From: Flavobacteriales bacterium
Lineage (GTDB): Bacteria > Bacteroidota > Bacteroidia > Flavobacteriales_F > PHOS-HE28
Assembly: GCA_030584065.1 (NCBI GenBank)
Contig: CP129489.1
Span: 1,777,497 to 1,841,496, forward strand
Reading direction: 5' to 3'
Length of the DNA: 64,000 nt
Part shown: positions 1 through 64,000 of the stretch, in pieces
How the letters are laid out: the number at the start of each line of letters is the position of its first letter
How positions within the stretch are numbered: position 1 is the first letter of the stretch
Notes under the pieces: model-generated
Told to the model about the DNA's origin: nothing
The model's input: the letters and a program-made list of their open reading frames with translations, nothing else
The model's database searches: none
Made by a program: the position numbers and the translations under genes

Positions 1-357
1 GAAGGCGCCCGCTGTGGCGTTCCACTGCTGACGGGCGAGGGCCAGGACCACCTGGAAGTGGCGGTCGTCCGTGGCGAAGGAATCCGGGGCGGCATTGAAG
101 CGGGTGACCGTAGAGGTGCTGTCCCAGAGGCTCAGGCTGCGGTCGATGACGCGGAACAGGCTGTCCACCGGCATCGTGAGGTCGCGGCCCACCGAATCGA
201 GGTAGGTGATGCGGAACGTGGTGCCCTGCGCCTTGCCCTCCAGCGTGGACCACTCCGGCGCCCGCGTGCCGCACGCGGCCAATGCCAGGCCGAGCGCCAT
301 GAACGAAAAGCCCCGCGCGCGGCGGGACTTTCCGGTGCTCACCGGTACGGGCATCAT
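1..357 (-). CDS. apbE: FAD:protein FMN transferase ApbE (lipoprotein), N-terminal part; gene runs off the window
   Basis: Own translation of the minus strand gives [29 protein letters not shown], a lipobox signal, followed by LEGKAQGTTFRITYLD (the ApbE G-x-x-MGT motif). Start ATG overlaps the nqrF stop (ATGA) and lies downstream of nqrF as usual. Confidence 0.7.
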   Translation of the reverse strand, partial: MMPVPVSTGKSRRARGFSFMALGLALAACGTRAPEWSTLEGKAQGTTFRITYLDSVGRDLTMPVDSLFRVIDRSLSLWDSTSTVTRFNAAPDSFATDDRHFQVVLALARQQWNATAGAF

Positions 358-1661
358 CCGCCGAAGTCGTCGAAGCTCACGTTCTCCTTGGGTACGCCCC
401 AATCGTCCACCATCTTCAGCACGGCGGCGTTCATCATGGGCGGTCCGCAGAAGTAGAACTCGATGTCCTCGGGGGCCTCGTGCTTCTTCAGGTACTGGTC
501 GATCACGGCCTGGTGCACGAAGCCGGTGAAGCCATCGCCCTCGGCATCGTTGATGTCCTTCTTCACCTTCCAGTTGTCCTCGGGCAGGGGCTCGCTGAGC
601 ACCACGAAGAACTTGAAGTTCGGGAACTCGCGAGCGATGCTGTTGAAGTGCTCCAGGTAGAACAGCTCGCGCTTGCTTCGGCCGCCGTACCAGTAGGTCA
701 CCTTGCGGCCGCTCTTCAGCGTGTGGAAGAGGTGGAAGAGGTGCGAGCGCATGGGAGCCATGCCGGCACCGCCGCCGATGTAGAGCATCTCGGCGTTGGT
801 CTCCTTGATGAAGAACTCGCCGTAGGGTCCGCTGATGGTGACCTTGTCGCCGGGCTTGCGGCTGAAGACGTAGCTGGAGCAGATGCCGGGGTTCACGTCC
901 ATCCAGCCGTTCTTGGCACGGTCCCAGGGCGGGGTGGCGATGCGGATGTTCAGCATCACGATGTTGCCCTCGGCCGGGTGGTTGGCCATGGAGTAGGCGC
1001 GGAAGATGGGCTCGGGGTTCTTCATCTTCAGGTCCCAGAGCTTGTACTTGTCCCACTCGCCCTTGAAGTCCATGGGGTCGCGGCCCAGCGCCTGCAGCTC
1101 CGGGTGCGCGGTGATGTCCATGTCCTTGAAGTCCACCTCGCAGGGGGGCACATCGATCTGGATGTAGCCGCCGGCCTCGAAGTGCAGCGTCTCTCCGGGC
1201 GGCAGCTTCACCACGAACTCCTTGATGAAGCTGGCCACGTTGTAGTTCGAGACCACCTCGCACTCCCACTTCTTGATGCCGAAGATCTCCTCGGGCACCT
1301 TGATGTCCATGTCCTGCTTCACCTTCACCTGGCAGCCCAAGCGCCACTTGTCGGCGATGGCCTTGCGGCTGAAGTAGGGCGCCTCGGTGGGCAGGATCTC
1401 GCCGCCGCCCTCCAGCACCTGGCACTTGCACATGGCGCAGGTGCCGCCGCCGCCGCAGGCGCTGGGCAGGAAGATCTTCTGCTCGCTCAGGGTGCTGAGG
1501 AGGCTGCTTCCCGCGGCCACCTCGATGGTCTTCTCCCCGTTGATGCGGATCTTGACGAGCCCGCTCGGCGATAGCTTGGTCTTGGCGTAGAGGAGCACGC
1601 CGACGAGCAGCAGGGTGACGATCAGGAAGACCGCCAGGGTGATGAGGATGGTGGGACCCAT
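354..1661 (-). CDS. nqrF: Na+-translocating NADH:quinone oxidoreductase subunit F (2Fe-2S ferredoxin, FAD and NADH domains)
   Basis: 435-aa ORF with an N-terminal TM helix, the Cys cluster [12 protein letters not shown], and the ferredoxin-reductase fold. Confidence 0.93.
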
Positions 1662-1669
1662 GCTTCAGA

Positions 1670-2284
1670 TCAGATCTTGATGCCCATGAAGGCCATGAAG
1701 GCGATGCCCATGAGGCCGGTGAGGATGAAGGTGATGCCCAGCCCGCGCAGGGGCGCGGGGATGTCGCTGTAGCGGAGCTTCTCGCGGATGGCGGCGATGG
1801 CCACGATGGCGAGGAACCAGCCCACCCCGCTGCCCAGCGCGAAGCTGGTGGCCTCGGCGATGGTGCTGTACTGGCGCTCCTGCATGAAGAGCGCGCCACC
1901 CAGGATGGAGCAGTTCACCGCGATGAGCGGCAGGAAGATGCCGAGCGCGCCATAGAGCGCCGGCGCGAACTTCTCCACGATCATCTCCACGAGCTGCACG
2001 ATGGCGGCCACCACGGCGATGAACATGATGAAGGCGAGGAAGCTCAGGTCGATGTCGGCGAAGCCAGCGCCCAGCCAGCTCAGCGCGCCCTGCTTCAGCA
2101 CATAGTTCTCCAGCAGGTAGTTCACCGGCACGGTGACGCCCAGCACGAAGATCACCGCGGCTCCCAGGCCCACGGCCGTCTTCACCGTCTTGCTCACGGC
2201 GAGGTACGAGCACATGCCCAGGAAGTAGGCGAAGATCATGTTGTCGATGAAGATCGCCTTGACGAAGATGTTGACGAGGTTCAT
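1670..2284 (-). CDS. nqrE: Na+-NQR subunit E
   Basis: 204-aa polytopic membrane protein, NqrE/RnfA family, in its operon position. Confidence 0.9.
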
Positions 2285-2296
2285 GGCGTGCTGGGG

Positions 2297-2974
2297 TTAG
2301 GCCTGCTCGATGAGCTTCGTGTTGCGGGAGCGCTGGATCCAGATGATGATGCCCACGATGACCAGCGCCATCGGGGGCAGGATCATCATGTTGTTGTTGA
2401 AGTAGCCCCCGCCGGCCGTGGCGTACCACGCCTCGGGGATGATGCGGAGCCCCATGATGCTGCCGTTGCCGAAGAGCTCGCGGAAGAAGGCCACCACCAC
2501 CAGGATCCACGCATAGCCCAGTGAATTGCCGAGGCCGTCGAGCGCGCTGGGCCACACCTTGTTGCCCATGGCGAAGGCCTCGTAGCGGCCCATGAGGATG
2601 CAGTTGGTGATGATGAGGCCCACGTAAACGCCCACCTGCTTGCTCACGTCGTACACATAGGCCTTCAGCACGATGTCCACCAGCGTCACCAGGCCGGCGG
2701 CGATCACCAGCTGGGCGATGATGCGGATGCGGCCCGGGATCATGTTGCGCAGGGCGCTGATCACCATGTTGCCCACCACCACCACGGCCAGCACGCTAAG
2801 GCTCATCACCACGGCGTTCTGCACCTTCACGGTGATGGCCAGCGCCGAGCAGATGCCGAGCACCTGCACGGTAATGGGGTTGTTGTCGTTGAGGGGGTCG
2901 GTGATGAGCTTCCGGTTCTTCTTGCTGAAGAGCCCTTCGCTCGCCTTGGCGGGTGCTGCGGTGGCGGTGCTCAT
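2297..2974 (-). CDS. nqrD: Na+-NQR subunit D
   Basis: 225-aa membrane protein, NqrD/RnfE-like; overlaps the nqrC stop by 4 nt. Confidence 0.9.
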   Translation of the reverse strand: MSTATAAPAKASEGLFSKKNRKLITDPLNDNNPITVQVLGICSALAITVKVQNAVVMSLSVLAVVVVGNMVISALRNMIPGRIRIIAQLVIAAGLVTLVDIVLKAYVYDVSKQVGVYVGLIITNCILMGRYEAFAMGNKVWPSALDGLGNSLGYAWILVVVAFFRELFGNGSIMGLRIIPEAWYATAGGGYFNNNMMILPPMALVIVGIIIWIQRSRNTKLIEQA

Positions 2975-3774
2975 GGGTTGACGGAGGTTGTGAGGGTGGT
3001 ATCGGCGGCGAGGCTGTCGGCCACGATGGGCTCGGCCACCGGTGGCGGCGGCGGCGCCACCACGGATTTCAGGTACTTGTCATAGGTGGCCAGCGTGCGC
3101 AGCAGCATCTCGCTCACGCCATCGCTGGTGATGGTGCCGCCGCTGATCCCGTCCACGCCATGCGGGTCGGTGGTGCCGGTGCCGCCCTTGTACACCTTGA
3201 TGCCGGCGTAGCTCCCGTCCTCCTCGGTGAAGGTCTTACCGGGGAACTGGCCGGTGAAGACCGGGGTGGCGATTTCCGCGCCCAGGCCGGGGGTCTCGCC
3301 CTTGTGGTCGAAGGTGCTGCCGAACACGGTGCGGCCATCGCTCTCCACGCTCAGGTAGCCCCAGATGGGCCCCCAGAGGCCCGTGCCCACCACCGGCAGC
3401 ACGAAGAGCTCATTGCCTTCAGCGGTAGCCTTGTACACCGGGTACTTCAGGTCCTCGGCCTTCAGCACGCCGGCCTTCCAGTCCTTGTACTGCTTCAGCA
3501 CGTCGAGGCTGAAGGCATCGCCTTCCACGGGCTTCCCCTCCGCATCCACGAGCAGGGTCTCCTTCACCAGCTCCTGGTACTTGGCGGGCGCGGCATCGCG
3601 CTCCACCTTCACGTTCATGCTGGCGAGGATGTTCTGCATCTTCTCGCGCCGCACGTTCTCATCGTAGGCGGGCTTCAGCGCCAGGAAGGTCACCGCCAGC
3701 AGGGTGCCCACCACCACCACCAGCACGGTGGCGAAGATGAAGGTGAACGAGTTGCTGTTCTTGTCGAAGGCCAT
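2971..3774 (-). CDS. nqrC: Na+-NQR subunit C (FMN-binding)
   Basis: 267 aa, single N-terminal TM helix plus a periplasmic FMN-binding domain (motif ...GISGGTITSDGV...). Confidence 0.9.
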   Translation of the reverse strand: MAFDKNSNSFTFIFATVLVVVVGTLLAVTFLALKPAYDENVRREKMQNILASMNVKVERDAAPAKYQELVKETLLVDAEGKPVEGDAFSLDVLKQYKDWKAGVLKAEDLKYPVYKATAEGNELFVLPVVGTGLWGPIWGYLSVESDGRTVFGSTFDHKGETPGLGAEIATPVFTGQFPGKTFTEEDGSYAGIKVYKGGTGTTDPHGVDGISGGTITSDGVSEMLLRTLATYDKYLKSVVAPPPPPVAEPIVADSLAADTTLTTSVNP

Positions 3775-3783
3775 GGCGTTCGG

Positions 3784-4974
3784 TTAGGCGGTTTGCAGGG
3801 CGGCAGCGCGCTTCAGGCGGCGCTTCACATTGGCCTGCACCACGTAGTGATCGATGAGCGGTGCCATCACATTCATGAACAGGATCGCCAGCATCATGCC
3901 CTCGGGGTAGGCCGGGTTCACCACCCGGATGAGGATGGCCATGGCGCCGATGAGGAAGCCATAGATCCACTTGCCGGTGTTGGTCTGTGCGGCGGTCACC
4001 GGGTCGGTGGCCATGAACACCAGGCCGAACATGAAGCTGCCGAGCATGAGCTGGTGCAGCACGGGAATCTGCATGTAGGCGTTGCCCAGCGAGGGGCCCA
4101 CCAGGTTGAAGAGGCTGCTCATGGCCGCACCGCCCAGGAACACGCTGAGCATGATGCGCCAGCTGCCGATGCCCGTGAGCAGCAGGATGGCCGCGCCGAT
4201 GAGGCAGGCGAAGGCGCTGGTCTCACCGATGCTGCCGGCTTCGAAGCCCCAGAAACTGTCCAGCATGGGCACCACGCCCGCCATGTTGCCCGACGCCGCA
4301 TGCCCCAGCGAGGTAGCGCCGCTGAAGCCATCCACAACGGCCTGGCCGGGCTCCAGCGCGGTGTTCACCCACACCTTATCGCCGCTCATCATGGTGGGAT
4401 AAGCGAAGAAGAGGAAGGCGCGCGCGGTGAGCGCCACGTTGAGGATGTTCATGCCCGTGCCGCCGAAGACCTCCTTGCCGATCACTACCGCAAAGGCGGC
4501 GCCCACGGCCACCATCCAGAGCGGGGTGTCCACCGGCATCACCAGGGGGATGAGCATGCCGCTCACCAGGTAGCCTTCCTGGATGGGGTGCCCCTTGATG
4601 CTGGTGAAGAGGAACTCGATGCCCAGGCCCACGCCGTAGCTCACCACCACGATGGGCAGCACCTTGATGGCGCCGAAGAGGAACTTGTCCCAGAAGCCCT
4701 CGCCCGCCTGGGTGAACTCGCCCAAGGCCAGGAAGTGCTGGTGCCCCACGTTCCACATGCCGAAGAGCAGGCACGGGAGCATGGCGGTGATCACGATGCT
4801 CATGGTCCGCTTCAGGTCGATGCCATCGCGGATGTGGGCCCCCTTCTCCGTGGCGTGGCCGGGGGTGAAGAGGAAGGTCTCCAGGCCGTCGAAGACCCAA
4901 TGCAGCTTCTCGAGCTTGCCCCCCTTGCTGAAGGCGGGCTTCATGCCATCGACCAGGTTGCGCAGTGCTTTCAC
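3784..4974 (-). CDS. nqrB: Na+-NQR subunit B
   Basis: 396-aa polytopic protein, NqrB/RnfD family (GxSLGHAASG-like region). Confidence 0.9.
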   Translation of the reverse strand: MKALRNLVDGMKPAFSKGGKLEKLHWVFDGLETFLFTPGHATEKGAHIRDGIDLKRTMSIVITAMLPCLLFGMWNVGHQHFLALGEFTQAGEGFWDKFLFGAIKVLPIVVVSYGVGLGIEFLFTSIKGHPIQEGYLVSGMLIPLVMPVDTPLWMVAVGAAFAVVIGKEVFGGTGMNILNVALTARAFLFFAYPTMMSGDKVWVNTALEPGQAVVDGFSGATSLGHAASGNMAGVVPMLDSFWGFEAGSIGETSAFACLIGAAILLLTGIGSWRIMLSVFLGGAAMSSLFNLVGPSLGNAYMQIPVLHQLMLGSFMFGLVFMATDPVTAAQTNTGKWIYGFLIGAMAILIRVVNPAYPEGMMLAILFMNVMAPLIDHYVVQANVKRRLKRAAALQTA

Positions 4975-4986
4975 GTCGGCAGCGGC

Positions 4987-6375
4987 TTAGGTGGTTTCCT
5001 TCTTCAGGGCATCGAGGCCATCGCGCACGATGCTCTGGCTGTTGATCTTGCTGGTGCACACGAACTCGCAAAGGGCGAAGTCCTCGGGCGCCACTTCGTA
5101 AAGCCCCAGCTTCTCCATTTGTTCGATGTCGTTCACCAGGATGGCCTTCAGCAGATGCACCGGGTAGATGTCGAAGGGGAACACCTTCTCGTACTGGCCG
5201 CTCATCACGAAGGCCCGCTCCTCGCCGTTCTGGTTGGTGTCGGGGGCGAACTTCTTGCCCGGCATCAGCCAGGTGGGGAAGCTGCGGTTGGCGCTGAACT
5301 TGTCGAAGCCGGGCGCCGCCCAGCCGTCGGTGATGAAGAACTTGGGCTGGTCGCCCTCGGGAAGCTGGGTCACCTGGGTGTGGTAGAAGCCCAAGAAGCC
5401 GTCGGGGCCCACGTTGTCGCCCGTGAGGCAGTTGCCGCTGATCACGCGCACCTTGCCCTCCACAGCGCCCACGATGTCCTTCATCGGCGCGCCGATAACG
5501 GTGCGCACGTACCGCGGGTTGCGCGCCTCACTGCCCGTTACGGCCACGGTGCGCGAGGCATCGTATCGGCCCTGCCGGAAGAGGCGGCCGATGAGGATCA
5601 CGTCCTGCACGCTCACCGTCCATGCCACCTCGCCCTTGTTGATGGGGCTGATGTGGTGGATCTGTACGCCCACGTTGCCGGCGGGGTGCGGGCCGCTGAA
5701 GGTGTGGCGCACCACGCCCTTGGCATCGAGGAACTCGCGCGCCGCCGTCTTATCGCTCACGCTCAGGTGCACCTTGCCCTTGGTGAGCTTGGCCAGGGCA
5801 TCGAGGCCCGTCTGGAAGTCGGCGCCGTGGTTGCGCACCACCAGGTCCTGGTCAGGCGCCAGCGGATTCGTATCGAAGCCCGAGATGAAGATGGCCTTCG
5901 GTTCGTGCGCGGGATTGGCCACCACATCGAAGGGGCGCTGCTTGATCACCGGCCATGCGCCGCTCTTCAGCAGCTTCTGCACGATGGTCTCGCGGTTCAT
6001 GCTGGCCGGGTCGCCGCTGCCGAAATCCTCGTAGCGCGTCTGTGCATCGGCCAGCACGCGCACCTCCAGCACCTTGCGCTTCTCGCCACGGATCACCTCG
6101 GCCACCTCGCCGCTCACCGGGCTGGTCCACAGCACCCGGTCATTGTACTTGTCGGCGAAGAGCGCGGAGCCGGCCTGCACGGCGTCGCCGGGCTTCACCA
6201 GTACCTTGGGCACCAAGCCATGGAAATCGGTCGGTTTGATCGCGATGACCTTCGCGGGTTCCGCCTGCACAAGGACCTTCTCGGCTTCGCCCCTCAGGCG
6301 GATGTCGAGTCCTTTGCGGATCCGGACGATGTTCGGCATGTTTGCAAACCCTCCCTTCCCGAAAGGGCGCGGCAA
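4987..6375 (-). CDS. nqrA: Na+-NQR subunit A
   Basis: 462-aa soluble NqrA-like protein, first gene of the nqrABCDEF operon. Confidence 0.9.
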   Translation of the reverse strand: MPRPFGKGGFANMPNIVRIRKGLDIRLRGEAEKVLVQAEPAKVIAIKPTDFHGLVPKVLVKPGDAVQAGSALFADKYNDRVLWTSPVSGEVAEVIRGEKRKVLEVRVLADAQTRYEDFGSGDPASMNRETIVQKLLKSGAWPVIKQRPFDVVANPAHEPKAIFISGFDTNPLAPDQDLVVRNHGADFQTGLDALAKLTKGKVHLSVSDKTAAREFLDAKGVVRHTFSGPHPAGNVGVQIHHISPINKGEVAWTVSVQDVILIGRLFRQGRYDASRTVAVTGSEARNPRYVRTVIGAPMKDIVGAVEGKVRVISGNCLTGDNVGPDGFLGFYHTQVTQLPEGDQPKFFITDGWAAPGFDKFSANRSFPTWLMPGKKFAPDTNQNGEERAFVMSGQYEKVFPFDIYPVHLLKAILVNDIEQMEKLGLYEVAPEDFALCEFVCTSKINSQSIVRDGLDALKKETT

Positions 6376-6420
6376 ATGTATGAACGGAACGTTTCGCGGT
6401 ACGAACGCCGAAAATCCTTG

Positions 6421-7755
6421 ATGGGCGCGGGATTCATGTGCATACCGACCCTCGTGGCGCTCGCTCTCATCCTACCCGCATGCGCGGGAACGGCCCCCAC
6501 CGCAGGCGCTGCGCCCGCACCCGAGGAGCCTCCTTACTGGCCCCCCAGCGAGCCGGTGGCCGAGGACCGCATCTACTCCCCCACCATCCGCACCGTCCAG
6601 CTCTTCAAGGCGGGGTTCGAGCTGGCTCCGCCCGTGATCGAGCTCGGCGGCAACGACCAGGTGGTGCTCCGCTTCGACGACCTCGCTCCCACCGTGGAGG
6701 ACCTCTCCTACACCCTGGTGCATTGCGACCACTTGTGGCAGCCCACCGACCTGCAGCCTGGGCAGTACCTGGAGGGCGCCACCAACGCCTACCTCCCCGC
6801 TGGGCGCACCAGCTACAACACCCTGCAGCCCTTCATCCACTACGAGCTCGCCCTCCCCAACGCCGACATGCGGCCCGCACGCAGCGGCAACTACCTCCTC
6901 AAGGTGTACCGCGGCGGTGACGAGGAAGACCTTGTGCTCACCCGCCGCCTCCTCGTCTTCGAGCCCCGTGCCACCATCGATGCGCGCATCATGGCCACGC
7001 GCCAGGTGGACCTGCGCGATGTGGCACAGCAGCTCGACTTCACCGTGAACACCAATACCCTGCCCGTGCAGGATCCCTTCGGCGAGGTGCATGTGACCCT
7101 GCTGCAGAACATGCGCTGGCACGATGCCCGCACCGGTGCACAGCCCCGATTCGTGCGCGGCACCGAGCTGGTTTACGACTTCCCGGCACAGGGCCTCTTC
7201 ATGGCCGGTAACGAGTACCGCAACTTCGATGCGAAGGACCTGCGCTTCACCACCAACCGCATCCGCCGCATCGCGCCCGGCCTGGGCGAGCGCATCTATG
7301 AGGTGTGGCTGCTGCCCGAATCGCGCCGCAGCATCCGGCGCTACAACACCCTGCAGGACCTCAACGGGCGCTACCTGGTGCGCAACGACCAGGTGGACGG
7401 TGACCCCCTCGGTGCCGACTACGTGAACGTGCACTTCGCGCTGCCCATGGAGGCGCCGTTGATGCAGGAGGTGTATGTGTACGGCCAGCTCACGGACTGG
7501 CAATGCCGGCCTGAGCACCGGATGGCCTGGAGCCCCGCTGACAGCGCCTACACCGCAACCCTGCTCCTGAAGCAGGGCTTCTACGACTTCAGCTTCGTCA
7601 CCCTGCCGCGCGGCGAGCAGGTGCCCGACATCACCGCCATCGAAGGCAGCCATTTCGAGACGGAGAACGACTACCTCGTACTCGTGTACTTCACCGACCG
7701 CATGCAGCGCTGCGACCGGCTGGTGGGCGTGCGCTTCGTGAACAGCCGCCGGTAG
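6421..7755 (+). CDS. DUF5103-type lipoprotein (T9SS plug-like protein family)
   Basis: Real C-terminal part of the long track ORF. ATG at 6421, lipoprotein signal ...LILPACAGT, about 444 aa. Family assignment is from memory of Bacteroidota DUF5103 proteins. Confidence 0.55.
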   Translation: MGAGFMCIPTLVALALILPACAGTAPTAGAAPAPEEPPYWPPSEPVAEDRIYSPTIRTVQLFKAGFELAPPVIELGGNDQVVLRFDDLAPTVEDLSYTLVHCDHLWQPTDLQPGQYLEGATNAYLPAGRTSYNTLQPFIHYELALPNADMRPARSGNYLLKVYRGGDEEDLVLTRRLLVFEPRATIDARIMATRQVDLRDVAQQLDFTVNTNTLPVQDPFGEVHVTLLQNMRWHDARTGAQPRFVRGTELVYDFPAQGLFMAGNEYRNFDAKDLRFTTNRIRRIAPGLGERIYEVWLLPESRRSIRRYNTLQDLNGRYLVRNDQVDGDPLGADYVNVHFALPMEAPLMQEVYVYGQLTDWQCRPEHRMAWSPADSAYTATLLLKQGFYDFSFVTLPRGEQVPDITAIEGSHFETENDYLVLVYFTDRMQRCDRLVGVRFVNSRR

Positions 7756-7851
7756 GCGCCGCAACCGTCCGGCAGGTCGCACCGCCCCGTGCACGGCTTG
7801 TGCGGACAGGCCTGCGATCGCATTAGCTTCTGGCCCGTGACCTTGACGGGA

Positions 7852-8229
7852 ATGATGGCGATCCCCAAGACCCCCTGCCCGGTGCGCGGCCTGGTACCGT
7901 GGGGCCAGGGCATCTGGCCCATCGTGTGGCGCGGGCCGCACCCTGTGCTCGGCTGGATCTACACCATACACGAGAAGCCCGAGCACGGCCCCTTGCAGGT
8001 GCACTGGAACGTGAGCCAGGCCGACATCGTGCGGGCCATGGAGGCCTTCGCCGCCTTCAAGCCGCACCAGCGCGTGCCGCTGGGGCCCACCGCTCACGGC
8101 CGCATCGTTGCGCGCAAGTGGAGCTTCGAGCGCGGCAGCTTCTTCTACCTCATCCAAGGCGCGCGTGCCGGCAGCCAGTGGAGCGTTGAGCAGAGCGAGC
8201 TGCTGCAGCGCGTGCAGCGCTTGGGGTGA
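7852..8229 (+). CDS. hypothetical protein
   Basis: ORF with codon usage like its neighbours and no recognisable motif. Start chosen at the internal MMAIPK. Confidence 0.35.
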   Translation: MMAIPKTPCPVRGLVPWGQGIWPIVWRGPHPVLGWIYTIHEKPEHGPLQVHWNVSQADIVRAMEAFAAFKPHQRVPLGPTAHGRIVARKWSFERGSFFYLIQGARAGSQWSVEQSELLQRVQRLG

Positions 8230-8352
8230 GCGCGCCGAGGCGCATGGCACGCGCACGGATGCGCTGAACGCGCCGCACCGTGGACCATGGCGCCACGCCG
8301 AGCCCCATCCCTGAAGGACCGGCCGCGGAACGCGCGGTAACTTGTTCCCCGC

Positions 8353-9867
8353 ATGCTCAATGCCTTCCCCATCGAGGAGCTCCTCTTCCTGTGCGCGGTG
8401 CTGCTGCTCGGCAGCATCATGGCCAGCAAGACCAGCGGGCGGCTGGGCGTGCCGTCGCTGCTGCTCTTCCTGGGCGTTGGCATGCTGGTGGGCAGCGACG
8501 GGTTGGGCTGGGTGCACTTCGACGATCCGAGGCAGGCTCAGCTCATCGGCAACATCGCACTCATCTTCATCCTATTCAGCGGCGGGCTCGATACGCGGTG
8601 GGACAGCATCCGACCCGTGCTGCGGCAAGGCATGGTGCTCTCCACCTTCGGGGTGGTGGTGACGGCGGTGGTGGTGGGGCTGCTGGTGCCCTGGATCACG
8701 CCCTTGGGCTGGAAGGAGGGGCTGCTGCTGGGCGCCATCATCAGCAGCACCGATGCGCCGGCGGTATTCACCATCCTGCGCTCCAAGGGCGTGGGTCTGC
8801 GCGGCAACCTGCGGCCGCTGCTGGAGCTGGAGAGCGGCAGCAACGACCCCATGGCCTACCTGCTCACGACGGCAGCGCTGCAGCTATTCACGCTGGATGC
8901 CGAGGGCATCAGCTACTGGGCGCTGGGCGGAATGCTGCTGCAGCAGATGGTGATCGGGGCCTTGGCGGGCTGGGCCATGGGCATGCTCACCACGCGCGTC
9001 GTGAACCGCGTGCAACTCGATTTCGACGGGCTCTACCCCGTGCTGCTGATGGCGATGGTGCTGCTCACCTATGCAGGCACCCAGCTCATCGGCGGCAACG
9101 GCTTCCTGGCGGTGTACCTGGCCGGCATCGTTCTGGGCAACCGCAACTTCATCCACAAGAAGAGCCTTGTGCGCTTCTTCGACGGGCAGGCCTGGATCGT
9201 GCAGATCGGCATGTTCCTCGTGCTGGGGCTGCTGGTCTTCCCCAAGCAACTGGTGCCGGTGATGGTGCCGGGGCTGCTGGTGAGCCTGGTGCTCATGTTC
9301 GTGGCTCGGCCCATTGCCGTGCTCCTCTCGCTGCTCCCGTTCCGCACCACCTGGGCCAAGCGCGCCATGATCGGCTGGGTGGGCCTGCGCGGCGCAGTGC
9401 CCATCGTGCTGGCCACCTATCCCATGGTGATGGGCATCGACGGCGCGGCCTACATCTTCAACATCGTGTTCTTCATCGTGCTCACCTCGGTGGCCATCCA
9501 GGGCACCACACTGCCGCTGGTGGCGCGCTGGCTCAATGTGCACCGGCCCGAGGAGTCGCGCCCGCGAACGGCGCTGGAGGTGGAGATCAGCCCCGAGGCG
9601 CGCGGGGTGCCCCATGTGCTGGAGGTGCCCGTGGGCAGCGCCGCAGTGGGCCTGCCCGTGCTGCGGCTGGGACTGCCGCGCGGGACGCTCATCACCATGG
9701 TGAAGCGCGACAGCGGCTTCATCGCGCCCAGCGGATCGACCGTGGTGCTGGGCGGCGACCGGCTGGTGGTGCTCGCCCGCACCCCTGAGCTGCTCGATGA
9801 GCCGGTGGCCCGACTGGGCCTTGTCCCACTGGGGCCCGTGCAGGCCGCTGTGCCCGGTGCCGCCTAG
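8353..9867 (+). CDS. nhaP2: K+/H+ antiporter NhaP2 (CPA1 family) with C-terminal TrkA-C/RCK_C domain
   Basis: 504 aa with about 12 TM helices and a soluble C-terminal domain; typical NhaP2 N-terminus MLNAFPIEELLFL.... Confidence 0.85.
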   Translation: MLNAFPIEELLFLCAVLLLGSIMASKTSGRLGVPSLLLFLGVGMLVGSDGLGWVHFDDPRQAQLIGNIALIFILFSGGLDTRWDSIRPVLRQGMVLSTFGVVVTAVVVGLLVPWITPLGWKEGLLLGAIISSTDAPAVFTILRSKGVGLRGNLRPLLELESGSNDPMAYLLTTAALQLFTLDAEGISYWALGGMLLQQMVIGALAGWAMGMLTTRVVNRVQLDFDGLYPVLLMAMVLLTYAGTQLIGGNGFLAVYLAGIVLGNRNFIHKKSLVRFFDGQAWIVQIGMFLVLGLLVFPKQLVPVMVPGLLVSLVLMFVARPIAVLLSLLPFRTTWAKRAMIGWVGLRGAVPIVLATYPMVMGIDGAAYIFNIVFFIVLTSVAIQGTTLPLVARWLNVHRPEESRPRTALEVEISPEARGVPHVLEVPVGSAAVGLPVLRLGLPRGTLITMVKRDSGFIAPSGSTVVLGGDRLVVLARTPELLDEPVARLGLVPLGPVQAAVPGAA

Positions 9868-10718
9868 CCGATGCGCTCGAATCGCAGCAGGTTGGGCCGC
9901 TGGTCCTTGCCCTCGTTGCTGATGAGCAGCGCACCGCCCGGCAGGAAGGTGATGCCCTCGGGCTTGGGGAAGAGCGCGGCATCGAGCACATGCAGCGCCA
10001 CCACCGCGCCGGCACGGTCAACCACCAGCAGCGTGCGGTCAATGGCGCTGAGCAGGTAGTAGTGGTCGCTCACGGGATCGACCGCCACGGAACTGAAGCG
10101 CAGCTTGAGCGCTGGCACCGTGCGCCCCTTGGGCGTCACGCGCTCGGGCACGGCGAATCCCTTGGCCCGCGCCTGTTCGGCGATGCGCTCCAGGGAGAGT
10201 TCCAGCACCGGCTGCTCCAGCAGGCGCTGCGCGACCGGATCGTAGGCATGGATGGCGCGGCGGTCGCGCGCCTCGGGCCCGCCCTTCTCAACGCCCTTGG
10301 GGCTGATGAGGATGAGGCCCTTGCGCTCATCGTAGCCGAGCCCCTCCAGATTGGGCTGCGGCAGCTGCACACGGAAGGTGTCGAGCACAGTCATCGCCAG
10401 GTGGCCCATGGCCATGCGGTAGATGAGGCCGTCGCTGCGCAGCGCATAGTACTCGCCGCCCACCCGGGTGAGGCCCTCCATGTCGCCCGGCTCGCCGAAG
10501 GCCCGACGGCCGGCGATAGCGCCCGTGGCCAGGTCGATCAGGTAAACGGTTGCGGCTTCATCGTGCAGGCAGGCCACGGTGCGCGCATCCACATCGGTGA
10601 GGGCGCTCACCTCAACCAGCTCGGCAGGCAGCGCGTGCCGACGGTCGGGGTGCGCGAGATCGAAGGGCTGCGCAGCGGCGAAGAGGGGCGCCAGCAGGGC
10701 GATGATCAGCGGTCGCAT
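9864..10718 (-). CDS. SdiA-regulated/YjiK-like beta-propeller protein (secreted)
   Basis: Signal peptide MRPLIIALLAPLFAAAQ; repeated motifs DMEGL and PEGITF typical of the SdiA-regulated family. Convergent 4-nt overlap with nhaP2. Confidence 0.55.
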   Translation of the reverse strand: MRPLIIALLAPLFAAAQPFDLAHPDRRHALPAELVEVSALTDVDARTVACLHDEAATVYLIDLATGAIAGRRAFGEPGDMEGLTRVGGEYYALRSDGLIYRMAMGHLAMTVLDTFRVQLPQPNLEGLGYDERKGLILISPKGVEKGGPEARDRRAIHAYDPVAQRLLEQPVLELSLERIAEQARAKGFAVPERVTPKGRTVPALKLRFSSVAVDPVSDHYYLLSAIDRTLLVVDRAGAVVALHVLDAALFPKPEGITFLPGGALLISNEGKDQRPNLLRFERIG

Positions 10719-11054
10719 GGCGCAAAGATCGGCCCATCCCGATCAGGGACCTACCGCTGGGCCAGGCCGGAGCGCCTTGAAGCGCCCGCGCTGCACACCT
10801 GATGGCGGGTGCGGCTTACGCGTACACCGCCAGCAACGCGAATGCGACCAGGGCGGTGAGGAGGGCGAGGACCAGCAGGTCGGGGTGCACGCGGCGAAGG
10901 AAAGCGGTCATGGGCGTTGTTTCGGGCGCGAAGCAAGCGCGGGCATGTTGCCGGTGGTGGGCCCGTGCATGAAGCTTGCGCTATGTCCGCTACCGCCCGA
11001 AAGGCAGCGCCCCACGCCGGGCGGAGAGCTCCGTGAACGGACGGATGTGGCCGA

Positions 11055-11244
11055 TCAGGCGTACTGCACGTTCACCGCATTGGGCCCCTTCGGACCCTGT
11101 TCCACTCCGTGGGTGACCATGTCGCCTGCGCGGCGGGGCGCACGGGTGCCGGTCTTGTGAACGAAGAGGTCCTTGCCGCCTTCATCCGGGGATGAGATCA
11201 AACCCTTTCTCCGTGCTGAAGAACCTCACTGCAACACTTGACAT
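11055..11244 (-). pseudogene. csp: cold-shock protein (CspA family) with a +1 frameshift in a C4 run
   Basis: Frame A reads MSSVAVRFFSTEKGFDLIPG then stops. Frame B continues DEGGKDLFVHKTGTRAPRRAGDMVTHGVEQGPKGPNAVNVQYA*. Removing one C from 'atccccgga' restores a 62-aa Csp. Confidence 0.6.
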
Positions 11245-11692
11245 GCACTGGCTGTTATTGCACACCGAACGATGCGGCACCTGGTGGTTCCGGAATAAGC
11301 ACCAGGGACCGTTCTGAAGACAGGCCCTGCGCAAGCGCACCCGACGGTCGCCGGATGATGATGCTGAAGCGCAGGTGCGCCAAGCAGCGCATGAGGCTGC
11401 AATACCGAGGGCCCCTCCTTGCGGAAGGGCCCCCGAAGGAAGCCGACAGGAATCATGCATGGCAAGGACCTCCCTTCCTATCCGCCATGCCGCACCATCG
11501 GACTGCCTGCTCTTGCAGGGCCTTGCGGCCACGGTGCAAATGGAAAGCGTGGTCCCCGCTCCCGCACTGACGGTAATCATTCTCGTCGCGCGTGCCGATC
11601 GTGGGATCGATCGTGCAAAACGAAAGGCGCCCATACGGCCCCACGAAGCCTGCACGGGATACATTGCCCCCACGAACGAAGGCGAGAACGAG

Positions 11693-12136
11693 ATGACTTT
11701 CAGCGCACAGATCGACGACCTCACCACCGCCCTGCGCCACACGCGCACGCGCCTCCTGGCCCCGGTGGACCCCTTCCAGCAACAGCTCCCGCGCGACCCC
11801 GCGATCTTCGTGGAGGACACGCTCTACTACGTGATGGACCACTGGGCGGCCGACCTGCGCGAGCAGGGCAGCGTGCTGGAGGAGGACACCGAGTGGACCG
11901 GCGACGGCCGAAGCCACTACCCGCGCTACGTGCTGCGCATGGCTGGCGGCAACCTGGTGCAGCTCCACTTCACCGGCGAGTACCCCCGGTCGCTCTTCCT
12001 CAACATCAGCAAGGGCTTCCGCAACGGCCAGCAGTTCAGCGATGCCCGCCATGTGCAGATCGAGCTGCCCATCACCACCGATGCCAACGCCCTGCTGGCC
12101 AGCCTCCTCGACGGCCTGAAAGGGGTGTCGGTGTAG
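11693..12136 (+). CDS. hypothetical protein
   Basis: 147-aa ORF starting MTFSAQIDDL after 'gagaacgag'; coding-like composition, no motif recognised. Confidence 0.4.
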   Translation: MTFSAQIDDLTTALRHTRTRLLAPVDPFQQQLPRDPAIFVEDTLYYVMDHWAADLREQGSVLEEDTEWTGDGRSHYPRYVLRMAGGNLVQLHFTGEYPRSLFLNISKGFRNGQQFSDARHVQIELPITTDANALLASLLDGLKGVSV

Positions 12137-12299
12137 CGCCGCATAGGTCATCGGTGCTTGAAGGCCCGCACGGCGGCCTGCTGCTCTGCCATTCGGGAGG
12201 CTCGTTGCACAAGGCTGCCCTCCGCGCCCATCCGGTGATGGCGCCCCATGGGCTCGATTGATATGGCCTGCATCTTGCGCGCTACGCTAACTTGGCTGC

Positions 12300-12803
12300 A
12301 TGCGCACGCTCTACCTCTGCCGCCACGCCAAGAGCAGCTGGGCCGACCCCGGCCAGTCCGACCATGCGCGCCCGCTCAACGAGCGCGGCCTGCGCGATGC
12401 GCCAGCCATGGCGCACCACTTCCGCGGGCGGGGCGAGCCGCTCGACCTTATCGTGAGCAGCGACGCCGCGCGCGCGCTGGCCACCGCCAAGGCCTTCGCT
12501 CGCGAGCTGGGCATCGCCGGCGAACGCTTCGTGCTGGAGCCGCGGCTCTACCATGCCGATGTGCCCACCATCGGCCGCGTGGTGGCCGCGCTGCCCGACA
12601 GCGCCCAGCGCGTGATGCTCTTCGGCCACAATCCCGGCTTCTCGGCGGCCGTGGAATACTTCAGCAGCGAGGATCTTGGCGACCTGCCCACCTGCGCGCT
12701 GGTGCGCATCGATTTCGTGGCCGACGGCTGGCAGGGCACCGGGCGGGACCTGGGCACCTTGGTCTGGCACGAGTACCCCAAGCGCCTGCTGGGCCTGGAG
12801 TAG
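12300..12803 (+). CDS. sixA: histidine phosphatase family protein (SixA-like phosphohistidine phosphatase)
   Basis: Catalytic N-terminus LYLCRHAKS (RHG motif), about 167 aa. Confidence 0.75.
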   Translation: MRTLYLCRHAKSSWADPGQSDHARPLNERGLRDAPAMAHHFRGRGEPLDLIVSSDAARALATAKAFARELGIAGERFVLEPRLYHADVPTIGRVVAALPDSAQRVMLFGHNPGFSAAVEYFSSEDLGDLPTCALVRIDFVADGWQGTGRDLGTLVWHEYPKRLLGLE

Positions 12804-12818
12804 GCTCTGCCGTGCCGC

Positions 12819-13182
12819 TCAGTACTGGCCCGTGGCCAGCATCACCAGCGTACAGGCCTCCACCGCTTCGATGCCTTGGCGCCGCAGCGCGCGCGCAAAG
12901 GCGGCATCCTCCGTGCCGGGGTTGAAGATCACGCGCCGCGGCCCCAGCGCCATGATCCGCGCCCGCCACGGCTCCAGGTTCATGGGCGCGAGATAGAGCG
13001 TCACGGTATCCACCCGCGCATCGGCTGGCAGTTCGGTGAGGATGGGCACCGCGCCGATGCGCCCCGGCCGGCGGCCCACGGCCAGCACGGGATGGCCGGC
13101 CGCCGCCAGACGTTGCACAGCCATGTGCGCATAGCGGTGGGGCTTCTCGCTCGCGCCCAGCACCAAGGTGGTCCCGATCATG
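12819..13182 (-). CDS. CoA-binding domain protein (YccU/YneT-like)
   Basis: MIGTTLVLGASEKPHRYAHMAVQRLAAAGHPV..., a small Rossmann-like CoA-binding fold. Confidence 0.65.
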
Positions 13183-13279
13183 CCGCAAAGGTGGCCATCA
13201 ACAGGGGGTGTTCGCGGACCGCTGAGACGTAACGCATGATTCACCTTGCGGCCACATGGCCTGGGGAGCTTCGCGGGGG

Positions 13280-14110
13280 ATGAAACGACCCATCGACGTC
13301 CTCGTCCTTTCCGACCTCCACCTGGGCACCTACGGCAGCCGTGCCGAGGAGCTGCTCGCGTACCTGCGCGAGGTGAAGCCACGCCTGGTGATCCTGAACG
13401 GCGACATCGTCGACATCTGGCAGTTCAAGAAGAGCTACTTCCCCGCAGCGCACATGAAGGTGCTGAAGCGCCTGATGAAGCTGGCGTCGCGCGTGCCGGT
13501 GTACTACATCACCGGCAACCACGATGAGGCGCTGCGCCGCTACAGCCCGGTGCGCCTGGGCAACCTGCGTTTGGTGGACCGCCTGGAACTGACGCTCGAT
13601 GGCGAGCGCTACTGGTTCTTCCACGGCGACATCTTCGACGCCAGCACCCGCCACGCCAGGTGGATCGCCAAGCTCGGCGGCATCGGCTACGACCTGCTCA
13701 TCCGCATCAACGACCTGGTGAACCGCATGCTCACCCTCCTCGGACGGCCGCGCATGAGCTTCAGTGCCCGCATCAAACGCAGCGTGAAGCGCGCCGTGGC
13801 CTACATCAGCGACTTCGAGGAGACCGCCGCCGAGGTGGCCATCCACGAGGGATTCGACTACGTGGTGTGCGGCCACATCCACCAGCCGCAGCTGCGCACC
13901 ATCGCCACCGACCGCGGCAGCGTCCGATACATGAACAGCGGCGACTGGATCGAGCACCTCAGCGCATTGGAGTATGCCGGCGGTGCATGGTCGCTCTACA
14001 CGCATCCGCGCGGCCATGCGCATGTACCGCCCTCCGCGCTCACCTCAGCCGCAGCGCCTTCCCCGCGCAAGGTGCCTGACGCGGAACCGGAGCCATGCCA
14101 GCCGGCGTAG
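13280..14110 (+). CDS. lpxH: UDP-2,3-diacylglucosamine diphosphatase-like metallophosphoesterase (LpxH family)
   Basis: MKRPIDVLVLSDLHLG...NGDIVD...GNHDE...GHIH, the calcineurin-like metal-binding motifs in LpxH order. Confidence 0.7.
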   Translation: MKRPIDVLVLSDLHLGTYGSRAEELLAYLREVKPRLVILNGDIVDIWQFKKSYFPAAHMKVLKRLMKLASRVPVYYITGNHDEALRRYSPVRLGNLRLVDRLELTLDGERYWFFHGDIFDASTRHARWIAKLGGIGYDLLIRINDLVNRMLTLLGRPRMSFSARIKRSVKRAVAYISDFEETAAEVAIHEGFDYVVCGHIHQPQLRTIATDRGSVRYMNSGDWIEHLSALEYAGGAWSLYTHPRGHAHVPPSALTSAAAPSPRKVPDAEPEPCQPA

Positions 14111-14120
14111 ACGGCCGCAC

Positions 14121-15869
14121 TCAGCCCTCCATCCCCTTCTTCAGGTCCTCCACGGTCCGCTCGGGCAGCTTGTTCAGGTCCAGCACCATCAGCCCGTCGA
14201 GCGCATCGTTGAAGCGCGGGTCGCGGTTGAATCCGATGATGCGGGCATTGAGGAGCAGGTACTTCTTGAGGAGCACGGGCATCGCCGTCTCGTGGGGGTC
14301 CACCTCGGCGATGAGGCGGTCCATCTTCTTGAGGTCGGCCATGCTGGCCTGCACCAGGGCCTCGCTATCGGCCTTGTCGGGCTTCACCCGGAAGCGGTTG
14401 CGCGGGTGCACATGCCTTGCCAGGTCCACATCATAGTGGTTCTGGCGCACGAACTCCATGATGAGGGCGCGCGAGAAGCGGCTGTAGGTGCCGCTGATGG
14501 AGACGGGGCCGATGAGGTAGTGCTGCTCGGGATTGGCGATGATGTGCAGCAGCAGGCCGCGCCAGAGCATGAAGAGCGGCAGCCGCTGGCGCTGGTACTC
14601 CTGGGCGATGAAGGAGCGGCCCAGCTCGAAGCTGCGCCGCAGCACCCGCTCCATGGGACGGTCCATGCGGAAGAGCGTGCTGGTGTAGAAGCCGCGCTTG
14701 CCGTAGCGCGCCATGATGCGTCGGCCGTCGCCGATGCGGTAGGCGCCCGCCAACCGGCCGTTGGCGCGGTCCCAGAGGAAGAGGTGGTCGTAGTAGAGGT
14801 CGAACTCGTCGAGGTCGATGGCCTTGTTGGTGCCCTCGCCCACGGCGCGGAAGGTGAGCTCGCGCAGGCGGCCGATCTCGCGCAGGAGCTGCGGGATGCG
14901 GTGGCTGGGGGCCAGGTAGAGGTCGAACTCCGCCTGGCTGTTGAGCTTGAGGTCCTCCAGCCCCGCCACCTCGCGGGCCAGCGTTGCGGAGGCGCCGGCT
15001 TCCACCACCTCCTTGGGGCGGCTGGGGAAACGCAGCGGGCTGAAGAGCTCGCGGCGCACGGTGAGGCCGCTGCCCAGGGCGTAGGTCTTGGCCCGCAGGA
15101 AGCGGGCCAGCTGCTCGGCGCTGCTGAAGGCGGCGATATCCTTGGGTGCGATGGGCTTGCCGATGCGCATGCGCACGGTGCGGCCGCGCATGCGCAGCAT
15201 CTCGGTGGGCAGCGCCAGCGTGCGCAGGTTGGGGTGGATCATGCCCAGCATCTGGAACACCAGGCTGTTGGCGCCATCGAACCATACGGGCACTGCAGGC
15301 ACCTGGGCGCGCTGCAGCAGCTTGATCGCGGGGGTCTTCCACCGTGTGTCGGCCACGGCCTTCACCTCGGTGCGCCAGCTGCTCACCTCACCGGCCGGGA
15401 ACACGCCCAAGGCGTGGCCCTGCTTCACGTGCTCCATGGCCTGGCGCATGCCTTGGAAGCTGCTCAGCGAGCCGAGCTGCTCGAAGGGGTTGACACCGAT
15501 GAAACGGTCGCGCAAAGGGGCCAGCTGCTGCAGCAGGAAATTGGCCATCACTTTCAGATCGGGCCGCACGCGCCCCAGCACATGCACCAGCGCCAGCCCG
15601 TCGATGGCGCCATAGGGATGGTTGGCCACCACCACCAGGCCCCCATCCTTGGGCACCTGCTCCAGGTCCTGCTCGGGCACCTCGATCTCCAGCTCCAGCT
15701 CGCGGAAGATGGCGGCGCAGAAATCCAGGTCGTGCAGGTGCGCGGCACTGGCGTAGATGCGCTCCAAGCGTTTCAGTCCGCTCACCTCGGTGAGCAGTGC
15801 GATGCGCGGGTCGCCCGGGCGCATGTGGCTGGCCTTGGCCAGATCGGCGGGTTCTACGAGCCGCTTCAT
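14121..15869 (-). CDS. olsF: bifunctional acyltransferase: PlsC-type O-acyltransferase (N-terminal) plus hemolysin/GNAT-like N-acyltransferase (C-terminal); OlsF-like aminolipid synthase
   Basis: HX4D motif VANHPYGAIDG in the N-terminal half; C-terminal half resembles OlsB/hemolysin-type N-acyltransferases. Start chosen at MKRLVEPADL at 15869; the track ORF extends to 15989. Confidence 0.6.
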   Translation of the reverse strand: MKRLVEPADLAKASHMRPGDPRIALLTEVSGLKRLERIYASAAHLHDLDFCAAIFRELELEIEVPEQDLEQVPKDGGLVVVANHPYGAIDGLALVHVLGRVRPDLKVMANFLLQQLAPLRDRFIGVNPFEQLGSLSSFQGMRQAMEHVKQGHALGVFPAGEVSSWRTEVKAVADTRWKTPAIKLLQRAQVPAVPVWFDGANSLVFQMLGMIHPNLRTLALPTEMLRMRGRTVRMRIGKPIAPKDIAAFSSAEQLARFLRAKTYALGSGLTVRRELFSPLRFPSRPKEVVEAGASATLAREVAGLEDLKLNSQAEFDLYLAPSHRIPQLLREIGRLRELTFRAVGEGTNKAIDLDEFDLYYDHLFLWDRANGRLAGAYRIGDGRRIMARYGKRGFYTSTLFRMDRPMERVLRRSFELGRSFIAQEYQRQRLPLFMLWRGLLLHIIANPEQHYLIGPVSISGTYSRFSRALIMEFVRQNHYDVDLARHVHPRNRFRVKPDKADSEALVQASMADLKKMDRLIAEVDPHETAMPVLLKKYLLLNARIIGFNRDPRFNDALDGLMVLDLNKLPERTVEDLKKGMEG

Positions 15870-16130
15870 CCGTGGAGGCGAAGGTATCCCGGGGCTTCCG
15901 GCGGCGGCCCGCTGTTGATAACGCGCCGCCCAACGCCCGACCCCGTCTGCTTGAGCCCCAAGGAGTGCAGCCCCGCCCGTTAACGTCAATTAACAGGCGG
16001 CTCGTCCCCCTCAGAACCCGCATCCGTCGCGGTGTCCGCGAAATCCGTCGACTTATCGGCGCCACTTGTGGACAGAAGAGGCAACCCCCACTTGGCTCCT
16101 TCGACTCCGCGGATAGTTTTGCCCGCCACC

Positions 16131-17054
16131 ATGCGGCTCAACGCTCTCCTCACCCTCCTCGCCGGTGCGCTGATCAGCGCACCGCTGCGCGCCCAGGTGG
16201 ACACCAGCGGATACGGCGGACCCGATGGCGTGGACATCTACGACGAGCTGGTGCCGGCCGACGAAGCGGAGGACGCCACGGTGGAAATCAGCCGTGCCGC
16301 CCGTGCTCTGGGCATCCTGAACGATGTGAACGACTCCCTCTCGGTGATTCCCGGCTACGACATGTACTGCCACTGGAACACCGAGGCCATCTTCGACCGC
16401 GGCAATACCTCCCGCTTCACGCACGACACGCTGTGCCTGCACCTGAGCGTACGCGACGACGACCATGCCCTTCCCTGTCCCGGGCATCTCACCTCCCCCT
16501 TCGGCCCCCGCAAGGGCCGCATGCACTACGGGCTCGACCTGAAGCTGCAGAAGGGTGACCCCGTGGTGTGCGCCTTCCCCGGCATGGTGCGCATCTCCAA
16601 GTACAACAAGACCTTCGGCCATGTGGTGGTGGTGCGCCACCATAACGGGCTGGAGACGCTCTATGCCCACCTGAGCAAGCGACTGGTGCAGCCCGGACAG
16701 GTCATCGCAGCAGGCGATACACTGGGCCTTGGCGGCAACACCGGCCGCAGCTACGGCAGCCACCTCCACTTCGAGGTGCGCTTCCTGGACCAGCCCATCG
16801 ACCCCGCACTCATCTTCGATGTGGAGAACGGCACGCTCAAGGCGCGGACCTTCGAGATCAATAAGGACACCTTCTCCGCCATGGCAGCGGCCAAGGCGGC
16901 GGCCGGCGCGCGCCGGTACCATGTGGTGCGCCGCGGCGACACGCTCTCGGCCATCGCCCGCCGGTACGGTACCTCGGTGAGCGCCCTGTGCCGGATGAAC
17001 GGCATCCGCGAGCGCTCCGTGCTCGCCATCGGGCAGCGCGTGCGCTACAACTGA
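16131..17054 (+). CDS. M23 family metallopeptidase with C-terminal LysM domain
   Basis: Signal peptide MRLNALLTLLAGALISAPLRAQ; HYGLDL...GNTGRSYGSHLHFEV M23 motifs; C-terminal YHVVRRGDTLSAIARRYG LysM. Confidence 0.85.
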   Translation: MRLNALLTLLAGALISAPLRAQVDTSGYGGPDGVDIYDELVPADEAEDATVEISRAARALGILNDVNDSLSVIPGYDMYCHWNTEAIFDRGNTSRFTHDTLCLHLSVRDDDHALPCPGHLTSPFGPRKGRMHYGLDLKLQKGDPVVCAFPGMVRISKYNKTFGHVVVVRHHNGLETLYAHLSKRLVQPGQVIAAGDTLGLGGNTGRSYGSHLHFEVRFLDQPIDPALIFDVENGTLKARTFEINKDTFSAMAAAKAAAGARRYHVVRRGDTLSAIARRYGTSVSALCRMNGIRERSVLAIGQRVRYN

Positions 17055-17123
17055 TCAGCCGCGGGAGCCTTGCTCCAACTTGGGATGGGGCCATGGCGCG
17101 CCGGTCGGGCGCAGCCTCCGCGC

Positions 17124-17711
17124 TCAGCGCCCCGCTTCCACCGCCCGTTTCACCCGGCTGATGTGCTCGAGCATGTCCTGGTTGTACTCCGGCGACAGCA
17201 CCACGTCATCGCCATCGCGCGTACGCAGCAGCAGCAGGTCGGCCCGCGCGCTGGGCATGCGGTCGATCATCTGCCGGCCCAGCCCCAGGGTGTAGGAGCT
17301 CAGGCCGATGTCGATGGTGCAGAAGCGCAGGTAGGCCCGCTCGGCGGCGCGACGCGAGCCGCCGCGGTCCTCCACCCGCACCGCGGCCTTCTTGCGCACG
17401 TAGTCGCGGCAGGCGGAGCGCTCGATGAGGCTGGCATCCACGATGTCCTGCGGGGCGATGGTGCGCTGGTGGCGGCCCCGGCTCAGCATCAGCCGGCCAT
17501 CGCGGATCACGTACGAAGCCCTGCGTCCACGGTCGCGCAGCACGGCCAGGGCCGTCAGCACCGCCACCACGCCGGCCGCGATGCCGATCCAGTAGAGCCG
17601 GCCTGAGGAGAACCCGTAGCTGGCCGCCACGAGGAGCAGGAACGGCGCCATGCCCAGCACCAGCAGGGTGTTGTTCCACTGCTTGCGCGTCCTGAACCGC
17701 TTGTCGGCCAT
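17124..17711 (-). CDS. membrane protein (PH-like/DUF304-type)
   Basis: Two TM helices followed by a soluble domain; no catalytic motif seen. Confidence 0.4.
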   Translation of the reverse strand: MADKRFRTRKQWNNTLLVLGMAPFLLLVAASYGFSSGRLYWIGIAAGVVAVLTALAVLRDRGRRASYVIRDGRLMLSRGRHQRTIAPQDIVDASLIERSACRDYVRKKAAVRVEDRGGSRRAAERAYLRFCTIDIGLSSYTLGLGRQMIDRMPSARADLLLLRTRDGDDVVLSPEYNQDMLEHISRVKRAVEAGR

Positions 17712-17772
17712 GGTTATGCTGCTTTGCGTCGCCTTCAAACTCGAAGGGCGGCCCGGTGGGCCGCCCTTGCTG

Positions 17773-17856
17773 TACCGGAGAAGGGACTCGAACCCTTACA
17801 ACCTTACGGTCACACGCCCCTGAAACGTGCGCGTCTACCAATTCCGCCACTCCGGT
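17773..17856 (-). tRNA. tRNA-Leu (anticodon CAG), type II with long variable arm
   Basis: Hand-folded. Acceptor stem ACCGGAG/CTCCGGT; D-arm GCG..GGTAGA..CGC; anticodon stem CACGT/GCGTG with loop TTCAGGG; 15-nt variable arm; T-arm AAGGG TTCGAGT CCCTT; discriminator A. CCA is not encoded. Confidence 0.85.
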
Positions 17857-18144
17857 GAGTGCCCCTGCTGGCAGGGGGCGCAAATATAGTGGCCCGGACA
17901 ATGCCGCAATGCATCACGGTGCAGCCGCGGCTTTCAAGTGCGGCTTCCCGGAAGCACGAAGCCCCCATCCCGCAAGCGGGACAGGGGCGACGTGACTCTT
18001 CAGACTGACCTTTGAACTACTTGGACAGGTGGTTGAACGGCAGCCGCTGAACGGGGGTTTCACAGCGCCGGAAAAAAATCGGAGGGTGTGCTGCTGGCTC
18101 AGGAATGCCGCTGCCGCGGGAGGCCGTCTAGCTTCGCCTCCCCC

Positions 18145-18474
18145 ATGAGCATCGCCGACGCCCGCCACCTCGCCCTTGCCGGTCTCGGCGGCGAGGAGTA
18201 TGCGCACTTCGGCAAGGCCGCCTACCGCATCGCGCCGCGCAAGCCCGGCGGCAAGGCCGGCCGCACCTTCATGACGCTGTGGATCGAGGAGGGCTTCGCC
18301 GTGCTGATGCTCGACCAGGAACTGCAGGCCGCCGCATTGGACCTCTCCCCTGCCTTTGAGCCCTACCCCGGCAAGTGGGGCGCTCACGGCGCCACCTTGG
18401 CCCGGCTCGATCGGCTCGATGCGCGCACCTTCCGCCAGGCGCTGGAGATGGCGCACCGGCATGCACGGCGATGA
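18145..18474 (+). CDS. MmcQ/YjbR family DNA-binding protein
   Basis: About 109 aa, ...GKWGAHGATLARLD..., YjbR-like. Confidence 0.5.
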   Translation: MSIADARHLALAGLGGEEYAHFGKAAYRIAPRKPGGKAGRTFMTLWIEEGFAVLMLDQELQAAALDLSPAFEPYPGKWGAHGATLARLDRLDARTFRQALEMAHRHARR

Positions 18475-18583
18475 GGCGGCGCCTCCCGGGCTGCTGACAG
18501 CACCGGCCACGGTATGCTTGAAAGGGGCGCAGGGCCCTCCGATGGAAAGCCCTGCGCCATGGCCGACGAGCATGCTCCGGCAG

Positions 18584-19123
18584 TCAGAACGCCTCCGTAG
18601 AAAGGAAGCGTGGCGAATCGGAGAGGCGGATGAGCATGGCTGTTTCGCCGCGCGGGCTGCGGAGGAAGAGCCGGCTGCCCGCCACTTGGATGCCCGTCGT
18701 CGCTTGAAGCGCTTCCACCAGGTCCGCCTCCTGCTCAGCCGTGCCGGGGCAGAGCTTGTGGGTGGCGCTGACGTCGCTGAACTGGATGGCCTCCCCGCTG
18801 GCGCGCACCGACCCGTTGATCTGATTGCAGCCTGTGAATCCCGTCAGCTCACCGCCTTGGATGCGGATCCACGGCATCAGCGCAGCAGGCTGCTGCACCC
18901 GGCGCGAGAAGAGGCGCAGCACCTTCCACGTGCCCGTCTGCACGGGCGGCGCGAGGTGCTTGGCTGCGTCGGTGACCTCCGGTTCGTGACCGGTCCAATC
19001 CGTAGCATCCACCGGTGCATCGATGGGTGCACTGGTTGGAACTGCCGTTTCCTCCTTGCGGCATGCCACTGCGGCCGCGATGACCCCGATGAGGAGCAGG
19101 TAAGGCCTTCTGTTCGTTCTCAT
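18584..19123 (-). CDS. META/DUF306 (HslJ-like) domain lipoprotein
   Basis: Signal MRTNRRPYLLLIGVIAAAVAC plus the META motif ...GFTGCNQINGS.... Confidence 0.6.
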   Translation of the reverse strand: MRTNRRPYLLLIGVIAAAVACRKEETAVPTSAPIDAPVDATDWTGHEPEVTDAAKHLAPPVQTGTWKVLRLFSRRVQQPAALMPWIRIQGGELTGFTGCNQINGSVRASGEAIQFSDVSATHKLCPGTAEQEADLVEALQATTGIQVAGSRLFLRSPRGETAMLIRLSDSPRFLSTEAF

Positions 19124-19535
19124 GGCATTGGGTATTGGTTCTAGAAAGCGACCGAAAGCTCCCCTTGCCATGATGCCTTCGCAATACCCACTCAGCAGGA
19201 TTGTGCCGACCGGTTGAGCCGTCCTGTGGCGGCGTGCAAGGCACTGCTGTCCACGCGAGCGGAGGGCCTGCGTGCTCGGCATAGGCGGCCTGGCCTTTGC
19301 GGCCCACCACGAGCTGGAAGCGCGCATCGTTCTCTTCGAACGTGCGCACCATCCACGCGAAGGTGGAAGTGCAGTTGCAGGGTTGGGCGTGGGTGGTCAG
19401 CAGGATCGTGGTTAAAAGCAACGGATGACGCGAACAGTGCGTGCATTGCATCGAATGCGAAATACGGAGATGACGCGTCCATTCGCTGCCGCCTTGGGCG
19501 TAGATGGGGATCCCAGACTGGTAAGCGCAAGCCCC

Positions 19536-20471
19536 TCAATCGAGCATCATCGGCACCACCAGCTCCACCTTGGCCACGGCCGGGTGACGCGCCAGCTGCT
19601 CCAGCTGCCCGATCAGGAATGGACCCGCCAGGCCGGAGACCGGCTTCGCTTCCACACCATCGCTGACCGCCTCCGAGAGCATCGCTTCGTCCGCGTAGCC
19701 GGAAGTGGTCTCCGTCAACCGGAAGCCGAACGTATCGAGGATCCGGTTGACCTCCATCATGTAGCCGAATGCGCCTGAACGCTCCATGCCGCCCGCGTAG
19801 AAAGTGATGCGCACGATGCCCGTGAAGGGGTGCTGCTGGGTCATGCTGAGCCCCGCGTGCGGCGTAACGCCCACCCATTCATGGAGATCGCGCTTCTGGT
19901 GCTCGGCATAGAGGCCAGCCGCTTTCACCGTCGGGTTCTTGCGCACCGCTTCCAGCTCGGCATTGTGATGCAGCTTGAACTTGCCGCCGCGCTTGAGCCG
20001 CAGATAGGTACAGGTATGGGGCTCACACACCAGACCCTGTTCCGCGAACCAAGGTCGTAGGCTGTCGGTGCGAACGCCAGGGTGGCAGTCCACTTCCAAG
20101 CGGCGCTCATCGAAGACCAGCCGGGGTTGACGATACCCTTCATCGATCAGGTGATACGGCCCCGTGCGCATCGTCATCCGCACCGTGTCAGGCATGGACC
20201 CATACCACTGGCAGCCGTTCAAAAGCTTGCCGGTGGCCTTCACCTGTAGCGCGTCGTAGCCCTCCGGCACCTGCTCGAAGGTGAATACGCCGTCCTTCTT
20301 CTCTGAGGGCTTTACACCGCGGTCGCGCACATCGCGCAGGGTGATGTGGGCACCGGGGAGCGGCTTGCCCTGCTCATCGTGGACGAGCACCACGAGGCGC
20401 TGGGCGCTGGCGAGTTTGAACGCGCAGGCGAATAGGATAACGAAGGGCCCGCACGGGTAGAAGGTGAACAT
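19536..20471 (-). CDS. hypothetical secreted protein
   Basis: 311-aa ORF with an N-terminal signal peptide; no recognisable domain. Confidence 0.4.
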   Translation of the reverse strand: MFTFYPCGPFVILFACAFKLASAQRLVVLVHDEQGKPLPGAHITLRDVRDRGVKPSEKKDGVFTFEQVPEGYDALQVKATGKLLNGCQWYGSMPDTVRMTMRTGPYHLIDEGYRQPRLVFDERRLEVDCHPGVRTDSLRPWFAEQGLVCEPHTCTYLRLKRGGKFKLHHNAELEAVRKNPTVKAAGLYAEHQKRDLHEWVGVTPHAGLSMTQQHPFTGIVRITFYAGGMERSGAFGYMMEVNRILDTFGFRLTETTSGYADEAMLSEAVSDGVEAKPVSGLAGPFLIGQLEQLARHPAVAKVELVVPMMLD

Positions 20472-20483
20472 GGTGCGCGCTCG

Positions 20484-21332
20484 CTATCGTTTCGGCTTCA
20501 ACCGCTTCGTACCCTGCTTCACCTGCTTGGCCTCGCTCTTCAAGCGTCGTTCGACCTTCTTCACATCCTCTCCCGGCGGGAGCTGCTCCGGCTTGATGCC
20601 ACGCTGGAGCATACTGCTCCGAACAGCCTTGTTGCTGGCCACATGCTCGTCACCGATCGACTTCGTACCGCGCAGGTCCTTCTCCAATACGTTGTGGCTC
20701 GTCATCTCCGTGGCGAAATCCTTCGCCTTGATCGCCAGGGTGGAAAGGAAGTCGGCCAGCGGACGTGCGTCGGGTGCGCCCAGCTTGCGTTTCATGTCGT
20801 TGGTGCTCGCGCCGCCGAAGAGCGCTTGGTCACCCTTGCAGCGGATCACCGCGAAGCCCGCGTGGTCCACGCCACGTTCGTAGATGATGCCGCTCAACTT
20901 CTTCTCACTCTTCATCAACTTCTCCCGGGCTGTCACGCGGGCCACGTCGAGCAGGCGCTGCTCGATCACCTCCTGCTTGCGCGTCTGCACGGCGAAGTAG
21001 GTCTGTGCGAAGGCAATGGCGGGCTTGGCCGGATCACCGTTCTGAGCGATGAGGTAGCAGGCGTACCGCGTGAGGGCGATGTCCTCGATCATGCGCTCGC
21101 TTCCGGAGCCAAGGGTGACCATTTTGCCGATCCCGGCAAAATGGTCGGAGACCGCTTCCCCAGCGGCTGCACAGGCCTCTTTCGCCTTGTCGATGACCGT
21201 GGAGAAATTGCTCCACTTGGTATAGCCGAGCACGACCTGCAGCTCCCGCGCGCTCCAGCACTCCACACCGTTCACCTCACCGCTCGCCGCCTCGAAACGT
21301 GCGAACAACTCCTGGATCTGGTCCTTCTTCAT
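20484..21332 (-). CDS. dinD: DNA damage-inducible protein D (Bro-N domain)
   Basis: MKKDQIQELFARF...ECWSARELQVVLGYTKWSNF..., a strong match to the DinD N-terminus; 282 aa. Confidence 0.8.
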   Translation of the reverse strand: MKKDQIQELFARFEAASGEVNGVECWSARELQVVLGYTKWSNFSTVIDKAKEACAAAGEAVSDHFAGIGKMVTLGSGSERMIEDIALTRYACYLIAQNGDPAKPAIAFAQTYFAVQTRKQEVIEQRLLDVARVTAREKLMKSEKKLSGIIYERGVDHAGFAVIRCKGDQALFGGASTNDMKRKLGAPDARPLADFLSTLAIKAKDFATEMTSHNVLEKDLRGTKSIGDEHVASNKAVRSSMLQRGIKPEQLPPGEDVKKVERRLKSEAKQVKQGTKRLKPKR

Positions 21333-21620
21333 GACGACCTTCCCGTCGATCGGGGTTCGGACAAGATAGTGGCGGGTCTTACTTCCCGAACACCTCCCTT
21401 CGCCTTCGCTGAAGCTGCGGCGAACGCGACCGGAGCCACTCCAGGCCTTGTCCGCCGTAGCCTGGCGGAGGCGGATACTCCGCTTTCTGGCCGGCGGCCT
21501 CCGCCGGAATGGCCAGTGGCTTGCCCGTTGTCCGCCGCAGCTTCAGCGAAGGCGGGTTCGTAGGCCTTGAAGCTCTGGCCCACGGTCGCCTCGGCGAAGT
21601 GGTCCATGCCTCCGCTAAAG

Positions 21621-22306
21621 CTACGGCAGGCAGGCGCGGAGCGAAGGGGCGCATACGAGCCGTAGCTCGGTATCGAAGGTGATCAGCCCGCGGTCAAAGG
21701 CCTTGTCGTGGAGGGCGTTGAGAGCGATGCCGTTCTGTGGATCAAGACGGTGCTGCTCGGCCACGTTCCACGGCACGATCCCGCGAAGCGGGACAAGTAG
21801 TGCGAGGCCACGAGCAGATCGCGGATGCCGAGTCCGGTCACCGCGCACCGACCGTTGTAAGCGTTGAGCACGGCTTGGCGGAAGTAGCGCTGGCCCCGGC
21901 GCACCTTCACCGAGGCGGTGCTTTCGGTGGGGCCTTCGGGCATACGGAGCACTTTGCCATCCGGTTGTACCACGACCGGCGCATCGGGATCGCCGGTCAT
22001 CAGCTGGGCCAAGAGCGCCTCGCTCTCAGGGGCCAAGGCCTCGTGCTGGGCGTGGAACTCCGCCCACACCTGACGGTCCAGCGCACTGGCGCCGGACAAG
22101 CCCCTGATGCCCCGCGCGGCCAATCGCTCGTCCAAGGAGGCCAGGTTGCTGAGCTTCATGGCCACGCTGCCCGGCGTGCGCTCCATCCGCTGGGCCACAT
22201 CGATCAGCACGGGGTTGCCCTGGTCGAACTTCCCAAAGGGGATCTTCTCGTACAGGTTCAGGAGGATCAGCAGCTCCTCGCGCGACCATGGTTTGCGGGT
22301 GGTGCT
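21621..22306 (-). pseudogene. HNH endonuclease (HNH_2/pfam13391-like) remnant: no start codon and a frameshift inside the HNH motif
   Basis: Conserved N-terminus ...PWSREELLILLNLYEKIPFGKFDQGNPVLIDVAQRMERTPGSVAMKLSNLASLDE... is preceded by an in-frame TGA with no ATG, GTG or TTG between. CAVTG...LLVASH is in one frame and IVPWNVAEQHRLDPQNGIALNALHDKAFDRGLITFD in the next. Confidence 0.65.
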
Positions 22307-22399
22307 TGACGATGCCGTTCCAAGTTTTCAACAAGACTTGGACCCGCCGCAATGTGTTCCTATAATGCTGTCGAAGTACTGTTGAAAAATCCGTCAATC

Positions 22400-22789
22400 A
22401 TGAGCGTCACCTCGAACCCCATTCCACACAGCGAGCAGGAGGCCCTGGGCATGCTGCTCCCGACACTTGGTCAACCCGTGCAGCAGCTTTCGCATGACGC
22501 GTTCAAGCAGGCATGGTCAGCTGTGTTCTATCTGTATGGCGGGTTGCATCCTGATGATGCCACCGACCACGGCACCCAGCTCATCACGGGCTTTGATGGT
22601 CCCGAGGAGTACAGGTCCATCGATCCGCGACTTGTCGTGCCCCGCTATCAGCAAAGTGGCTGGCCGGTGGTGCTTGCACCCTTGGCTGCCGAAGCATGGA
22701 CTAGGTATGAACTGGGCCTGCTTAGCGAGGATGAACTCTATTGCGCTGAGGTGCAACATGCCGGGTTCATGGAGCGGATGAAGGGCTGA
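22400..22789 (+). CDS. hypothetical protein
   Basis: 129-aa ORF downstream of an AT-rich stretch containing TATAAT; unknown function. Confidence 0.35.
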   Translation: MSVTSNPIPHSEQEALGMLLPTLGQPVQQLSHDAFKQAWSAVFYLYGGLHPDDATDHGTQLITGFDGPEEYRSIDPRLVVPRYQQSGWPVVLAPLAAEAWTRYELGLLSEDELYCAEVQHAGFMERMKG

Positions 22790-22880
22790 GCGATTCCCAG
22801 GGTCTGCCGTTGATATTTCTTTCCTCTGAGCCGACCTCCATGTTCATCCTGGTCCGAAACTTTACAACGAAGAACGAGGC

Positions 22881-24179
22881 ATGAAGAAGACCGCAAAGCC
22901 GCTCAAGCGCAAGGCGCCGTTGAGGAGGCAAGCCGCATCGAAGAGCAAGGAGTCGAAAGAGAGCAAGGCCCCCATGGCCATCAAGCGCTACTCAGGGAAG
23001 AAGGATGAGCGCGTTGCGGTGGTTGGAGAGCCAATGGTGCCCTACGGTCAAGGGTCATTCCGCTTCATCGACCTGTTCTGTGGCATCGGTGGCTTCCACA
23101 TCGCTTTCTCCAAGCAGGGTGGCGAATGTGTGTTCGCATCAGACTGGGACAAGTACGCCCAGATCTCCTACGCCGCGAATCACGGCCTTACTCCCATCGG
23201 TGACATCACCAAGGTGCCTGTGAAGGACATCCCTAAGCATGAGGTCCTTTGCGCGGGCTTCCCTTGCCAGCCCTTCAGCATTGCAGGTGTGTCTAAAAAG
23301 AACAGCCTCGGGCGCAAGCACGGCTTTGAGGATGAGCGGCAAGGCAACCTATTCTTCAACATCGCGGAGATCCTGGACCACCACCGTCCGGCGGCCTTCG
23401 TGTTGGAGAACGTGAAGAACCTGAAGAGCCATGATCGCGGGAATACCTACAAGGTGATCATGGACATCCTGCGGAACAAGCTCGGTTATCATGTCGTGGA
23501 GCCCCGCATCATCGATGCCAAGCCTTACGTGCCGCAACACCGGGAGCGCATCTTCATCGTTGGCTTCTGCGATGCCGCTGCGGCAGAGCGGTTCAAGTGG
23601 CCTACGCCTCCAAGCGAAGGCCCCAAGCTGCATACGATACTTCAACCCCGTGTGCCTGAGAAGTACACGTTGACCGACCATCTGTGGGCCTACCTCCAGA
23701 ACTACGCCGCCAAGCACAAGGCTGCGGGCAATGGCTTCGGCTTCGGTCTTGTGGGGCCGGATGACACAGCGCGCACATTGAGCGCACGCTACCACAAGGA
23801 TGGTTCGGAGATCCTGATCAACCAAGGCCGGGGGCGTAATCCGCGTCGACTCACTCCTGATGAATGTGCCTTGCTCATGGGCTATGAGGACTTCGAGATC
23901 GTGGTGAGCGATACGCAAGCCTATCGCCAGTTCGGCAACTCGGTCGTGGTCCCTGTTGTTACGGCGATCGCTGAGCAGGTGACCAAGGCCTTGGGCCTAA
24001 CCAGTGAGCAACACAAGCTGATGGCTTCCCATGCGGCCGAGCCAAGCACCACTTACACCAAGGCCAAGGCTTCCAAAGTCGGAGCGAAGGCTGTAGTTGA
24101 ACAAGATCTTAACGATCTTTCGGGGGCGATCAAGCCAGGCGCAAAGCAGAAGCGCAAGGCTGATCTTGCCCTTGCATGA
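22881..24179 (+). CDS. dcm: DNA (cytosine-5)-methyltransferase (Dcm family)
   Basis: Motif [10 protein letters not shown], motif [10 protein letters not shown], motif [10 protein letters not shown], motif [14 protein letters not shown]. Lys-rich N-terminal extension. 4-nt overlap with the next gene. Confidence 0.9.
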
Positions 24180-25372
24180 GCCAGTCCCTTGCAGACGTCT
24201 TTGATGCCGTAGCGCACAAGCGCCTTGTGCAGGTCGACCTTCCCGGAATGGGGTCGAACCAGCATGAATTGAATGGTGTATCAGCGCTTCGCGAGTTCTT
24301 CCAGACCAGCGAAAAGGTCGAAGGACCATTGCATTGGCACTACTTCGCCGATGATAAGGAGGTTGAAGAGCAGGAAGGGCGTTTCAGTTTCTATGATGCG
24401 AGGGCCAAGTCCGCCGAAAGGACGGGGCGCTCTGAGTGGCGTTTCTATTACTCCGGTGAGTTCCTTGCGAAGTGTGCACCAGGCGATGAGTTGATCATTG
24501 TTCGCGCGGCAGGCAAGGTGCATGCACTTGTATTTCAGCGAGGCTCAGCTCGTTTACGCGCGGCGCTTCTCCTGTTCGGCATTAGTTCCACAGGGGAGCA
24601 GATCAGTCTTCTGTCAAGTGAAGCAATAGCCAAGAGCGACCTCGCGCTTTTTCGGCGACAAGTCATCGAAGAGCTTGAGCTCGACGTCCAGTTGCCTGTT
24701 GCCGGTAACGACAAGGACTTGGTCATTGAGCGCTTCGGTGAGAAGTTCCCTTCAACCGCTGTCATGTCAGCCTTCGCGCGTGAGCAGGTCGGTTCGGATG
24801 TTGGGGACGCCGATGCTGCCTTGGTCGCGTGGCTTGATCGTGAAGAACAGCTCTTCCGCGCTCTGGAGGAGGTGATCATTAGCAAGCGCATCCAGCAAGG
24901 CTTCAAGGAGGTGGATGACTTCATCCAGTACTCGCTTACGGTTCAGAACCGCCGCAAGTCGCGCATGGGGCATGCCTTGCAGCATCACTTGGCCGAAGTG
25001 TTTACGCTCCACAAGGTTCAGTTCAAGGCTCAGGCGAAAACCGAGGGTGGCAACAAGCCCGATTTCATCTTTCCTGGCGAGGCTGAGTATCACAACGCAT
25101 CCTTCGACGAGTCGCTGCTTCTCATGCTTGGTGTGAAGTCCAGCGCGAAGGACCGTTGGCGTCAGATCCTTCCGGAAGCTTCGCGAATCGCCACCAAGCA
25201 CCTATGCACGCTGCAGCCTGGGATCTCAGAGAACCAGACCGATCAGATGGCCAGCGAACGTGTGCAATTGGTGATACCTAGTTCGATACAAGCCACTTAC
25301 ACGGATGCCCAGCGCTCCAAACTTCTGAGCGTTGCCGGCTTTATTGACTTGGTGCGTAGCAAGCAAGCGTGA
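24176..25372 (+). CDS. putative type II restriction endonuclease (EcoRII-like by size and context; PD-(D/E)XK-like ...KPDFIF...LGVKSS...)
   Basis: 398 aa, translationally coupled between dcm and vsr. A CCWGG-type M/R/Vsr trio is inferred from gene context only. Confidence 0.45.
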
Positions 25373-25735
25373 TGGCCAAGCGACACGACGTCTTCACCAA
25401 GGCCAAGCGCTCGGAGGTGATGTCGAAGATCCGGGGCAAGGGCAACAAAGCCACAGAGGTCGCCCTAGCCAAGCTATTTCGGGCCAGCGGCATCACCGGC
25501 TGGCGCAGACACTATCCCATTACAGGGAAACCAGACTTTGCCTTCCCCAAGCTGAAGTTCGCCGTCTTCGTGGATGGCTGCTTCTGGCATGGCTGCCCCA
25601 AGCATGGCACCCGGCCCAAGGGTGTAAGCTTCCCCGAAGTTCGGCCATTCATTGCTGGAGGTGAAGTGATCCTTGGCCCCGCGGGGCCAAGGATCGCTTC
25701 GGCCGGCCAGGGGCTACATTCAACCACACGTAGCC

Positions 25736-26008
25736 ATGAGAAAGAGCAAGTTCACCGAGCATCAGGTCATCGCCATCCTCAAGCGTCACGAGGCTGGCTC
25801 GAAGGTGGCCGACCTGTGCCGCGAGCACGGGATCAGCAACGCCACGTTCTACCAATGGAAGGCCAAGTATGGCGGCATGGAGCCCAACCAGGTCAAGCAG
25901 CTGCGTGACCTGCAGGAGGAGCTCAGCCGCCTGAAGCGCATGTACACCGAGCTGAGCATGGTGCATGATGCCTTGAAGCAGGTGGTGGAAAAGAAGTGGG
26001 GCGCCTGA
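25736..26008 (+). CDS. IS3-family transposase OrfA (HTH)
   Basis: [48 protein letters not shown]... Confidence 0.8.
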
Positions 26009-26033
26009 CGAGAAGCGCGAGATCGTTCAGGCG

Positions 26034-26807
26034 ATGATACAGGAGCACAGCATCTCCGAGCGCCAAGCCTGCGGCAGCGTGGGCTTGGCGCGCAGCACCG
26101 CGCAGTACTGCAAGACCCCAGCGGATGACACGCCCATTATCCAGGTCTTGGAACAGCTCACCCAGAAGCACCCGGCCATCGGGGTGTGGCAAAGCCATCA
26201 TCGGATGCGCTTGATGGGTCACCTGTGGAACTTCAAGCGGGTGTATCGGGTCTACACCGGTCTGGGCCTCAACATTCGTCGCAGGGCCAAGAAACGGCTG
26301 CCTGCACGGGTGAAGCAGGCGCTGTTCCGTCCTGCTGGTCCGGACCAGGTCTACAGCATCGACTTCATGCATGACAGCCTCTGGGACGGCCGGACCTACC
26401 GCTTGCTAAATGTGATCGACGACTACAACAGGGAGGTGCTCGCGATCGAGGTGGACACCTCACTGCCCGCACTGCGCGTGATACGCGTGCTGGAACGCAT
26501 CAAAGCAGTGCGTCCGCTGCCCAAGATGATCCGCGTGGACAACGGCCCGGAGTTCATCAGCGCCAAGCTCGACCACTGGTGCCGCGAACACGGCATTACC
26601 TTGACCTACATCCAGCCAGGCAAGCCCACCCAGAACGCCTACATCGAACGCCTCAACGGCAGCATCCGTCGTGAACTGCTCAGCGCCTACGTGTTCCGTA
26701 CCTTGGACGAGGTGCGCGAGAAGGCCGATGAGTGGATGACCGATTACAACCATCACCGCCCACACAAGGCGCTTGGCTACCGGCCGCCAGCGCCCATCCG
26801 ATCCTAA
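26034..26807 (+). CDS. IS3-family transposase OrfB (DDE integrase core)
   Basis: Has the DNGPEF motif and the rve fold. It lies in the +1 frame relative to orfA, not the usual -1 (see findings). Confidence 0.8.
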
Positions 26808-27040
26808 ACCTATGCCCCAGGAGCCTCTAGTTATGATCGGCCCGAAAACAGGGGAAGCTTACAAGGGCAACAGCGCGTTTTGGTCCGCGAAGCTGGACGC
26901 CAACAAGGCCCGGGACCGCAAGGTGAATCGTGAGCTTCTAGCCATGGGATGGCGCGTGCTAAGGATTTGGGAATGTAAGCTCCCCCAAGATCAGGTGCGT
27001 GGGATAGTAGAAACCCACAACCCACCTGAACTTTGGAGCA

Positions 27041-27307
27041 ATGAAGAAGAGTAAATGGACGGAAGCGCAGATCGTAGGGATGCTGCGCGAGCATGAGCAG
27101 GGCCGCAAAGTGGCGGACATCTGCCGGGAGCACAGAGTAAGCCAGCCGACGTTCTACCAGTGGAAGGCCAAGTATGGTGGCATGGGCGCAAGCGAGCTCA
27201 AGGAGCTACGGGCATTGCGCGAGGAGAATACCAAGCTGAAGCTCAAGCTGGCCGACACGATCCTGGACCGTGACATCCTCAAGGAGATCCTGGGAAAAAA
27301 GCCCTAG
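27041..27307 (+). CDS. IS3-family transposase OrfA
   Basis: [48 protein letters not shown]...; ends ...ILGKKP*. Confidence 0.8.
   Translation: MKKSKWTEAQIVGMLREHEQGRKVADICREHRVSQPTFYQWKAKYGGMGASELKELRALREENTKLKLKLADTILDRDILKEILGKKP
27295..27301 (+). promoter_or_regulatory. programmed -1 ribosomal frameshift heptamer A AAA AAG of IS copy 2
   Basis: 'gga aaa aag ccc tag' in the orfA frame. The -1 frame continues KKALGLAEKREMAHWLV... into orfB. Confidence 0.7.
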
Positions 27308-27327
27308 GGCTCGCCGAGAAGCGTGAG

Positions 27328-28227
27328 ATGGCACACTGGCTTGTAACGCAGTGCAAGCGCAGTGTTCGGCGGGTCTGCAAGCTGCTATGCTTGAGCCAGA
27401 GCGTGTATCGCTACGAGCCCAAGCCGAAGGACGATATCGACGTGATCGAACACATGAACCACTGGGTGACCAAGAAACCGACCTGGGGCTTTTGGAAGGT
27501 GTACACTCGTGTACGCAAGGACGGCCGTGTGGTGAACCACAAGCGCCTACACCGGCTGTACACCACAGCAGGGCTCAACCTGCGTCGACCTACGAAGAAG
27601 CGCGTTCCGGACCGGGTGAAAGAGCCACTGTGTTTGCCGATCGGCCCGAACATCACTTGGAGCATGGACTTCATGGCCGACCGGCTGCTGAACGGCAACA
27701 AGCTGCGCACGTTCAACGTCATTGACGACTTCGGCCGCGAGGCACTGAACATCACGATCGACACCTCTATCCGCGCCCAGTACGTGACGCGTGAACTGGA
27801 CAAGTTGATCGAGTGGCGTGGCAAGCCAGAGCGGCTGCGAGTGGACAATGGCCCTGAGTTCATCGCCCAGGAGATGGAATTGTGGGCGGAACGCAACGGC
27901 ATCGCACTTACGTTCATCGAGAAGGGGCGTCCCATGCAGAACGGCCTGATCGAGCGATTCAATCGCACCTACCGGGAAGAAGTGCTGGACGCCTACCTGT
28001 TCGAGAACCTCGAACAGCTTCGCCAGCTGACCATCGAGTTCATCTGGAGCTACAACAACGAGCGGCCCCATGATGCACTCCTGGACCTGACCCCGCGCGA
28101 GTTCCTGTTGAAATGTGGACAACTCCCTGCCCACTACGCAGGCTCACGCGCGGACTTCCCCACATTCCAACAGGATGATCACCACAGATCAACAGAAGTG
28201 GTGATCTTTAGGAATTCGCGCGCCTGA
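27328..28227 (+). CDS. IS3-family transposase OrfB (DDE)
   Basis: DNGPEFIAQ...; -1 frame relative to orfA. The OrfAB fusion is reachable by slippage at the A_AAA_AAG site. Confidence 0.8.
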   Translation: MAHWLVTQCKRSVRRVCKLLCLSQSVYRYEPKPKDDIDVIEHMNHWVTKKPTWGFWKVYTRVRKDGRVVNHKRLHRLYTTAGLNLRRPTKKRVPDRVKEPLCLPIGPNITWSMDFMADRLLNGNKLRTFNVIDDFGREALNITIDTSIRAQYVTRELDKLIEWRGKPERLRVDNGPEFIAQEMELWAERNGIALTFIEKGRPMQNGLIERFNRTYREEVLDAYLFENLEQLRQLTIEFIWSYNNERPHDALLDLTPREFLLKCGQLPAHYAGSRADFPTFQQDDHHRSTEVVIFRNSRA

Positions 28228-28311
28228 TCAGGGGGAGCTTACAGGAACATGACCTAACCGATAGGCGTGTTTCCCATACCATTAACCGCATTGAAGAATA
28301 CATCCAGATGT

Positions 28312-29175
28312 CTACCGCGAAGTAGGGTTTCGGAACAATACCATTTCCTTGAACTGAGCTGAGTCTAGTTGGTTATCGACTTCTCTCTCATTGTTCGCTG
28401 CAGTTGGTCCTCTCCAAACAGGAGATAGTCGCCAATTAATGACCCCGTTCCTTATACTATTCAGCACTGTTTCGGTCCATTCTGGGGAATAGGCGCAACC
28501 TGGCGGTGTGCTAGGTAAACTCATTGCATGAACAATCACAAATTCTAATCCTTTGTTAAACCTCTTTATGCATTGTTTCCACCACTTAGTTTTCACTGAA
28601 TGCTGAAGATGTGTATCATTCTCCATATAACCGAAAAGCTCCTCCTCGAAAATCTGGCAGAGTTTATCCATATTCTTAATTTCAGCATCCCTTAAGTAAC
28701 CCTCAGATTGAAATGGTGCATCAGCAGGAAGAGAATTGATGAACGCCTCTACGAACACATTCCAAGATTGGTCCGTAAGTCCGTGGTTTCTCCAATTTTC
28801 ACGATAGTGTCCAAGCTCGTCAAGCTGTGAGGTTACTCTTCCAATTATACGGAGCTTGGCTTCCGACCGACTAATACCCTCCCATGCAAGAGACTCACTA
28901 GCCTCGGCGCCAAAGCGGCGCTGCGCGTTTGTGAGTTCATCTTCGCTAATTGCAGAGTACTTTAATGCCTTATGTGTATACTGGTACTTATTCTGTGTGA
29001 ATTCATCATGTGCATTTGCAACAACTTCTAGAAAATCCTCATGATTTGGCCCTTTAAACACAGTAACTGGAACTGGTTGATTGGGCCGAGCGATGAGGTA
29101 AGCGCACAATCGATGATTGCCATCAAATACTTTTAACTGACCATCCGAGTATCGGCATAGAATAGGCGAAAGCAA
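28312..29175 (-). CDS. ParB/Srx-superfamily (DGQHR/DUF262-like) domain protein; no ATG start, in frame with the upstream HNH ORF
   Basis: ...SDGQLKVFDGNHRLCAYLIARPNQ... (D-G-x-H-R motif). Track start is a TTG. The 45 codons upstream, up to the HNH stop, contain no stop. Lower GC than the flanks. Confidence 0.55.
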   Translation of the reverse strand: MLSPILCRYSDGQLKVFDGNHRLCAYLIARPNQPVPVTVFKGPNHEDFLEVVANAHDEFTQNKYQYTHKALKYSAISEDELTNAQRRFGAEASESLAWEGISRSEAKLRIIGRVTSQLDELGHYRENWRNHGLTDQSWNVFVEAFINSLPADAPFQSEGYLRDAEIKNMDKLCQIFEEELFGYMENDTHLQHSVKTKWWKQCIKRFNKGLEFVIVHAMSLPSTPPGCAYSPEWTETVLNSIRNGVINWRLSPVWRGPTAANNEREVDNQLDSAQFKEMVLFRNPTSR

Positions 29176-29310
29176 TGGATTAGATCTCAGGTGCCATGCT
29201 AGGTTGATGACCTTGCGAACATCCGCTGCGCGTGTCTGTACTTGCCTGTCTACCCATAGCAGGGCTGGAGGAACAACAGTTGAAAATGAAGTCCATCTTT
29301 TATTGGTGAA

Positions 29311-29772
29311 CTATTGATGCATGACAGGATACTCCCTGTCTTGAAAGGTGGCTATATGTCGTTGATCATCCCATACAATATGCGCCTTGTACTCTGCAGC
29401 ATCAGGTGATCTCCCCGGAAGAAGGTCGTCTGAGAATCTTGTATTGGAGGCTTTGCGATGTATTTTAATATACTCAATCCATTCCTGTCCAGTGTACTTA
29501 TTGCCCTTCCCCTTGTGACAGTTCCTTCTTGCGGCAGTATCATATCCATCTTCAAAACAGGAAACTCCATCCCTTGCTGCATGAACAGGGTATTGATTGG
29601 CAACAAGGTCTGCTTGACGATCTCCGACTAATCCTTGGGCTAGCCAATGATCGAACTGGATATCTCCGAAATGTGCATATCCGTCGAAGTTTGAATGTGG
29701 TAAGCCCAAGCCGTCGCACACGTAGCATCGTGGCTTCTGCTCAAGTCTGCGCTCCTTCTCTGCTCGCGTCAT
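29311..29772 (-). CDS. HNH endonuclease domain protein
   Basis: CYVCDG...QFDHWLAQG...N...CHKGKGNK (CxxC...DH...N...CHxxK). Ends with a TAG at 29311-29313 in the same frame as the downstream ParB-like ORF. Confidence 0.7.
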   Translation of the reverse strand: MTRAEKERRLEQKPRCYVCDGLGLPHSNFDGYAHFGDIQFDHWLAQGLVGDRQADLVANQYPVHAARDGVSCFEDGYDTAARRNCHKGKGNKYTGQEWIEYIKIHRKASNTRFSDDLLPGRSPDAAEYKAHIVWDDQRHIATFQDREYPVMHQ

Positions 29773-29791
29773 GGCTTTGTTTCACTTATCG

Positions 29792-29890
29792 TTACATATT
29801 CCTCCGGTACTGCCCCCCCACCTCGAACATCGCTTGCGTCAACCGCCCTAGCGAGCAGTACTTCGTCGCCTCCATCAGCACCGCGAATCC
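29792..29890 (-). repeat. icmF 3'-terminus copy D (last ~33 codons plus stop), direct repeat
   Basis: ttacatattcctccggtactgccccc... encodes ...[31 protein letters not shown]; compare the real icmF end at 43246. Confidence 0.8.
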
Positions 29891-30044
29891 CGCTCCGGCA
29901 TCCGTAGGCCTCGTACCTCGGCCACGGTCGCTACGGCGGGACTTCGCGCTGCTTAGCATGGTGGTCATCACAAGTCGATCAAGGGCACAACGTAGACCCG
30001 GACGTGCGCATCCACGGTAACGATGTACGTATCGAGCAGCAGCT

Positions 30045-30260
30045 TCATTCCATGTACTCCTTGAAGTCATCCAAGGGTGCATCGAAGTCGTCCGGCACCG
30101 TCACCATGCCCTTGGCCAAGCCGGGCACCGGCGTCTTGCGCTTCTCCTGCGGCTCATTGCCCTGCCGGCGACGCATCAGGAACTCGATGAAGTCGAGCAC
30201 CTGCTGGCGAACATCCTCCGGGAGGGAGGATAGCTGGATGTAGTTGTGCGCCTTGGCCAT
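30045..30260 (-). CDS. DUF2281-family antitoxin (orphan)
   Basis: MAKAHNYIQLSSLPEDVRQQVLDFIEFLMRRRQ...; no toxin gene downstream. Confidence 0.6.
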   Translation of the reverse strand: MAKAHNYIQLSSLPEDVRQQVLDFIEFLMRRRQGNEPQEKRKTPVPGLAKGMVTVPDDFDAPLDDFKEYME

Positions 30261-30281
30261 GACACGAAGATAAGCCCGGAG

Positions 30282-30395
30282 CGGGTCCGGTCACATGTTC
30301 CTCCGGTTCTGACCACCTACCTCGAACAACCTGTCCCGCCTTAGCGGATCGCTTGCGTCAACTGCCCCAGCGAGCAGTCCGTCGTCGCCTTCATC
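30282..30395 (-). repeat. icmF 3'-terminus copy E (degenerate)
   Basis: tcacatgttcctccggttctgaccacctacctcgaaca...cgcttgcgtcaactgccccagcgagcagtccgtcgtcgccttcatcagcac. Confidence 0.7.
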
Positions 30396-30420
30396 AGCAC
30401 GGAGCAGTTGACGCCGATGA

Positions 30421-30861
30421 TCATTTCAAGAACTCGTCCGTGAAGTTCCGCGCGCTCAGTATCCGTGTGTGTCCATAGCTCCGCATCGAGAGCAGGTCGT
30501 CATCGCCGGTGATCAGCAGATCAGCCTTCCCCTTCTTCGCCATCAGCAGCAGATAGTCATCCTTGGGGTCGCGGGAGAGGGGAGCCTGGCCGGTGGACCG
30601 CACCTCCACGGATTCCCCAGCTTCCGCCAGGGCGAGGATCAGTTGATGGGCGAACTCTACAGGGAAATGCTTGCGGAACCTCGCTCGTGCGGCCACATCC
30701 AGCAGCTCGGCCAGTAGTTGGGGGCTCACCAGCAGAACGAAGTCGCTGTGGCGCAAGGCAGCCACGAAGCCTCCCAGCCGCTTGCCGATCAGGAAGCTGA
30801 TGAGCACGTTGACGTCAACGACGACGCGCAGCGCGGCTCGCTTCCTTTTTGGCGGCGGCAT
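30421..30861 (-). CDS. PIN-domain toxin (putative toxin-antitoxin system toxin component, PIN family)
   Basis: VVDVNVLISFLIG...DDYLLLMAKKGKADLLITGDDDLL (the PIN acidic residues). Confidence 0.75.
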   Translation of the reverse strand: MPPPKRKRAALRVVVDVNVLISFLIGKRLGGFVAALRHSDFVLLVSPQLLAELLDVAARARFRKHFPVEFAHQLILALAEAGESVEVRSTGQAPLSRDPKDDYLLLMAKKGKADLLITGDDDLLSMRSYGHTRILSARNFTDEFLK

Positions 30862-31078
30862 AACGTTGGGCCCTTACGATATCCACCTCCTTGCGGATGG
30901 TCTCTTCATCGATGTCCACGCCCTTGAGCTTGGACATGAGTTCCTCCAGCCGGTCGAGCGCGCGTTCCCGCTCCAAGGCCTTGACCAGGGCCGCCTTCTT
31001 TTTCTCAGGCAATTGCTTGGCCAGCTCCACCACCTGGTCGGGGGTGAGATCGATACGGAATCCGCGGTCGAATGACAT
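30815..31078 (-). CDS. cognate antitoxin of the PIN toxin (small coiled-coil/RHH-like protein)
   Basis: MSFDRGFRIDLTPDQVVELAKQLPEKKKAALVKALERERALDRLEEL...; overlaps the PIN ORF start. Confidence 0.5.
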   Translation of the reverse strand: MSFDRGFRIDLTPDQVVELAKQLPEKKKAALVKALERERALDRLEELMSKLKGVDIDEETIRKEVDIVRAQRYAAAKKEASRAARRR

Positions 31079-31104
31079 GACCCAAAGATAAGCGATGCCC
31101 GGCC

Positions 31105-31215
31105 TTACATGTTCCTTCTGTACTGCCCACCCACCTCGAATCCCGCTCGTATGCCCGTACGCCTCGTTCCTCGGCAACGGTCATAACGGCGGGACTTCGC
31201 GCTGCTCAGCATACG
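31105..31215 (-). repeat. icmF 3'-terminus copy F (internally deleted version of copy D)
   Basis: ttacatgttccttctgtactgcccacccacctcgaa, then a post-divergence segment shared with copy D (...cggcgggacttcgcgctgct.agcat...). Confidence 0.7.
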
Positions 31216-31737
31216 CCTCATCACATATTACGTCGGTACTGTCCACCGACCTCAAACATAGCGGCGGTGAGCTGCCCCAGCGAACAATACTTCGTCGCCT
31301 CCATCAGCACCGCGAACATATTCTGGTTCCTGATCGCCGCCTGCTGAAGATCCTTGATCGCCTTGGCCGCCTCTGCCGAGTATGCCTGCTTCAAGTTCTC
31401 GACGGTGGCGATCTGCGCCTCCTTCTCCTCCTCGGTGGCGCGGATCACCTCCTTGGGCAGGATGGTGGGCGAGCCCTTGCTGCTGAGGAAGGTGTTCACG
31501 CCGATGATGGGGTATTCGCCGGTGTGCTTCAACGTTTCGTAGTAGAGGCTTTCCTCCTGGATGCGGCTGCGCTGGTACATGGTCTCCATGGCGCCCAGCA
31601 CGCCGCCGCGCTCGGTGATGCGATCGAACTCGGCCAAGACGGCCTCCTCCACCAGGTCGGTGAGCTCTTCGATGATGAAGCTGCCTTGCAGCGGGTTCTC
31701 GTTCTTGGCCAGGCCGAGCTCCTTGTTGATGATGAGC

Positions 31738-31930
31738 TCTTGGGTACCACACCGCACCCCGTTCCGGCGCCATCCGCCTTCGGCGGCCCCTTCGGGCGGG
31801 CGCGCTCGTCCGGCCATGCTGCGTTGCTCGTCGGTCGGCTACCTCGTGGTAGCCTCCCTTCCTCGCGCCTTGCCTGGCCGAACGATCATCGCCCGTGGCA
31901 TCCGTTCGGGGCACGGCGTGGTACCCTGTG
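31738..31930. repeat. MITE-like ~190-bp insert 1 (terminal inverted repeats GGGTACCAC / GTGGTACCC; core GCTACCTCGTGGTAGCCTC...CTGGCCGAACGATC...TGGCATC)
   Basis: Present in copy C between 'gatgatgagct' and 'ggccatggcgcgg'; absent from the intact icmF at 43730-43800. Confidence 0.65.
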
Positions 31931-32185
31931 GCCATGGCGCGGCGCACGCTTTCCTCGGTGCCTGAGCCTGCCCCGGCCTCCGAGCCGGGGTGGTGATGGC
32001 CTCGTCGTAGGCGTTGGTGTGCAGGCTGTTGCAGTTGTCGTAGATGGCGTAGAGCGCCTGCAACGTGGTGCGGATGTCGTTGAAGTCGATCTCCTGCGCG
32101 TGGAGGCTGCGGCCGCTGGTCTGGATGTGGTACTTCAGCATCTGGCTGCGCTCGTCGGCGCCGTAGCGGTGCTTGAGCGCCTTGG

Positions 32186-32382
32186 CCCGTTGGGTGCCAC
32201 GAAGTCCACCGAGCAGCGCCACTGCGGTGTAGCCGCTGCCCTTCGGGTGAGCGCCGCTCATTCGCCCATACTTCGTTGCTTCCTCAGTCAGCTACCTATG
32301 GGTAGCCTCTCTTCGTCGCGCCTCGTCTGGCCGAACGATCGTCACTCATGGCATCTGCCCGGCGAACTCCGAGGCACCCCGG
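32186..32382. repeat. MITE-like ~195-bp insert 2, same family as insert 1
   Basis: ...GCTACCTATGGGTAGCCTCTCTTCGTCGCGCCTCGTCTGGCCGAACGATCGTCACTCATGGCATCTGCCCGG...; absent from the intact icmF at 43985-44000. Confidence 0.65.
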
Positions 32383-32942
32383 CGGCGCGCCACGCGGCCC
32401 ATCACGGCGTACTCGGGGTCCATGCCGTTGCTGAAGAAGAAGCTCAGGTTGGGCGCGAAGGCGTTGATGTCCATGCCCCGGCTCAGGTAGTACTCCACGT
32501 AGGTGAAGCCGTTGGCCAAGGTGAAGGCAAGCTGGCTGATGGGGTTGGCGCCGGCCTCCGCGATGTGGTAGCCGCTGATGCTGACGCTGTAGAAGTTGCG
32601 GACCTTCTTGTCGATGAAGTATTGCTGCACATCGCCCATCAAGCGCAACGCGAACCTGCCTGTCCGGTAGGCAGGCTCGGTGCTGAAGATCGTTGTTCTG
32701 CGCCTGGTGGTTATGCCCGCCCTGAGCTTGTCGAAGGGTTGGGCGTGCCCCCTCGCAAAAGCCTCGGGGTCGCGTGCTTCGCTTTAGCCGGACTTGTCAG
32801 GGCCAGCATCCACGGCGCTGCGGGGTCCTCCTTCGTCGGCCTCCTCGCTGCTCGTGGTTGCAAGGCCCTTCCAGCGCCGGGCTGCCGCTTCGCCCGCTCA
32901 CGCAGATCCATTGTACCACGTTGAACGTGTACTTTTGTCCCA

Positions 32943-33299
32943 ATGCGCCGCCTCCTCTTCCTCCTAACCCTTGCCCTTTATGGCTATAGCGCCATGGATA
33001 TGCGCGAGTGGGTGCGAGTGCCGCAAGTGGTACTTCATATGCTGGAGCACCACAGCGATCTGGGCCACCATGACGAGGAAGGCTCGGACCATGAGCACGG
33101 TACCGGCCACGACCACATGCCCTTCGATTGTGATTGCCATGGCGAGTTCTGCGCATGCAGCGGCACGGTGGCCTTGTCCACTGAACCACAAGCCGCGCTG
33201 ATCTCGCTTGTTCCGCTCACCGCCACCTTGGGTGCCGCTGAACTTCCCATCGCTTCGGGTGCGTTCTCGGGCAACGTGTGGAACCCGCCCAAAGCCTGA
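32943..33299 (+). CDS. His/Cys-rich small putative metal-binding protein (signal or anchor helix at N-terminus)
   Basis: ...HHSDLGHHDEEGSDHEHGTGHDHMPFDCDCHGEFCACSG... Confidence 0.45.
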   Translation: MRRLLFLLTLALYGYSAMDMREWVRVPQVVLHMLEHHSDLGHHDEEGSDHEHGTGHDHMPFDCDCHGEFCACSGTVALSTEPQAALISLVPLTATLGAAELPIASGAFSGNVWNPPKA

Positions 33300-33405
33300 G
33301 TTGCCGCCACGTGCGGTAGTTCCTGCCTGTTCCGCCTGAGCGGATCGGGCTTGTCCGCGTTCCCGCGAACGCATTCCATTTCGTTCCATCTCGAAGTCAT
33401 TTCCC

Positions 33406-36400
33406 ATGATCGACCGGATCATCAAGTTCTCCATCCACAACAAGGCCATCATCGGGCTGTTCACGCTCGTGCTGGTGCTTTACGGGGCGTACTCGCTCAC
33501 GCAATTGCCGATCGATGCGGTACCCGACATCACCAACAACCAGGTGCAGGTGATCACCACCACGCCTACGCTGGCCGCGCAGGAGGTGGAACAGTTCGTT
33601 ACCGCGCCCATCGAGCGGGCCATGGCCAGCCTGCCCGATCTGGTGGAGATCCGCTCCATCAGCCGCTTCGGGCTAAGTCTTGTGACCATCGTATTCGATG
33701 AGGACGTGGACGTGTACTTCGCCCGCACCTTGGTGGACCAGCGCCTGGGCGAGGCCGCCGCACTGATACCGCCCGGGGTGGGCACACCGACCATGGCCCC
33801 GGTAAGCACCGGGTTGGGCGAGGTGTACCAATACGTGCTGCACCCCAAGGAAGGGTACGAGGGCACCTTCAGCCCCAGCGAGCTGCGCACCATCCAGGAA
33901 TGGATCGTAGTGCGGCAGCTGTTGGGCACACCCGGTGTGGCCGAGGTGAACAGCTACGGCGGCGAGGTGAAGCAGTACGAGGTGAGCGTGGACCCCAAGC
34001 GCTTGCAAAGCATGGGCGTCACCATCGGTGAGCTACTGCTCGCGTTGGAGAGCAACAACGAGAACACCGGCGGCGCCTACATCGAGAAACGGCCCAACAG
34101 CTACAGCATCCGGGGCGAAGGACTGCTGCGCACGCTGGACGACATCCGCAAGGTGGTGGTGAAGATCCCGCCCGGCGGTGTGCCGCTCCTGGTGGGCGAT
34201 GTGGCCGAGGTGGGCTTCGGTGCGGCCCCGCGCTACGGTGCGCTCACCCGCAATGGCGAAGGCGAAGCGGTGGGCGGCACGGTGATGATGCTGAAGGGTG
34301 GCAACAGCGCCGAAGTGGTGAAGGCTATTGAAGCGCGCATACCGAACGTGCAGAAGGCCCTGCCGGAAGGGCTGATGATCGAACCCTATCTGGTGCGCAG
34401 CGAACTGGTGGGGCGGGCCATCGGCACGGTGAAGACGAACCTGATCGAGGGCGCGTTGATCGTGATCTTCGTGCTGGTGCTCTTTCTAGGAAATTGGCGC
34501 GCGGGCCTCATCGTGGCCTCGGTGATCCCACTGTGCATGCTCTTCGCCATCATCCTCATGAACGCCTTCGGCGTCAGCGGCAATTTGATGTCGCTTGGTG
34601 CCATCGATTTCGGATTGATCGTGGACGGCGCCGTGATCATCGTGGAGGCCACCCTGCACCACCTGCATGCGCGCTTCAAGGGAAGGATCCTTACCCGCGA
34701 GGAGATGGACCGCGAGGTTTTCGTGAGCGCCAGCAAGATCCGGACGAGCGCGGCCTTCGGCGAGATCATCATCCTGATCGTGTACATCCCCATCCTCACA
34801 CTGGTGGGCATCGAGGGCAAGATGTTCCGCCCCATGGCCATCACCGTCAGCTTCGCCATCCTGGGTGCCCTGTTGCTCTCGCTCACCTATGTGCCCATGA
34901 TGAGCGCGCTGGTGCTGCCGCGCAACACGGCGCACAAACCCAACTTCAGCGACCGCATGATGGACCGTTTCCAGAAGTGGTACGATCCCATCATCGGCTT
35001 CGCCTTGCGCAACCGGATCAAGACCGTGGGTGTGGCCGTGGCGCTCTTCATCAGCTCGGTCTTCCTGTTCGCACGCATGGGCGGCGAGTTCATTCCCACC
35101 TTGGAAGAGGGCGACTTCGCCTTCCACAGCATCCTGCCGCAGGGCGCATCGCTCAGCCAGAGCATCGCCAACAACGCCAAGGTGGAGAAGATCCTGCTGC
35201 AATTCCCGGAGGTGAAGCAGGTGGTGGGACGCACCGGCAGCGCCGAGATCCCCACGGACCCCATGCCCCCCGAAGCCACGGACCTCATGATCATCTTGAA
35301 GGACAAGGACGAATGGACCACCGCGCACGACCGCGAGGCTTTGCAGGACACCATGCTGCAAGCCTTGAGGCAGGTACCCGGCGTGTTCTACGAAGCCACC
35401 CAACCCATCCAGATGCGCTTCAACGAATTGATGACCGGCATACGGCAGGACGTGGCCGTGAAGATCTACGGTGAGAACATGGACACCCTCGCGGTGATCG
35501 CGAACAAGGTGGCGGCGATCATCGGCGAAGTGCAAGGTGCGGGTGAACCGCAGGTGGAAAAGGTGGTGGGCCTGCCACAGATCACCATCACCTACGATCG
35601 TGCACGGGTAGCGCAGTACGGCCTCAACATCCGCGAACTGAACCGCACCGTGCGCACGGCCTTCGCGGGCGAGGCCACCGGCGTCATCTACGAGAACGAG
35701 CGCCGCTTCGATCTGGTGGTGCGCCTCGGTGACCAACAGCGGCAGAGCATCGACGATGTGCGCACCCTCTTCGTGGCGCTGCCCGGTGGCGGACAGATCC
35801 AGTTGCAGCAGGTGGCCGATGTGTCCTTGACACCCGGCCCGGCCCAGATCAGCCGGGAGGATGCCAAGCGCCGCATCGCCGTGGGCGTGAACATCCGTGG
35901 CCGTGACGTGGAAAGCTTCGTGGAAGAGCTCCAAGGCCGCATCGATGCCGAAGTGCCAATGCCCGCGGCCTACTACTACACCTTCGGCGGCACCTTCGAG
36001 AACCTGCAGGCAGCTAGCAAACGCCTGATGCTGGCGGTGCCCATCGCGCTGGCCCTCATCTTCCTGCTGCTCTTCTTCACCTTCAACAGCGTGAAGCGCG
36101 CCCTGCTGATCTACACCGCCATCCCCATGAGCGCCATCGGCGGTGTGCTTGCGCTCATGGCGCGCGGCATGCCCTTCAGCATCAGCGCGGGCGTGGGCTT
36201 CATCGCGCTCTTCGGCGTGGCGGTGCTCAACGGCATCGTCCTCATCGCCACCTTCGACCAACTGGAAAAGGAAGGCATCAGCGACCTGAAGGAGCGCGTG
36301 TTGAAAGGTACCCGCACACGGCTGCGTCCCGTGCTGATGACGGCGGCGGTGGCCTCGCTCGGTTTCCTGCCCATGGCCTTGAGCGGCAACGCGGGCGCGG

Positions 36401-37728
36401 AAGTGCAACGCCCCCTGGCCACGGTGGTGATCGGTGGCCTCATCACCGCCACGGCCCTCACCCTCATGGTGCTGCCGGTGCTTTACCTGCTCTTCATGGG
36501 CGGAGGCAGGAGGCGCAACGATGCCAATGGCGGCAAGGCGAACGCACCGCTGATCGTCGCGACCGTGCTGTTGATCATGATCGGCGGCACCAGCAGCGCA
36601 CAGGAACCGATGCCGATGGACACGGCGATCGCACGCGCCTTGCGCACCCATCCGAGCATGACCGCTGCGGAACTGCGTGTGCAGGAACAGGATGCCCTGC
36701 GTGGCACGGCCTTCGGGCTGCAGCCGCTCAACGCGCAATTCTCCCATGGCCAGACCCAGGGGCCGTATCCCAAGGACATTATCCTGGAAGCCAATACCGG
36801 GTTCGCATTTCCCACCACCATTGCCCGACGCGCGGCCTACCTGAAGGAAAGCCTGCACCTTGCGGAGAACGAAAAGCTGAACACGGCGGCCTACGTGAAG
36901 GAGAGCGCGGGAGGGGCCTACCTGCAATGGGCCATGGGCCTTGAACAGGTGCGTATCCTGCAACAGCTGGACAGCGCGTACGCATCCATGGCGGCCTTCG
37001 CGCTGCAGCGCTTCGAGCTCGGTGAGACCGGCCGCTTGGAAAGCACCAGTGCGCAAAGCCGCGCCGAGCAGGTGAAGGTGCGCTTGCGCCAGGCACAGGC
37101 TGATCTGGTGGCCTACCAGGTGGAAGTAGAACGCTGGACGGGCCCGCTCAGTGGTGCCGTGCCGGTGCCCGAGGAATTGCTCAACACCGCACGAGCGCCG
37201 GATCCCGGCGGCGGCAACGACCCGCTCCTGCTCTCCTTGCAGCAGCGCACGCAGGTGGCCGAGGCCGAATGGAAACTGCAACGCAGCCAATGGGCACCCA
37301 GCCTGCAGGGCGGCGGCTTCTACCAGACCTTCGATGGCACGTCGCCCTTTTCGGGCTTCCTCATCGGTGCTTCGATCCCCCTGCCCGGCAGCGGCCAGGG
37401 CGGTCGCACCTCGGCGGCACGTTTGCGCAGCGAGATCGCCGCGCAGGAACTGGAAGCCGCACGCCGACAGCGCAGCAGCGAGCGCGCCACCACGCAGGCG
37501 CAGCTCACTCAATTGCGCGAGAGCCTCGCCTTCTATGAAAGCACCGGTGCCGCGCTGGGTGCTACCCTGCGCGACGATGCCCTGCGTGCCTATCGCGCGG
37601 GCGAAGCCGACTACTTCCAATTCACTCAAGGCATCGAGCAGGCCTTTCAACTCAACGCCGAGCACCTGCGCGTGCGTTACGAGCTCGCACTTACCGTCCT
37701 CCACCTCCGTGCCCTCAATGGGCTCTAA
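33406..37728 (+). CDS. czcA: CzcA/CusA-family heavy-metal RND pump fused in frame to a TolC/CzcC-type outer-membrane factor (1440 aa, no stop between them)
   Basis: Residues 1-~1030 are a typical HME-RND (12 TM helices, two large loops). Then ...VLPVLYLLFMGGGRRRNDANGGKANAPLIVATVLLIMIGGTSSAQEP... (a signal-peptide-like segment) and ~400 aa of OMF repeats. Confidence 0.8.
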   Translation: MIDRIIKFSIHNKAIIGLFTLVLVLYGAYSLTQLPIDAVPDITNNQVQVITTTPTLAAQEVEQFVTAPIERAMASLPDLVEIRSISRFGLSLVTIVFDEDVDVYFARTLVDQRLGEAAALIPPGVGTPTMAPVSTGLGEVYQYVLHPKEGYEGTFSPSELRTIQEWIVVRQLLGTPGVAEVNSYGGEVKQYEVSVDPKRLQSMGVTIGELLLALESNNENTGGAYIEKRPNSYSIRGEGLLRTLDDIRKVVVKIPPGGVPLLVGDVAEVGFGAAPRYGALTRNGEGEAVGGTVMMLKGGNSAEVVKAIEARIPNVQKALPEGLMIEPYLVRSELVGRAIGTVKTNLIEGALIVIFVLVLFLGNWRAGLIVASVIPLCMLFAIILMNAFGVSGNLMSLGAIDFGLIVDGAVIIVEATLHHLHARFKGRILTREEMDREVFVSASKIRTSAAFGEIIILIVYIPILTLVGIEGKMFRPMAITVSFAILGALLLSLTYVPMMSALVLPRNTAHKPNFSDRMMDRFQKWYDPIIGFALRNRIKTVGVAVALFISSVFLFARMGGEFIPTLEEGDFAFHSILPQGASLSQSIANNAKVEKILLQFPEVKQVVGRTGSAEIPTDPMPPEATDLMIILKDKDEWTTAHDREALQDTMLQALRQVPGVFYEATQPIQMRFNELMTGIRQDVAVKIYGENMDTLAVIANKVAAIIGEVQGAGEPQVEKVVGLPQITITYDRARVAQYGLNIRELNRTVRTAFAGEATGVIYENERRFDLVVRLGDQQRQSIDDVRTLFVALPGGGQIQLQQVADVSLTPGPAQISREDAKRRIAVGVNIRGRDVESFVEELQGRIDAEVPMPAAYYYTFGGTFENLQAASKRLMLAVPIALALIFLLLFFTFNSVKRALLIYTAIPMSAIGGVLALMARGMPFSISAGVGFIALFGVAVLNGIVLIATFDQLEKEGISDLKERVLKGTRTRLRPVLMTAAVASLGFLPMALSGNAGAEVQRPLATVVIGGLITATALTLMVLPVLYLLFMGGGRRRNDANGGKANAPLIVATVLLIMIGGTSSAQEPMPMDTAIARALRTHPSMTAAELRVQEQDALRGTAFGLQPLNAQFSHGQTQGPYPKDIILEANTGFAFPTTIARRAAYLKESLHLAENEKLNTAAYVKESAGGAYLQWAMGLEQVRILQQLDSAYASMAAFALQRFELGETGRLESTSAQSRAEQVKVRLRQAQADLVAYQVEVERWTGPLSGAVPVPEELLNTARAPDPGGGNDPLLLSLQQRTQVAEAEWKLQRSQWAPSLQGGGFYQTFDGTSPFSGFLIGASIPLPGSGQGGRTSAARLRSEIAAQELEAARRQRSSERATTQAQLTQLRESLAFYESTGAALGATLRDDALRAYRAGEADYFQFTQGIEQAFQLNAEHLRVRYELALTVLHLRALNGL

Positions 37729-37740
37729 GACCGCATAGAC

Positions 37741-39120
37741 ATGAAAACGCAACCGATCAACAGCGCTCTTCAGCGCATGCCGAATACGCTCTTTCTGCTC
37801 CTGCTCACCATCGCACTGGCCGCCTGTGGCGGTGGCGCGGCCTCCGGCGAAGAAGAAGGCCATGGCCACGGCGAAGAGGAGGGCCACGGCGGTGGGAGCA
37901 CCGTCACCGTTTCGCCGCAACAATTCGCCGCCATCGAGGGCAAGCTTGGCAAGGTGGAGATGAAGGACCTCACCACCGCCCTCAAGGCCGTCGGCTTTTT
38001 GAAAGTGCCGCCGCAGAACGTCGCCGACATCACCGTGGCCATGGGAGGCACCGTGCGCGAAGTGCTGGTGCAGGAAGGCGACCATGTGAACAAGGGGCAG
38101 GTGCTCGCTACGGTCACCGACCCTTCGATCATCCAACTGCAACGCGACTACCTCGATGCGAAAGCACGACTGGTGTACGCCGAAACGGAATTGGAACGCC
38201 AGACCGAACTGGCCCGCGCCAACGTGAGCGCGCAGAAGACCCTGCAACAGGTCACGGCGGAACACGCCTCCTTGCGGGCCAGCGTGAACGCCCATGCCGA
38301 GCAGTTGCGCCTGATCAACATCGACCCCGAGAAGCTCACTGCCAATGCACTGCGCTCAGCCGCGGGCATCGTAAGCCCCATCGATGGCACCGTGGCGCAC
38401 ATCGCGGTGAACGTGGGAAGCAAGGTGAGCAACGATGCCACAATGTTCCGCGTGGTGAACAACAGCAAGCTCCACGTGGACCTCTTCCTCTACGAACAGG
38501 ACATCGCCTCCGTGAAGGTGGGCCAGACCATCGACCTCAGCCTCACCAACCTGCCGGGCAAGAACTACACGGCCGTGGTCTTCGCCATCGGCAGTGCCTT
38601 CGAACGCGAGACGAAGACGATCCCGGTGCACGCGGAGATCACCGGCGACAAAGTGGGCCTGATCGACGGCATGGGCGTTACCGGGCGCATCAGCGTAGGC
38701 AACGCCACCACCACCGCCGTGCTCACCGAGGCCATCGTGAACATGGAAGGCAAGGACTACGTGTTCATCAGGACCGAAGGTGAAGAGGAGCATGGGCACG
38801 GGCATGATGAAGAGCCCGCGCACAAGGAGGAACCGGCGCACAAACACACCGAAGGGGAAGCACACGATCACGCGAAGGAGAACAAGGCAACCCATGCACA
38901 AGGTGAGGTGCACGAACATGACCATAGCGATGAACATGCGCACGAGGCCGCAACCGGCAGCATGAGCTTCCAACGCATCGAAGTGAAGCGTGGAACGACC
39001 GATGGCGCGTACACAGCAGTAACCTTCCTGCAACCGGTGGACCCGGACGCCGAAGTGGTGACCGGTGGCGCCTACTACCTGATCGCGATGATGAACACGA
39101 GTGAAGGACACGAGCATTAA
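37741..39120 (+). CDS. czcB: efflux RND periplasmic adaptor (CzcB/HlyD family) with His-rich N- and C-terminal tails
   Basis: Lipoyl/beta-barrel MFP fold; EEGHGHGEEEGHGGG and GHGHDEEPAHKEEPAHKHTEGEAHDHAK...VHEHDHSDEHAHE metal-binding tracts. Confidence 0.85.
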   Translation: MKTQPINSALQRMPNTLFLLLLTIALAACGGGAASGEEEGHGHGEEEGHGGGSTVTVSPQQFAAIEGKLGKVEMKDLTTALKAVGFLKVPPQNVADITVAMGGTVREVLVQEGDHVNKGQVLATVTDPSIIQLQRDYLDAKARLVYAETELERQTELARANVSAQKTLQQVTAEHASLRASVNAHAEQLRLINIDPEKLTANALRSAAGIVSPIDGTVAHIAVNVGSKVSNDATMFRVVNNSKLHVDLFLYEQDIASVKVGQTIDLSLTNLPGKNYTAVVFAIGSAFERETKTIPVHAEITGDKVGLIDGMGVTGRISVGNATTTAVLTEAIVNMEGKDYVFIRTEGEEEHGHGHDEEPAHKEEPAHKHTEGEAHDHAKENKATHAQGEVHEHDHSDEHAHEAATGSMSFQRIEVKRGTTDGAYTAVTFLQPVDPDAEVVTGGAYYLIAMMNTSEGHEH

Positions 39121-39124
39121 GATC

Positions 39125-41005
<1,881 letters not shown>

Positions 41006-41038
41006 GGGTTCTGGAACATAACTTGCGTGGCTACGAAC

Positions 41039-41419
41039 ATGAAACAGCTGACCACCCTGCTCTTTGCCTTTTGCACACTGGGCCTATCTGCACAAACCGG
41101 TGCAGTTTCCCCGCCCGCCAAAGGCAAGAAGACCGCCACCATCGCCATCCAGAGCACTGGCATCTGCGATATGTGCGAGAAGACCATCGAGACCGAACTC
41201 GTCTATACCAAGGGCGTGAAGAAGGTGGATGTGGACCTCAGCACCGCTGCCGTGAGCGTGACCTACGATCCGCGCAAGACCGACGCGGACAAATTGCGTG
41301 CAGCACTCACCAAGCTGGGGTACTCCGCTGATGGTACACCGGGTAATGCCTCAGCATTTGCCAAGTTGCCCCAATGCTGCCAGAATGAAGGCTGCGGCAA
41401 GTTGCCGGTGAAGCAATGA
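41039..41419 (+). CDS. secreted HMA-domain (MerP-like) metal-binding protein with variant GICDMCE metal site and C-terminal CCQNEGCG
   Basis: Signal peptide MKQLTTLLFAFCTLGLSAQ; ferredoxin-like HMA fold ...IAIQSTGICDMCEKTIETEL... Confidence 0.65.
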   Translation: MKQLTTLLFAFCTLGLSAQTGAVSPPAKGKKTATIAIQSTGICDMCEKTIETELVYTKGVKKVDVDLSTAAVSVTYDPRKTDADKLRAALTKLGYSADGTPGNASAFAKLPQCCQNEGCGKLPVKQ

Positions 41420-41787
41420 AGCTTCATTGGGCCATGCCGACGCAGGTGCGGCCATACTACGGAGCAGAGTTGCGCAAGAGCGAAGAGGCTCGCACGCTCG
41501 GCGATCTGCAACTCGAATGGCACCATCTCGAGCGGGCCCATATTCTCGGCCAGCGTTGGCCCTTGGAGCACAACGCGGTGCATTGGCGCATGCTGAAGTT
41601 CGGGTTCCGTACCAAGAACATGCGCGAGATCATCGGACAGTTGCCGCGTCTGGTCTTCGGTGGGGTGAAGAGCTTCGCGGGCACGGTGCCGATCGGGAAT
41701 ACGGGCGGAGCGAATGTGCCGGCGCTGAAGCCGCTGGCGTTACCAGACGACCTAGCAGCGATACTCAATGACACCTTTGCCGTGTGA
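41416..41787 (+). CDS. DUF3703 domain protein (common next to heavy-metal efflux genes)
   Basis: MKLHWAMPTQ...LGDLQLEWHHLERAHILGQ...; 4-nt overlap with the preceding gene. Confidence 0.6.
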   Translation: MKLHWAMPTQVRPYYGAELRKSEEARTLGDLQLEWHHLERAHILGQRWPLEHNAVHWRMLKFGFRTKNMREIIGQLPRLVFGGVKSFAGTVPIGNTGGANVPALKPLALPDDLAAILNDTFAV

Positions 41788-41842
41788 TCGATAGTGCGAT
41801 CACCGTGTCCGAGAGTGAATGGAGTATCGTGCCCTTCGCGGG

Positions 41843-42312
41843 TCACATATTCCGCCGATACTGCCCCCCCACCTCAAACATTGCAGCAGTTAACTGACCC
41901 AGGCTGCAATACTTGGTCGCTTCCATCAAGACCGCAAACATGTTCTCGTTCTTGATCGCAGCCTCTTGAAGCTTCCGAGTGCGGCTTTCCCTTCAGCCTC
42001 ATAAGCCTTCTGCACGTTCTCCACGGTGCGGATCTGCGCTTCCTTCTCCTCTTCCGTAGCACGGATCACTTCCTTCGGGAGAACGGTCGGCGATCCTTTG
42101 CTCGACAAGAACGTGTTCACCCCAATGATCGGATACTCACCCGTGTGCTTCAGGGTCTCGTAGTACAAGCTCTCTTCCTGGATCCTTGAGCGCTGGTACA
42201 TGGTCTCCATGGCGCCCAGCACGCCGCCGCGCTCGGTGATGCGGTCGAACTCGCTGAGCACGGCCTCTTCCACCAGGTCGGTGAGCTCCTCGATGATGAA
42301 GCTGCCCTCGCG
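41843..42312 (-). pseudogene. icmF 3' copy B (~470 bp, frameshifted)
   Basis: Track ORFs 41926..42273 and 41874..42062 give ...[93 protein letters not shown]..., then the frame is lost. Confidence 0.8.
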
Positions 42313-42328
42313 CGTTCCCTTGCTTTGA

Positions 42329-43249
42329 TCACACTACGATGTACCGCTCTTGCAAATACGTTAGCCACTTATCGAAATCGGGTGATGGCGAATGCTCCTG
42401 GCAGATATCAAGAAATCGTTCATAAGTAAGCGTCATGAACCTGCCGTCCGGTGCGGCTAGGAAGGACTTGTAGCCTGTGCAAGCGTCGTCCATGTGCTTA
42501 TTGCCTTTCGGGAACAAGGTGAGCGAGGTAGCGTGGGCAAATCGCTCAGGATGCTTGAGCAGAATGCTCTCCGCGAGTAGGTGGTTCCGCCAGATCTGCC
42601 GGTAATCGTCTGTGATCACCTGTGTTTCGCATCCCGGCTTGAATATCCCACAGGCAGCCATGACCTTGAAGTAAATAGAGGCTCGGTCATTCACAGTTCG
42701 CTCTTCCGTGGAGCCATGCTTCAATTTGTAGGCGCGTTCGGTGTACTTCACCTCAATCCCGATAAGCCCCCGCCGACCTTCCTTATCAGTGCTTTCGGTA
42801 TATGCATCGAAAGATGTACCATCATTCAAATACTCTGAACGTGGCGACGGCGCAAACTCGATGCGAATCGGATCGACAGTGCTCAAGGGTTCTCCAAGCA
42901 AGTCTGAGAAAACCTGCAGGCGATACTTATCGTCCAAGTTCAGGGGCCAGAGCATGTTCAACGGAATGTGCTCGCTCCGAAGCATGTTCCCATAGACCTT
43001 CTCGCTCGTTATCGGATAACGCTTCCTAGCGGCTTCCAAGATGCCTAACTCGGGATAGAAGTTGCATCCTGCATCCGCGTCGCATGGCGTTAGGAAGTTG
43101 CCGTAGTTCTTCGTCTTACTCCATCCGTGTGGCAATTTCAACCGCTCTGCACGGAATCTTGATTGATGAAGGCGCGCCTTCTTCAGGAATTCGGACTTAT
43201 CGAGTCCGTCATCCCCGCTGTATTGTGGTCCGATACCGTAACTCATCAC
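42329..43249 (-). CDS. hypothetical PD-(D/E)XK-like nuclease-fold protein (cargo of the cassette nearest icmF)
   Basis: ...[29 protein letters not shown]... (D...E-x-K). AT-richer than the flanks. Its start overlaps the icmF stop. Confidence 0.4.
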
Positions 43250-46200
43250 ATATTCCTTCTGTACTGTCCGCCGACTTCGAACATGGCCGCAGTGAGTTGA
43301 CCGAGACTACAGTACTTGGTGGCTTCCATCAACACTTCGAACATGTTCTCATTCTTGATCGCAGCTTGCTGGAGGTCTTTGATGGCTTTGGCCGCCTCAT
43401 CCGCATAAGCAGTTCGGAGATTCTCGACGGTCGCTATCTGGGCTTCTTTCTCCTCTTCCGTAGCTCTGATGACCTCTTTCGGCAAGATCGTCGGTGATCC
43501 TTTGCTCGACAGGAAGGTATTCACCCCGATGATGGGATACTCACCCGTGTGCTTCAAGGTCTCGTAGTACAAGCTTTCCTCCTGGATGCGGCTGCGCTGG
43601 TACATCGTTTCCATCGCACCCAAGACCCCACCACGTTCCGTGATCCGATCGAACTCCGTCAACACCGCTTCCTCGACGAGATCCGTCAATTCTTCGATGA
43701 TGAAGCTGCCCTGCAACGGGTTCTCGTTCTTGGCCAGGCCGAGCTCGCGGTTGATGATGAGCTGGATGGCCATGGCGCGGCGCACGCTTTCCTCGGTGGG
43801 CGTGGTGATGGCCTCGTCGTAGGCGTTGGTGTGCAGGCTGTTGCAGTTGTCGTAGATGGCGTACAGCGCCTGCAACGTGGTGCGGATGTCGTTGAAGTCG
43901 ATCTCCTGCGCGTGCAGGCTGCGGCCGCTGGTCTGGATGTGGTACTTGAGCATCTGGCTGCGCTCGTCGGCGCCGTAGCGGTGCTTGAGCGCCTTGGCCC
44001 AGAGGCGACGCGCCACGCGGCCCATCACGGCGTACTCGGGGTCCATCCCGTTGCTGAAGAAGAAGCTCAGGTTGGGCGCGAAGGCGTTGATGTCCATGCC
44101 CCGGCTGAGGTAGTACTCCACGTAGGTGAAGCCGTTGGCCAGCGTGAACGCGAGCTGCGAAATGGGGTTGGCGCCGGCCTCCGCGATGTGGTAGCCGCTG
44201 ATGCTGACGCTGTAGAAGTTGCGGACCTTTTGGTCGATGAAGTACTGCTGAACGTCGCCCATCAAACGCAGCGCGAACTCGGTGCTGAAGATGCAGGTGT
44301 TCTGCGCCTGGTCCTCTTTGAGGATGTCGGCCTGCACGGTGCCGCGGACGCTCTGCAGGGTCTCCGCCTTGATCTTCTCGTAGACGTCTTTCGGGAGGAC
44401 TTGGTCGCCGGTGATGCCGAGCAACAACAATCCTAGGCCATCATTGCCCGCAGGTATTTCTCCGTGGTAGCGCGGTCGAGGTGAATGGTGAATGGGAGTT
44501 GGTGAATGGGAAGAGCCCTTCCCTCCATTCGCCATTGACCATTCGCCATTCGCCTTCTCCAACTTCTCCCAGCGCTCCTTGATCTTCTTCTCCACCTCGG
44601 CCTCCAACCCGTGCTCACGGATGTACTTCTCACAGTTCTGGTCGATCGCGGCGTTCATGAAGAAGCCGAGGAGCATGGGCGCGGGACCGTTGATGGTCAT
44701 GCTCACGCTGGTGTTGGGCGCGGTGAGGTCGAAGCCGCTGTAGAGCTTCTTGGCATCGTCCAGGCAGCAGATGCTCACACCGCTGTTGCCCACCTTGCCG
44801 TAGATGTCGGGCCTGCGACCGGGATCGTGGCCGTAGAGCGTCACGCTGTCGAACGCGGTGCTGAGGCGCTTGGCGGGCATGCCCTGGCTCACGTAGTGGA
44901 AGCGCTTGTTGGTGCGCTCCGGACCGCCCTCGCCGGCGAACATGCGCGCGGGGTCCTCGCCCTGGCGCTTGAAGGGATAGATGCCCGCGGTGTAGGGGTA
45001 CGACCCCGGGGTGTTCTCCTGCATGGCCCAGCGCACCTTGTCGCCCCAGCTGCGGAACTTGGGCAGCGCCACCTTCGGGATCTTCAGGTGACTGAGGCTC
45101 TCGGTGTGGTTGGGCACCTTGATCTCCTTGCCGCGGACGGAGTAGGTGTAGAATTCACCGGAGTATTTCTCCTCCTCCTTCTTCCAGTTCTGGAGCATGG
45201 ACCAGAGGTGGGGGTCGAGGTCTTTGCGGATGTCCTCGAACTTCTTCACCAGCTCAGTAACGAGTGGTGAGTGGCGAGTGGCGAGTGTGCCGTCGGAGGC
45301 AGCACTCGCCACTCGCGACTCGTCACTCACCACTCCGTGAAGGACGTCAGGCCCGCCGAGCGTGAGGATCGATGAGTACAGACCATAGAGTTGGTCCGCA
45401 ATACGTGCCTGTTTCGTCACCCGATCATCATACCTCCGGTTGTTCTCGCTGATCTCGCTGAGGTAGCGGCTCTTGGCGGGGGGAATGATCCACACCTTCT
45501 CGCTCATCTCGTCCATCCCGTGGAAGGTGCTCTTGAAGTCCACGCCGGTCTTCTCGGCGATCTTGGTCATCAAGCGGGCGTAGAGCGTGTTGGTGCCGGG
45601 ATCGTTGAACTGGCTGGCGATGGTGCCCACCACGGGGAGCGTGTCATCGTCGGCGTCCCACAGCTGGTGGTTGCGCTTATACTGCTTCTTCACGTCGCGC
45701 AGGGCATCGAGGGCGCCGCGCTTGTCGAACTTGTTGATGGCCACCACGTCGGCGAAGTCGAGCATGTCGATCTTCTCCAGCTGCGTGGCCGCGCCGAACT
45801 CCGGCGTCATGATGTAGAGGCTCACATCGCTGTGGTCCAGGATCTCGGTATCGCTCTGGCCGATGCCGCTCGTCTCCAGGATGATCAGGTCGAAGCCCGC
45901 GGCCTTCAGCACGCTCACGGCCTCCTTCACGTGCTTGCTGAGGGCCAGGTTGCTCTGGCGCGTGGCGAGGCTGCGCATGTATACACGCTCGCCGCGGATG
46001 CTGTTCATGCGGATGCGGTCGCCCAGCAGCGCGCCGCCGGTCTTGCGCTTGCTCGGGTCCACGCTGATCACGCCGATGGTCTTGCCTTGGTCCGGGCTTG
46101 ACCCGGACTGGTCCAGGATGAAGCGGCGGATGAGCTCGTCCACCATGGACGATTTACCCGCGCCGCCCGTACCCGTGATGCCCAGCACGGGAGCCTTGTT

Positions 46201-46803
46201 CGCCTCGGCCTGCTTGTGGATCTCGTCGGCGATCTTGGCGAACACCTCGGGATGGTTCTCGGCCGTGCTGATCAACTTGGCGATGGCCGGCCAGTTCTGC
46301 GGCGTCAGCTTCTTCGCCTCGCCGTTCACCTTATCGCTCAGGTCGAAGTCGGCCTTCTCCAGCATGTCGTTGATCATGCCCTGCAGGCCCATCGCGCGAC
46401 CGTCATCCGGATGGTACAGGCGCGTGATGCCGTACGCGTGCAGCTCCTCGATCTCGCTGGGCAGGATCGTCCCGCCGCCACCGCCGAAGATCTTGATGTG
46501 CCCCGCGCCCTTCTCCTTCAGCAGGTCGAACATGTACTTGAAGTACTCCACGTGCCCGCCCTGGTAGCTGGTCATGGCAATGGCGTGGGCATCCTCCTGG
46601 ATCGCGGTGTTCACCACGTCCTCCACGCTGCGGTCGTGCCCCAGGTGGATCACCTCGGCGCCGGTGCTCTGGATGATCCGCCGCATGATGTTGATGGCGG
46701 CATCGTGGCCGTCGAACAACGAGGCGGCGGTGACCACGCGGATCTTGTTCTTGGGCTGGTAGGGAGGAGCTTGCACGAACGTTGACATGTACGGAGGCCG
46801 CAA
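43246..46803 (-). CDS. icmF: fused isobutyryl-CoA mutase (B12-binding domain, MeaB-like G-protein, mutase barrel), with two in-frame palindromic insertions
   Basis: [11 protein letters not shown]12 DxHxxG; [13 protein letters not shown]-loop; methylmalonyl-CoA-mutase-like C-terminal half ending ...[11 protein letters not shown]. 1185 aa against ~1090 typical. Confidence 0.9.
44479..44551. repeat. in-frame palindromic insertion 1 in icmF (arms of GAATGG-type short repeats around GGGAAGAGCCCTTCCC)
   Basis: ggtgaatggtgaatgggagttggtgaatgggaagagcccttccctccattcgccattgaccattcgccattcgcc; encodes the odd segment ...[26 protein letters not shown]... Confidence 0.6.
45262..45334. repeat. in-frame palindromic insertion 2 in icmF (arms of GAGTGGC-type short repeats)
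   Basis: gagtggtgagtggcgagtggcgagtgtgccgtcggaggcagcactcgccactcgcgactcgtcactcaccactc; encodes ...[24 protein letters not shown]... Confidence 0.6.
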
Positions 46804-47052
46804 GTGAGGTACGCGGCTTGCCGCGAAGGTACCGGTCCAAGTTCGATCGGTAAACGTTTGGGCGTGCCCCTTCCCCCGGATGCCACTCCGGGGCTCAGGG
46901 TCCGGCTCTTCGCTGTACTCCTCCCCCTCGCCCCCCTCGAATCCGCTCCGCTGCGCTCTGGGCCCCCGGGTGCGGGGTGCCGCTGCGATCCGTCACGCGG
47001 ATCCCCGGACTACAAAGCGCTTCGGTACATTAGCCACACTACCAATGACAAG

Positions 47053-47254
47053 AAACATGGCAATAGCGATCAGCGGCGCGGTCATCGTAGAAAACGGCAG
47101 CCGTATAAAGTACCGGCAGAAGTGCGATAAGTGCGGCCATTCCCCTAGTACGGTCATCGCTATTGGAGCACCCACGGGTGCCAACAAGCTCACGACATCA
47201 TTCAAATGCCCCAAGTGTGGAAACCAGCAGCGCTTTGAGATCGCCGGTCGTTGA
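47053..47254 (+). CDS. small zinc-ribbon protein (two CxxC pairs)
   Basis: MTRNMAIAISGAVIVENGSRIKYRQKCDKCGH...FKCPKCGNQQRFEIAGR*; AT-rich insert. Confidence 0.45.
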
Positions 47255-47287
47255 ACCGCAAGCCAGGACCTATTCCGCTTGGCTCGA

Positions 47288-47945
47288 AGTGGAGATAGGT
47301 CTTGATACCAGTTCGATAGCGCTATCATGGCGACAGCGGAAGCAACTATTCGAGGACAGGATCGAGGCCTGCCTTCAAGGGCTAGAGCGCGCCACCCCAG
47401 GAATCCGGGCCAAGCTTGAAGTGCATCCTGCCCGGCCATTCGCTTTCACGGGCGCGCTCAGCGTAGAGGATATCCGTGCGATATGGCACCTGCCTGAGCT
47501 GCGCATGCTTTCCGACCGCGATGCTCAAGAGCTACCTGTGCCCGATGATGCTGGTCGCCTGCCCTACGCCGTGGAGGTGCTCCAGCATGTCCAAGCGGAA
47601 GAGAGCACGGTCGTCGATCAAGAGCGCATGGTCGTGATCGTCCACGCGACCGATGAGGATGAGGCTAAGCGCATCGCGCTGGCTGAATGCAGCACCATGC
47701 CCGCACACTTCATGGGTGGTGACTACCGCATCCACCGCCGCTGGTGGACCGCTGAGCGCGCCATCCTCAACACCCTCTACGACGAGCGCACGCGTCACGG
47801 AGAAGCGATCGTCGTTGATCAGTGGAGCCAATCGAAGCTGAAAGACCAACTGAATTGGCGGCCAGATGCCAGCGTTGAACACGTGGCGTATGGAAGCCCG
47901 AAACAACGGCCGAGTACATGGGAATGGATGATCGCAGCGCCTTGA
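47288..47945 (+). CDS. hypothetical protein (start uncertain; GTG at 47288, or fused further upstream)
   Basis: No ATG before codon ~118 of the track ORF 47163..47945; unknown function. Confidence 0.3.
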
Positions 47946-48739
47946 TCGAAGCACTCAGATTCAGCTATGAATCTGAGTATTGCCGTAGCGGTGCACCAGA
48001 TTGGGCTTTCCAAGGTGTCGCACCAGCGATTCCATACATCGGTGAGCGCTTCCTTGAATCTCCTATAAAGGCATTGATCTATGCCAGTGCGGAGAATCTC
48101 GCCAGTGACACTGGGCATCTAGAAGGACTTCGTACGCAAGATGTGAGGCAGCAAATGGTACGCTCATATGGACTGAAGCCACGGGCGAATCAAGACCAGA
48201 ACGTGCATATCGAGCCCATCAACAATGGTGCGCTGCTCAAGGTGGCTCGCCATATTCTGTCCTACCACCCGAGCGATGAAGCGCTCTTAAAGCATTCATC
48301 GAAGTTTTTTCTTGAACAAGTAGCGGTCGCTAATCCAGGCAAGTTCAGCATCGACCCATCGAAGCACAAACAGAAGGTTAACCTGGACTACGCAAGGGAC
48401 TGGAAGAAATTCAAGGACCAGATCGCCTACGTTCAGGCAGACTTGGAGCACCTAACACCTCATTGGCTGATCCTTCCAGCAACTATCCATCGCTCACTCG
48501 TTCGAGCCGGGCTGAAGTCTGCTCTTGAACGCATTCCAACCATCGTATCCATCCAACAAGTTCAACAACGAGCTATCGTCCGGAAGCATGGGAATAGAGT
48601 TCCCAAAGACGACACCATAGAGTTGCCCGGTGGGTACGGAGACTGGAAGGCCCCTCACTATTCCAACACATACATCCGTTGGATGATTGAGAATGCTGGC
48701 AGATTCGCCATGCAAGAGAAAGGCCGAATAACTCTATAG
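47918..48739 (+). CDS. hypothetical protein
   Basis: 273-aa ORF in an AT-rich (~50% GC) insert; no motif recognised. Confidence 0.4.
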
Positions 48740-48757
48740 CGCAATGTTAACTACATC

Positions 48758-48985
48758 CTCCACGCCGCGGTCGTGCCCCAGAGCCTGCCCCGGCCTTGAG
48801 CCGGGGTGGATCACCTCGGCGCCGGTGCTCTGGATGATCCGCCGCATGATGTTGATGGCGGCATCGTGGCCATCGAACAACGAGGCGGCAGTGACGACAC
48901 GGATCTTGTGTTTCGGGACGTAGGGCGGGGCTTGGACGAAGGTGGACATGCGTGAACGCCGGAGGACTGATCGCGGCTTGCCGCG
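48758..48985 (-). repeat. copy of the icmF 5' end (promoter-proximal ~25 bp plus codons 1-~64) carrying a 25-bp hairpin insert
   Basis: Encodes [48 protein letters not shown].... Upstream 'cgcggcttgccgcgaaggtaccggt' is identical to 46826-46850. Confidence 0.8.
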
Positions 48986-49055
48986 AAGGTACCGGTGGAA
49001 CACCGTTCCTCAAATCATCAGTAGAAGGCCACGGGAGTAGGCGTAGGTTAGTCAT

Positions 49056-49946
49056 ATGCAAGTACGCAACGCCCTCCTCTCCGGTTTCCTGCCTGCCACT
49101 CTTTCTGCGCAGAACTGGTGCGCACCCGGTGCGACTTGGAATTACGCCACGCAAGCCTCTTGGGGCGAGGGATGCTATGAGCACTTGTACGTCGGCGCCA
49201 CGTTGCTAGGTGGGGTTATCGGTCAGAACATCTTCACAGCATCGAACTTCTACTACGTGGACCTTGGGGCCGTGGTGTATGAGCCCCCTCATTACTACAT
49301 CACTACGCGATGGCAGGACGATATCGCATGGTGGTGGGTGCCGGACCTCATGGACTGGGACACCTTGTACAATTTCGGCGCGGTACCAGGGGACAAATGG
49401 CTCCCTCCGAACTTCGTGGGCCTGTGCCCGCCCTACGAGTGGATCGAGGTTGTCGATACCGGATCCGTCCTCGTCTCGGGTGTCTCGCTGCACTACCTCG
49501 ACATCATGCAGGCCGGTACGGAGGACACCGTGTACAGCCGCATCACCGAACGGTTCGGCTGGGAGTGGGAGATCAACATTTGGCCACCGTGCGTGGGCCC
49601 ACCCGAGATCATCTCGGGCCTGATCTCTTATAGCGACGATGAGATCAGTTGGACGAACCCCGCGTGGACCGAAGGGTGCTTCGGTGTTGTTGGTATCGAG
49701 GAGCAAAGCAGTTCGGGGATCCGCCTCTTCCCCAACCCCGGCAACACCCAATTCACCCTAGACCTCCCAGCCGGCCCGCACACCATCACCCTCTTCGATG
49801 CCACGGGCCGCCTAGTGCTGCAGCAACGCACCACCGACACCCGGCCGGTGGTCGGCACGGAAGTGCTGCCCGCAGGGCTTTACCGCATCAGTGTGAGCGA
49901 TGAATGCGGCATGGTGACGGGCGCGATGTGGGTGAAAGCGGACTAA
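49056..49946 (+). CDS. T9SS C-terminal-domain (type A sorting signal) secreted protein
   Basis: Signal peptide; C-terminal ...LFPNPGNTQFTLDLPAGPHTITLFDATGRLV...GLYRISV...WVK. Confidence 0.75.
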   Translation: MQVRNALLSGFLPATLSAQNWCAPGATWNYATQASWGEGCYEHLYVGATLLGGVIGQNIFTASNFYYVDLGAVVYEPPHYYITTRWQDDIAWWWVPDLMDWDTLYNFGAVPGDKWLPPNFVGLCPPYEWIEVVDTGSVLVSGVSLHYLDIMQAGTEDTVYSRITERFGWEWEINIWPPCVGPPEIISGLISYSDDEISWTNPAWTEGCFGVVGIEEQSSSGIRLFPNPGNTQFTLDLPAGPHTITLFDATGRLVLQQRTTDTRPVVGTEVLPAGLYRISVSDECGMVTGAMWVKAD

Positions 49947-50013
49947 TGGCTGATGGGACTGCACAGGCAGCATTCCATCCAACCACCCCGTCTCCTGCCT
50001 ACATTCGCTCATC

Positions 50014-50898
50014 ATGCGCGCTGCACTCTTCTCCCTGGCCCTACTGCCCGTGCTTGCCGCCGCACAGAGCTGGTGCCCGCCGGGGGCCAGGTGGACCTTC
50101 CGTTACTTGGACCAAGCCTTCGGAGGCGGACAAGGCGTGACCCGTGTGGTCTACGAAGGAGACACGCTGGTCGGTGGTTTCACTGCCCAGAAGCTGCGAG
50201 AGACGGATGTGACCGCTCCGTGGGGCTCGACCAACTACGCATCATCCACGTACTCGGCCCCCATACTGACCAGATCCGCCGATGGCATCGTGTATGTCTG
50301 GGACGGGAGCAATGCCTTCGATACCTTGATGTGGTTCAGCGCCGCGCCCGCTCAGTACTGGGCAAGCCCTGGCTTGGACAACGACCCCTACAACCGGATC
50401 ACCGTCCTCGATACCTCCACCGTCGTGATCGGGGGTACGCCGTTGCGACAACTCATCGTGCAACGCGGTGACTGGGATTGGATGCCTCCTGACACGCTGC
50501 GGGAGCGCATCGGCTTCCACTTCAACTATTTGAACGGATGGTCGTGGTTTCTCACCGACCAGCCTTGGAGCGGGCTCATGTGCTACAGCGATCAGAGTAT
50601 CGACTTTGTGGTACCGGGTATTACGGACTGCGGCTTCACGCTAAGCGTGAACGAGCTTTCATCGGAGGATCACCTCGGGATGTTCCCCAACCCCGGCACC
50701 ACCCACTTCACCCTTGACCTCCCACCCGGCCCGCACACCCTCACCATCTTCGATGCTACAGGCCACATGGTCCTGCAACAGCGCACCTCCGATGCCCGGC
50801 CGGTGATTGCCACGGAAGCGCTGCCCGCCGGGCTGTACCGCATCACCGTGCGCGATGAACAGGGAGCAGTGGCGAGTGCGACGTGGGTGAAGGAATAG
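50014..50898 (+). CDS. T9SS C-terminal-domain secreted protein (paralog of the preceding gene)
   Basis: Same architecture; ...MFPNPGTTHFTLDLPPGPHTLTIFDATGHMV...GLYRITV...WVK. Confidence 0.75.
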   Translation: MRAALFSLALLPVLAAAQSWCPPGARWTFRYLDQAFGGGQGVTRVVYEGDTLVGGFTAQKLRETDVTAPWGSTNYASSTYSAPILTRSADGIVYVWDGSNAFDTLMWFSAAPAQYWASPGLDNDPYNRITVLDTSTVVIGGTPLRQLIVQRGDWDWMPPDTLRERIGFHFNYLNGWSWFLTDQPWSGLMCYSDQSIDFVVPGITDCGFTLSVNELSSEDHLGMFPNPGTTHFTLDLPPGPHTLTIFDATGHMVLQQRTSDARPVIATEALPAGLYRITVRDEQGAVASATWVKE

Positions 50899-50899
50899 G

Positions 50900-51546
50900 C
50901 TAGCCCTTCGCCAGCGCCTTGATGTCCTTCACCTCCACCACGTTCTTCGGATAGCCCTTCTCGACGGCGTGGATCATGGCCAAGCCCACCTGCTTCATGC
51001 TGCAGGTCACCCAGGGCATCACCAGACCGAAGACCGGTACTAGTGCGCGCATCCACCACTTCGGGTTCTTCATGCCGGGGCTCAACGTCATGATGCCCGG
51101 ACGGAAGTTGAACTGCTGCCGGAACCCGAGCCGCGAAAGTTCGTTCTCGGTGCGTCCCTTCACCCGCGCCCACATCAGGCGTCCTTTCTCCGTGCTGTCC
51201 GTGCCGCTGCCGGAAACGTAGATGAAGGTGGCCTGGGGTGAACCCGCGCGCACGGCCTTCGCGAAGGCCATGGTGGTATCGTAGGTGGCGCGCGTGTAGT
51301 CCGCCTCGTTCATGCCCACCGAACTGATGCCCGCGCAGAAGAAGCAGCCATCGTAGCCGATGAACCGGTCCTTCACCGATTCCAACTTGAGGAAATCGGG
51401 CACCAGCAGCTCGGTCAACTTCGCATGGCTGCGACCGCAGCTCCGGCGTCCAACCACGAGCACTTCCTCCACGACGGAGTTCCCGAGGCATTCGAGCAGC
51501 ACCCCTTCACCCACATAACCGGTGGCACCAGTAAGGATGATCTTCA
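50900..51546 (-). CDS. NAD(P)H-binding atypical SDR/NmrA-like protein
   Basis: MKIILTGATGYVGEGVL... Rossmann motif. Start could be 3 codons upstream (MGMKII). Confidence 0.7.
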
Positions 51547-51575
51547 TTCCCATGGGACGAAGGTACCTTTGAGGT

Positions 51576-53162
51576 ATGCCCAAGGATATCCGCATCCGCC
51601 TGCGCCACTTGAAGCTCGAGGATTTCCAGAACCTGCGCGAGGCCATGGTGCAGGCCTATCCGGACATGGCCGGCGCCATCTGGCGGGAGGACCACATCCG
51701 CACCCTCATCGCCCGCTTCCCCGAAGGGCAGTTCTGCGTCACGGTGAACGGCAAGGTGGTGGCTTCCGCGCTATCCATCATCGTCGACTATGACCTCTAT
51801 GGTGACAACCATACCTACCGCCAGATCACGGGGAACTACACGTTCAGCACCCACGACCCGTCGGGCGATGTGCTTTACGGCATCGATGTGTTCGTGCACC
51901 CCGAGTACCGCGGCATGCGACTGGCGCGGCGGCTGTACGAGGCCCGGAAGGTGCTGTGCGAGCGCCTCAACCTGAAGGCGATCGTCGCGGGCGGGCGTAT
52001 CCCCAACTACGCCAAGTACGCGGATGAGCTGAGTCCGCGGGCCTACATCGAGAAAGTGCGCCTCAAGGAGATCTACGACCCTACCCTCTCCTTTCAGCTC
52101 AGCAACGATTTCCACGTGCTGAAGGTGATGAAGGGCTATCTGGAGGGCGACAGCAGCTCACGTGAGTATGCCACCCTCCTCGAATGGAACAACATCTACC
52201 ATGACCAGCGGCCCAAGATCGCCGGCCGGGCCAATGAGGTGGTGCGGCTGGGACTGGTGCAATGGCAGATGAGGCCCATGACCAACCTCGGCGCCCTATG
52301 CGACCAGGTGGAGTTCTTCGTGGATGCCATCAGCAGCTACCAGGCGGATTTCTGCCTCTTCCCGGAGCTCTTCAATGCACCCCTGCTCGCCGAGTTCAAC
52401 GACCTCGACGAGGCCTCGGCCATGCGCGGACTGGCGCGGTACACCGAACCGCTGCGCGACAAGTTCATCGACTACGCCATCCGGTACAATGTGAACATCA
52501 TCACCGGCTCCATGCCCCTGCTTGATGGAGACCACCTGAAGAACGTGGGCTACCTCTGCCGGCGCGATGGAACCTGGGAGAAGTTCGAGAAGGTGCACAT
52601 CACCCCGAACGAGGTGCAGTATTGGGGCATGACGGGCGGCGATGAGGTGAGGGTCTTCGATACGGATTGCGGCAAGGTGGGCATCCTCATCTGCTACGAT
52701 GTGGAGTTCCCCGAACTCTCGCGCCTGCTGGCCCTGCAGGGCATGCAGATCCTCTTCGTGCCCTTCCTCACCGACACGCAGAACGGGTATATGCGCGTGC
52801 GACGGTGTGCGCAGGCCCGCGCCATCGAGAACGAGTGCTACGTGGCCATCGCCGGCAGCGTGGGCAACCTGCCGAAGGTGGAGAACATGGACATCCAGTT
52901 CGCCCAGAGCGCCGTGTTCACCCCCAGCGATTTCGCCTTCCCCACCAACGGCATCAAGAGCGAGGCCACCCCGAACACGGAGATGACCCTCATCGTGGAT
53001 GTGGACCGCGACCTGCTGAAGGAGCTCAATGCCCATGGCAGCGTGCGCATCATGCGCGACCGCCGCACTGATCTCTACGACCTGAAGCTGCTGAAGAACC
53101 CACCGGCGATCGCAAGACCCGGCAAGGATGACCGTTCAATTCGGTCCGGTATCAGAAAGTAG
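51576..53162 (+). CDS. bifunctional GNAT N-acetyltransferase / carbon-nitrogen hydrolase (nitrilase superfamily) protein
   Basis: N-terminal GNAT fold (...VFVHPEYRGMRLARRLYE...); C-terminal CN-hydrolase with ...KVGILICYDVEFPE... (Glu-Lys-Cys triad region). Confidence 0.8.
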   Translation: MPKDIRIRLRHLKLEDFQNLREAMVQAYPDMAGAIWREDHIRTLIARFPEGQFCVTVNGKVVASALSIIVDYDLYGDNHTYRQITGNYTFSTHDPSGDVLYGIDVFVHPEYRGMRLARRLYEARKVLCERLNLKAIVAGGRIPNYAKYADELSPRAYIEKVRLKEIYDPTLSFQLSNDFHVLKVMKGYLEGDSSSREYATLLEWNNIYHDQRPKIAGRANEVVRLGLVQWQMRPMTNLGALCDQVEFFVDAISSYQADFCLFPELFNAPLLAEFNDLDEASAMRGLARYTEPLRDKFIDYAIRYNVNIITGSMPLLDGDHLKNVGYLCRRDGTWEKFEKVHITPNEVQYWGMTGGDEVRVFDTDCGKVGILICYDVEFPELSRLLALQGMQILFVPFLTDTQNGYMRVRRCAQARAIENECYVAIAGSVGNLPKVENMDIQFAQSAVFTPSDFAFPTNGIKSEATPNTEMTLIVDVDRDLLKELNAHGSVRIMRDRRTDLYDLKLLKNPPAIARPGKDDRSIRSGIRK

Positions 53163-53207
53163 TCAGCCCATCGTTACTTGCTCCATCCGATCGCATTGAG
53201 CGTTCAC

Positions 53208-54455
53208 ATGATCCGATCGGTACTCTTCTGCCTGTTCTGGCTGACGGTGAAGTTCAGTACGTTGGCCTGCACCGCCTTCAAGGTCTCCCACGAGAGCCGC
53301 ACCTTCATCGGCTGCAACGAGGATTCGTGGAGCATCAACGCCAACGTGCGTTTCGAGCAGGGCCGGGATGGCGGCTACGGCACCCTCTACTTCGCGAACT
53401 ACAACGGCCACCCCACGCGCGCCATGGCCGACCAGCTGGGCATGAACGAGGCCGGGCTGGCGTTCGATATCCTGATCGTGGAATACGGACCGGTGAAGCG
53501 GCGCACCAATATGCCCACGGTGGAGACCCCCGATGCCATCCGCCACATCATGCGCAGCTGCGCCACGGTGAAGGAGGTGGAAGCCTACCTGCGCACCGTG
53601 AACACGGGGCCGGCAGTCGGTCAGCTCTTCTTCTGCGATGCGCAAGGCGCTTACCTGGTGCTGGAGCCGGATACGCTATTCACCGGCAACGACCCGTGGT
53701 TCGCGCTCGGCAACTGGCGCATGAGCCGGTGCAGCGATCCCGGCACCATTCCGATCGCGCGCCTCCAGGCCGGCCGGCAGGTGCTGATGAACGGGGGCGG
53801 CACATCCTGGGAAGGCGCGGAGAACGTCCTCTACACCATGACCGCGTGCCGATCGAAGATGGGGGAAGGCACTCTGTACAGCGTGCTGTTCGATCCTGCC
53901 GAAAAGAGGGCCCACCTCTACTTCTACCACGACTTCAGCGAGCGTGTCACCTTCGACCTGAAGGAGGAACTGGCCAAGGGCGACCGTCGCGTGGACATGG
54001 CCTCGCTCTTCGGGCCGCGTCCCGAATATGATCGGCTGAAAAGCCACCTCACGCCCTTCCACCAGCGTTGGCTGTTCTGGGCCTTGCTGGCAATGGCCGC
54101 TGTGGCGGTCATTGTGGGCGCGGTGAACCTGGTGCAGCTCATCGGCCGAAGCGTGGCCAAGGTCCGAGGGCGGAGCGCCCGTTCGCTGATCACGCCCATC
54201 CTTTCAGGACTTGCCAACGCGACGGTGATCGGCCTGATCGGCGTGCTGCTGATGCAGGAAGGGGTGTACTACTTCGGGCTGGGCAGCGTGCTATCCGCGC
54301 TTGCGTGGGTACCGCTCCTCTTCATCACACTCAGCGGTCTTCACTTGTGGCGGACGAAGAGAACCAACGAGGCGGCGTGGCTGCGCATTGCGGCGATCAT
54401 GATCATCTCGCCGATGACTGCCGCGCTCGCCTGCTGGGGCATGCTGCTTCCATGA
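53208..54455 (+). CDS. Ntn-hydrolase (choloylglycine hydrolase / peptidase C59-C45-like linear-amide hydrolase) with C-terminal multi-TM region
   Basis: Signal peptide ending ...FSTLA followed by CTAFK (Cys as N-terminal nucleophile after cleavage). C-terminal ~120 aa has hydrophobic helices. Confidence 0.5.
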   Translation: MIRSVLFCLFWLTVKFSTLACTAFKVSHESRTFIGCNEDSWSINANVRFEQGRDGGYGTLYFANYNGHPTRAMADQLGMNEAGLAFDILIVEYGPVKRRTNMPTVETPDAIRHIMRSCATVKEVEAYLRTVNTGPAVGQLFFCDAQGAYLVLEPDTLFTGNDPWFALGNWRMSRCSDPGTIPIARLQAGRQVLMNGGGTSWEGAENVLYTMTACRSKMGEGTLYSVLFDPAEKRAHLYFYHDFSERVTFDLKEELAKGDRRVDMASLFGPRPEYDRLKSHLTPFHQRWLFWALLAMAAVAVIVGAVNLVQLIGRSVAKVRGRSARSLITPILSGLANATVIGLIGVLLMQEGVYYFGLGSVLSALAWVPLLFITLSGLHLWRTKRTNEAAWLRIAAIMIISPMTAALACWGMLLP

Positions 54456-54504
54456 GGAACACCGTTCCAAGGGCGCAGCAGCACTCAAGCGGCCGGACCC
54501 TTGG

Positions 54505-55089
54505 CTACCCTGCCCTGCGGAACACCAGCCCCAGCCATCCACGGTCCACGCGGATCTCCTGCAGCACGCCGTCGCGGTACACGTAGTGGTTCTTCTCCTT
54601 GTTGGGAAGCCGCAGGATGTACTCGCCCGGCGCGATGCGCTCCACGGGGCACTCGGACAGCTCGCTCTCCACGAAGACGCTGTCCTGGCCAAGCGGCTCC
54701 TCATAGTATAGCCGAGTGGTGGTCCACGGATTGGCCGGCAGCGCCGCGCTGTACACCTTGTCAGGGTGCACCACATAGAGCCCGCGCCCTCCGATGGCGC
54801 GGAGTGCGCTGCTGTCCCTCAGGGTCGCGCCATCCCGCACGATGGTATGGCAGCCGGTCACCCGCCCATCCACGTAGAGCGTGCGCACCACCGTGTTCAC
54901 CTCGCGCTTCCACAGGAAGGTGAAGTTGGAGCGTGATGTCATCGAGTAGGTCACGCTATCGCCCCGGGCCACGCGCAGCACGTTGATGGTACCCAGTTTC
55001 TTCCCGTTATGCAGGATGTGGAAGAAGCCATCCTGGGCCGTGCATGCGCCGGCCACGAGGAGCAGGCAAACGGAAAGCACGCGCATCAT
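54505..55089 (-). CDS. hypothetical lipoprotein/secreted protein
   Basis: MMRVLSVCLLLVAGAC signal; no motif. Confidence 0.4.
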   Translation of the reverse strand: MMRVLSVCLLLVAGACTAQDGFFHILHNGKKLGTINVLRVARGDSVTYSMTSRSNFTFLWKREVNTVVRTLYVDGRVTGCHTIVRDGATLRDSSALRAIGGRGLYVVHPDKVYSAALPANPWTTTRLYYEEPLGQDSVFVESELSECPVERIAPGEYILRLPNKEKNHYVYRDGVLQEIRVDRGWLGLVFRRAG

Positions 55090-55121
55090 CGGCGGGGAGG
55101 CGAGCTAAATATAGGCGTCCG

Positions 55122-55691
55122 CTACCGAATGCCCTCGTCGGGGAACACGAATCGGCTGGGGCCGCCCAAGGGATCCTTCTCCTCCTTCGGCTTGGCGAAT
55201 ACACGCTGCGAAAGGACCAGCGCGAGCACGCCGATCAGCGCCGTGAGCGCGCTTCCTGCGATGAGCCACGGATCGCCCTGGCCCTTGGCCACGGCCTTCA
55301 AGGCGCCCAACAGGCCCGATGCACCCAGCAGGTTGCCCCAGCCCACCCACTCGATCACCTGGCCCTGCCAACGGTAGATGCTCCAGCCCACGAGCAAGGA
55401 GGCGATGGGCACCAGGCTCAGGTAGGCCGTGGCCTGATCCATGCGGATCGCATCCTGCAGCACGGGCCGCAGCACGCGCACGGCTGCCGATGCGGCGATT
55501 GCCGCCATCAGGGCCATGTGCACGGTGCGGTACCGCTCGCGCGCCTGCTGCGATGGCCTGTAGCGCAGCAGTTCCGCGATCCGCTTCGGCCTGGCTTCGG
55601 GATGCTCCATCACCAGGGTCTCGAATACGGCCTGCTTGGACATGCCGAAGCCCAGCAGCTCCTTCGCCTTCGCTCGGATGGCCTTGCTCAT
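55122..55691 (-). CDS. hypothetical membrane protein
   Basis: Start chosen at MSKAIRAKAKELLG; three or four TM helices. Confidence 0.4.
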   Translation of the reverse strand: MSKAIRAKAKELLGFGMSKQAVFETLVMEHPEARPKRIAELLRYRPSQQARERYRTVHMALMAAIAASAAVRVLRPVLQDAIRMDQATAYLSLVPIASLLVGWSIYRWQGQVIEWVGWGNLLGASGLLGALKAVAKGQGDPWLIAGSALTALIGVLALVLSQRVFAKPKEEKDPLGGPSRFVFPDEGIR

Positions 55692-55789
55692 GGATGCGGC
55701 GAAGGTCGGTGGCAGAAGCCTGCACGGGCCGCCGCCGGTTGAGCGCGGCGGCCGTTCATCCATGCTCCGAGGGTTACCTTGGTGGCATC

Positions 55790-57241
55790 ATGCGGCCCGG
55801 CCCATTGCTCCTGATCGCCCCGTGCATCCTCGTCTCGCCATGCGCCATCGGCCAGGATTACTCAACGCCTGACCAGTACGGCTTCACCGTGGAGAGCGAC
55901 CTGGTGTACGGCATCGCCGCCAACTACCTGGGCGTCGCTGACACGCTGCGGCTCGACATCTACAAGCCCATCGGCAATCCCGACACGCAGCGCCCCCTGG
56001 TGGTCTGCGCCCATGGAGGAAGCTGGCTCGCCGGGTGCAAGGACGAACCCAACGGGATCGTGCAGCTGGCCCAGCAGTTCGTGAAGCGCGGCTATGTGGT
56101 GGCCAGCATCAACTACCGCCTCGGCTGGCACAAGGACGATTACGTGAGCGACCCCGTGGCGGGCTACCCGCCCTCCCTCTGGCCCGAGGCCTACCGCGCC
56201 CTTTATGCCGCCGACACCCTGGAGATCATGCGCGCCATCTACCGCGGCATGCAGGACATGAAGGGCGCCATCCGCTACATGAAGGAACGGGCGCCGCAGG
56301 ACAGCGTGTGCGTGGAGAAGGTCTTCGTGGCCGGCGAGAGCGCGGGCGCCTTCATCGCCCTGGCCACCGCCTTCCTCGACCGCGATGCGGAGAAGCCTGC
56401 CAGCTGCGCCGCCCTGCCCGATGCCCCTGCACCCTACTTCAAGTGCGCCAACCTCACCGCACTCGAATGCGTGGTGCGCGAATGGGAGGTGGACGCGCCG
56501 ATGCGCGCGCGCCCCGACCTCGGCCCCGTGGAGGGCATACTGAACCTGAACGGCAGCGATGCCCGCGTGCGCGGCGTGGCGGCCTTCTACGGCGGCGTAC
56601 CGCTCGATGCCCTTGCGCTTGACTGGATGCAGGGCCCCGACACGCCCTCGGTGTACCTCTATCACCAGACCTGCGATGGCGTGGTGCTCTCCGGCGCAGG
56701 CCGGCCGTATGCCACGATCAGCACGCATTGCAACCTGGGCGCCACGCCCTGGCACCATGGCCTTCCGATCATGGTGGGCAGCGCAGGCCTGCAGCAGCTC
56801 TTCAGCACGCTGGATGCTCCTCCGCCCCTGCTGGCCGATCTGCAGCCCTGCGATGCCTTCAACCCGGGCCTCGCCCTCTTCGAATGCGCGCGCTACGGCG
56901 ACAACGGCAGCTACCATTACACCGCCAACCTCCCGCTCCGCGCCGCCAACCTCAGCGGCTGGTGGGCCGCCATCGCCACGGATCCGGACGCCTGCCTGAG
57001 CACGGGCCAAGGTGAGCGGTCCGCCTCTCTGCCTCTTGCCTATCCGCAGCCGGCCAGCACGCTGCTCCATGTGCCGGACTGGGCCGGTGAGCCCATCCGC
57101 ATCCTCGATGCCGCGGGCCGCACCGTGGCCCGCATGCGCGTGCAGGGCGAAGCGGTGGATGTGAGCGGCCTGTCCCCGGGCATCTACCTCCTGCGGCGCG
57201 AGCGCGACGGCCTCGCGCTGCGGGCCCTGGTGCACCGCTGA
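55790..57241 (+). CDS. alpha/beta-hydrolase esterase/lipase with T9SS C-terminal sorting domain
   Basis: Signal peptide; HGGSW oxyanion motif; GESAG nucleophile elbow; C-terminal CTD ...LLHVPDWAGEPIRILDAAGR...GIYLLRRERDGLALRALVHR. Confidence 0.75.
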   Translation: MRPGPLLLIAPCILVSPCAIGQDYSTPDQYGFTVESDLVYGIAANYLGVADTLRLDIYKPIGNPDTQRPLVVCAHGGSWLAGCKDEPNGIVQLAQQFVKRGYVVASINYRLGWHKDDYVSDPVAGYPPSLWPEAYRALYAADTLEIMRAIYRGMQDMKGAIRYMKERAPQDSVCVEKVFVAGESAGAFIALATAFLDRDAEKPASCAALPDAPAPYFKCANLTALECVVREWEVDAPMRARPDLGPVEGILNLNGSDARVRGVAAFYGGVPLDALALDWMQGPDTPSVYLYHQTCDGVVLSGAGRPYATISTHCNLGATPWHHGLPIMVGSAGLQQLFSTLDAPPPLLADLQPCDAFNPGLALFECARYGDNGSYHYTANLPLRAANLSGWWAAIATDPDACLSTGQGERSASLPLAYPQPASTLLHVPDWAGEPIRILDAAGRTVARMRVQGEAVDVSGLSPGIYLLRRERDGLALRALVHR

Positions 57242-57285
57242 GCGCACCAGCTGGTCGGAGCATCCCCTGCGCTGCGCCGCCCCAT

Positions 57286-59265
57286 TCAGACGAGGGGCTC
57301 ACGCGCCTTCGTCGCCGGCTTCAGCCCCGTCACCTCCTGGATCTCCCGCTCGTCGAGCGTCTCGCGGTCGAGCAGGGCCTTGGCCAGGGCATCCAGCTGC
57401 GCGCGGTGCGCGCTGAGCAGCCGCGTGGCCTCGGCGTGGCATTCGCCGATGATGCGGCGCACCTCCGCATCGATCCGCTGGGCGGTGTGCTCGCTGATGT
57501 CCTTGCGCCCCAGCGCGCCGTAGCCGTTGCTGAGGTAGGGGTTCTCGCGCGCGGCCAGCTCCACCATCCCCAGCTCGTCGCTCATGCCCCAGCGGGTCAC
57601 CATGCGCCGCGCGATGCCGGTGGCCTGCTCGATGTCGTTCTCGGCGCCGGTGGTGCGGTCTCCGTAGACGATCTCCTCGGCCACGCGTCCGCCCAGGATG
57701 CCCACGATGCGTGCCTTGAGGAAGCCCTCCGTGTAATTGTAGCGGTCCTCGTCGGCACGCTGGTACGTGACGCCCAGGGCCTGTCCGCGCGGCACGATGC
57801 TGACGCGCTTCACGGGGTCCGAGCCGGGCACCAGCAGGCCCAGGACGGCGTGCCCTCCCTCGTGGTAGGCGATGCGCTCGCGGTCGGCGGGGTTGAGCAG
57901 GAGCGCCCGTGCCGGGCCCAACAGGACCTTCTCGAGGGCATCCATGAAATCGGCCTGCATCACCTCTTGGCGGTTCCGGCGCGCTGCCAGGAGAGCGGCC
58001 TCGTTCACCAGGTTCTTCAAGTCGGCGCCGCTGAGGCCGGGCGTGGCGGCGGATACCTCGGCGAGCACCACATCAGCCGCCAGCGGCACCTTGCGCGTGT
58101 GCACCTGCAGGATGGCCTCCCGCCCTCTCTTGTCGGGCAGGTTCACCACCACGCGGCGGTCGAAGCGGCCGGCGCGCAGCAGGGCCTTGTCCAGGATGTC
58201 CGGCTGGTTGGTGGCAGCCAGCACGATCACGCCGGTGGTGCTGCTGAAGCCGTCCATCTCGGCGAGGATCTGGTTCAGGGTCTGCTCCTGTTCCTGCGCG
58301 CCACCGAAGGCGGTGAGGCCGCGCGCCCGGCCGATGGAGTCGATCTCGTCGATGAAGATGATGGACGGCGCGTTCTCGCGGGCCTGCTTGAAGAGGTCGC
58401 GCACGCGGGCCGCCCCCACCCCCACGATCATCTCCACGAATTCCGAGCCGCTCATGCTGAAGAAGGGCACGTCGGCCTCGCCCGCCACGGCCCGCGCCAG
58501 CAGCGTCTTGCCCGTGCCCGGCGCACCGATCAGCAGCACGCCCTTGGGTGCCGCGCCGCCGAGCCGGGTATACTTCTGCGGGTCCTTCAGGAAGTCCACG
58601 ATCTCCACCAGCTCGTCCTCCGCATCGTCGATGCCGGCCACGTCCTCGAAGGTCACGCGCTTGTCGGTCTCCTTGTCGAAGCGGCGCGCGCTGCTCTTGC
58701 CCAGACCGGTGAGGCCGCCCATGCCCCCTCCCAGCGGGCCCTGGCGCATGCGCCGGAACAGCCAGATATACATGGCGATGATGAGCAGCGCCGGACCGAA
58801 CATGAACAGGAAGGAGAGGATCGGGTTGGTATCCTCCACGATGGGCTCGGCACTGATCTCCACGCCACGGTCGAGCAGCAGTTCCTCCAAGCGAGTGTCG
58901 GCGAAGGCGGGCAGGATGGTGGTGAAGTGCTTCACCTCGGTGGGCTTCCTGCCGCGTACATCCGCGGCGGTGGTATCCTGGGGCCAGGTGACGGGCGCGG
59001 TGAAGGTGCCGCTGATGGACTCGCCCTTGCCGTACACCTCCTTCACGTTCCCGCGCTCCACCTCGGCCTTGAAGAGCGTGTAGGGCACGGTGACGGGCTC
59101 CTCGGCGCCGCCTTTCATGAAGGAGCGCACGAACCAGATGTTGAGCAGGAGGATGATGACGAACCAGAACCACGAGATCCGCGGCAGCTGGGGCGGCTTG
59201 GGGAGGGCGTTCCGACCCGGTGGCTGCTGACGGGCGTTGCCCGGCGATGGGGTGTTGGCTGCCAT
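57286..59265 (-). CDS. ftsH: ATP-dependent zinc metalloprotease FtsH
   Basis: Two TM helices; AAA+ [17 protein letters not shown]; Zn site HEGGHA; 659 aa. Confidence 0.93.
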
Positions 59266-60331
59266 TCCCGCGAAGGTATCGGCTCCGGTGCACGACCGCG
59301 GTAGATCAGCGCACCACCGCCGTCATCATCGGAACCATACCGATGCCGTCGGAGCCATCCCCGCAGTGGCCATCACCGCTCCGCCCTGCGCGCCCTCCCC
59401 TCGAACCAGAGGCAGGTGGTCATGTCGTTCATCACATTCAAGGCGGAGCGCACCATGCCCAGCAGGCGGTCCACGCCGATGATGATGCCGATGCCCTCCA
59501 CGGAGATGCCCGCACTGCTGAGCATGGTGGCCAGCACGGTCACGCGGTCCCAGGTGCGGAAGGCGTGCCGATCGACGCGGTCACAGTGGTCACCACCACC
59601 ATCACGATGGCCGGGGTGCCCAGTTCGAGGCCCTAGACCTGCGCGAGGTAGATGGCGGCAATCGCCTGGAACACGGCCGTGCCGCTCATGTTGATGATGG
59701 CACCCATCGCCACCACGAAGCGGGCGATGGGCTCGCGGATGCGCAAGGTCTCCAGCGCGGTGCGCAGGTTCAGCGGCATCTCCGCCCCGGAACTTGCGGC
59801 ACTCAAGGCGAGCCGCATCATGTCACGGCATCCGCGCAGGAACCTTTCGGGGCGCACGCCGCACCACCACGCCAACAGCACATTCGCCAACGCCAGCAGG
59901 GCCATGGCTAGCAGCACGGCGAAGACGTGAATGCCCAGCCCGCTCAGCGCATGCCAGCCCACCGACGCCGTCACCTGGCACATGAGGCCGAACACCGCCA
60001 GCGGCGCCAGCTTCATCGCCCAGCGGATGATCGTCATGCAGATCTCCTGTACGACCCCCAAAAGGTGGATCACCGGTTCGGCGGTGGTGGCATCCAGCGA
60101 CAGCATCGCAATGCCCGCGATGATGGCGAAGGCCACGATGCACACCATCTCGCCCGAGGCCATCGATGCCAGCGGGTTCTCCGGCAGCAGGTCGGTGAGG
60201 AAGCCCATGACCGAAGGCCGCACGGTGGAGATGATCGGCACCGCTGCTCCCGCGCTCCAACTCTGGGCCGCGAGCAGATCGCCGGGGCGCAGCCTGCTGG
60301 CCACGCCGATGCCGATAACGATGGCCGCCAC
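59265..60331 (-). pseudogene. sodium:dicarboxylate/amino-acid symporter (SDF/DAACS family) remnant: N-terminal ~120 aa missing, in-frame TAG, and a frameshift
   Basis: ...IAAIYLAQV*GLELGT... where family members have Y. The conserved ...GISVEGIGIIIGVDRLLGMVRSALNVMNDM... continues in another frame. Confidence 0.6.
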
Positions 60332-60483
60332 GTGAACGCCATGAGGAACAAGCCCCCCGGGCCCAGCCCCTTCGGTTAAGCAGGGGTCGCCACCACCTAC
60401 GATGCCCCGGTCACCGAGCTGACCACGGGGAGATCATGATCATCCGGATGAGCCTGATGAAGAGAAGGCCCGCTGGCGAAGGC

Positions 60484-63069
60484 TCACTGCACCACCAAGC
60501 GCTCGGTGAGCACGCGTCCCTCGACGCTCAGCTCCGCGACGTAGACCGCCGGGGGAAGCCCCGCCAGGTCGAGCACCGCACGCACGGTGCCGGCGGGTAT
60601 GCGCTCGGTGCGCCACAGCCGCCCATCGACGCCAAGCACGCGGAGCCGCGCATCGGTGCGTAGGGCCCTGGGCAGCACCAGCTCGGTGCGGCCGCCCGCC
60701 GGGTTGGGCTGCAGGCCGAAGGCGGAAAGCCCTTCAAGCGCGCCGAGGCCCGTGCTCAGGCATTCGTTGGGCACATCGAAGGCCTCCTGCTGATCGAAGC
60801 GGCTGAAGGAATCGCCCTGGTCGGCGCCGAGGCCAAGGCCGCGCCGTGCGAATGCATGCCAGATGAGGCAGGCGTTCTGGCCGCCGGTGAGCAGCTCATC
60901 GGCCAGCAGGATCGCATCGCGCCCGTCCACGAAGCCGGGGTTGCATGGCTGCAGCTTCATGCCATCCATCACCAGCTGGAGGGCCAGGTTGTTGCCGCCG
61001 GTCCCCGCATACAGGTCCGGATCGTAACCGTACTCGTCGACCAGTGCCCAGGTGAGGTCCCAGAGCATCGAAGCCCACACGAAGCCCACGCCGTGCGGCT
61101 GGGACAGGTCCCCCTCGTTGGTGGCGCCGTAGGTGTAGGGGTTGACGGACAGGTCCGTGGTGTATGGTGCAGGCCGGATGCCCGCTCCTGCCGGCCCCTG
61201 GTCGCGGACGAAGGTGCCCACGCCGCGCGGCATGGCGGCCGCATCGCCGGGCTGCATGGTCAGCACCATGCCGATGTAGTCGCTCCAGCCCTCGCCCATC
61301 TGCTCCTCGTTCCACAGACAGTCCACGTTGGCGGGACCGCCGGTGAGGCGGTTGCTGACACCGTGGCCGTACTCGTGCGCGATGATGCCATTGTCGAATC
61401 CCGAATCCCGCAGGTCCTCCCCATCCTCGCCCACCAGGGTGGCATTCACCGGGCCGTTGAGCAGCGCCTGCTTCAGCAGAAGGCCGTCCGCCTGCGAGAT
61501 CATCACGCTGGGGATCACGATGCCCTGTCCGCCAGTGCCGCCCATGGCGATGGGGTCGCCAGCCGTGTTGTTCACCACGATCACGGCCAGTGCACCGGCC
61601 GCCTGAAGGGCCTCCACCTTGCTGATGAAGGTGCATTGGCCGCGGTCCACCATGGCGATGCTGCCCGCGATGGCGCCCGCGTTGGTGAGCGCTTCGCAGG
61701 CGTTGTTCACCGGGGCCGTGCCGTCCTCGGCCAGCACGAGACCGGCCGTGATGGGCTCGGTGGGCAGCGGCGGACCGAAACCGGCCAGGGCATTCACGTA
61801 CACGCCCGCCACGGTGGCCGGGGCATTCACCGTGAGCGAGCTGTCAATGCCTGCGCGCCACAGGTACATCTGCATGCGGCCGCTCTGGCCGTCGGCCGGT
61901 GTGCCGAAGTTGGCGTTGTTCATGCCGCCGCCGTCCTGCGCCTGCGCGATCACCTCATCGTTGCCCTCGCCGCCGGCATCGAGGTTGTTGGCCTGGAAGT
62001 TCCCGCTCGCCGCATCGAAGCCATAGCGATGAAGGACATCGTGCAGCGCGTTGCAGGCGAAGAAGAGATTGGTGATGGAGGCGTCCAGGTAGTCCTGCGG
62101 CCCCTGCGGCGGCGCATAGTCGAAGTCGAAGCTCAGGGCGGCGCCGCCGTCCGGGCTGTAGCCCGGCTGGTCGTCGTCGTCCGCATCCTCGTAGGCGAAC
62201 ACGTTGTTGCCGCGGGTGATGGTGTACTCCGCCCCCGGCACGCCATCGGTATCGTGCCAGCCGAACGGCGATGCCTGTACGTCGGCGGGCTCGCTCACCA
62301 GCACCTGCGGGCCGTGGGCCGGGCTCTCCGTTGGGAAGGGGAACACGCGGTAGCCCGAGCCGTCGAGCGGCAGCGGAGCCGGAGGCGCGTCAGCGCGCAC
62401 GAGATCGCTGAGCGCGGAATACGGCCGGCCGAAGGCACCGGGCGCGTGGCTGCAGCGCACGATGCGGTCCATGGCGTGCACGATGGCGCCGTTGGATGCA
62501 TCCACCGCCAAGTGCCACCAGTTGGGCGCATCGGCCGCACGGATGGTGAGCTCCCAGCAGAGCAGCACGGCACCCTCGGCGCCCACGGCATACGACAGCC
62601 GCGCCGGTATGGGGTCCAAGGAGACCCCAGCGCCATCGAGCAGCAGCTCGGTGGGCGAGCGCTCCTCGAGCACGCGGGGCGAGGCCTCGCCCAGGCCGAG
62701 CTCGCGAGCGGCACGGCGCAGCGCCCCCTGAGCATCCAAAGCCGGCTGCGGCACCGATGCGCGCTGGGTCAGGCCGCGCTGCAGGCGATCGCCGTGGCCC
62801 ACCACCTGGCCTTGGCGCACGGCGAAGTTGGCCACGGCGCCCAGCACGGGCAGGCCATGGACGGTCTGCTGGATGTACACGTAGCTCACGCCCTTGCGAT
62901 CGGCGTGCATGTCGGTGACGGCATAGGCGGAGGCCTCTTCGGCCGTGAGGCCGAGCGCCGTATGCCGCTCCAGCATCCAGCGCTGGACAACGGTTTCAGC
63001 ATCCTGTGACCAGGCCGGGGCGGCGAAGGCGCAGGCGATGAGGAGCGGCAGGCGGTTGGAATGGAGCAT
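60484..63069 (-). CDS. M36 (fungalysin-like) zinc metalloprotease with PA domain and T9SS C-terminal sorting domain
   Basis: Signal peptide MLHSNRLPLLIACAFAAPAWSQ; HEYGHG zinc motif; C-terminal CTD ...VYVAELSVEGRVLTERLVVQ. Confidence 0.75.
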   Translation of the reverse strand: MLHSNRLPLLIACAFAAPAWSQDAETVVQRWMLERHTALGLTAEEASAYAVTDMHADRKGVSYVYIQQTVHGLPVLGAVANFAVRQGQVVGHGDRLQRGLTQRASVPQPALDAQGALRRAARELGLGEASPRVLEERSPTELLLDGAGVSLDPIPARLSYAVGAEGAVLLCWELTIRAADAPNWWHLAVDASNGAIVHAMDRIVRCSHAPGAFGRPYSALSDLVRADAPPAPLPLDGSGYRVFPFPTESPAHGPQVLVSEPADVQASPFGWHDTDGVPGAEYTITRGNNVFAYEDADDDDQPGYSPDGGAALSFDFDYAPPQGPQDYLDASITNLFFACNALHDVLHRYGFDAASGNFQANNLDAGGEGNDEVIAQAQDGGGMNNANFGTPADGQSGRMQMYLWRAGIDSSLTVNAPATVAGVYVNALAGFGPPLPTEPITAGLVLAEDGTAPVNNACEALTNAGAIAGSIAMVDRGQCTFISKVEALQAAGALAVIVVNNTAGDPIAMGGTGGQGIVIPSVMISQADGLLLKQALLNGPVNATLVGEDGEDLRDSGFDNGIIAHEYGHGVSNRLTGGPANVDCLWNEEQMGEGWSDYIGMVLTMQPGDAAAMPRGVGTFVRDQGPAGAGIRPAPYTTDLSVNPYTYGATNEGDLSQPHGVGFVWASMLWDLTWALVDEYGYDPDLYAGTGGNNLALQLVMDGMKLQPCNPGFVDGRDAILLADELLTGGQNACLIWHAFARRGLGLGADQGDSFSRFDQQEAFDVPNECLSTGLGALEGLSAFGLQPNPAGGRTELVLPRALRTDARLRVLGVDGRLWRTERIPAGTVRAVLDLAGLPPAVYVAELSVEGRVLTERLVVQ

Positions 63070-63391
63070 GGTGACAGGGAAGCGGGATGCCCGGTTCCGG
63101 GCCCAACGAATGTAGCGGGCCTCCGCCATCACCGATCGACCGTTCCGCTTGCCAGGCTTGGGGAGCAGCACGCCATGCCGCTCCGGCCCGCCGCTGCCGG
63201 AGAGCCGTGGCGGCGAAGACCCGCCTCTCCATCCTGCGCGTCGACGACCGCCATGCCCCTGGCCTGCACCGCTTGCGCAGGGGCGGGCTTCATGACCGAC
63301 GCCAGCCTGATCCCCGCCATCGCAAGGAATGGCGCAGTCCACCTGGACCGCCGCCTTCCAGAGCCCCCCTCGGACCTCCGGGTCCCCATGC

Positions 63392-64000
63392 TCATTGTTC
63401 GCGGATCAATCGGCCGCTGCCGGTGATGGCACTGGTCACCAGCGCCGGATCCCCAGCGTAGTACACGTCACCCACGCTCCGCACCTGCGCATCGAGCGAC
63501 TCCCGGGCACGGCAGCGGATGTCGGCTACGCTGCTGTTGTTCACGTTCACCCATCGGGCATCCATGGCCGCAGCGTCGATGGGCGCCATGATGCCGCTGT
63601 AGAGGTTGAGCTCGCCGCACCGTCCGCGCAGGATCACCGTACCCGCACCGGTGTGGAGGGCGATGTCGGCGCGGTCGGCGCGCAGCAGCAGCATGCACTC
63701 GCCCTGCCCCCCGCGCTGCTCGAGCAGGAATGACGGCGCCCGCAACGTGTCCGCACAGCTCACTCGTCCGGTGCCGTTCAGCTGCAGCCGCTCCAGGGCG
63801 GCCGCCGGGGCGCGCACGGTGATGCGCGGCTTGAAGCTGCGCACCCAATTGCAGGTGTTGCGGTTGCGGATGCGCAGCGTGCCGCCCTCCAGCTCCGTGT
63901 CCACCTGCCCCAGCAGGTTGGCCCCCGCCTCCACGATCACCGTGCCCGGCGTGCGGTCCTCGAGCACCAGATCCACGCGGTCGTCGAGCACGATGGCCCG
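63392..64000 (-). CDS. head-GIN/DUF2807 domain putative adhesin, C-terminal part (N-terminus beyond the window)
   Basis: Repetitive beta-solenoid-like sequence ...GSGRLIREQ; partial. Confidence 0.45.
   Translation of the reverse strand, partial: RAIVLDDRVDLVLEDRTPGTVIVEAGANLLGQVDTELEGGTLRIRNRNTCNWVRSFKPRITVRAPAAALERLQLNGTGRVSCADTLRAPSFLLEQRGGQGECMLLLRADRADIALHTGAGTVILRGRCGELNLYSGIMAPIDAAAMDARWVNVNNSSVADIRCRARESLDAQVRSVGDVYYAGDPALVTSAITGSGRLIREQ

Follow-up and report, generated by a model that had tools for sequence, protein, structure and literature searches.

A displaced second start of icmF in a Flavobacteriales genome, plausibly a recombination scar with the gene itself as anchor

The gene for the vitamin-B12-dependent fused isobutyryl-CoA mutase, icmF, has its start region present twice in the stretch of Flavobacteriales DNA analysed here (64,000 nucleotides, hereafter the window): once at the intact gene, and once as an orphaned fragment on the far side of a three-gene operon. 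We favour, with somewhat better than even confidence, the reading that this arrangement was left by recombination for which the highly conserved icmF served as anchor, without a dedicated recombinase. The features on the 5' side of the gene are:

43246 to 46788, minus strand: icmF, fused isobutyryl-CoA mutase, 1180 aa, intact, with Pfam B12-binding, MeaB and MM_CoA_mutase domains
46603 to 46836, minus strand: proximal repeat copy, comprising codons 1-62 of icmF, a 23-nt leader and a 25-mer
46812 to 46836, minus strand: the exact 25-mer, icmF-strand content CCGGTACCTTCGCG, with a putative promoter -7-like box (TAnnTTcG)
46852 to 47027, minus strand: structured, GC-rich element (70.5% GC) that separates the zinc-ribbon gene from the icmF promoter box and resembles Flavo-1 RNA
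47045 to 47254, plus strand: zinc-ribbon protein, 69 aa, C27xxC30 ... C55xxC58 in the translation, with only sub-threshold Pfam zinc-ribbon matches
47217 to 47945, plus strand: ORF2, 242 aa, GTG start, overlapping both neighbours; a clade-restricted family
47918 to 48739, plus strand: ORF3, 273 aa, with a uracil-DNA-glycosylase (UDG)-superfamily fold
48740 to 48996, minus strand: distal repeat copy, the orphaned icmF start, comprising the 25-mer, a different 22-nt leader and codons 1-62 with 8 extra codons
48782 to 48805, minus strand: 24-nt in-frame insertion in the distal copy, a GC hairpin

The IcmF protein is 95% identical to P0001, a Flavobacteriales MAG protein. Self-BLAST of the window aligns 46603-46836 with 48740-48996 as a direct repeat of 86–87% identity that contains the promoter-like box, the 5' leader and icmF codons 1-62. 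A sequence-only reading of this DNA had already recognised 48758-48985 as a duplicate of the icmF start; the repeat is in fact slightly longer, with a distal copy of 257 bp that terminates in a TAG abutting the stop codon of ORF3. The identical string which that reading had seen in both copies is likewise real: the window contains CGCGGCTTGCCGCGAAGGTACCGGT at 46812-46836 and 48972-48996 and nowhere else, and two matches of the 25-mer were found in none of 100 shuffles. The Bacteroidota promoter consensus is TAnnTTTG, and we infer by analogy that the box in the 25-mer is promoter -7-like. Related loci (L085, L086, L089 and L092), genomes without the duplication included, keep its core, CGCGAAGGTACCGG, upstream of icmF. 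The box is identical at 25 of 25 positions between the copies, while the leaders beyond it are unalignable. A scan for sigma-70 promoters and terminators was set aside as uninformative in a Bacteroidota genome.

By their sequence, the two copies are distinct functional alleles and not an in-situ duplication: their codons differ by 14 synonymous and only 4 non-synonymous changes. The outer copy is best read as a decaying pseudogene stub of a former icmF allele, because it carries an eight-codon insertion in a conserved motif, near-private changes and a degenerate tail. The insertion breaks up 'IHLGHDR', a conserved segment in the B12-binding domain, and holds a perfect hairpin, CCCCGGC-N5-GCCGGGG (folding energy −18.6 kcal/mol for the 35-nt stretch folded). 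It occurs a single time in the window, for which reason a dispersed-repeat reading of the hairpin was rejected, and among the fetched loci it is seen only in the contigs that reproduce the window (L081-L083). Nine changes in the distal copy (nt 36, 39, 54, 60, 160, 174, 177, 182 and 183) are missing in the working copy and in almost every relative compared. The stub keeps its own promoter-like box and adjoins T9SS genes.

Nobusato reportedly described, in 2000, long target duplication on insertion of restriction-modification genes. In this published class, long direct repeats of variable length surround a block without mobility genes and often overlap the end of a resident gene (Furuta 2010, PMC2853133), and the icmF inserts, small mobility-gene-free blocks between long direct repeats, resemble it. 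Under such an origin the two icmF starts would be copies of one target that diverged afterwards. However, the repeats in the published cases consulted derive from one target and are 94–100% identical (PMC2853133), whereas the icmF copies are different alleles, only 86% (5' end) or 77% (3' end) identical, with the 14:4 ratio given above and with allelic types common to other genomes. The window and the related locus L093 have a 100% identical 3' structure, which makes 13% in-situ divergence at the 5' end implausible. The explanation appears largely refuted by the allelic pattern, and we consider it scarcely credible.

The source is a metagenome-assembled genome, and repeats of conserved genes are a classic assembler trap; the structure might be a collapsed or chimeric repeat merging two strains. 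An assembly artefact such as a collapsed repeat had been named beforehand as what could undo the observation. Three independent metagenome assemblies reproduce the arrangement: a contig from a different sample (L081, JGI 3300048839) covers window positions 45308-51997, both junctions included, at 99.96% identity, and two others are 100% identical over the parts of the insert that they cover, 46681-48834 in L082 (SRR24881069) and 47204-48834 in L083 (ERR15459718). Moreover, L093 has an analogous structure with other cargo. The chance of an artefact is negligible.

The three genes between the copies had been taken by the sequence-only reading for an AT-rich insert with cargo genes. Three ORFs are indeed there, and they are AT-rich in relative terms only: their GC content is 54.9%, that of the window 63.4% and that of most of icmF 62.7%. 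That they are inserted foreign cargo is not supported as stated: the same block stands beside icmF in L086, L089-92 and L095-100. In L086, L089-91, L092 and L096 the box, the GC-rich element, the zinc ribbon, ORF2 and ORF3 follow in the same order and orientation beside the icmF start; L095 and L097 contain the start of the block to the limit of their contigs; and L098-100 have ORF2 at 55% identity and then an apparently split ORF3. The operon and the GC-rich element are divergent from icmF in every related context recovered, and the identity of ORF2 follows lineage, like that of a vertically inherited neighbour. Judged by these comparisons, operon and element are the clade's normal icmF neighbours and not exotic cargo, and the structure in the window therefore joins two natural upstream arrangements. 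Comparison of the upstream regions thus leaves the stub as the anomaly and the three genes as normal company. The same applies to the proposal that the icmF promoter had been cut from its former upstream context: the working promoter stays in the context usual for the clade, and the separated part is the stub, with its box beside T9SS genes.

The first of the three ORFs had been called a CxxC...CxxC zinc ribbon, correctly so, and this gene is conserved in L086, L089, L092 and L096. Homology and structure searches gave uneven returns for the three: sub-threshold matches for the zinc ribbon, no informative match for ORF2, and for ORF3 a UDG alpha/beta fold. At the sequence level ORF3 has no UDG match in Pfam or NCBIfam, and its family has invariant motifs of its own (YASAEN, NPGKFS and N.D). 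The GC-rich element scores 21 bits against the Rfam Flavo-1 family (RF01705), below the gathering score of 42; its core helices are similar to those of Flavo-1 with covariation, five predicted base pairs showing compensatory changes, and it is conserved in L085, L086, L089 and L095.

The gene is also duplicated at its other end, as the sequence-only reading had said in describing icmF as flanked on both sides by copies of its termini. Besides the 5' stub, the window contains four displaced 3' fragments, found with a self-comparison of the window:

42329 to 43249, minus strand: PDDEXK_13 / REase-ARP nuclease gene (Pfam E = 1e-64), cargo of the 3' displacement
41843 to 42310, minus strand: displaced icmF 3' fragment 1, aa 1026-1180, with a 1-nt frameshift
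32733 to 32918, minus strand: another copy of the GC-rich element, some 30 nt away from where fragment 2 is truncated
31224 to 32700, minus strand: displaced icmF 3' fragment 2, aa ~829-1180, beyond metal-efflux genes
30294 to 30403, minus strand: displaced icmF 3' fragment 3, aa 1151-1180, beyond a PIN-type toxin-antitoxin pair
29795 to 29887, minus strand: displaced icmF 3' fragment 4, aa 1150-1180

The 3' duplication (43246-43712 versus 41843-42308, 77% identity) flanks the PDDEXK_13 gene, whose start overlaps the icmF stop codon and which is 99.7% identical in L093. It opens with a 19-nt identical block, AGGGCAGCTTCATCATCGA (icmF nt 3077-3095), and one base after this block, from nt 3096, the working gene diverges from L084 and L089. 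The new 3' end and the nuclease gene have 53.0% and 51.9% GC, respectively, against 62.7% for the rest of icmF. PADLOC, PHROGs and NCBIfam searches returned nothing for ORF2, ORF3 or the PDDEXK protein. Further displaced 3' fragments lie in L029, L073, L084, L085, L093 and L095, with two each in L085 and L095; those of L029 and L073 are among the matches listed in an IcmF search of genome contigs, in which all relatives listed were at most 75% identical.

Across these cases the 3' junctions fall at aa 829, 1026, 1086, 1093-1096, 1104, 1117, 1129, 1140, 1145 and 1150-1151, a variability that no single att site fits. This bears on site-specific integration, in which a recombinase encoded elsewhere would have mobilised a non-autonomous element (a CIME or a decayed island) that carries an icmF-start fragment within its attachment region, in the manner of e14 and phage 21 at icd, and has the 25-mer as its att core. 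Such integration would account for an identical 25-mer at the same end of both repeats, beyond chance, and for the divergence of the sequences directly outside it, and the tandem arrays of displaced fragments look like att-site accretion. Nevertheless, neither the insert nor the scanned ORFs of the window contain an integrase, the core of the 25-mer is the conserved icmF box even in duplication-free genomes, the stubs of L086 and L093 stop at other codons and lack the 25-mer, and the 3' junctions are spread over 350 codons. We therefore rate it as unlikely. Tandem accretion of integrative elements or CIMEs at a gene end requires an integrase and identical att repeats. The icmF locus shares with it the array of cargo blocks spaced by repeated gene-end copies, but neither an integrase nor identical att repeats are found there. 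In E. coli, e14 and phage 21 bring a substitute 3' end for icd, and the displaced fragment is known as icdC. As at icmF, the target is kept intact by a diverged replacement terminus and the resident terminus becomes a pseudogene on the far side; however, e14 and phage 21 are of the prophage type, complete and equipped with a tyrosine integrase, and use one fixed att core, whereas the icmF inserts measure 0–2 kb, are integrase-free and have variable junctions.

Stubs of the 5' end recur as well. L093 has a stub of aa 1-61 with HicAB as cargo, and L086-88 have one of aa 1-34 with no cargo; with that of the window, the stub ends fall at codons 34, 57-61 and 62-64, and the 25-mer of the window is absent from the stubs of L086 and L093. 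The alleles at the gene start follow this division: the working gene begins with 'PYQPK' in all three stub-bearing lineages, while 'PYVPK' is found in all three stubs and in six of six stub-free lineages. In L086 the ancestral box, the GC-rich element and the operon still adjoin the PYVPK stub, and the PYQPK start is therefore clearly the newcomer there. The stretch from nt ~79 to 145 of icmF is nearly invariant across lineages, synonymous sites included, between unrelated flanks, and within the otherwise invariant nt 57-145 L093 and L086 have working starts with heavy synonymous recoding. In the window, the working 5' end is a mosaic, L086-like at nt 1-33 and L084-like after, and later gene conversion may have blurred the record. 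Compared with relatives, both the working copy and the stub show mosaic mismatches as well, and these do not settle which way the event ran. Mismatch mapping places the whole 5' 1.9 kb of icmF at about 9% difference between the window and L093, with a breakpoint near nt 1900-2200; an apparent switch from divergent to identical at the boundary of the 5' duplication was withdrawn on this mapping. A downstream PDDEXK_13 homologue as a correlate of 5' stubs was also rejected: among the loci fetched by then, only L093 has one.

With a single intact gene between a stub on either side in the same genome, and with the GC of both inserts below that of the gene body, both termini could have been exchanged at once, a foreign operon, a complete icmF and the PDDEXK gene together replacing resident codons ~63-1025. 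The relatives speak against this. The 3' structure of L093 is identical to that of the window (100%, and 99.7% for the nuclease gene), yet its 5' cargo, stub and gene start are different; stubs occur independently elsewhere, at the 5' end only in L086 and at the 3' end only in L084, L085 and L095; and the gene body is 94–99% identical to that of L084, which has no 5' stub, up to nt 3095. We see only a slim chance for a single event.

A selfish, homing-type operon, whose glycosylase-like protein would damage naive alleles so that repair copies the cassette together with a recoded gene start, is equally improbable in our estimate. Its attractions are the strict linkage of the operon to the icmF 5' end, the DNA-glycosylase fold of ORF3, the recoding of the working starts of L093 and L086 (nt 57-145), and the nuclease genes around icmF (PDDEXK_13, Vsr and HNH) with DUF559 domains in frame inside IcmF itself. 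Against these weigh the operon-bearing genomes, most of which are stub-free with an ordinary PYVPK start, the occurrence of stubs with unrelated cargo (HicAB) or none, the tracking of lineage by ORF2 identity and the lack of an established catalytic motif in ORF3. The 5' insert contains no nuclease domain, whereas the 3' insert does have features of a homing cassette, namely the PDDEXK_13 gene and the sharp start of the divergent tract at nt 3096. A broader version, in which the ends of icmF in high-GC Flavobacteriales serve as integrase-free docking sites for small cassettes that bring their own copy of the terminus, perhaps driven by nucleases and with the operon as a dedicated part, strikes us as doubtful, if less so. 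Candidate drivers in the neighbourhood are PDDEXK_13 at the stop codon, the in-frame linker DUF559 domains and the nearby Vsr and HNH genes.

Searches for a mobility function covered both ends. Pfam identifies no integrase or transposase in the 5' three-gene insert or in the 3' PDDEXK insert; there are no inverted repeats at the insert boundaries and no transposase domain, as an IS, transposon or MITE would have; and the only mobility genes among ten further ORFs (19.5–29.8 kb) are two transposases of the IS3 (rve) type, at a distance of about 19 kb. What the locus does have is a conserved anchor beside variable DNA, same-orientation arrays of fragments and differing alleles under selection, the features looked for in terminus displacement.

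From the observed anatomy, its recurrence, the allelic difference and the recombinase-free insert we infer the mechanism and direction of our preferred reading, recombination anchored in icmF. Partner DNA from a related Flavobacteriales lineage would have recombined with the resident chromosome, merging two versions of the icmF upstream region. One junction would be homologous, made possible by the 5' end of icmF, whose nucleotide sequence is very highly conserved; the other would be illegitimate, with approximately codon 62-64 of icmF fused to the final base of the stop codon of ORF3. The topology could be that of homology-facilitated illegitimate recombination, or of a Campbell-type single crossover of a circularised 2.16-kb segment holding the icmF start, the promoter box, the GC-rich element and the three-gene operon. 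In its simple form, homology-facilitated illegitimate recombination as a rule removes recipient DNA and does not duplicate it, and a circular intermediate or a sister-chromosome bridge must therefore be assumed. Host homologous recombination would be the driver, making a dedicated integrase unnecessary. The illegitimate joint coincides exactly with the ORF3 stop codon, a coincidence that speaks against this reading.

As to direction, we lean slightly towards the PYQPK start, its promoter and the three-gene operon as incoming and the PYVPK stub on the T9SS genes as the resident remnant. This comes near to the insertion originally proposed, in the sense that a block with the present gene start would have been re-imported into a genome lacking that block; the alternative is that the stub came in together with the DNA on its far side. 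The 25/25 identity of the box beside unalignable leaders fits a crossover or an att core at that position, and hence the reversed direction, in which the PYQPK gene was resident and the stub and operon arrived; that operon and icmF are always linked also suits a resident operon. An empty-site allele of the species was found neither among the matches listed in the IcmF search of genome contigs, nor in a metagenome search with the neighbouring T9SS protein, which gave no match, nor in a scan with the 20-mer across the junction of stub and flank, which gave one unrelated chance match (L101). This weakens any claim as to the direction of the change or its being a single event.

Recombination anchored in icmF would be a general behaviour in the clade, in which the gene anchors both ends and cassettes (toxin-antitoxin pairs, restriction-modification systems, nucleases and metal-efflux genes) are swapped in with a replacement terminus, the old termini being pushed outward. 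Displacement of this type is documented for C-termini in rhs and CDI loci (Jackson 2009, PMC2935791) and for effector-immunity modules of the T6SS, which are displaced sequentially (Kirchberger 2017, PMC5361080), and in these systems it has been attributed to homology-facilitated illegitimate recombination (PMC5361080, PMC2935791). The icmF locus has in common with them a conserved anchor, an incoming gene end with adjacent genes, an old end pushed outward as an orphan, same-orientation arrays from repeated events, and no recombinase. It differs in that icmF is a housekeeping metabolic enzyme and not a polymorphic toxin, that the replaced terminus encodes the same protein sequence, the payload being the neighbouring cassette, and that displacement affects the 5' end, promoter included, as well as the 3' end.

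An annotation of this DNA should call the stub and the four 3' fragments pseudogene fragments and not short 'methylmalonyl-CoA mutase' genes. The locus also defines a small UDG-fold protein family, a partner protein and a structured GC-rich element, all tightly linked to icmF; if the homing-like reading were true, a housekeeping gene would have been colonised, and the operon would be a dedicated part and not a passive neighbour. Terminus displacement is known from polymorphic-toxin loci and integrase-borne elements, and here it is seen at an ordinary conserved metabolic gene, at both ends including the promoter, recurring in several Flavobacteriales lineages with no recombinase among the scanned ORFs. 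If this is general, conserved genes would be landing pads for toxin-antitoxin, restriction, nuclease and metal-resistance cassettes through host recombination alone, and their stubs would be a readable log of past acquisitions between diverged genomes.

The start of icmF, a vitamin-B12-dependent mutase gene, is present twice in the window. The sequence-only reading had described this duplication, and we confirm it: the beginning of the working gene recurs upstream as a stub at 86-87% identity and in the same orientation, with three overlapping plus-strand genes between the copies. The icmF-derived pieces of the window and the intervening genes are as follows.

29795-29887, minus strand: displaced icmF 3' fragment 4, aa ~1150-1180
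30294-30403, minus strand: displaced icmF 3' fragment 3, aa ~1150-1180
31224-32700, minus strand: displaced icmF 3' fragment 2, aa ~829-1180
41843-42310, minus strand: displaced icmF 3' fragment 1, aa 1026-1180
43246-46788, minus strand: icmF, fused isobutyryl-CoA mutase with B12-binding, MeaB GTPase and MM_CoA_mutase domains
46603-46836, minus strand: proximal repeat (icmF codons 1-62, a 23-nt leader and a 25-nt upstream box)
46852-47027: GC-rich stretch of 176 nt (70.5% GC) between the icmF box and the three-gene block
47045-47254, plus strand: zinc-ribbon gene, 69 aa, CxxC...CxxC
47217-47945, plus strand: ORF2, 242 aa
47918-48739, plus strand: ORF3, 273 aa
48740-48996, minus strand: distal repeat (stub)

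Both copies contain the identical 25-mer CGCGGCTTGCCGCGAAGGTACCGGT, which has no third occurrence in the window; two matches to it arose in 0 of 100 shuffles. An assembly artefact is ruled out, since a contig from a separate sample crosses both junctions (99.96% identical to window 45308-51997) and two other samples each gave a contig that matches at 100%, one over 46681-48834 and one over 47204-48834.

The copies differ by 14 synonymous and 4 non-synonymous codons, which rules out a recent in-situ duplication and argues that both evolved as working gene starts before being joined. An insertion with long target duplication looks similar, but it predicts near-identical repeats (PMC2853133), which those of icmF are not. 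The stub carries a 24-nt in-frame insertion (48782-48805), a GC hairpin that interrupts the conserved IHLGHDR segment, and its terminal stop codon abuts that of ORF3. Stub-specific changes, absent from almost all other compared sequences, cluster near its truncated end; judged by the insertion and these private changes, the stub looks like a decaying pseudogene. The copies also represent two allelic types, the working start encoding PPYQPK and the stub PPYVPK. The working gene is PYQPK in all three lineages that bear a 5' stub (the window and the relatives' loci L093 and L086-88) and all three stubs are PYVPK, as are six of six stub-free lineages (L084, L085/94, L089-91, L092, L095, L096/97).

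It is the stub, rather than the operon, that is anomalous at this locus. We gathered genomic contexts of the three-gene block via ORF3 and ORF2 homologues and found it beside icmF in L086-88, L089-91, L092, L095, L096-97 and L098-100; in the last group ORF2 identity is only 55% and ORF3 is apparently split into two ORFs. Every context retrieved has the block divergent from and adjoining the icmF start, in the order, as far as contigs reach, of promoter-like box, GC-rich element, zinc-ribbon gene, ORF2 and ORF3. The working icmF therefore sits in its usual upstream context, and by this comparison the cargo is the gene's normal neighbourhood. The earlier interpretation is thus partly supported: the three ORFs with their zinc ribbon stand, while the idea of a foreign insert is not supported as put forward, and the working icmF promoter region is still in its usual context. 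The block is lower in GC than the window (54.9% vs 63.4%), as had been noticed, but not AT-rich. ORF2 is a 100% match, over the 205 aa queried, to NCBI protein QY325_07985, encoded on a 3.9-Mb contig of a high-GC Flavobacteriales MAG, and the nearest IcmF proteins (95-82% identity) all come from such MAGs. The ORF2 and ORF3 families are small (50 and 58 proteins), with no match in Pfam, PADLOC, PHROG or NCBIfam searches. Relatives lacking the operon have beta-lactamase (L084), PQQ_2 (L085) or HicAB (L093) genes upstream of icmF; L085 keeps the GC-rich element despite the missing operon.

The core of the 25-mer, CGCGAAGGTACCGG, is kept upstream of icmF in L085, L086, L089 and L092. Read on the strand of icmF, this core is TAccTTcG, similar to the -7 promoter consensus of Bacteroidota (TAnnTTTG), and the box may thus serve as a promoter.

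The GC-rich structured element (about 140-185 nt, conserved ends GCGUGACGGAUCGCAGCGG ... GGGGCACGCCCAAAC) adjoins icmF sequences, with copies at window 46852-47027 and 32733-32918, L085 9779-9957, L089 8958-9103, L086 8935-9097 and 5027-5164, and L095 9674-9808 and 3298-3480. One of its sites lies upstream of the promoter-like box; elsewhere a copy is inverted 3 nt past the stop codon (L086), directly follows the oldest displaced 3' fragment (L095) or is found about 30 nt away from where fragment 2 is truncated (window). The element shows compensatory changes at five base pairs and a weak match to Flavo-1 RNA (21 bits vs a gathering score of 42). On the outer side of the stub, the T9SS-sorted neighbours (49056-49946 and 50014-50898) are tandem paralogues with a common C-terminal sorting-domain region (49728-49936 and 50683-50891, 82% identical).

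As for the direction of the 5' event, in L086 a PYVPK stub (codons 1-34) remains attached to the ancestral series of box, GC-rich element and operon. A PYQPK start, accompanied by a box of its own and about 70 nt, precedes this stub, and in L086 the PYQPK start is clearly the newcomer. By analogy, the same direction is favoured for the window: its present start, box, GC-rich element and operon would be incoming, and the stub joined to the T9SS genes resident. The opposite direction is only somewhat less likely: the perfect 25-mer would then be a natural crossover point, and the operon is otherwise always resident. Among the matches listed in genome-contig and metagenome searches there was no empty-site allele of the window's species.

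Displaced termini flank icmF on both sides, as first described, with the 5' stub and four 3' fragments in the window. The latter form an array across 13 kb downstream. The genes that they set apart are, successively, a PDDEXK_13 nuclease gene, a block for metal efflux (DUF3703, HMA, P-type ATPase, ACR_tran; names assigned from the synteny with L089 and L093), a toxin-antitoxin pair of the PIN type and a DUF2281-like gene; beyond lie Dcm/EcoRII/Vsr genes and IS3 copies. Displaced 3' fragments after small cassettes also occur in L029, L073, L084 (DUF2281-PIN), L085 and L095 (Fic, PRAI), and L089 is an empty 3' site, with DUF3703 directly after icmF. Over the final third of icmF and the 10 kb that follow it, L093 and the window share about 99.3% identity, with the same PDDEXK gene (99.7%) and identical working and displaced 3' ends; the 5' end of L093 instead has HicAB genes and a separate stub (codons 1-61). 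Within icmF (window 43246-46788 vs L093 919-4440), the initial 1.9 kb are about 91% identical and the final 1.4 kb, like the 10 kb downstream, nearly identical, which places a homologous-recombination breakpoint inside the gene; the onset of identity does not coincide with the 5' repeat boundary. Some displaced fragments are open to annotation as short mutase genes, as in L093, where a 115-aa 'MM_CoA_mutase' ORF is called.

Several further features were seen along the locus. The restriction-modification block (22881-28227) comprises a Dcm-type methylase, an EcoRII-C endonuclease and a Vsr gene, followed by two IS3-family transposase genes, in a stretch of 56-61% GC. Beside the outermost icmF fragment, 28312-29772 (47-50% GC) holds two ORFs without Pfam match, by eye a Cys/His-rich, HNH-like one of 153 aa and one of 287 aa with a 'DGNHR' ParB-like motif. 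Some IcmF proteins (P0051, locus L095 5570-9535; P0092; P0114; 1308-1326 aa long) contain endonuclease domains of the DUF559 type (PF04480), about 150 aa long and inserted in frame inside variable linkers, at about aa 510 or about aa 790. In the window, an inverted repeat within icmF (45262-45335, 26-nt arms, 92% complementary) lies in a linker whose identity to most relatives is only about 65% and which is the site of DUF559 insertion in other genomes.

At the 3' end, the working icmF and L084 share 94-99% identity as far as nt 3095 and about 79% from nt 3096, so that the foreign tract starts one base past the 19-nt identical block (AGGGCAGCTTCATCATCGA), common to working and displaced copies, that opens the 3' duplication. 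GC is 53.0% in the new 3' end, 51.9% in the nuclease gene and 62.7% in the rest of icmF; low GC is common to the terminal 450 nt of icmF (window 43077-43712, gene nt 3077-3543) and the PDDEXK_13 gene (42329-43249). The tract edge and the low-GC nuclease gene would fit a nuclease-targeted site. With the nuclease gene present and the edge sharp, the 3' insert could conceivably have arisen by a homing-type process. The 5' insert encodes no nuclease and varies in cargo between genomes.

Pfam found no integrase or transposase in either insert and no integrase among the other window ORFs scanned, where the two IS3-family transposases are the only mobility genes; the insert ends have no terminal inverted repeats. 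Junctions are not confined to one site but scattered, at codons 34, 57-61 and 62-64 on the 5' side and from aa 829 to 1151 on the 3' side. This anatomy matches the terminus displacement described for rhs genes and T6SS effector-immunity arrays, where incoming DNA pairs homologously with a conserved stretch that anchors it, its far end is joined illegitimately and old ends pile up downstream (PMC5361080; PMC2935791). In icmF, the recipient part is both kept and replaced. This outcome could come from a donor segment that circularised and entered by a single crossover, or from a sister-chromosome bridge. At the 5' end such a segment would measure 2.16 kb, with its limits at about codon 62 of icmF and at the ORF3 stop. 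We conclude that recombination has left a genuine scar here, at a hotspot where such events recur, as a variant of the known terminus displacement that acts on a housekeeping gene and affects both of its ends.
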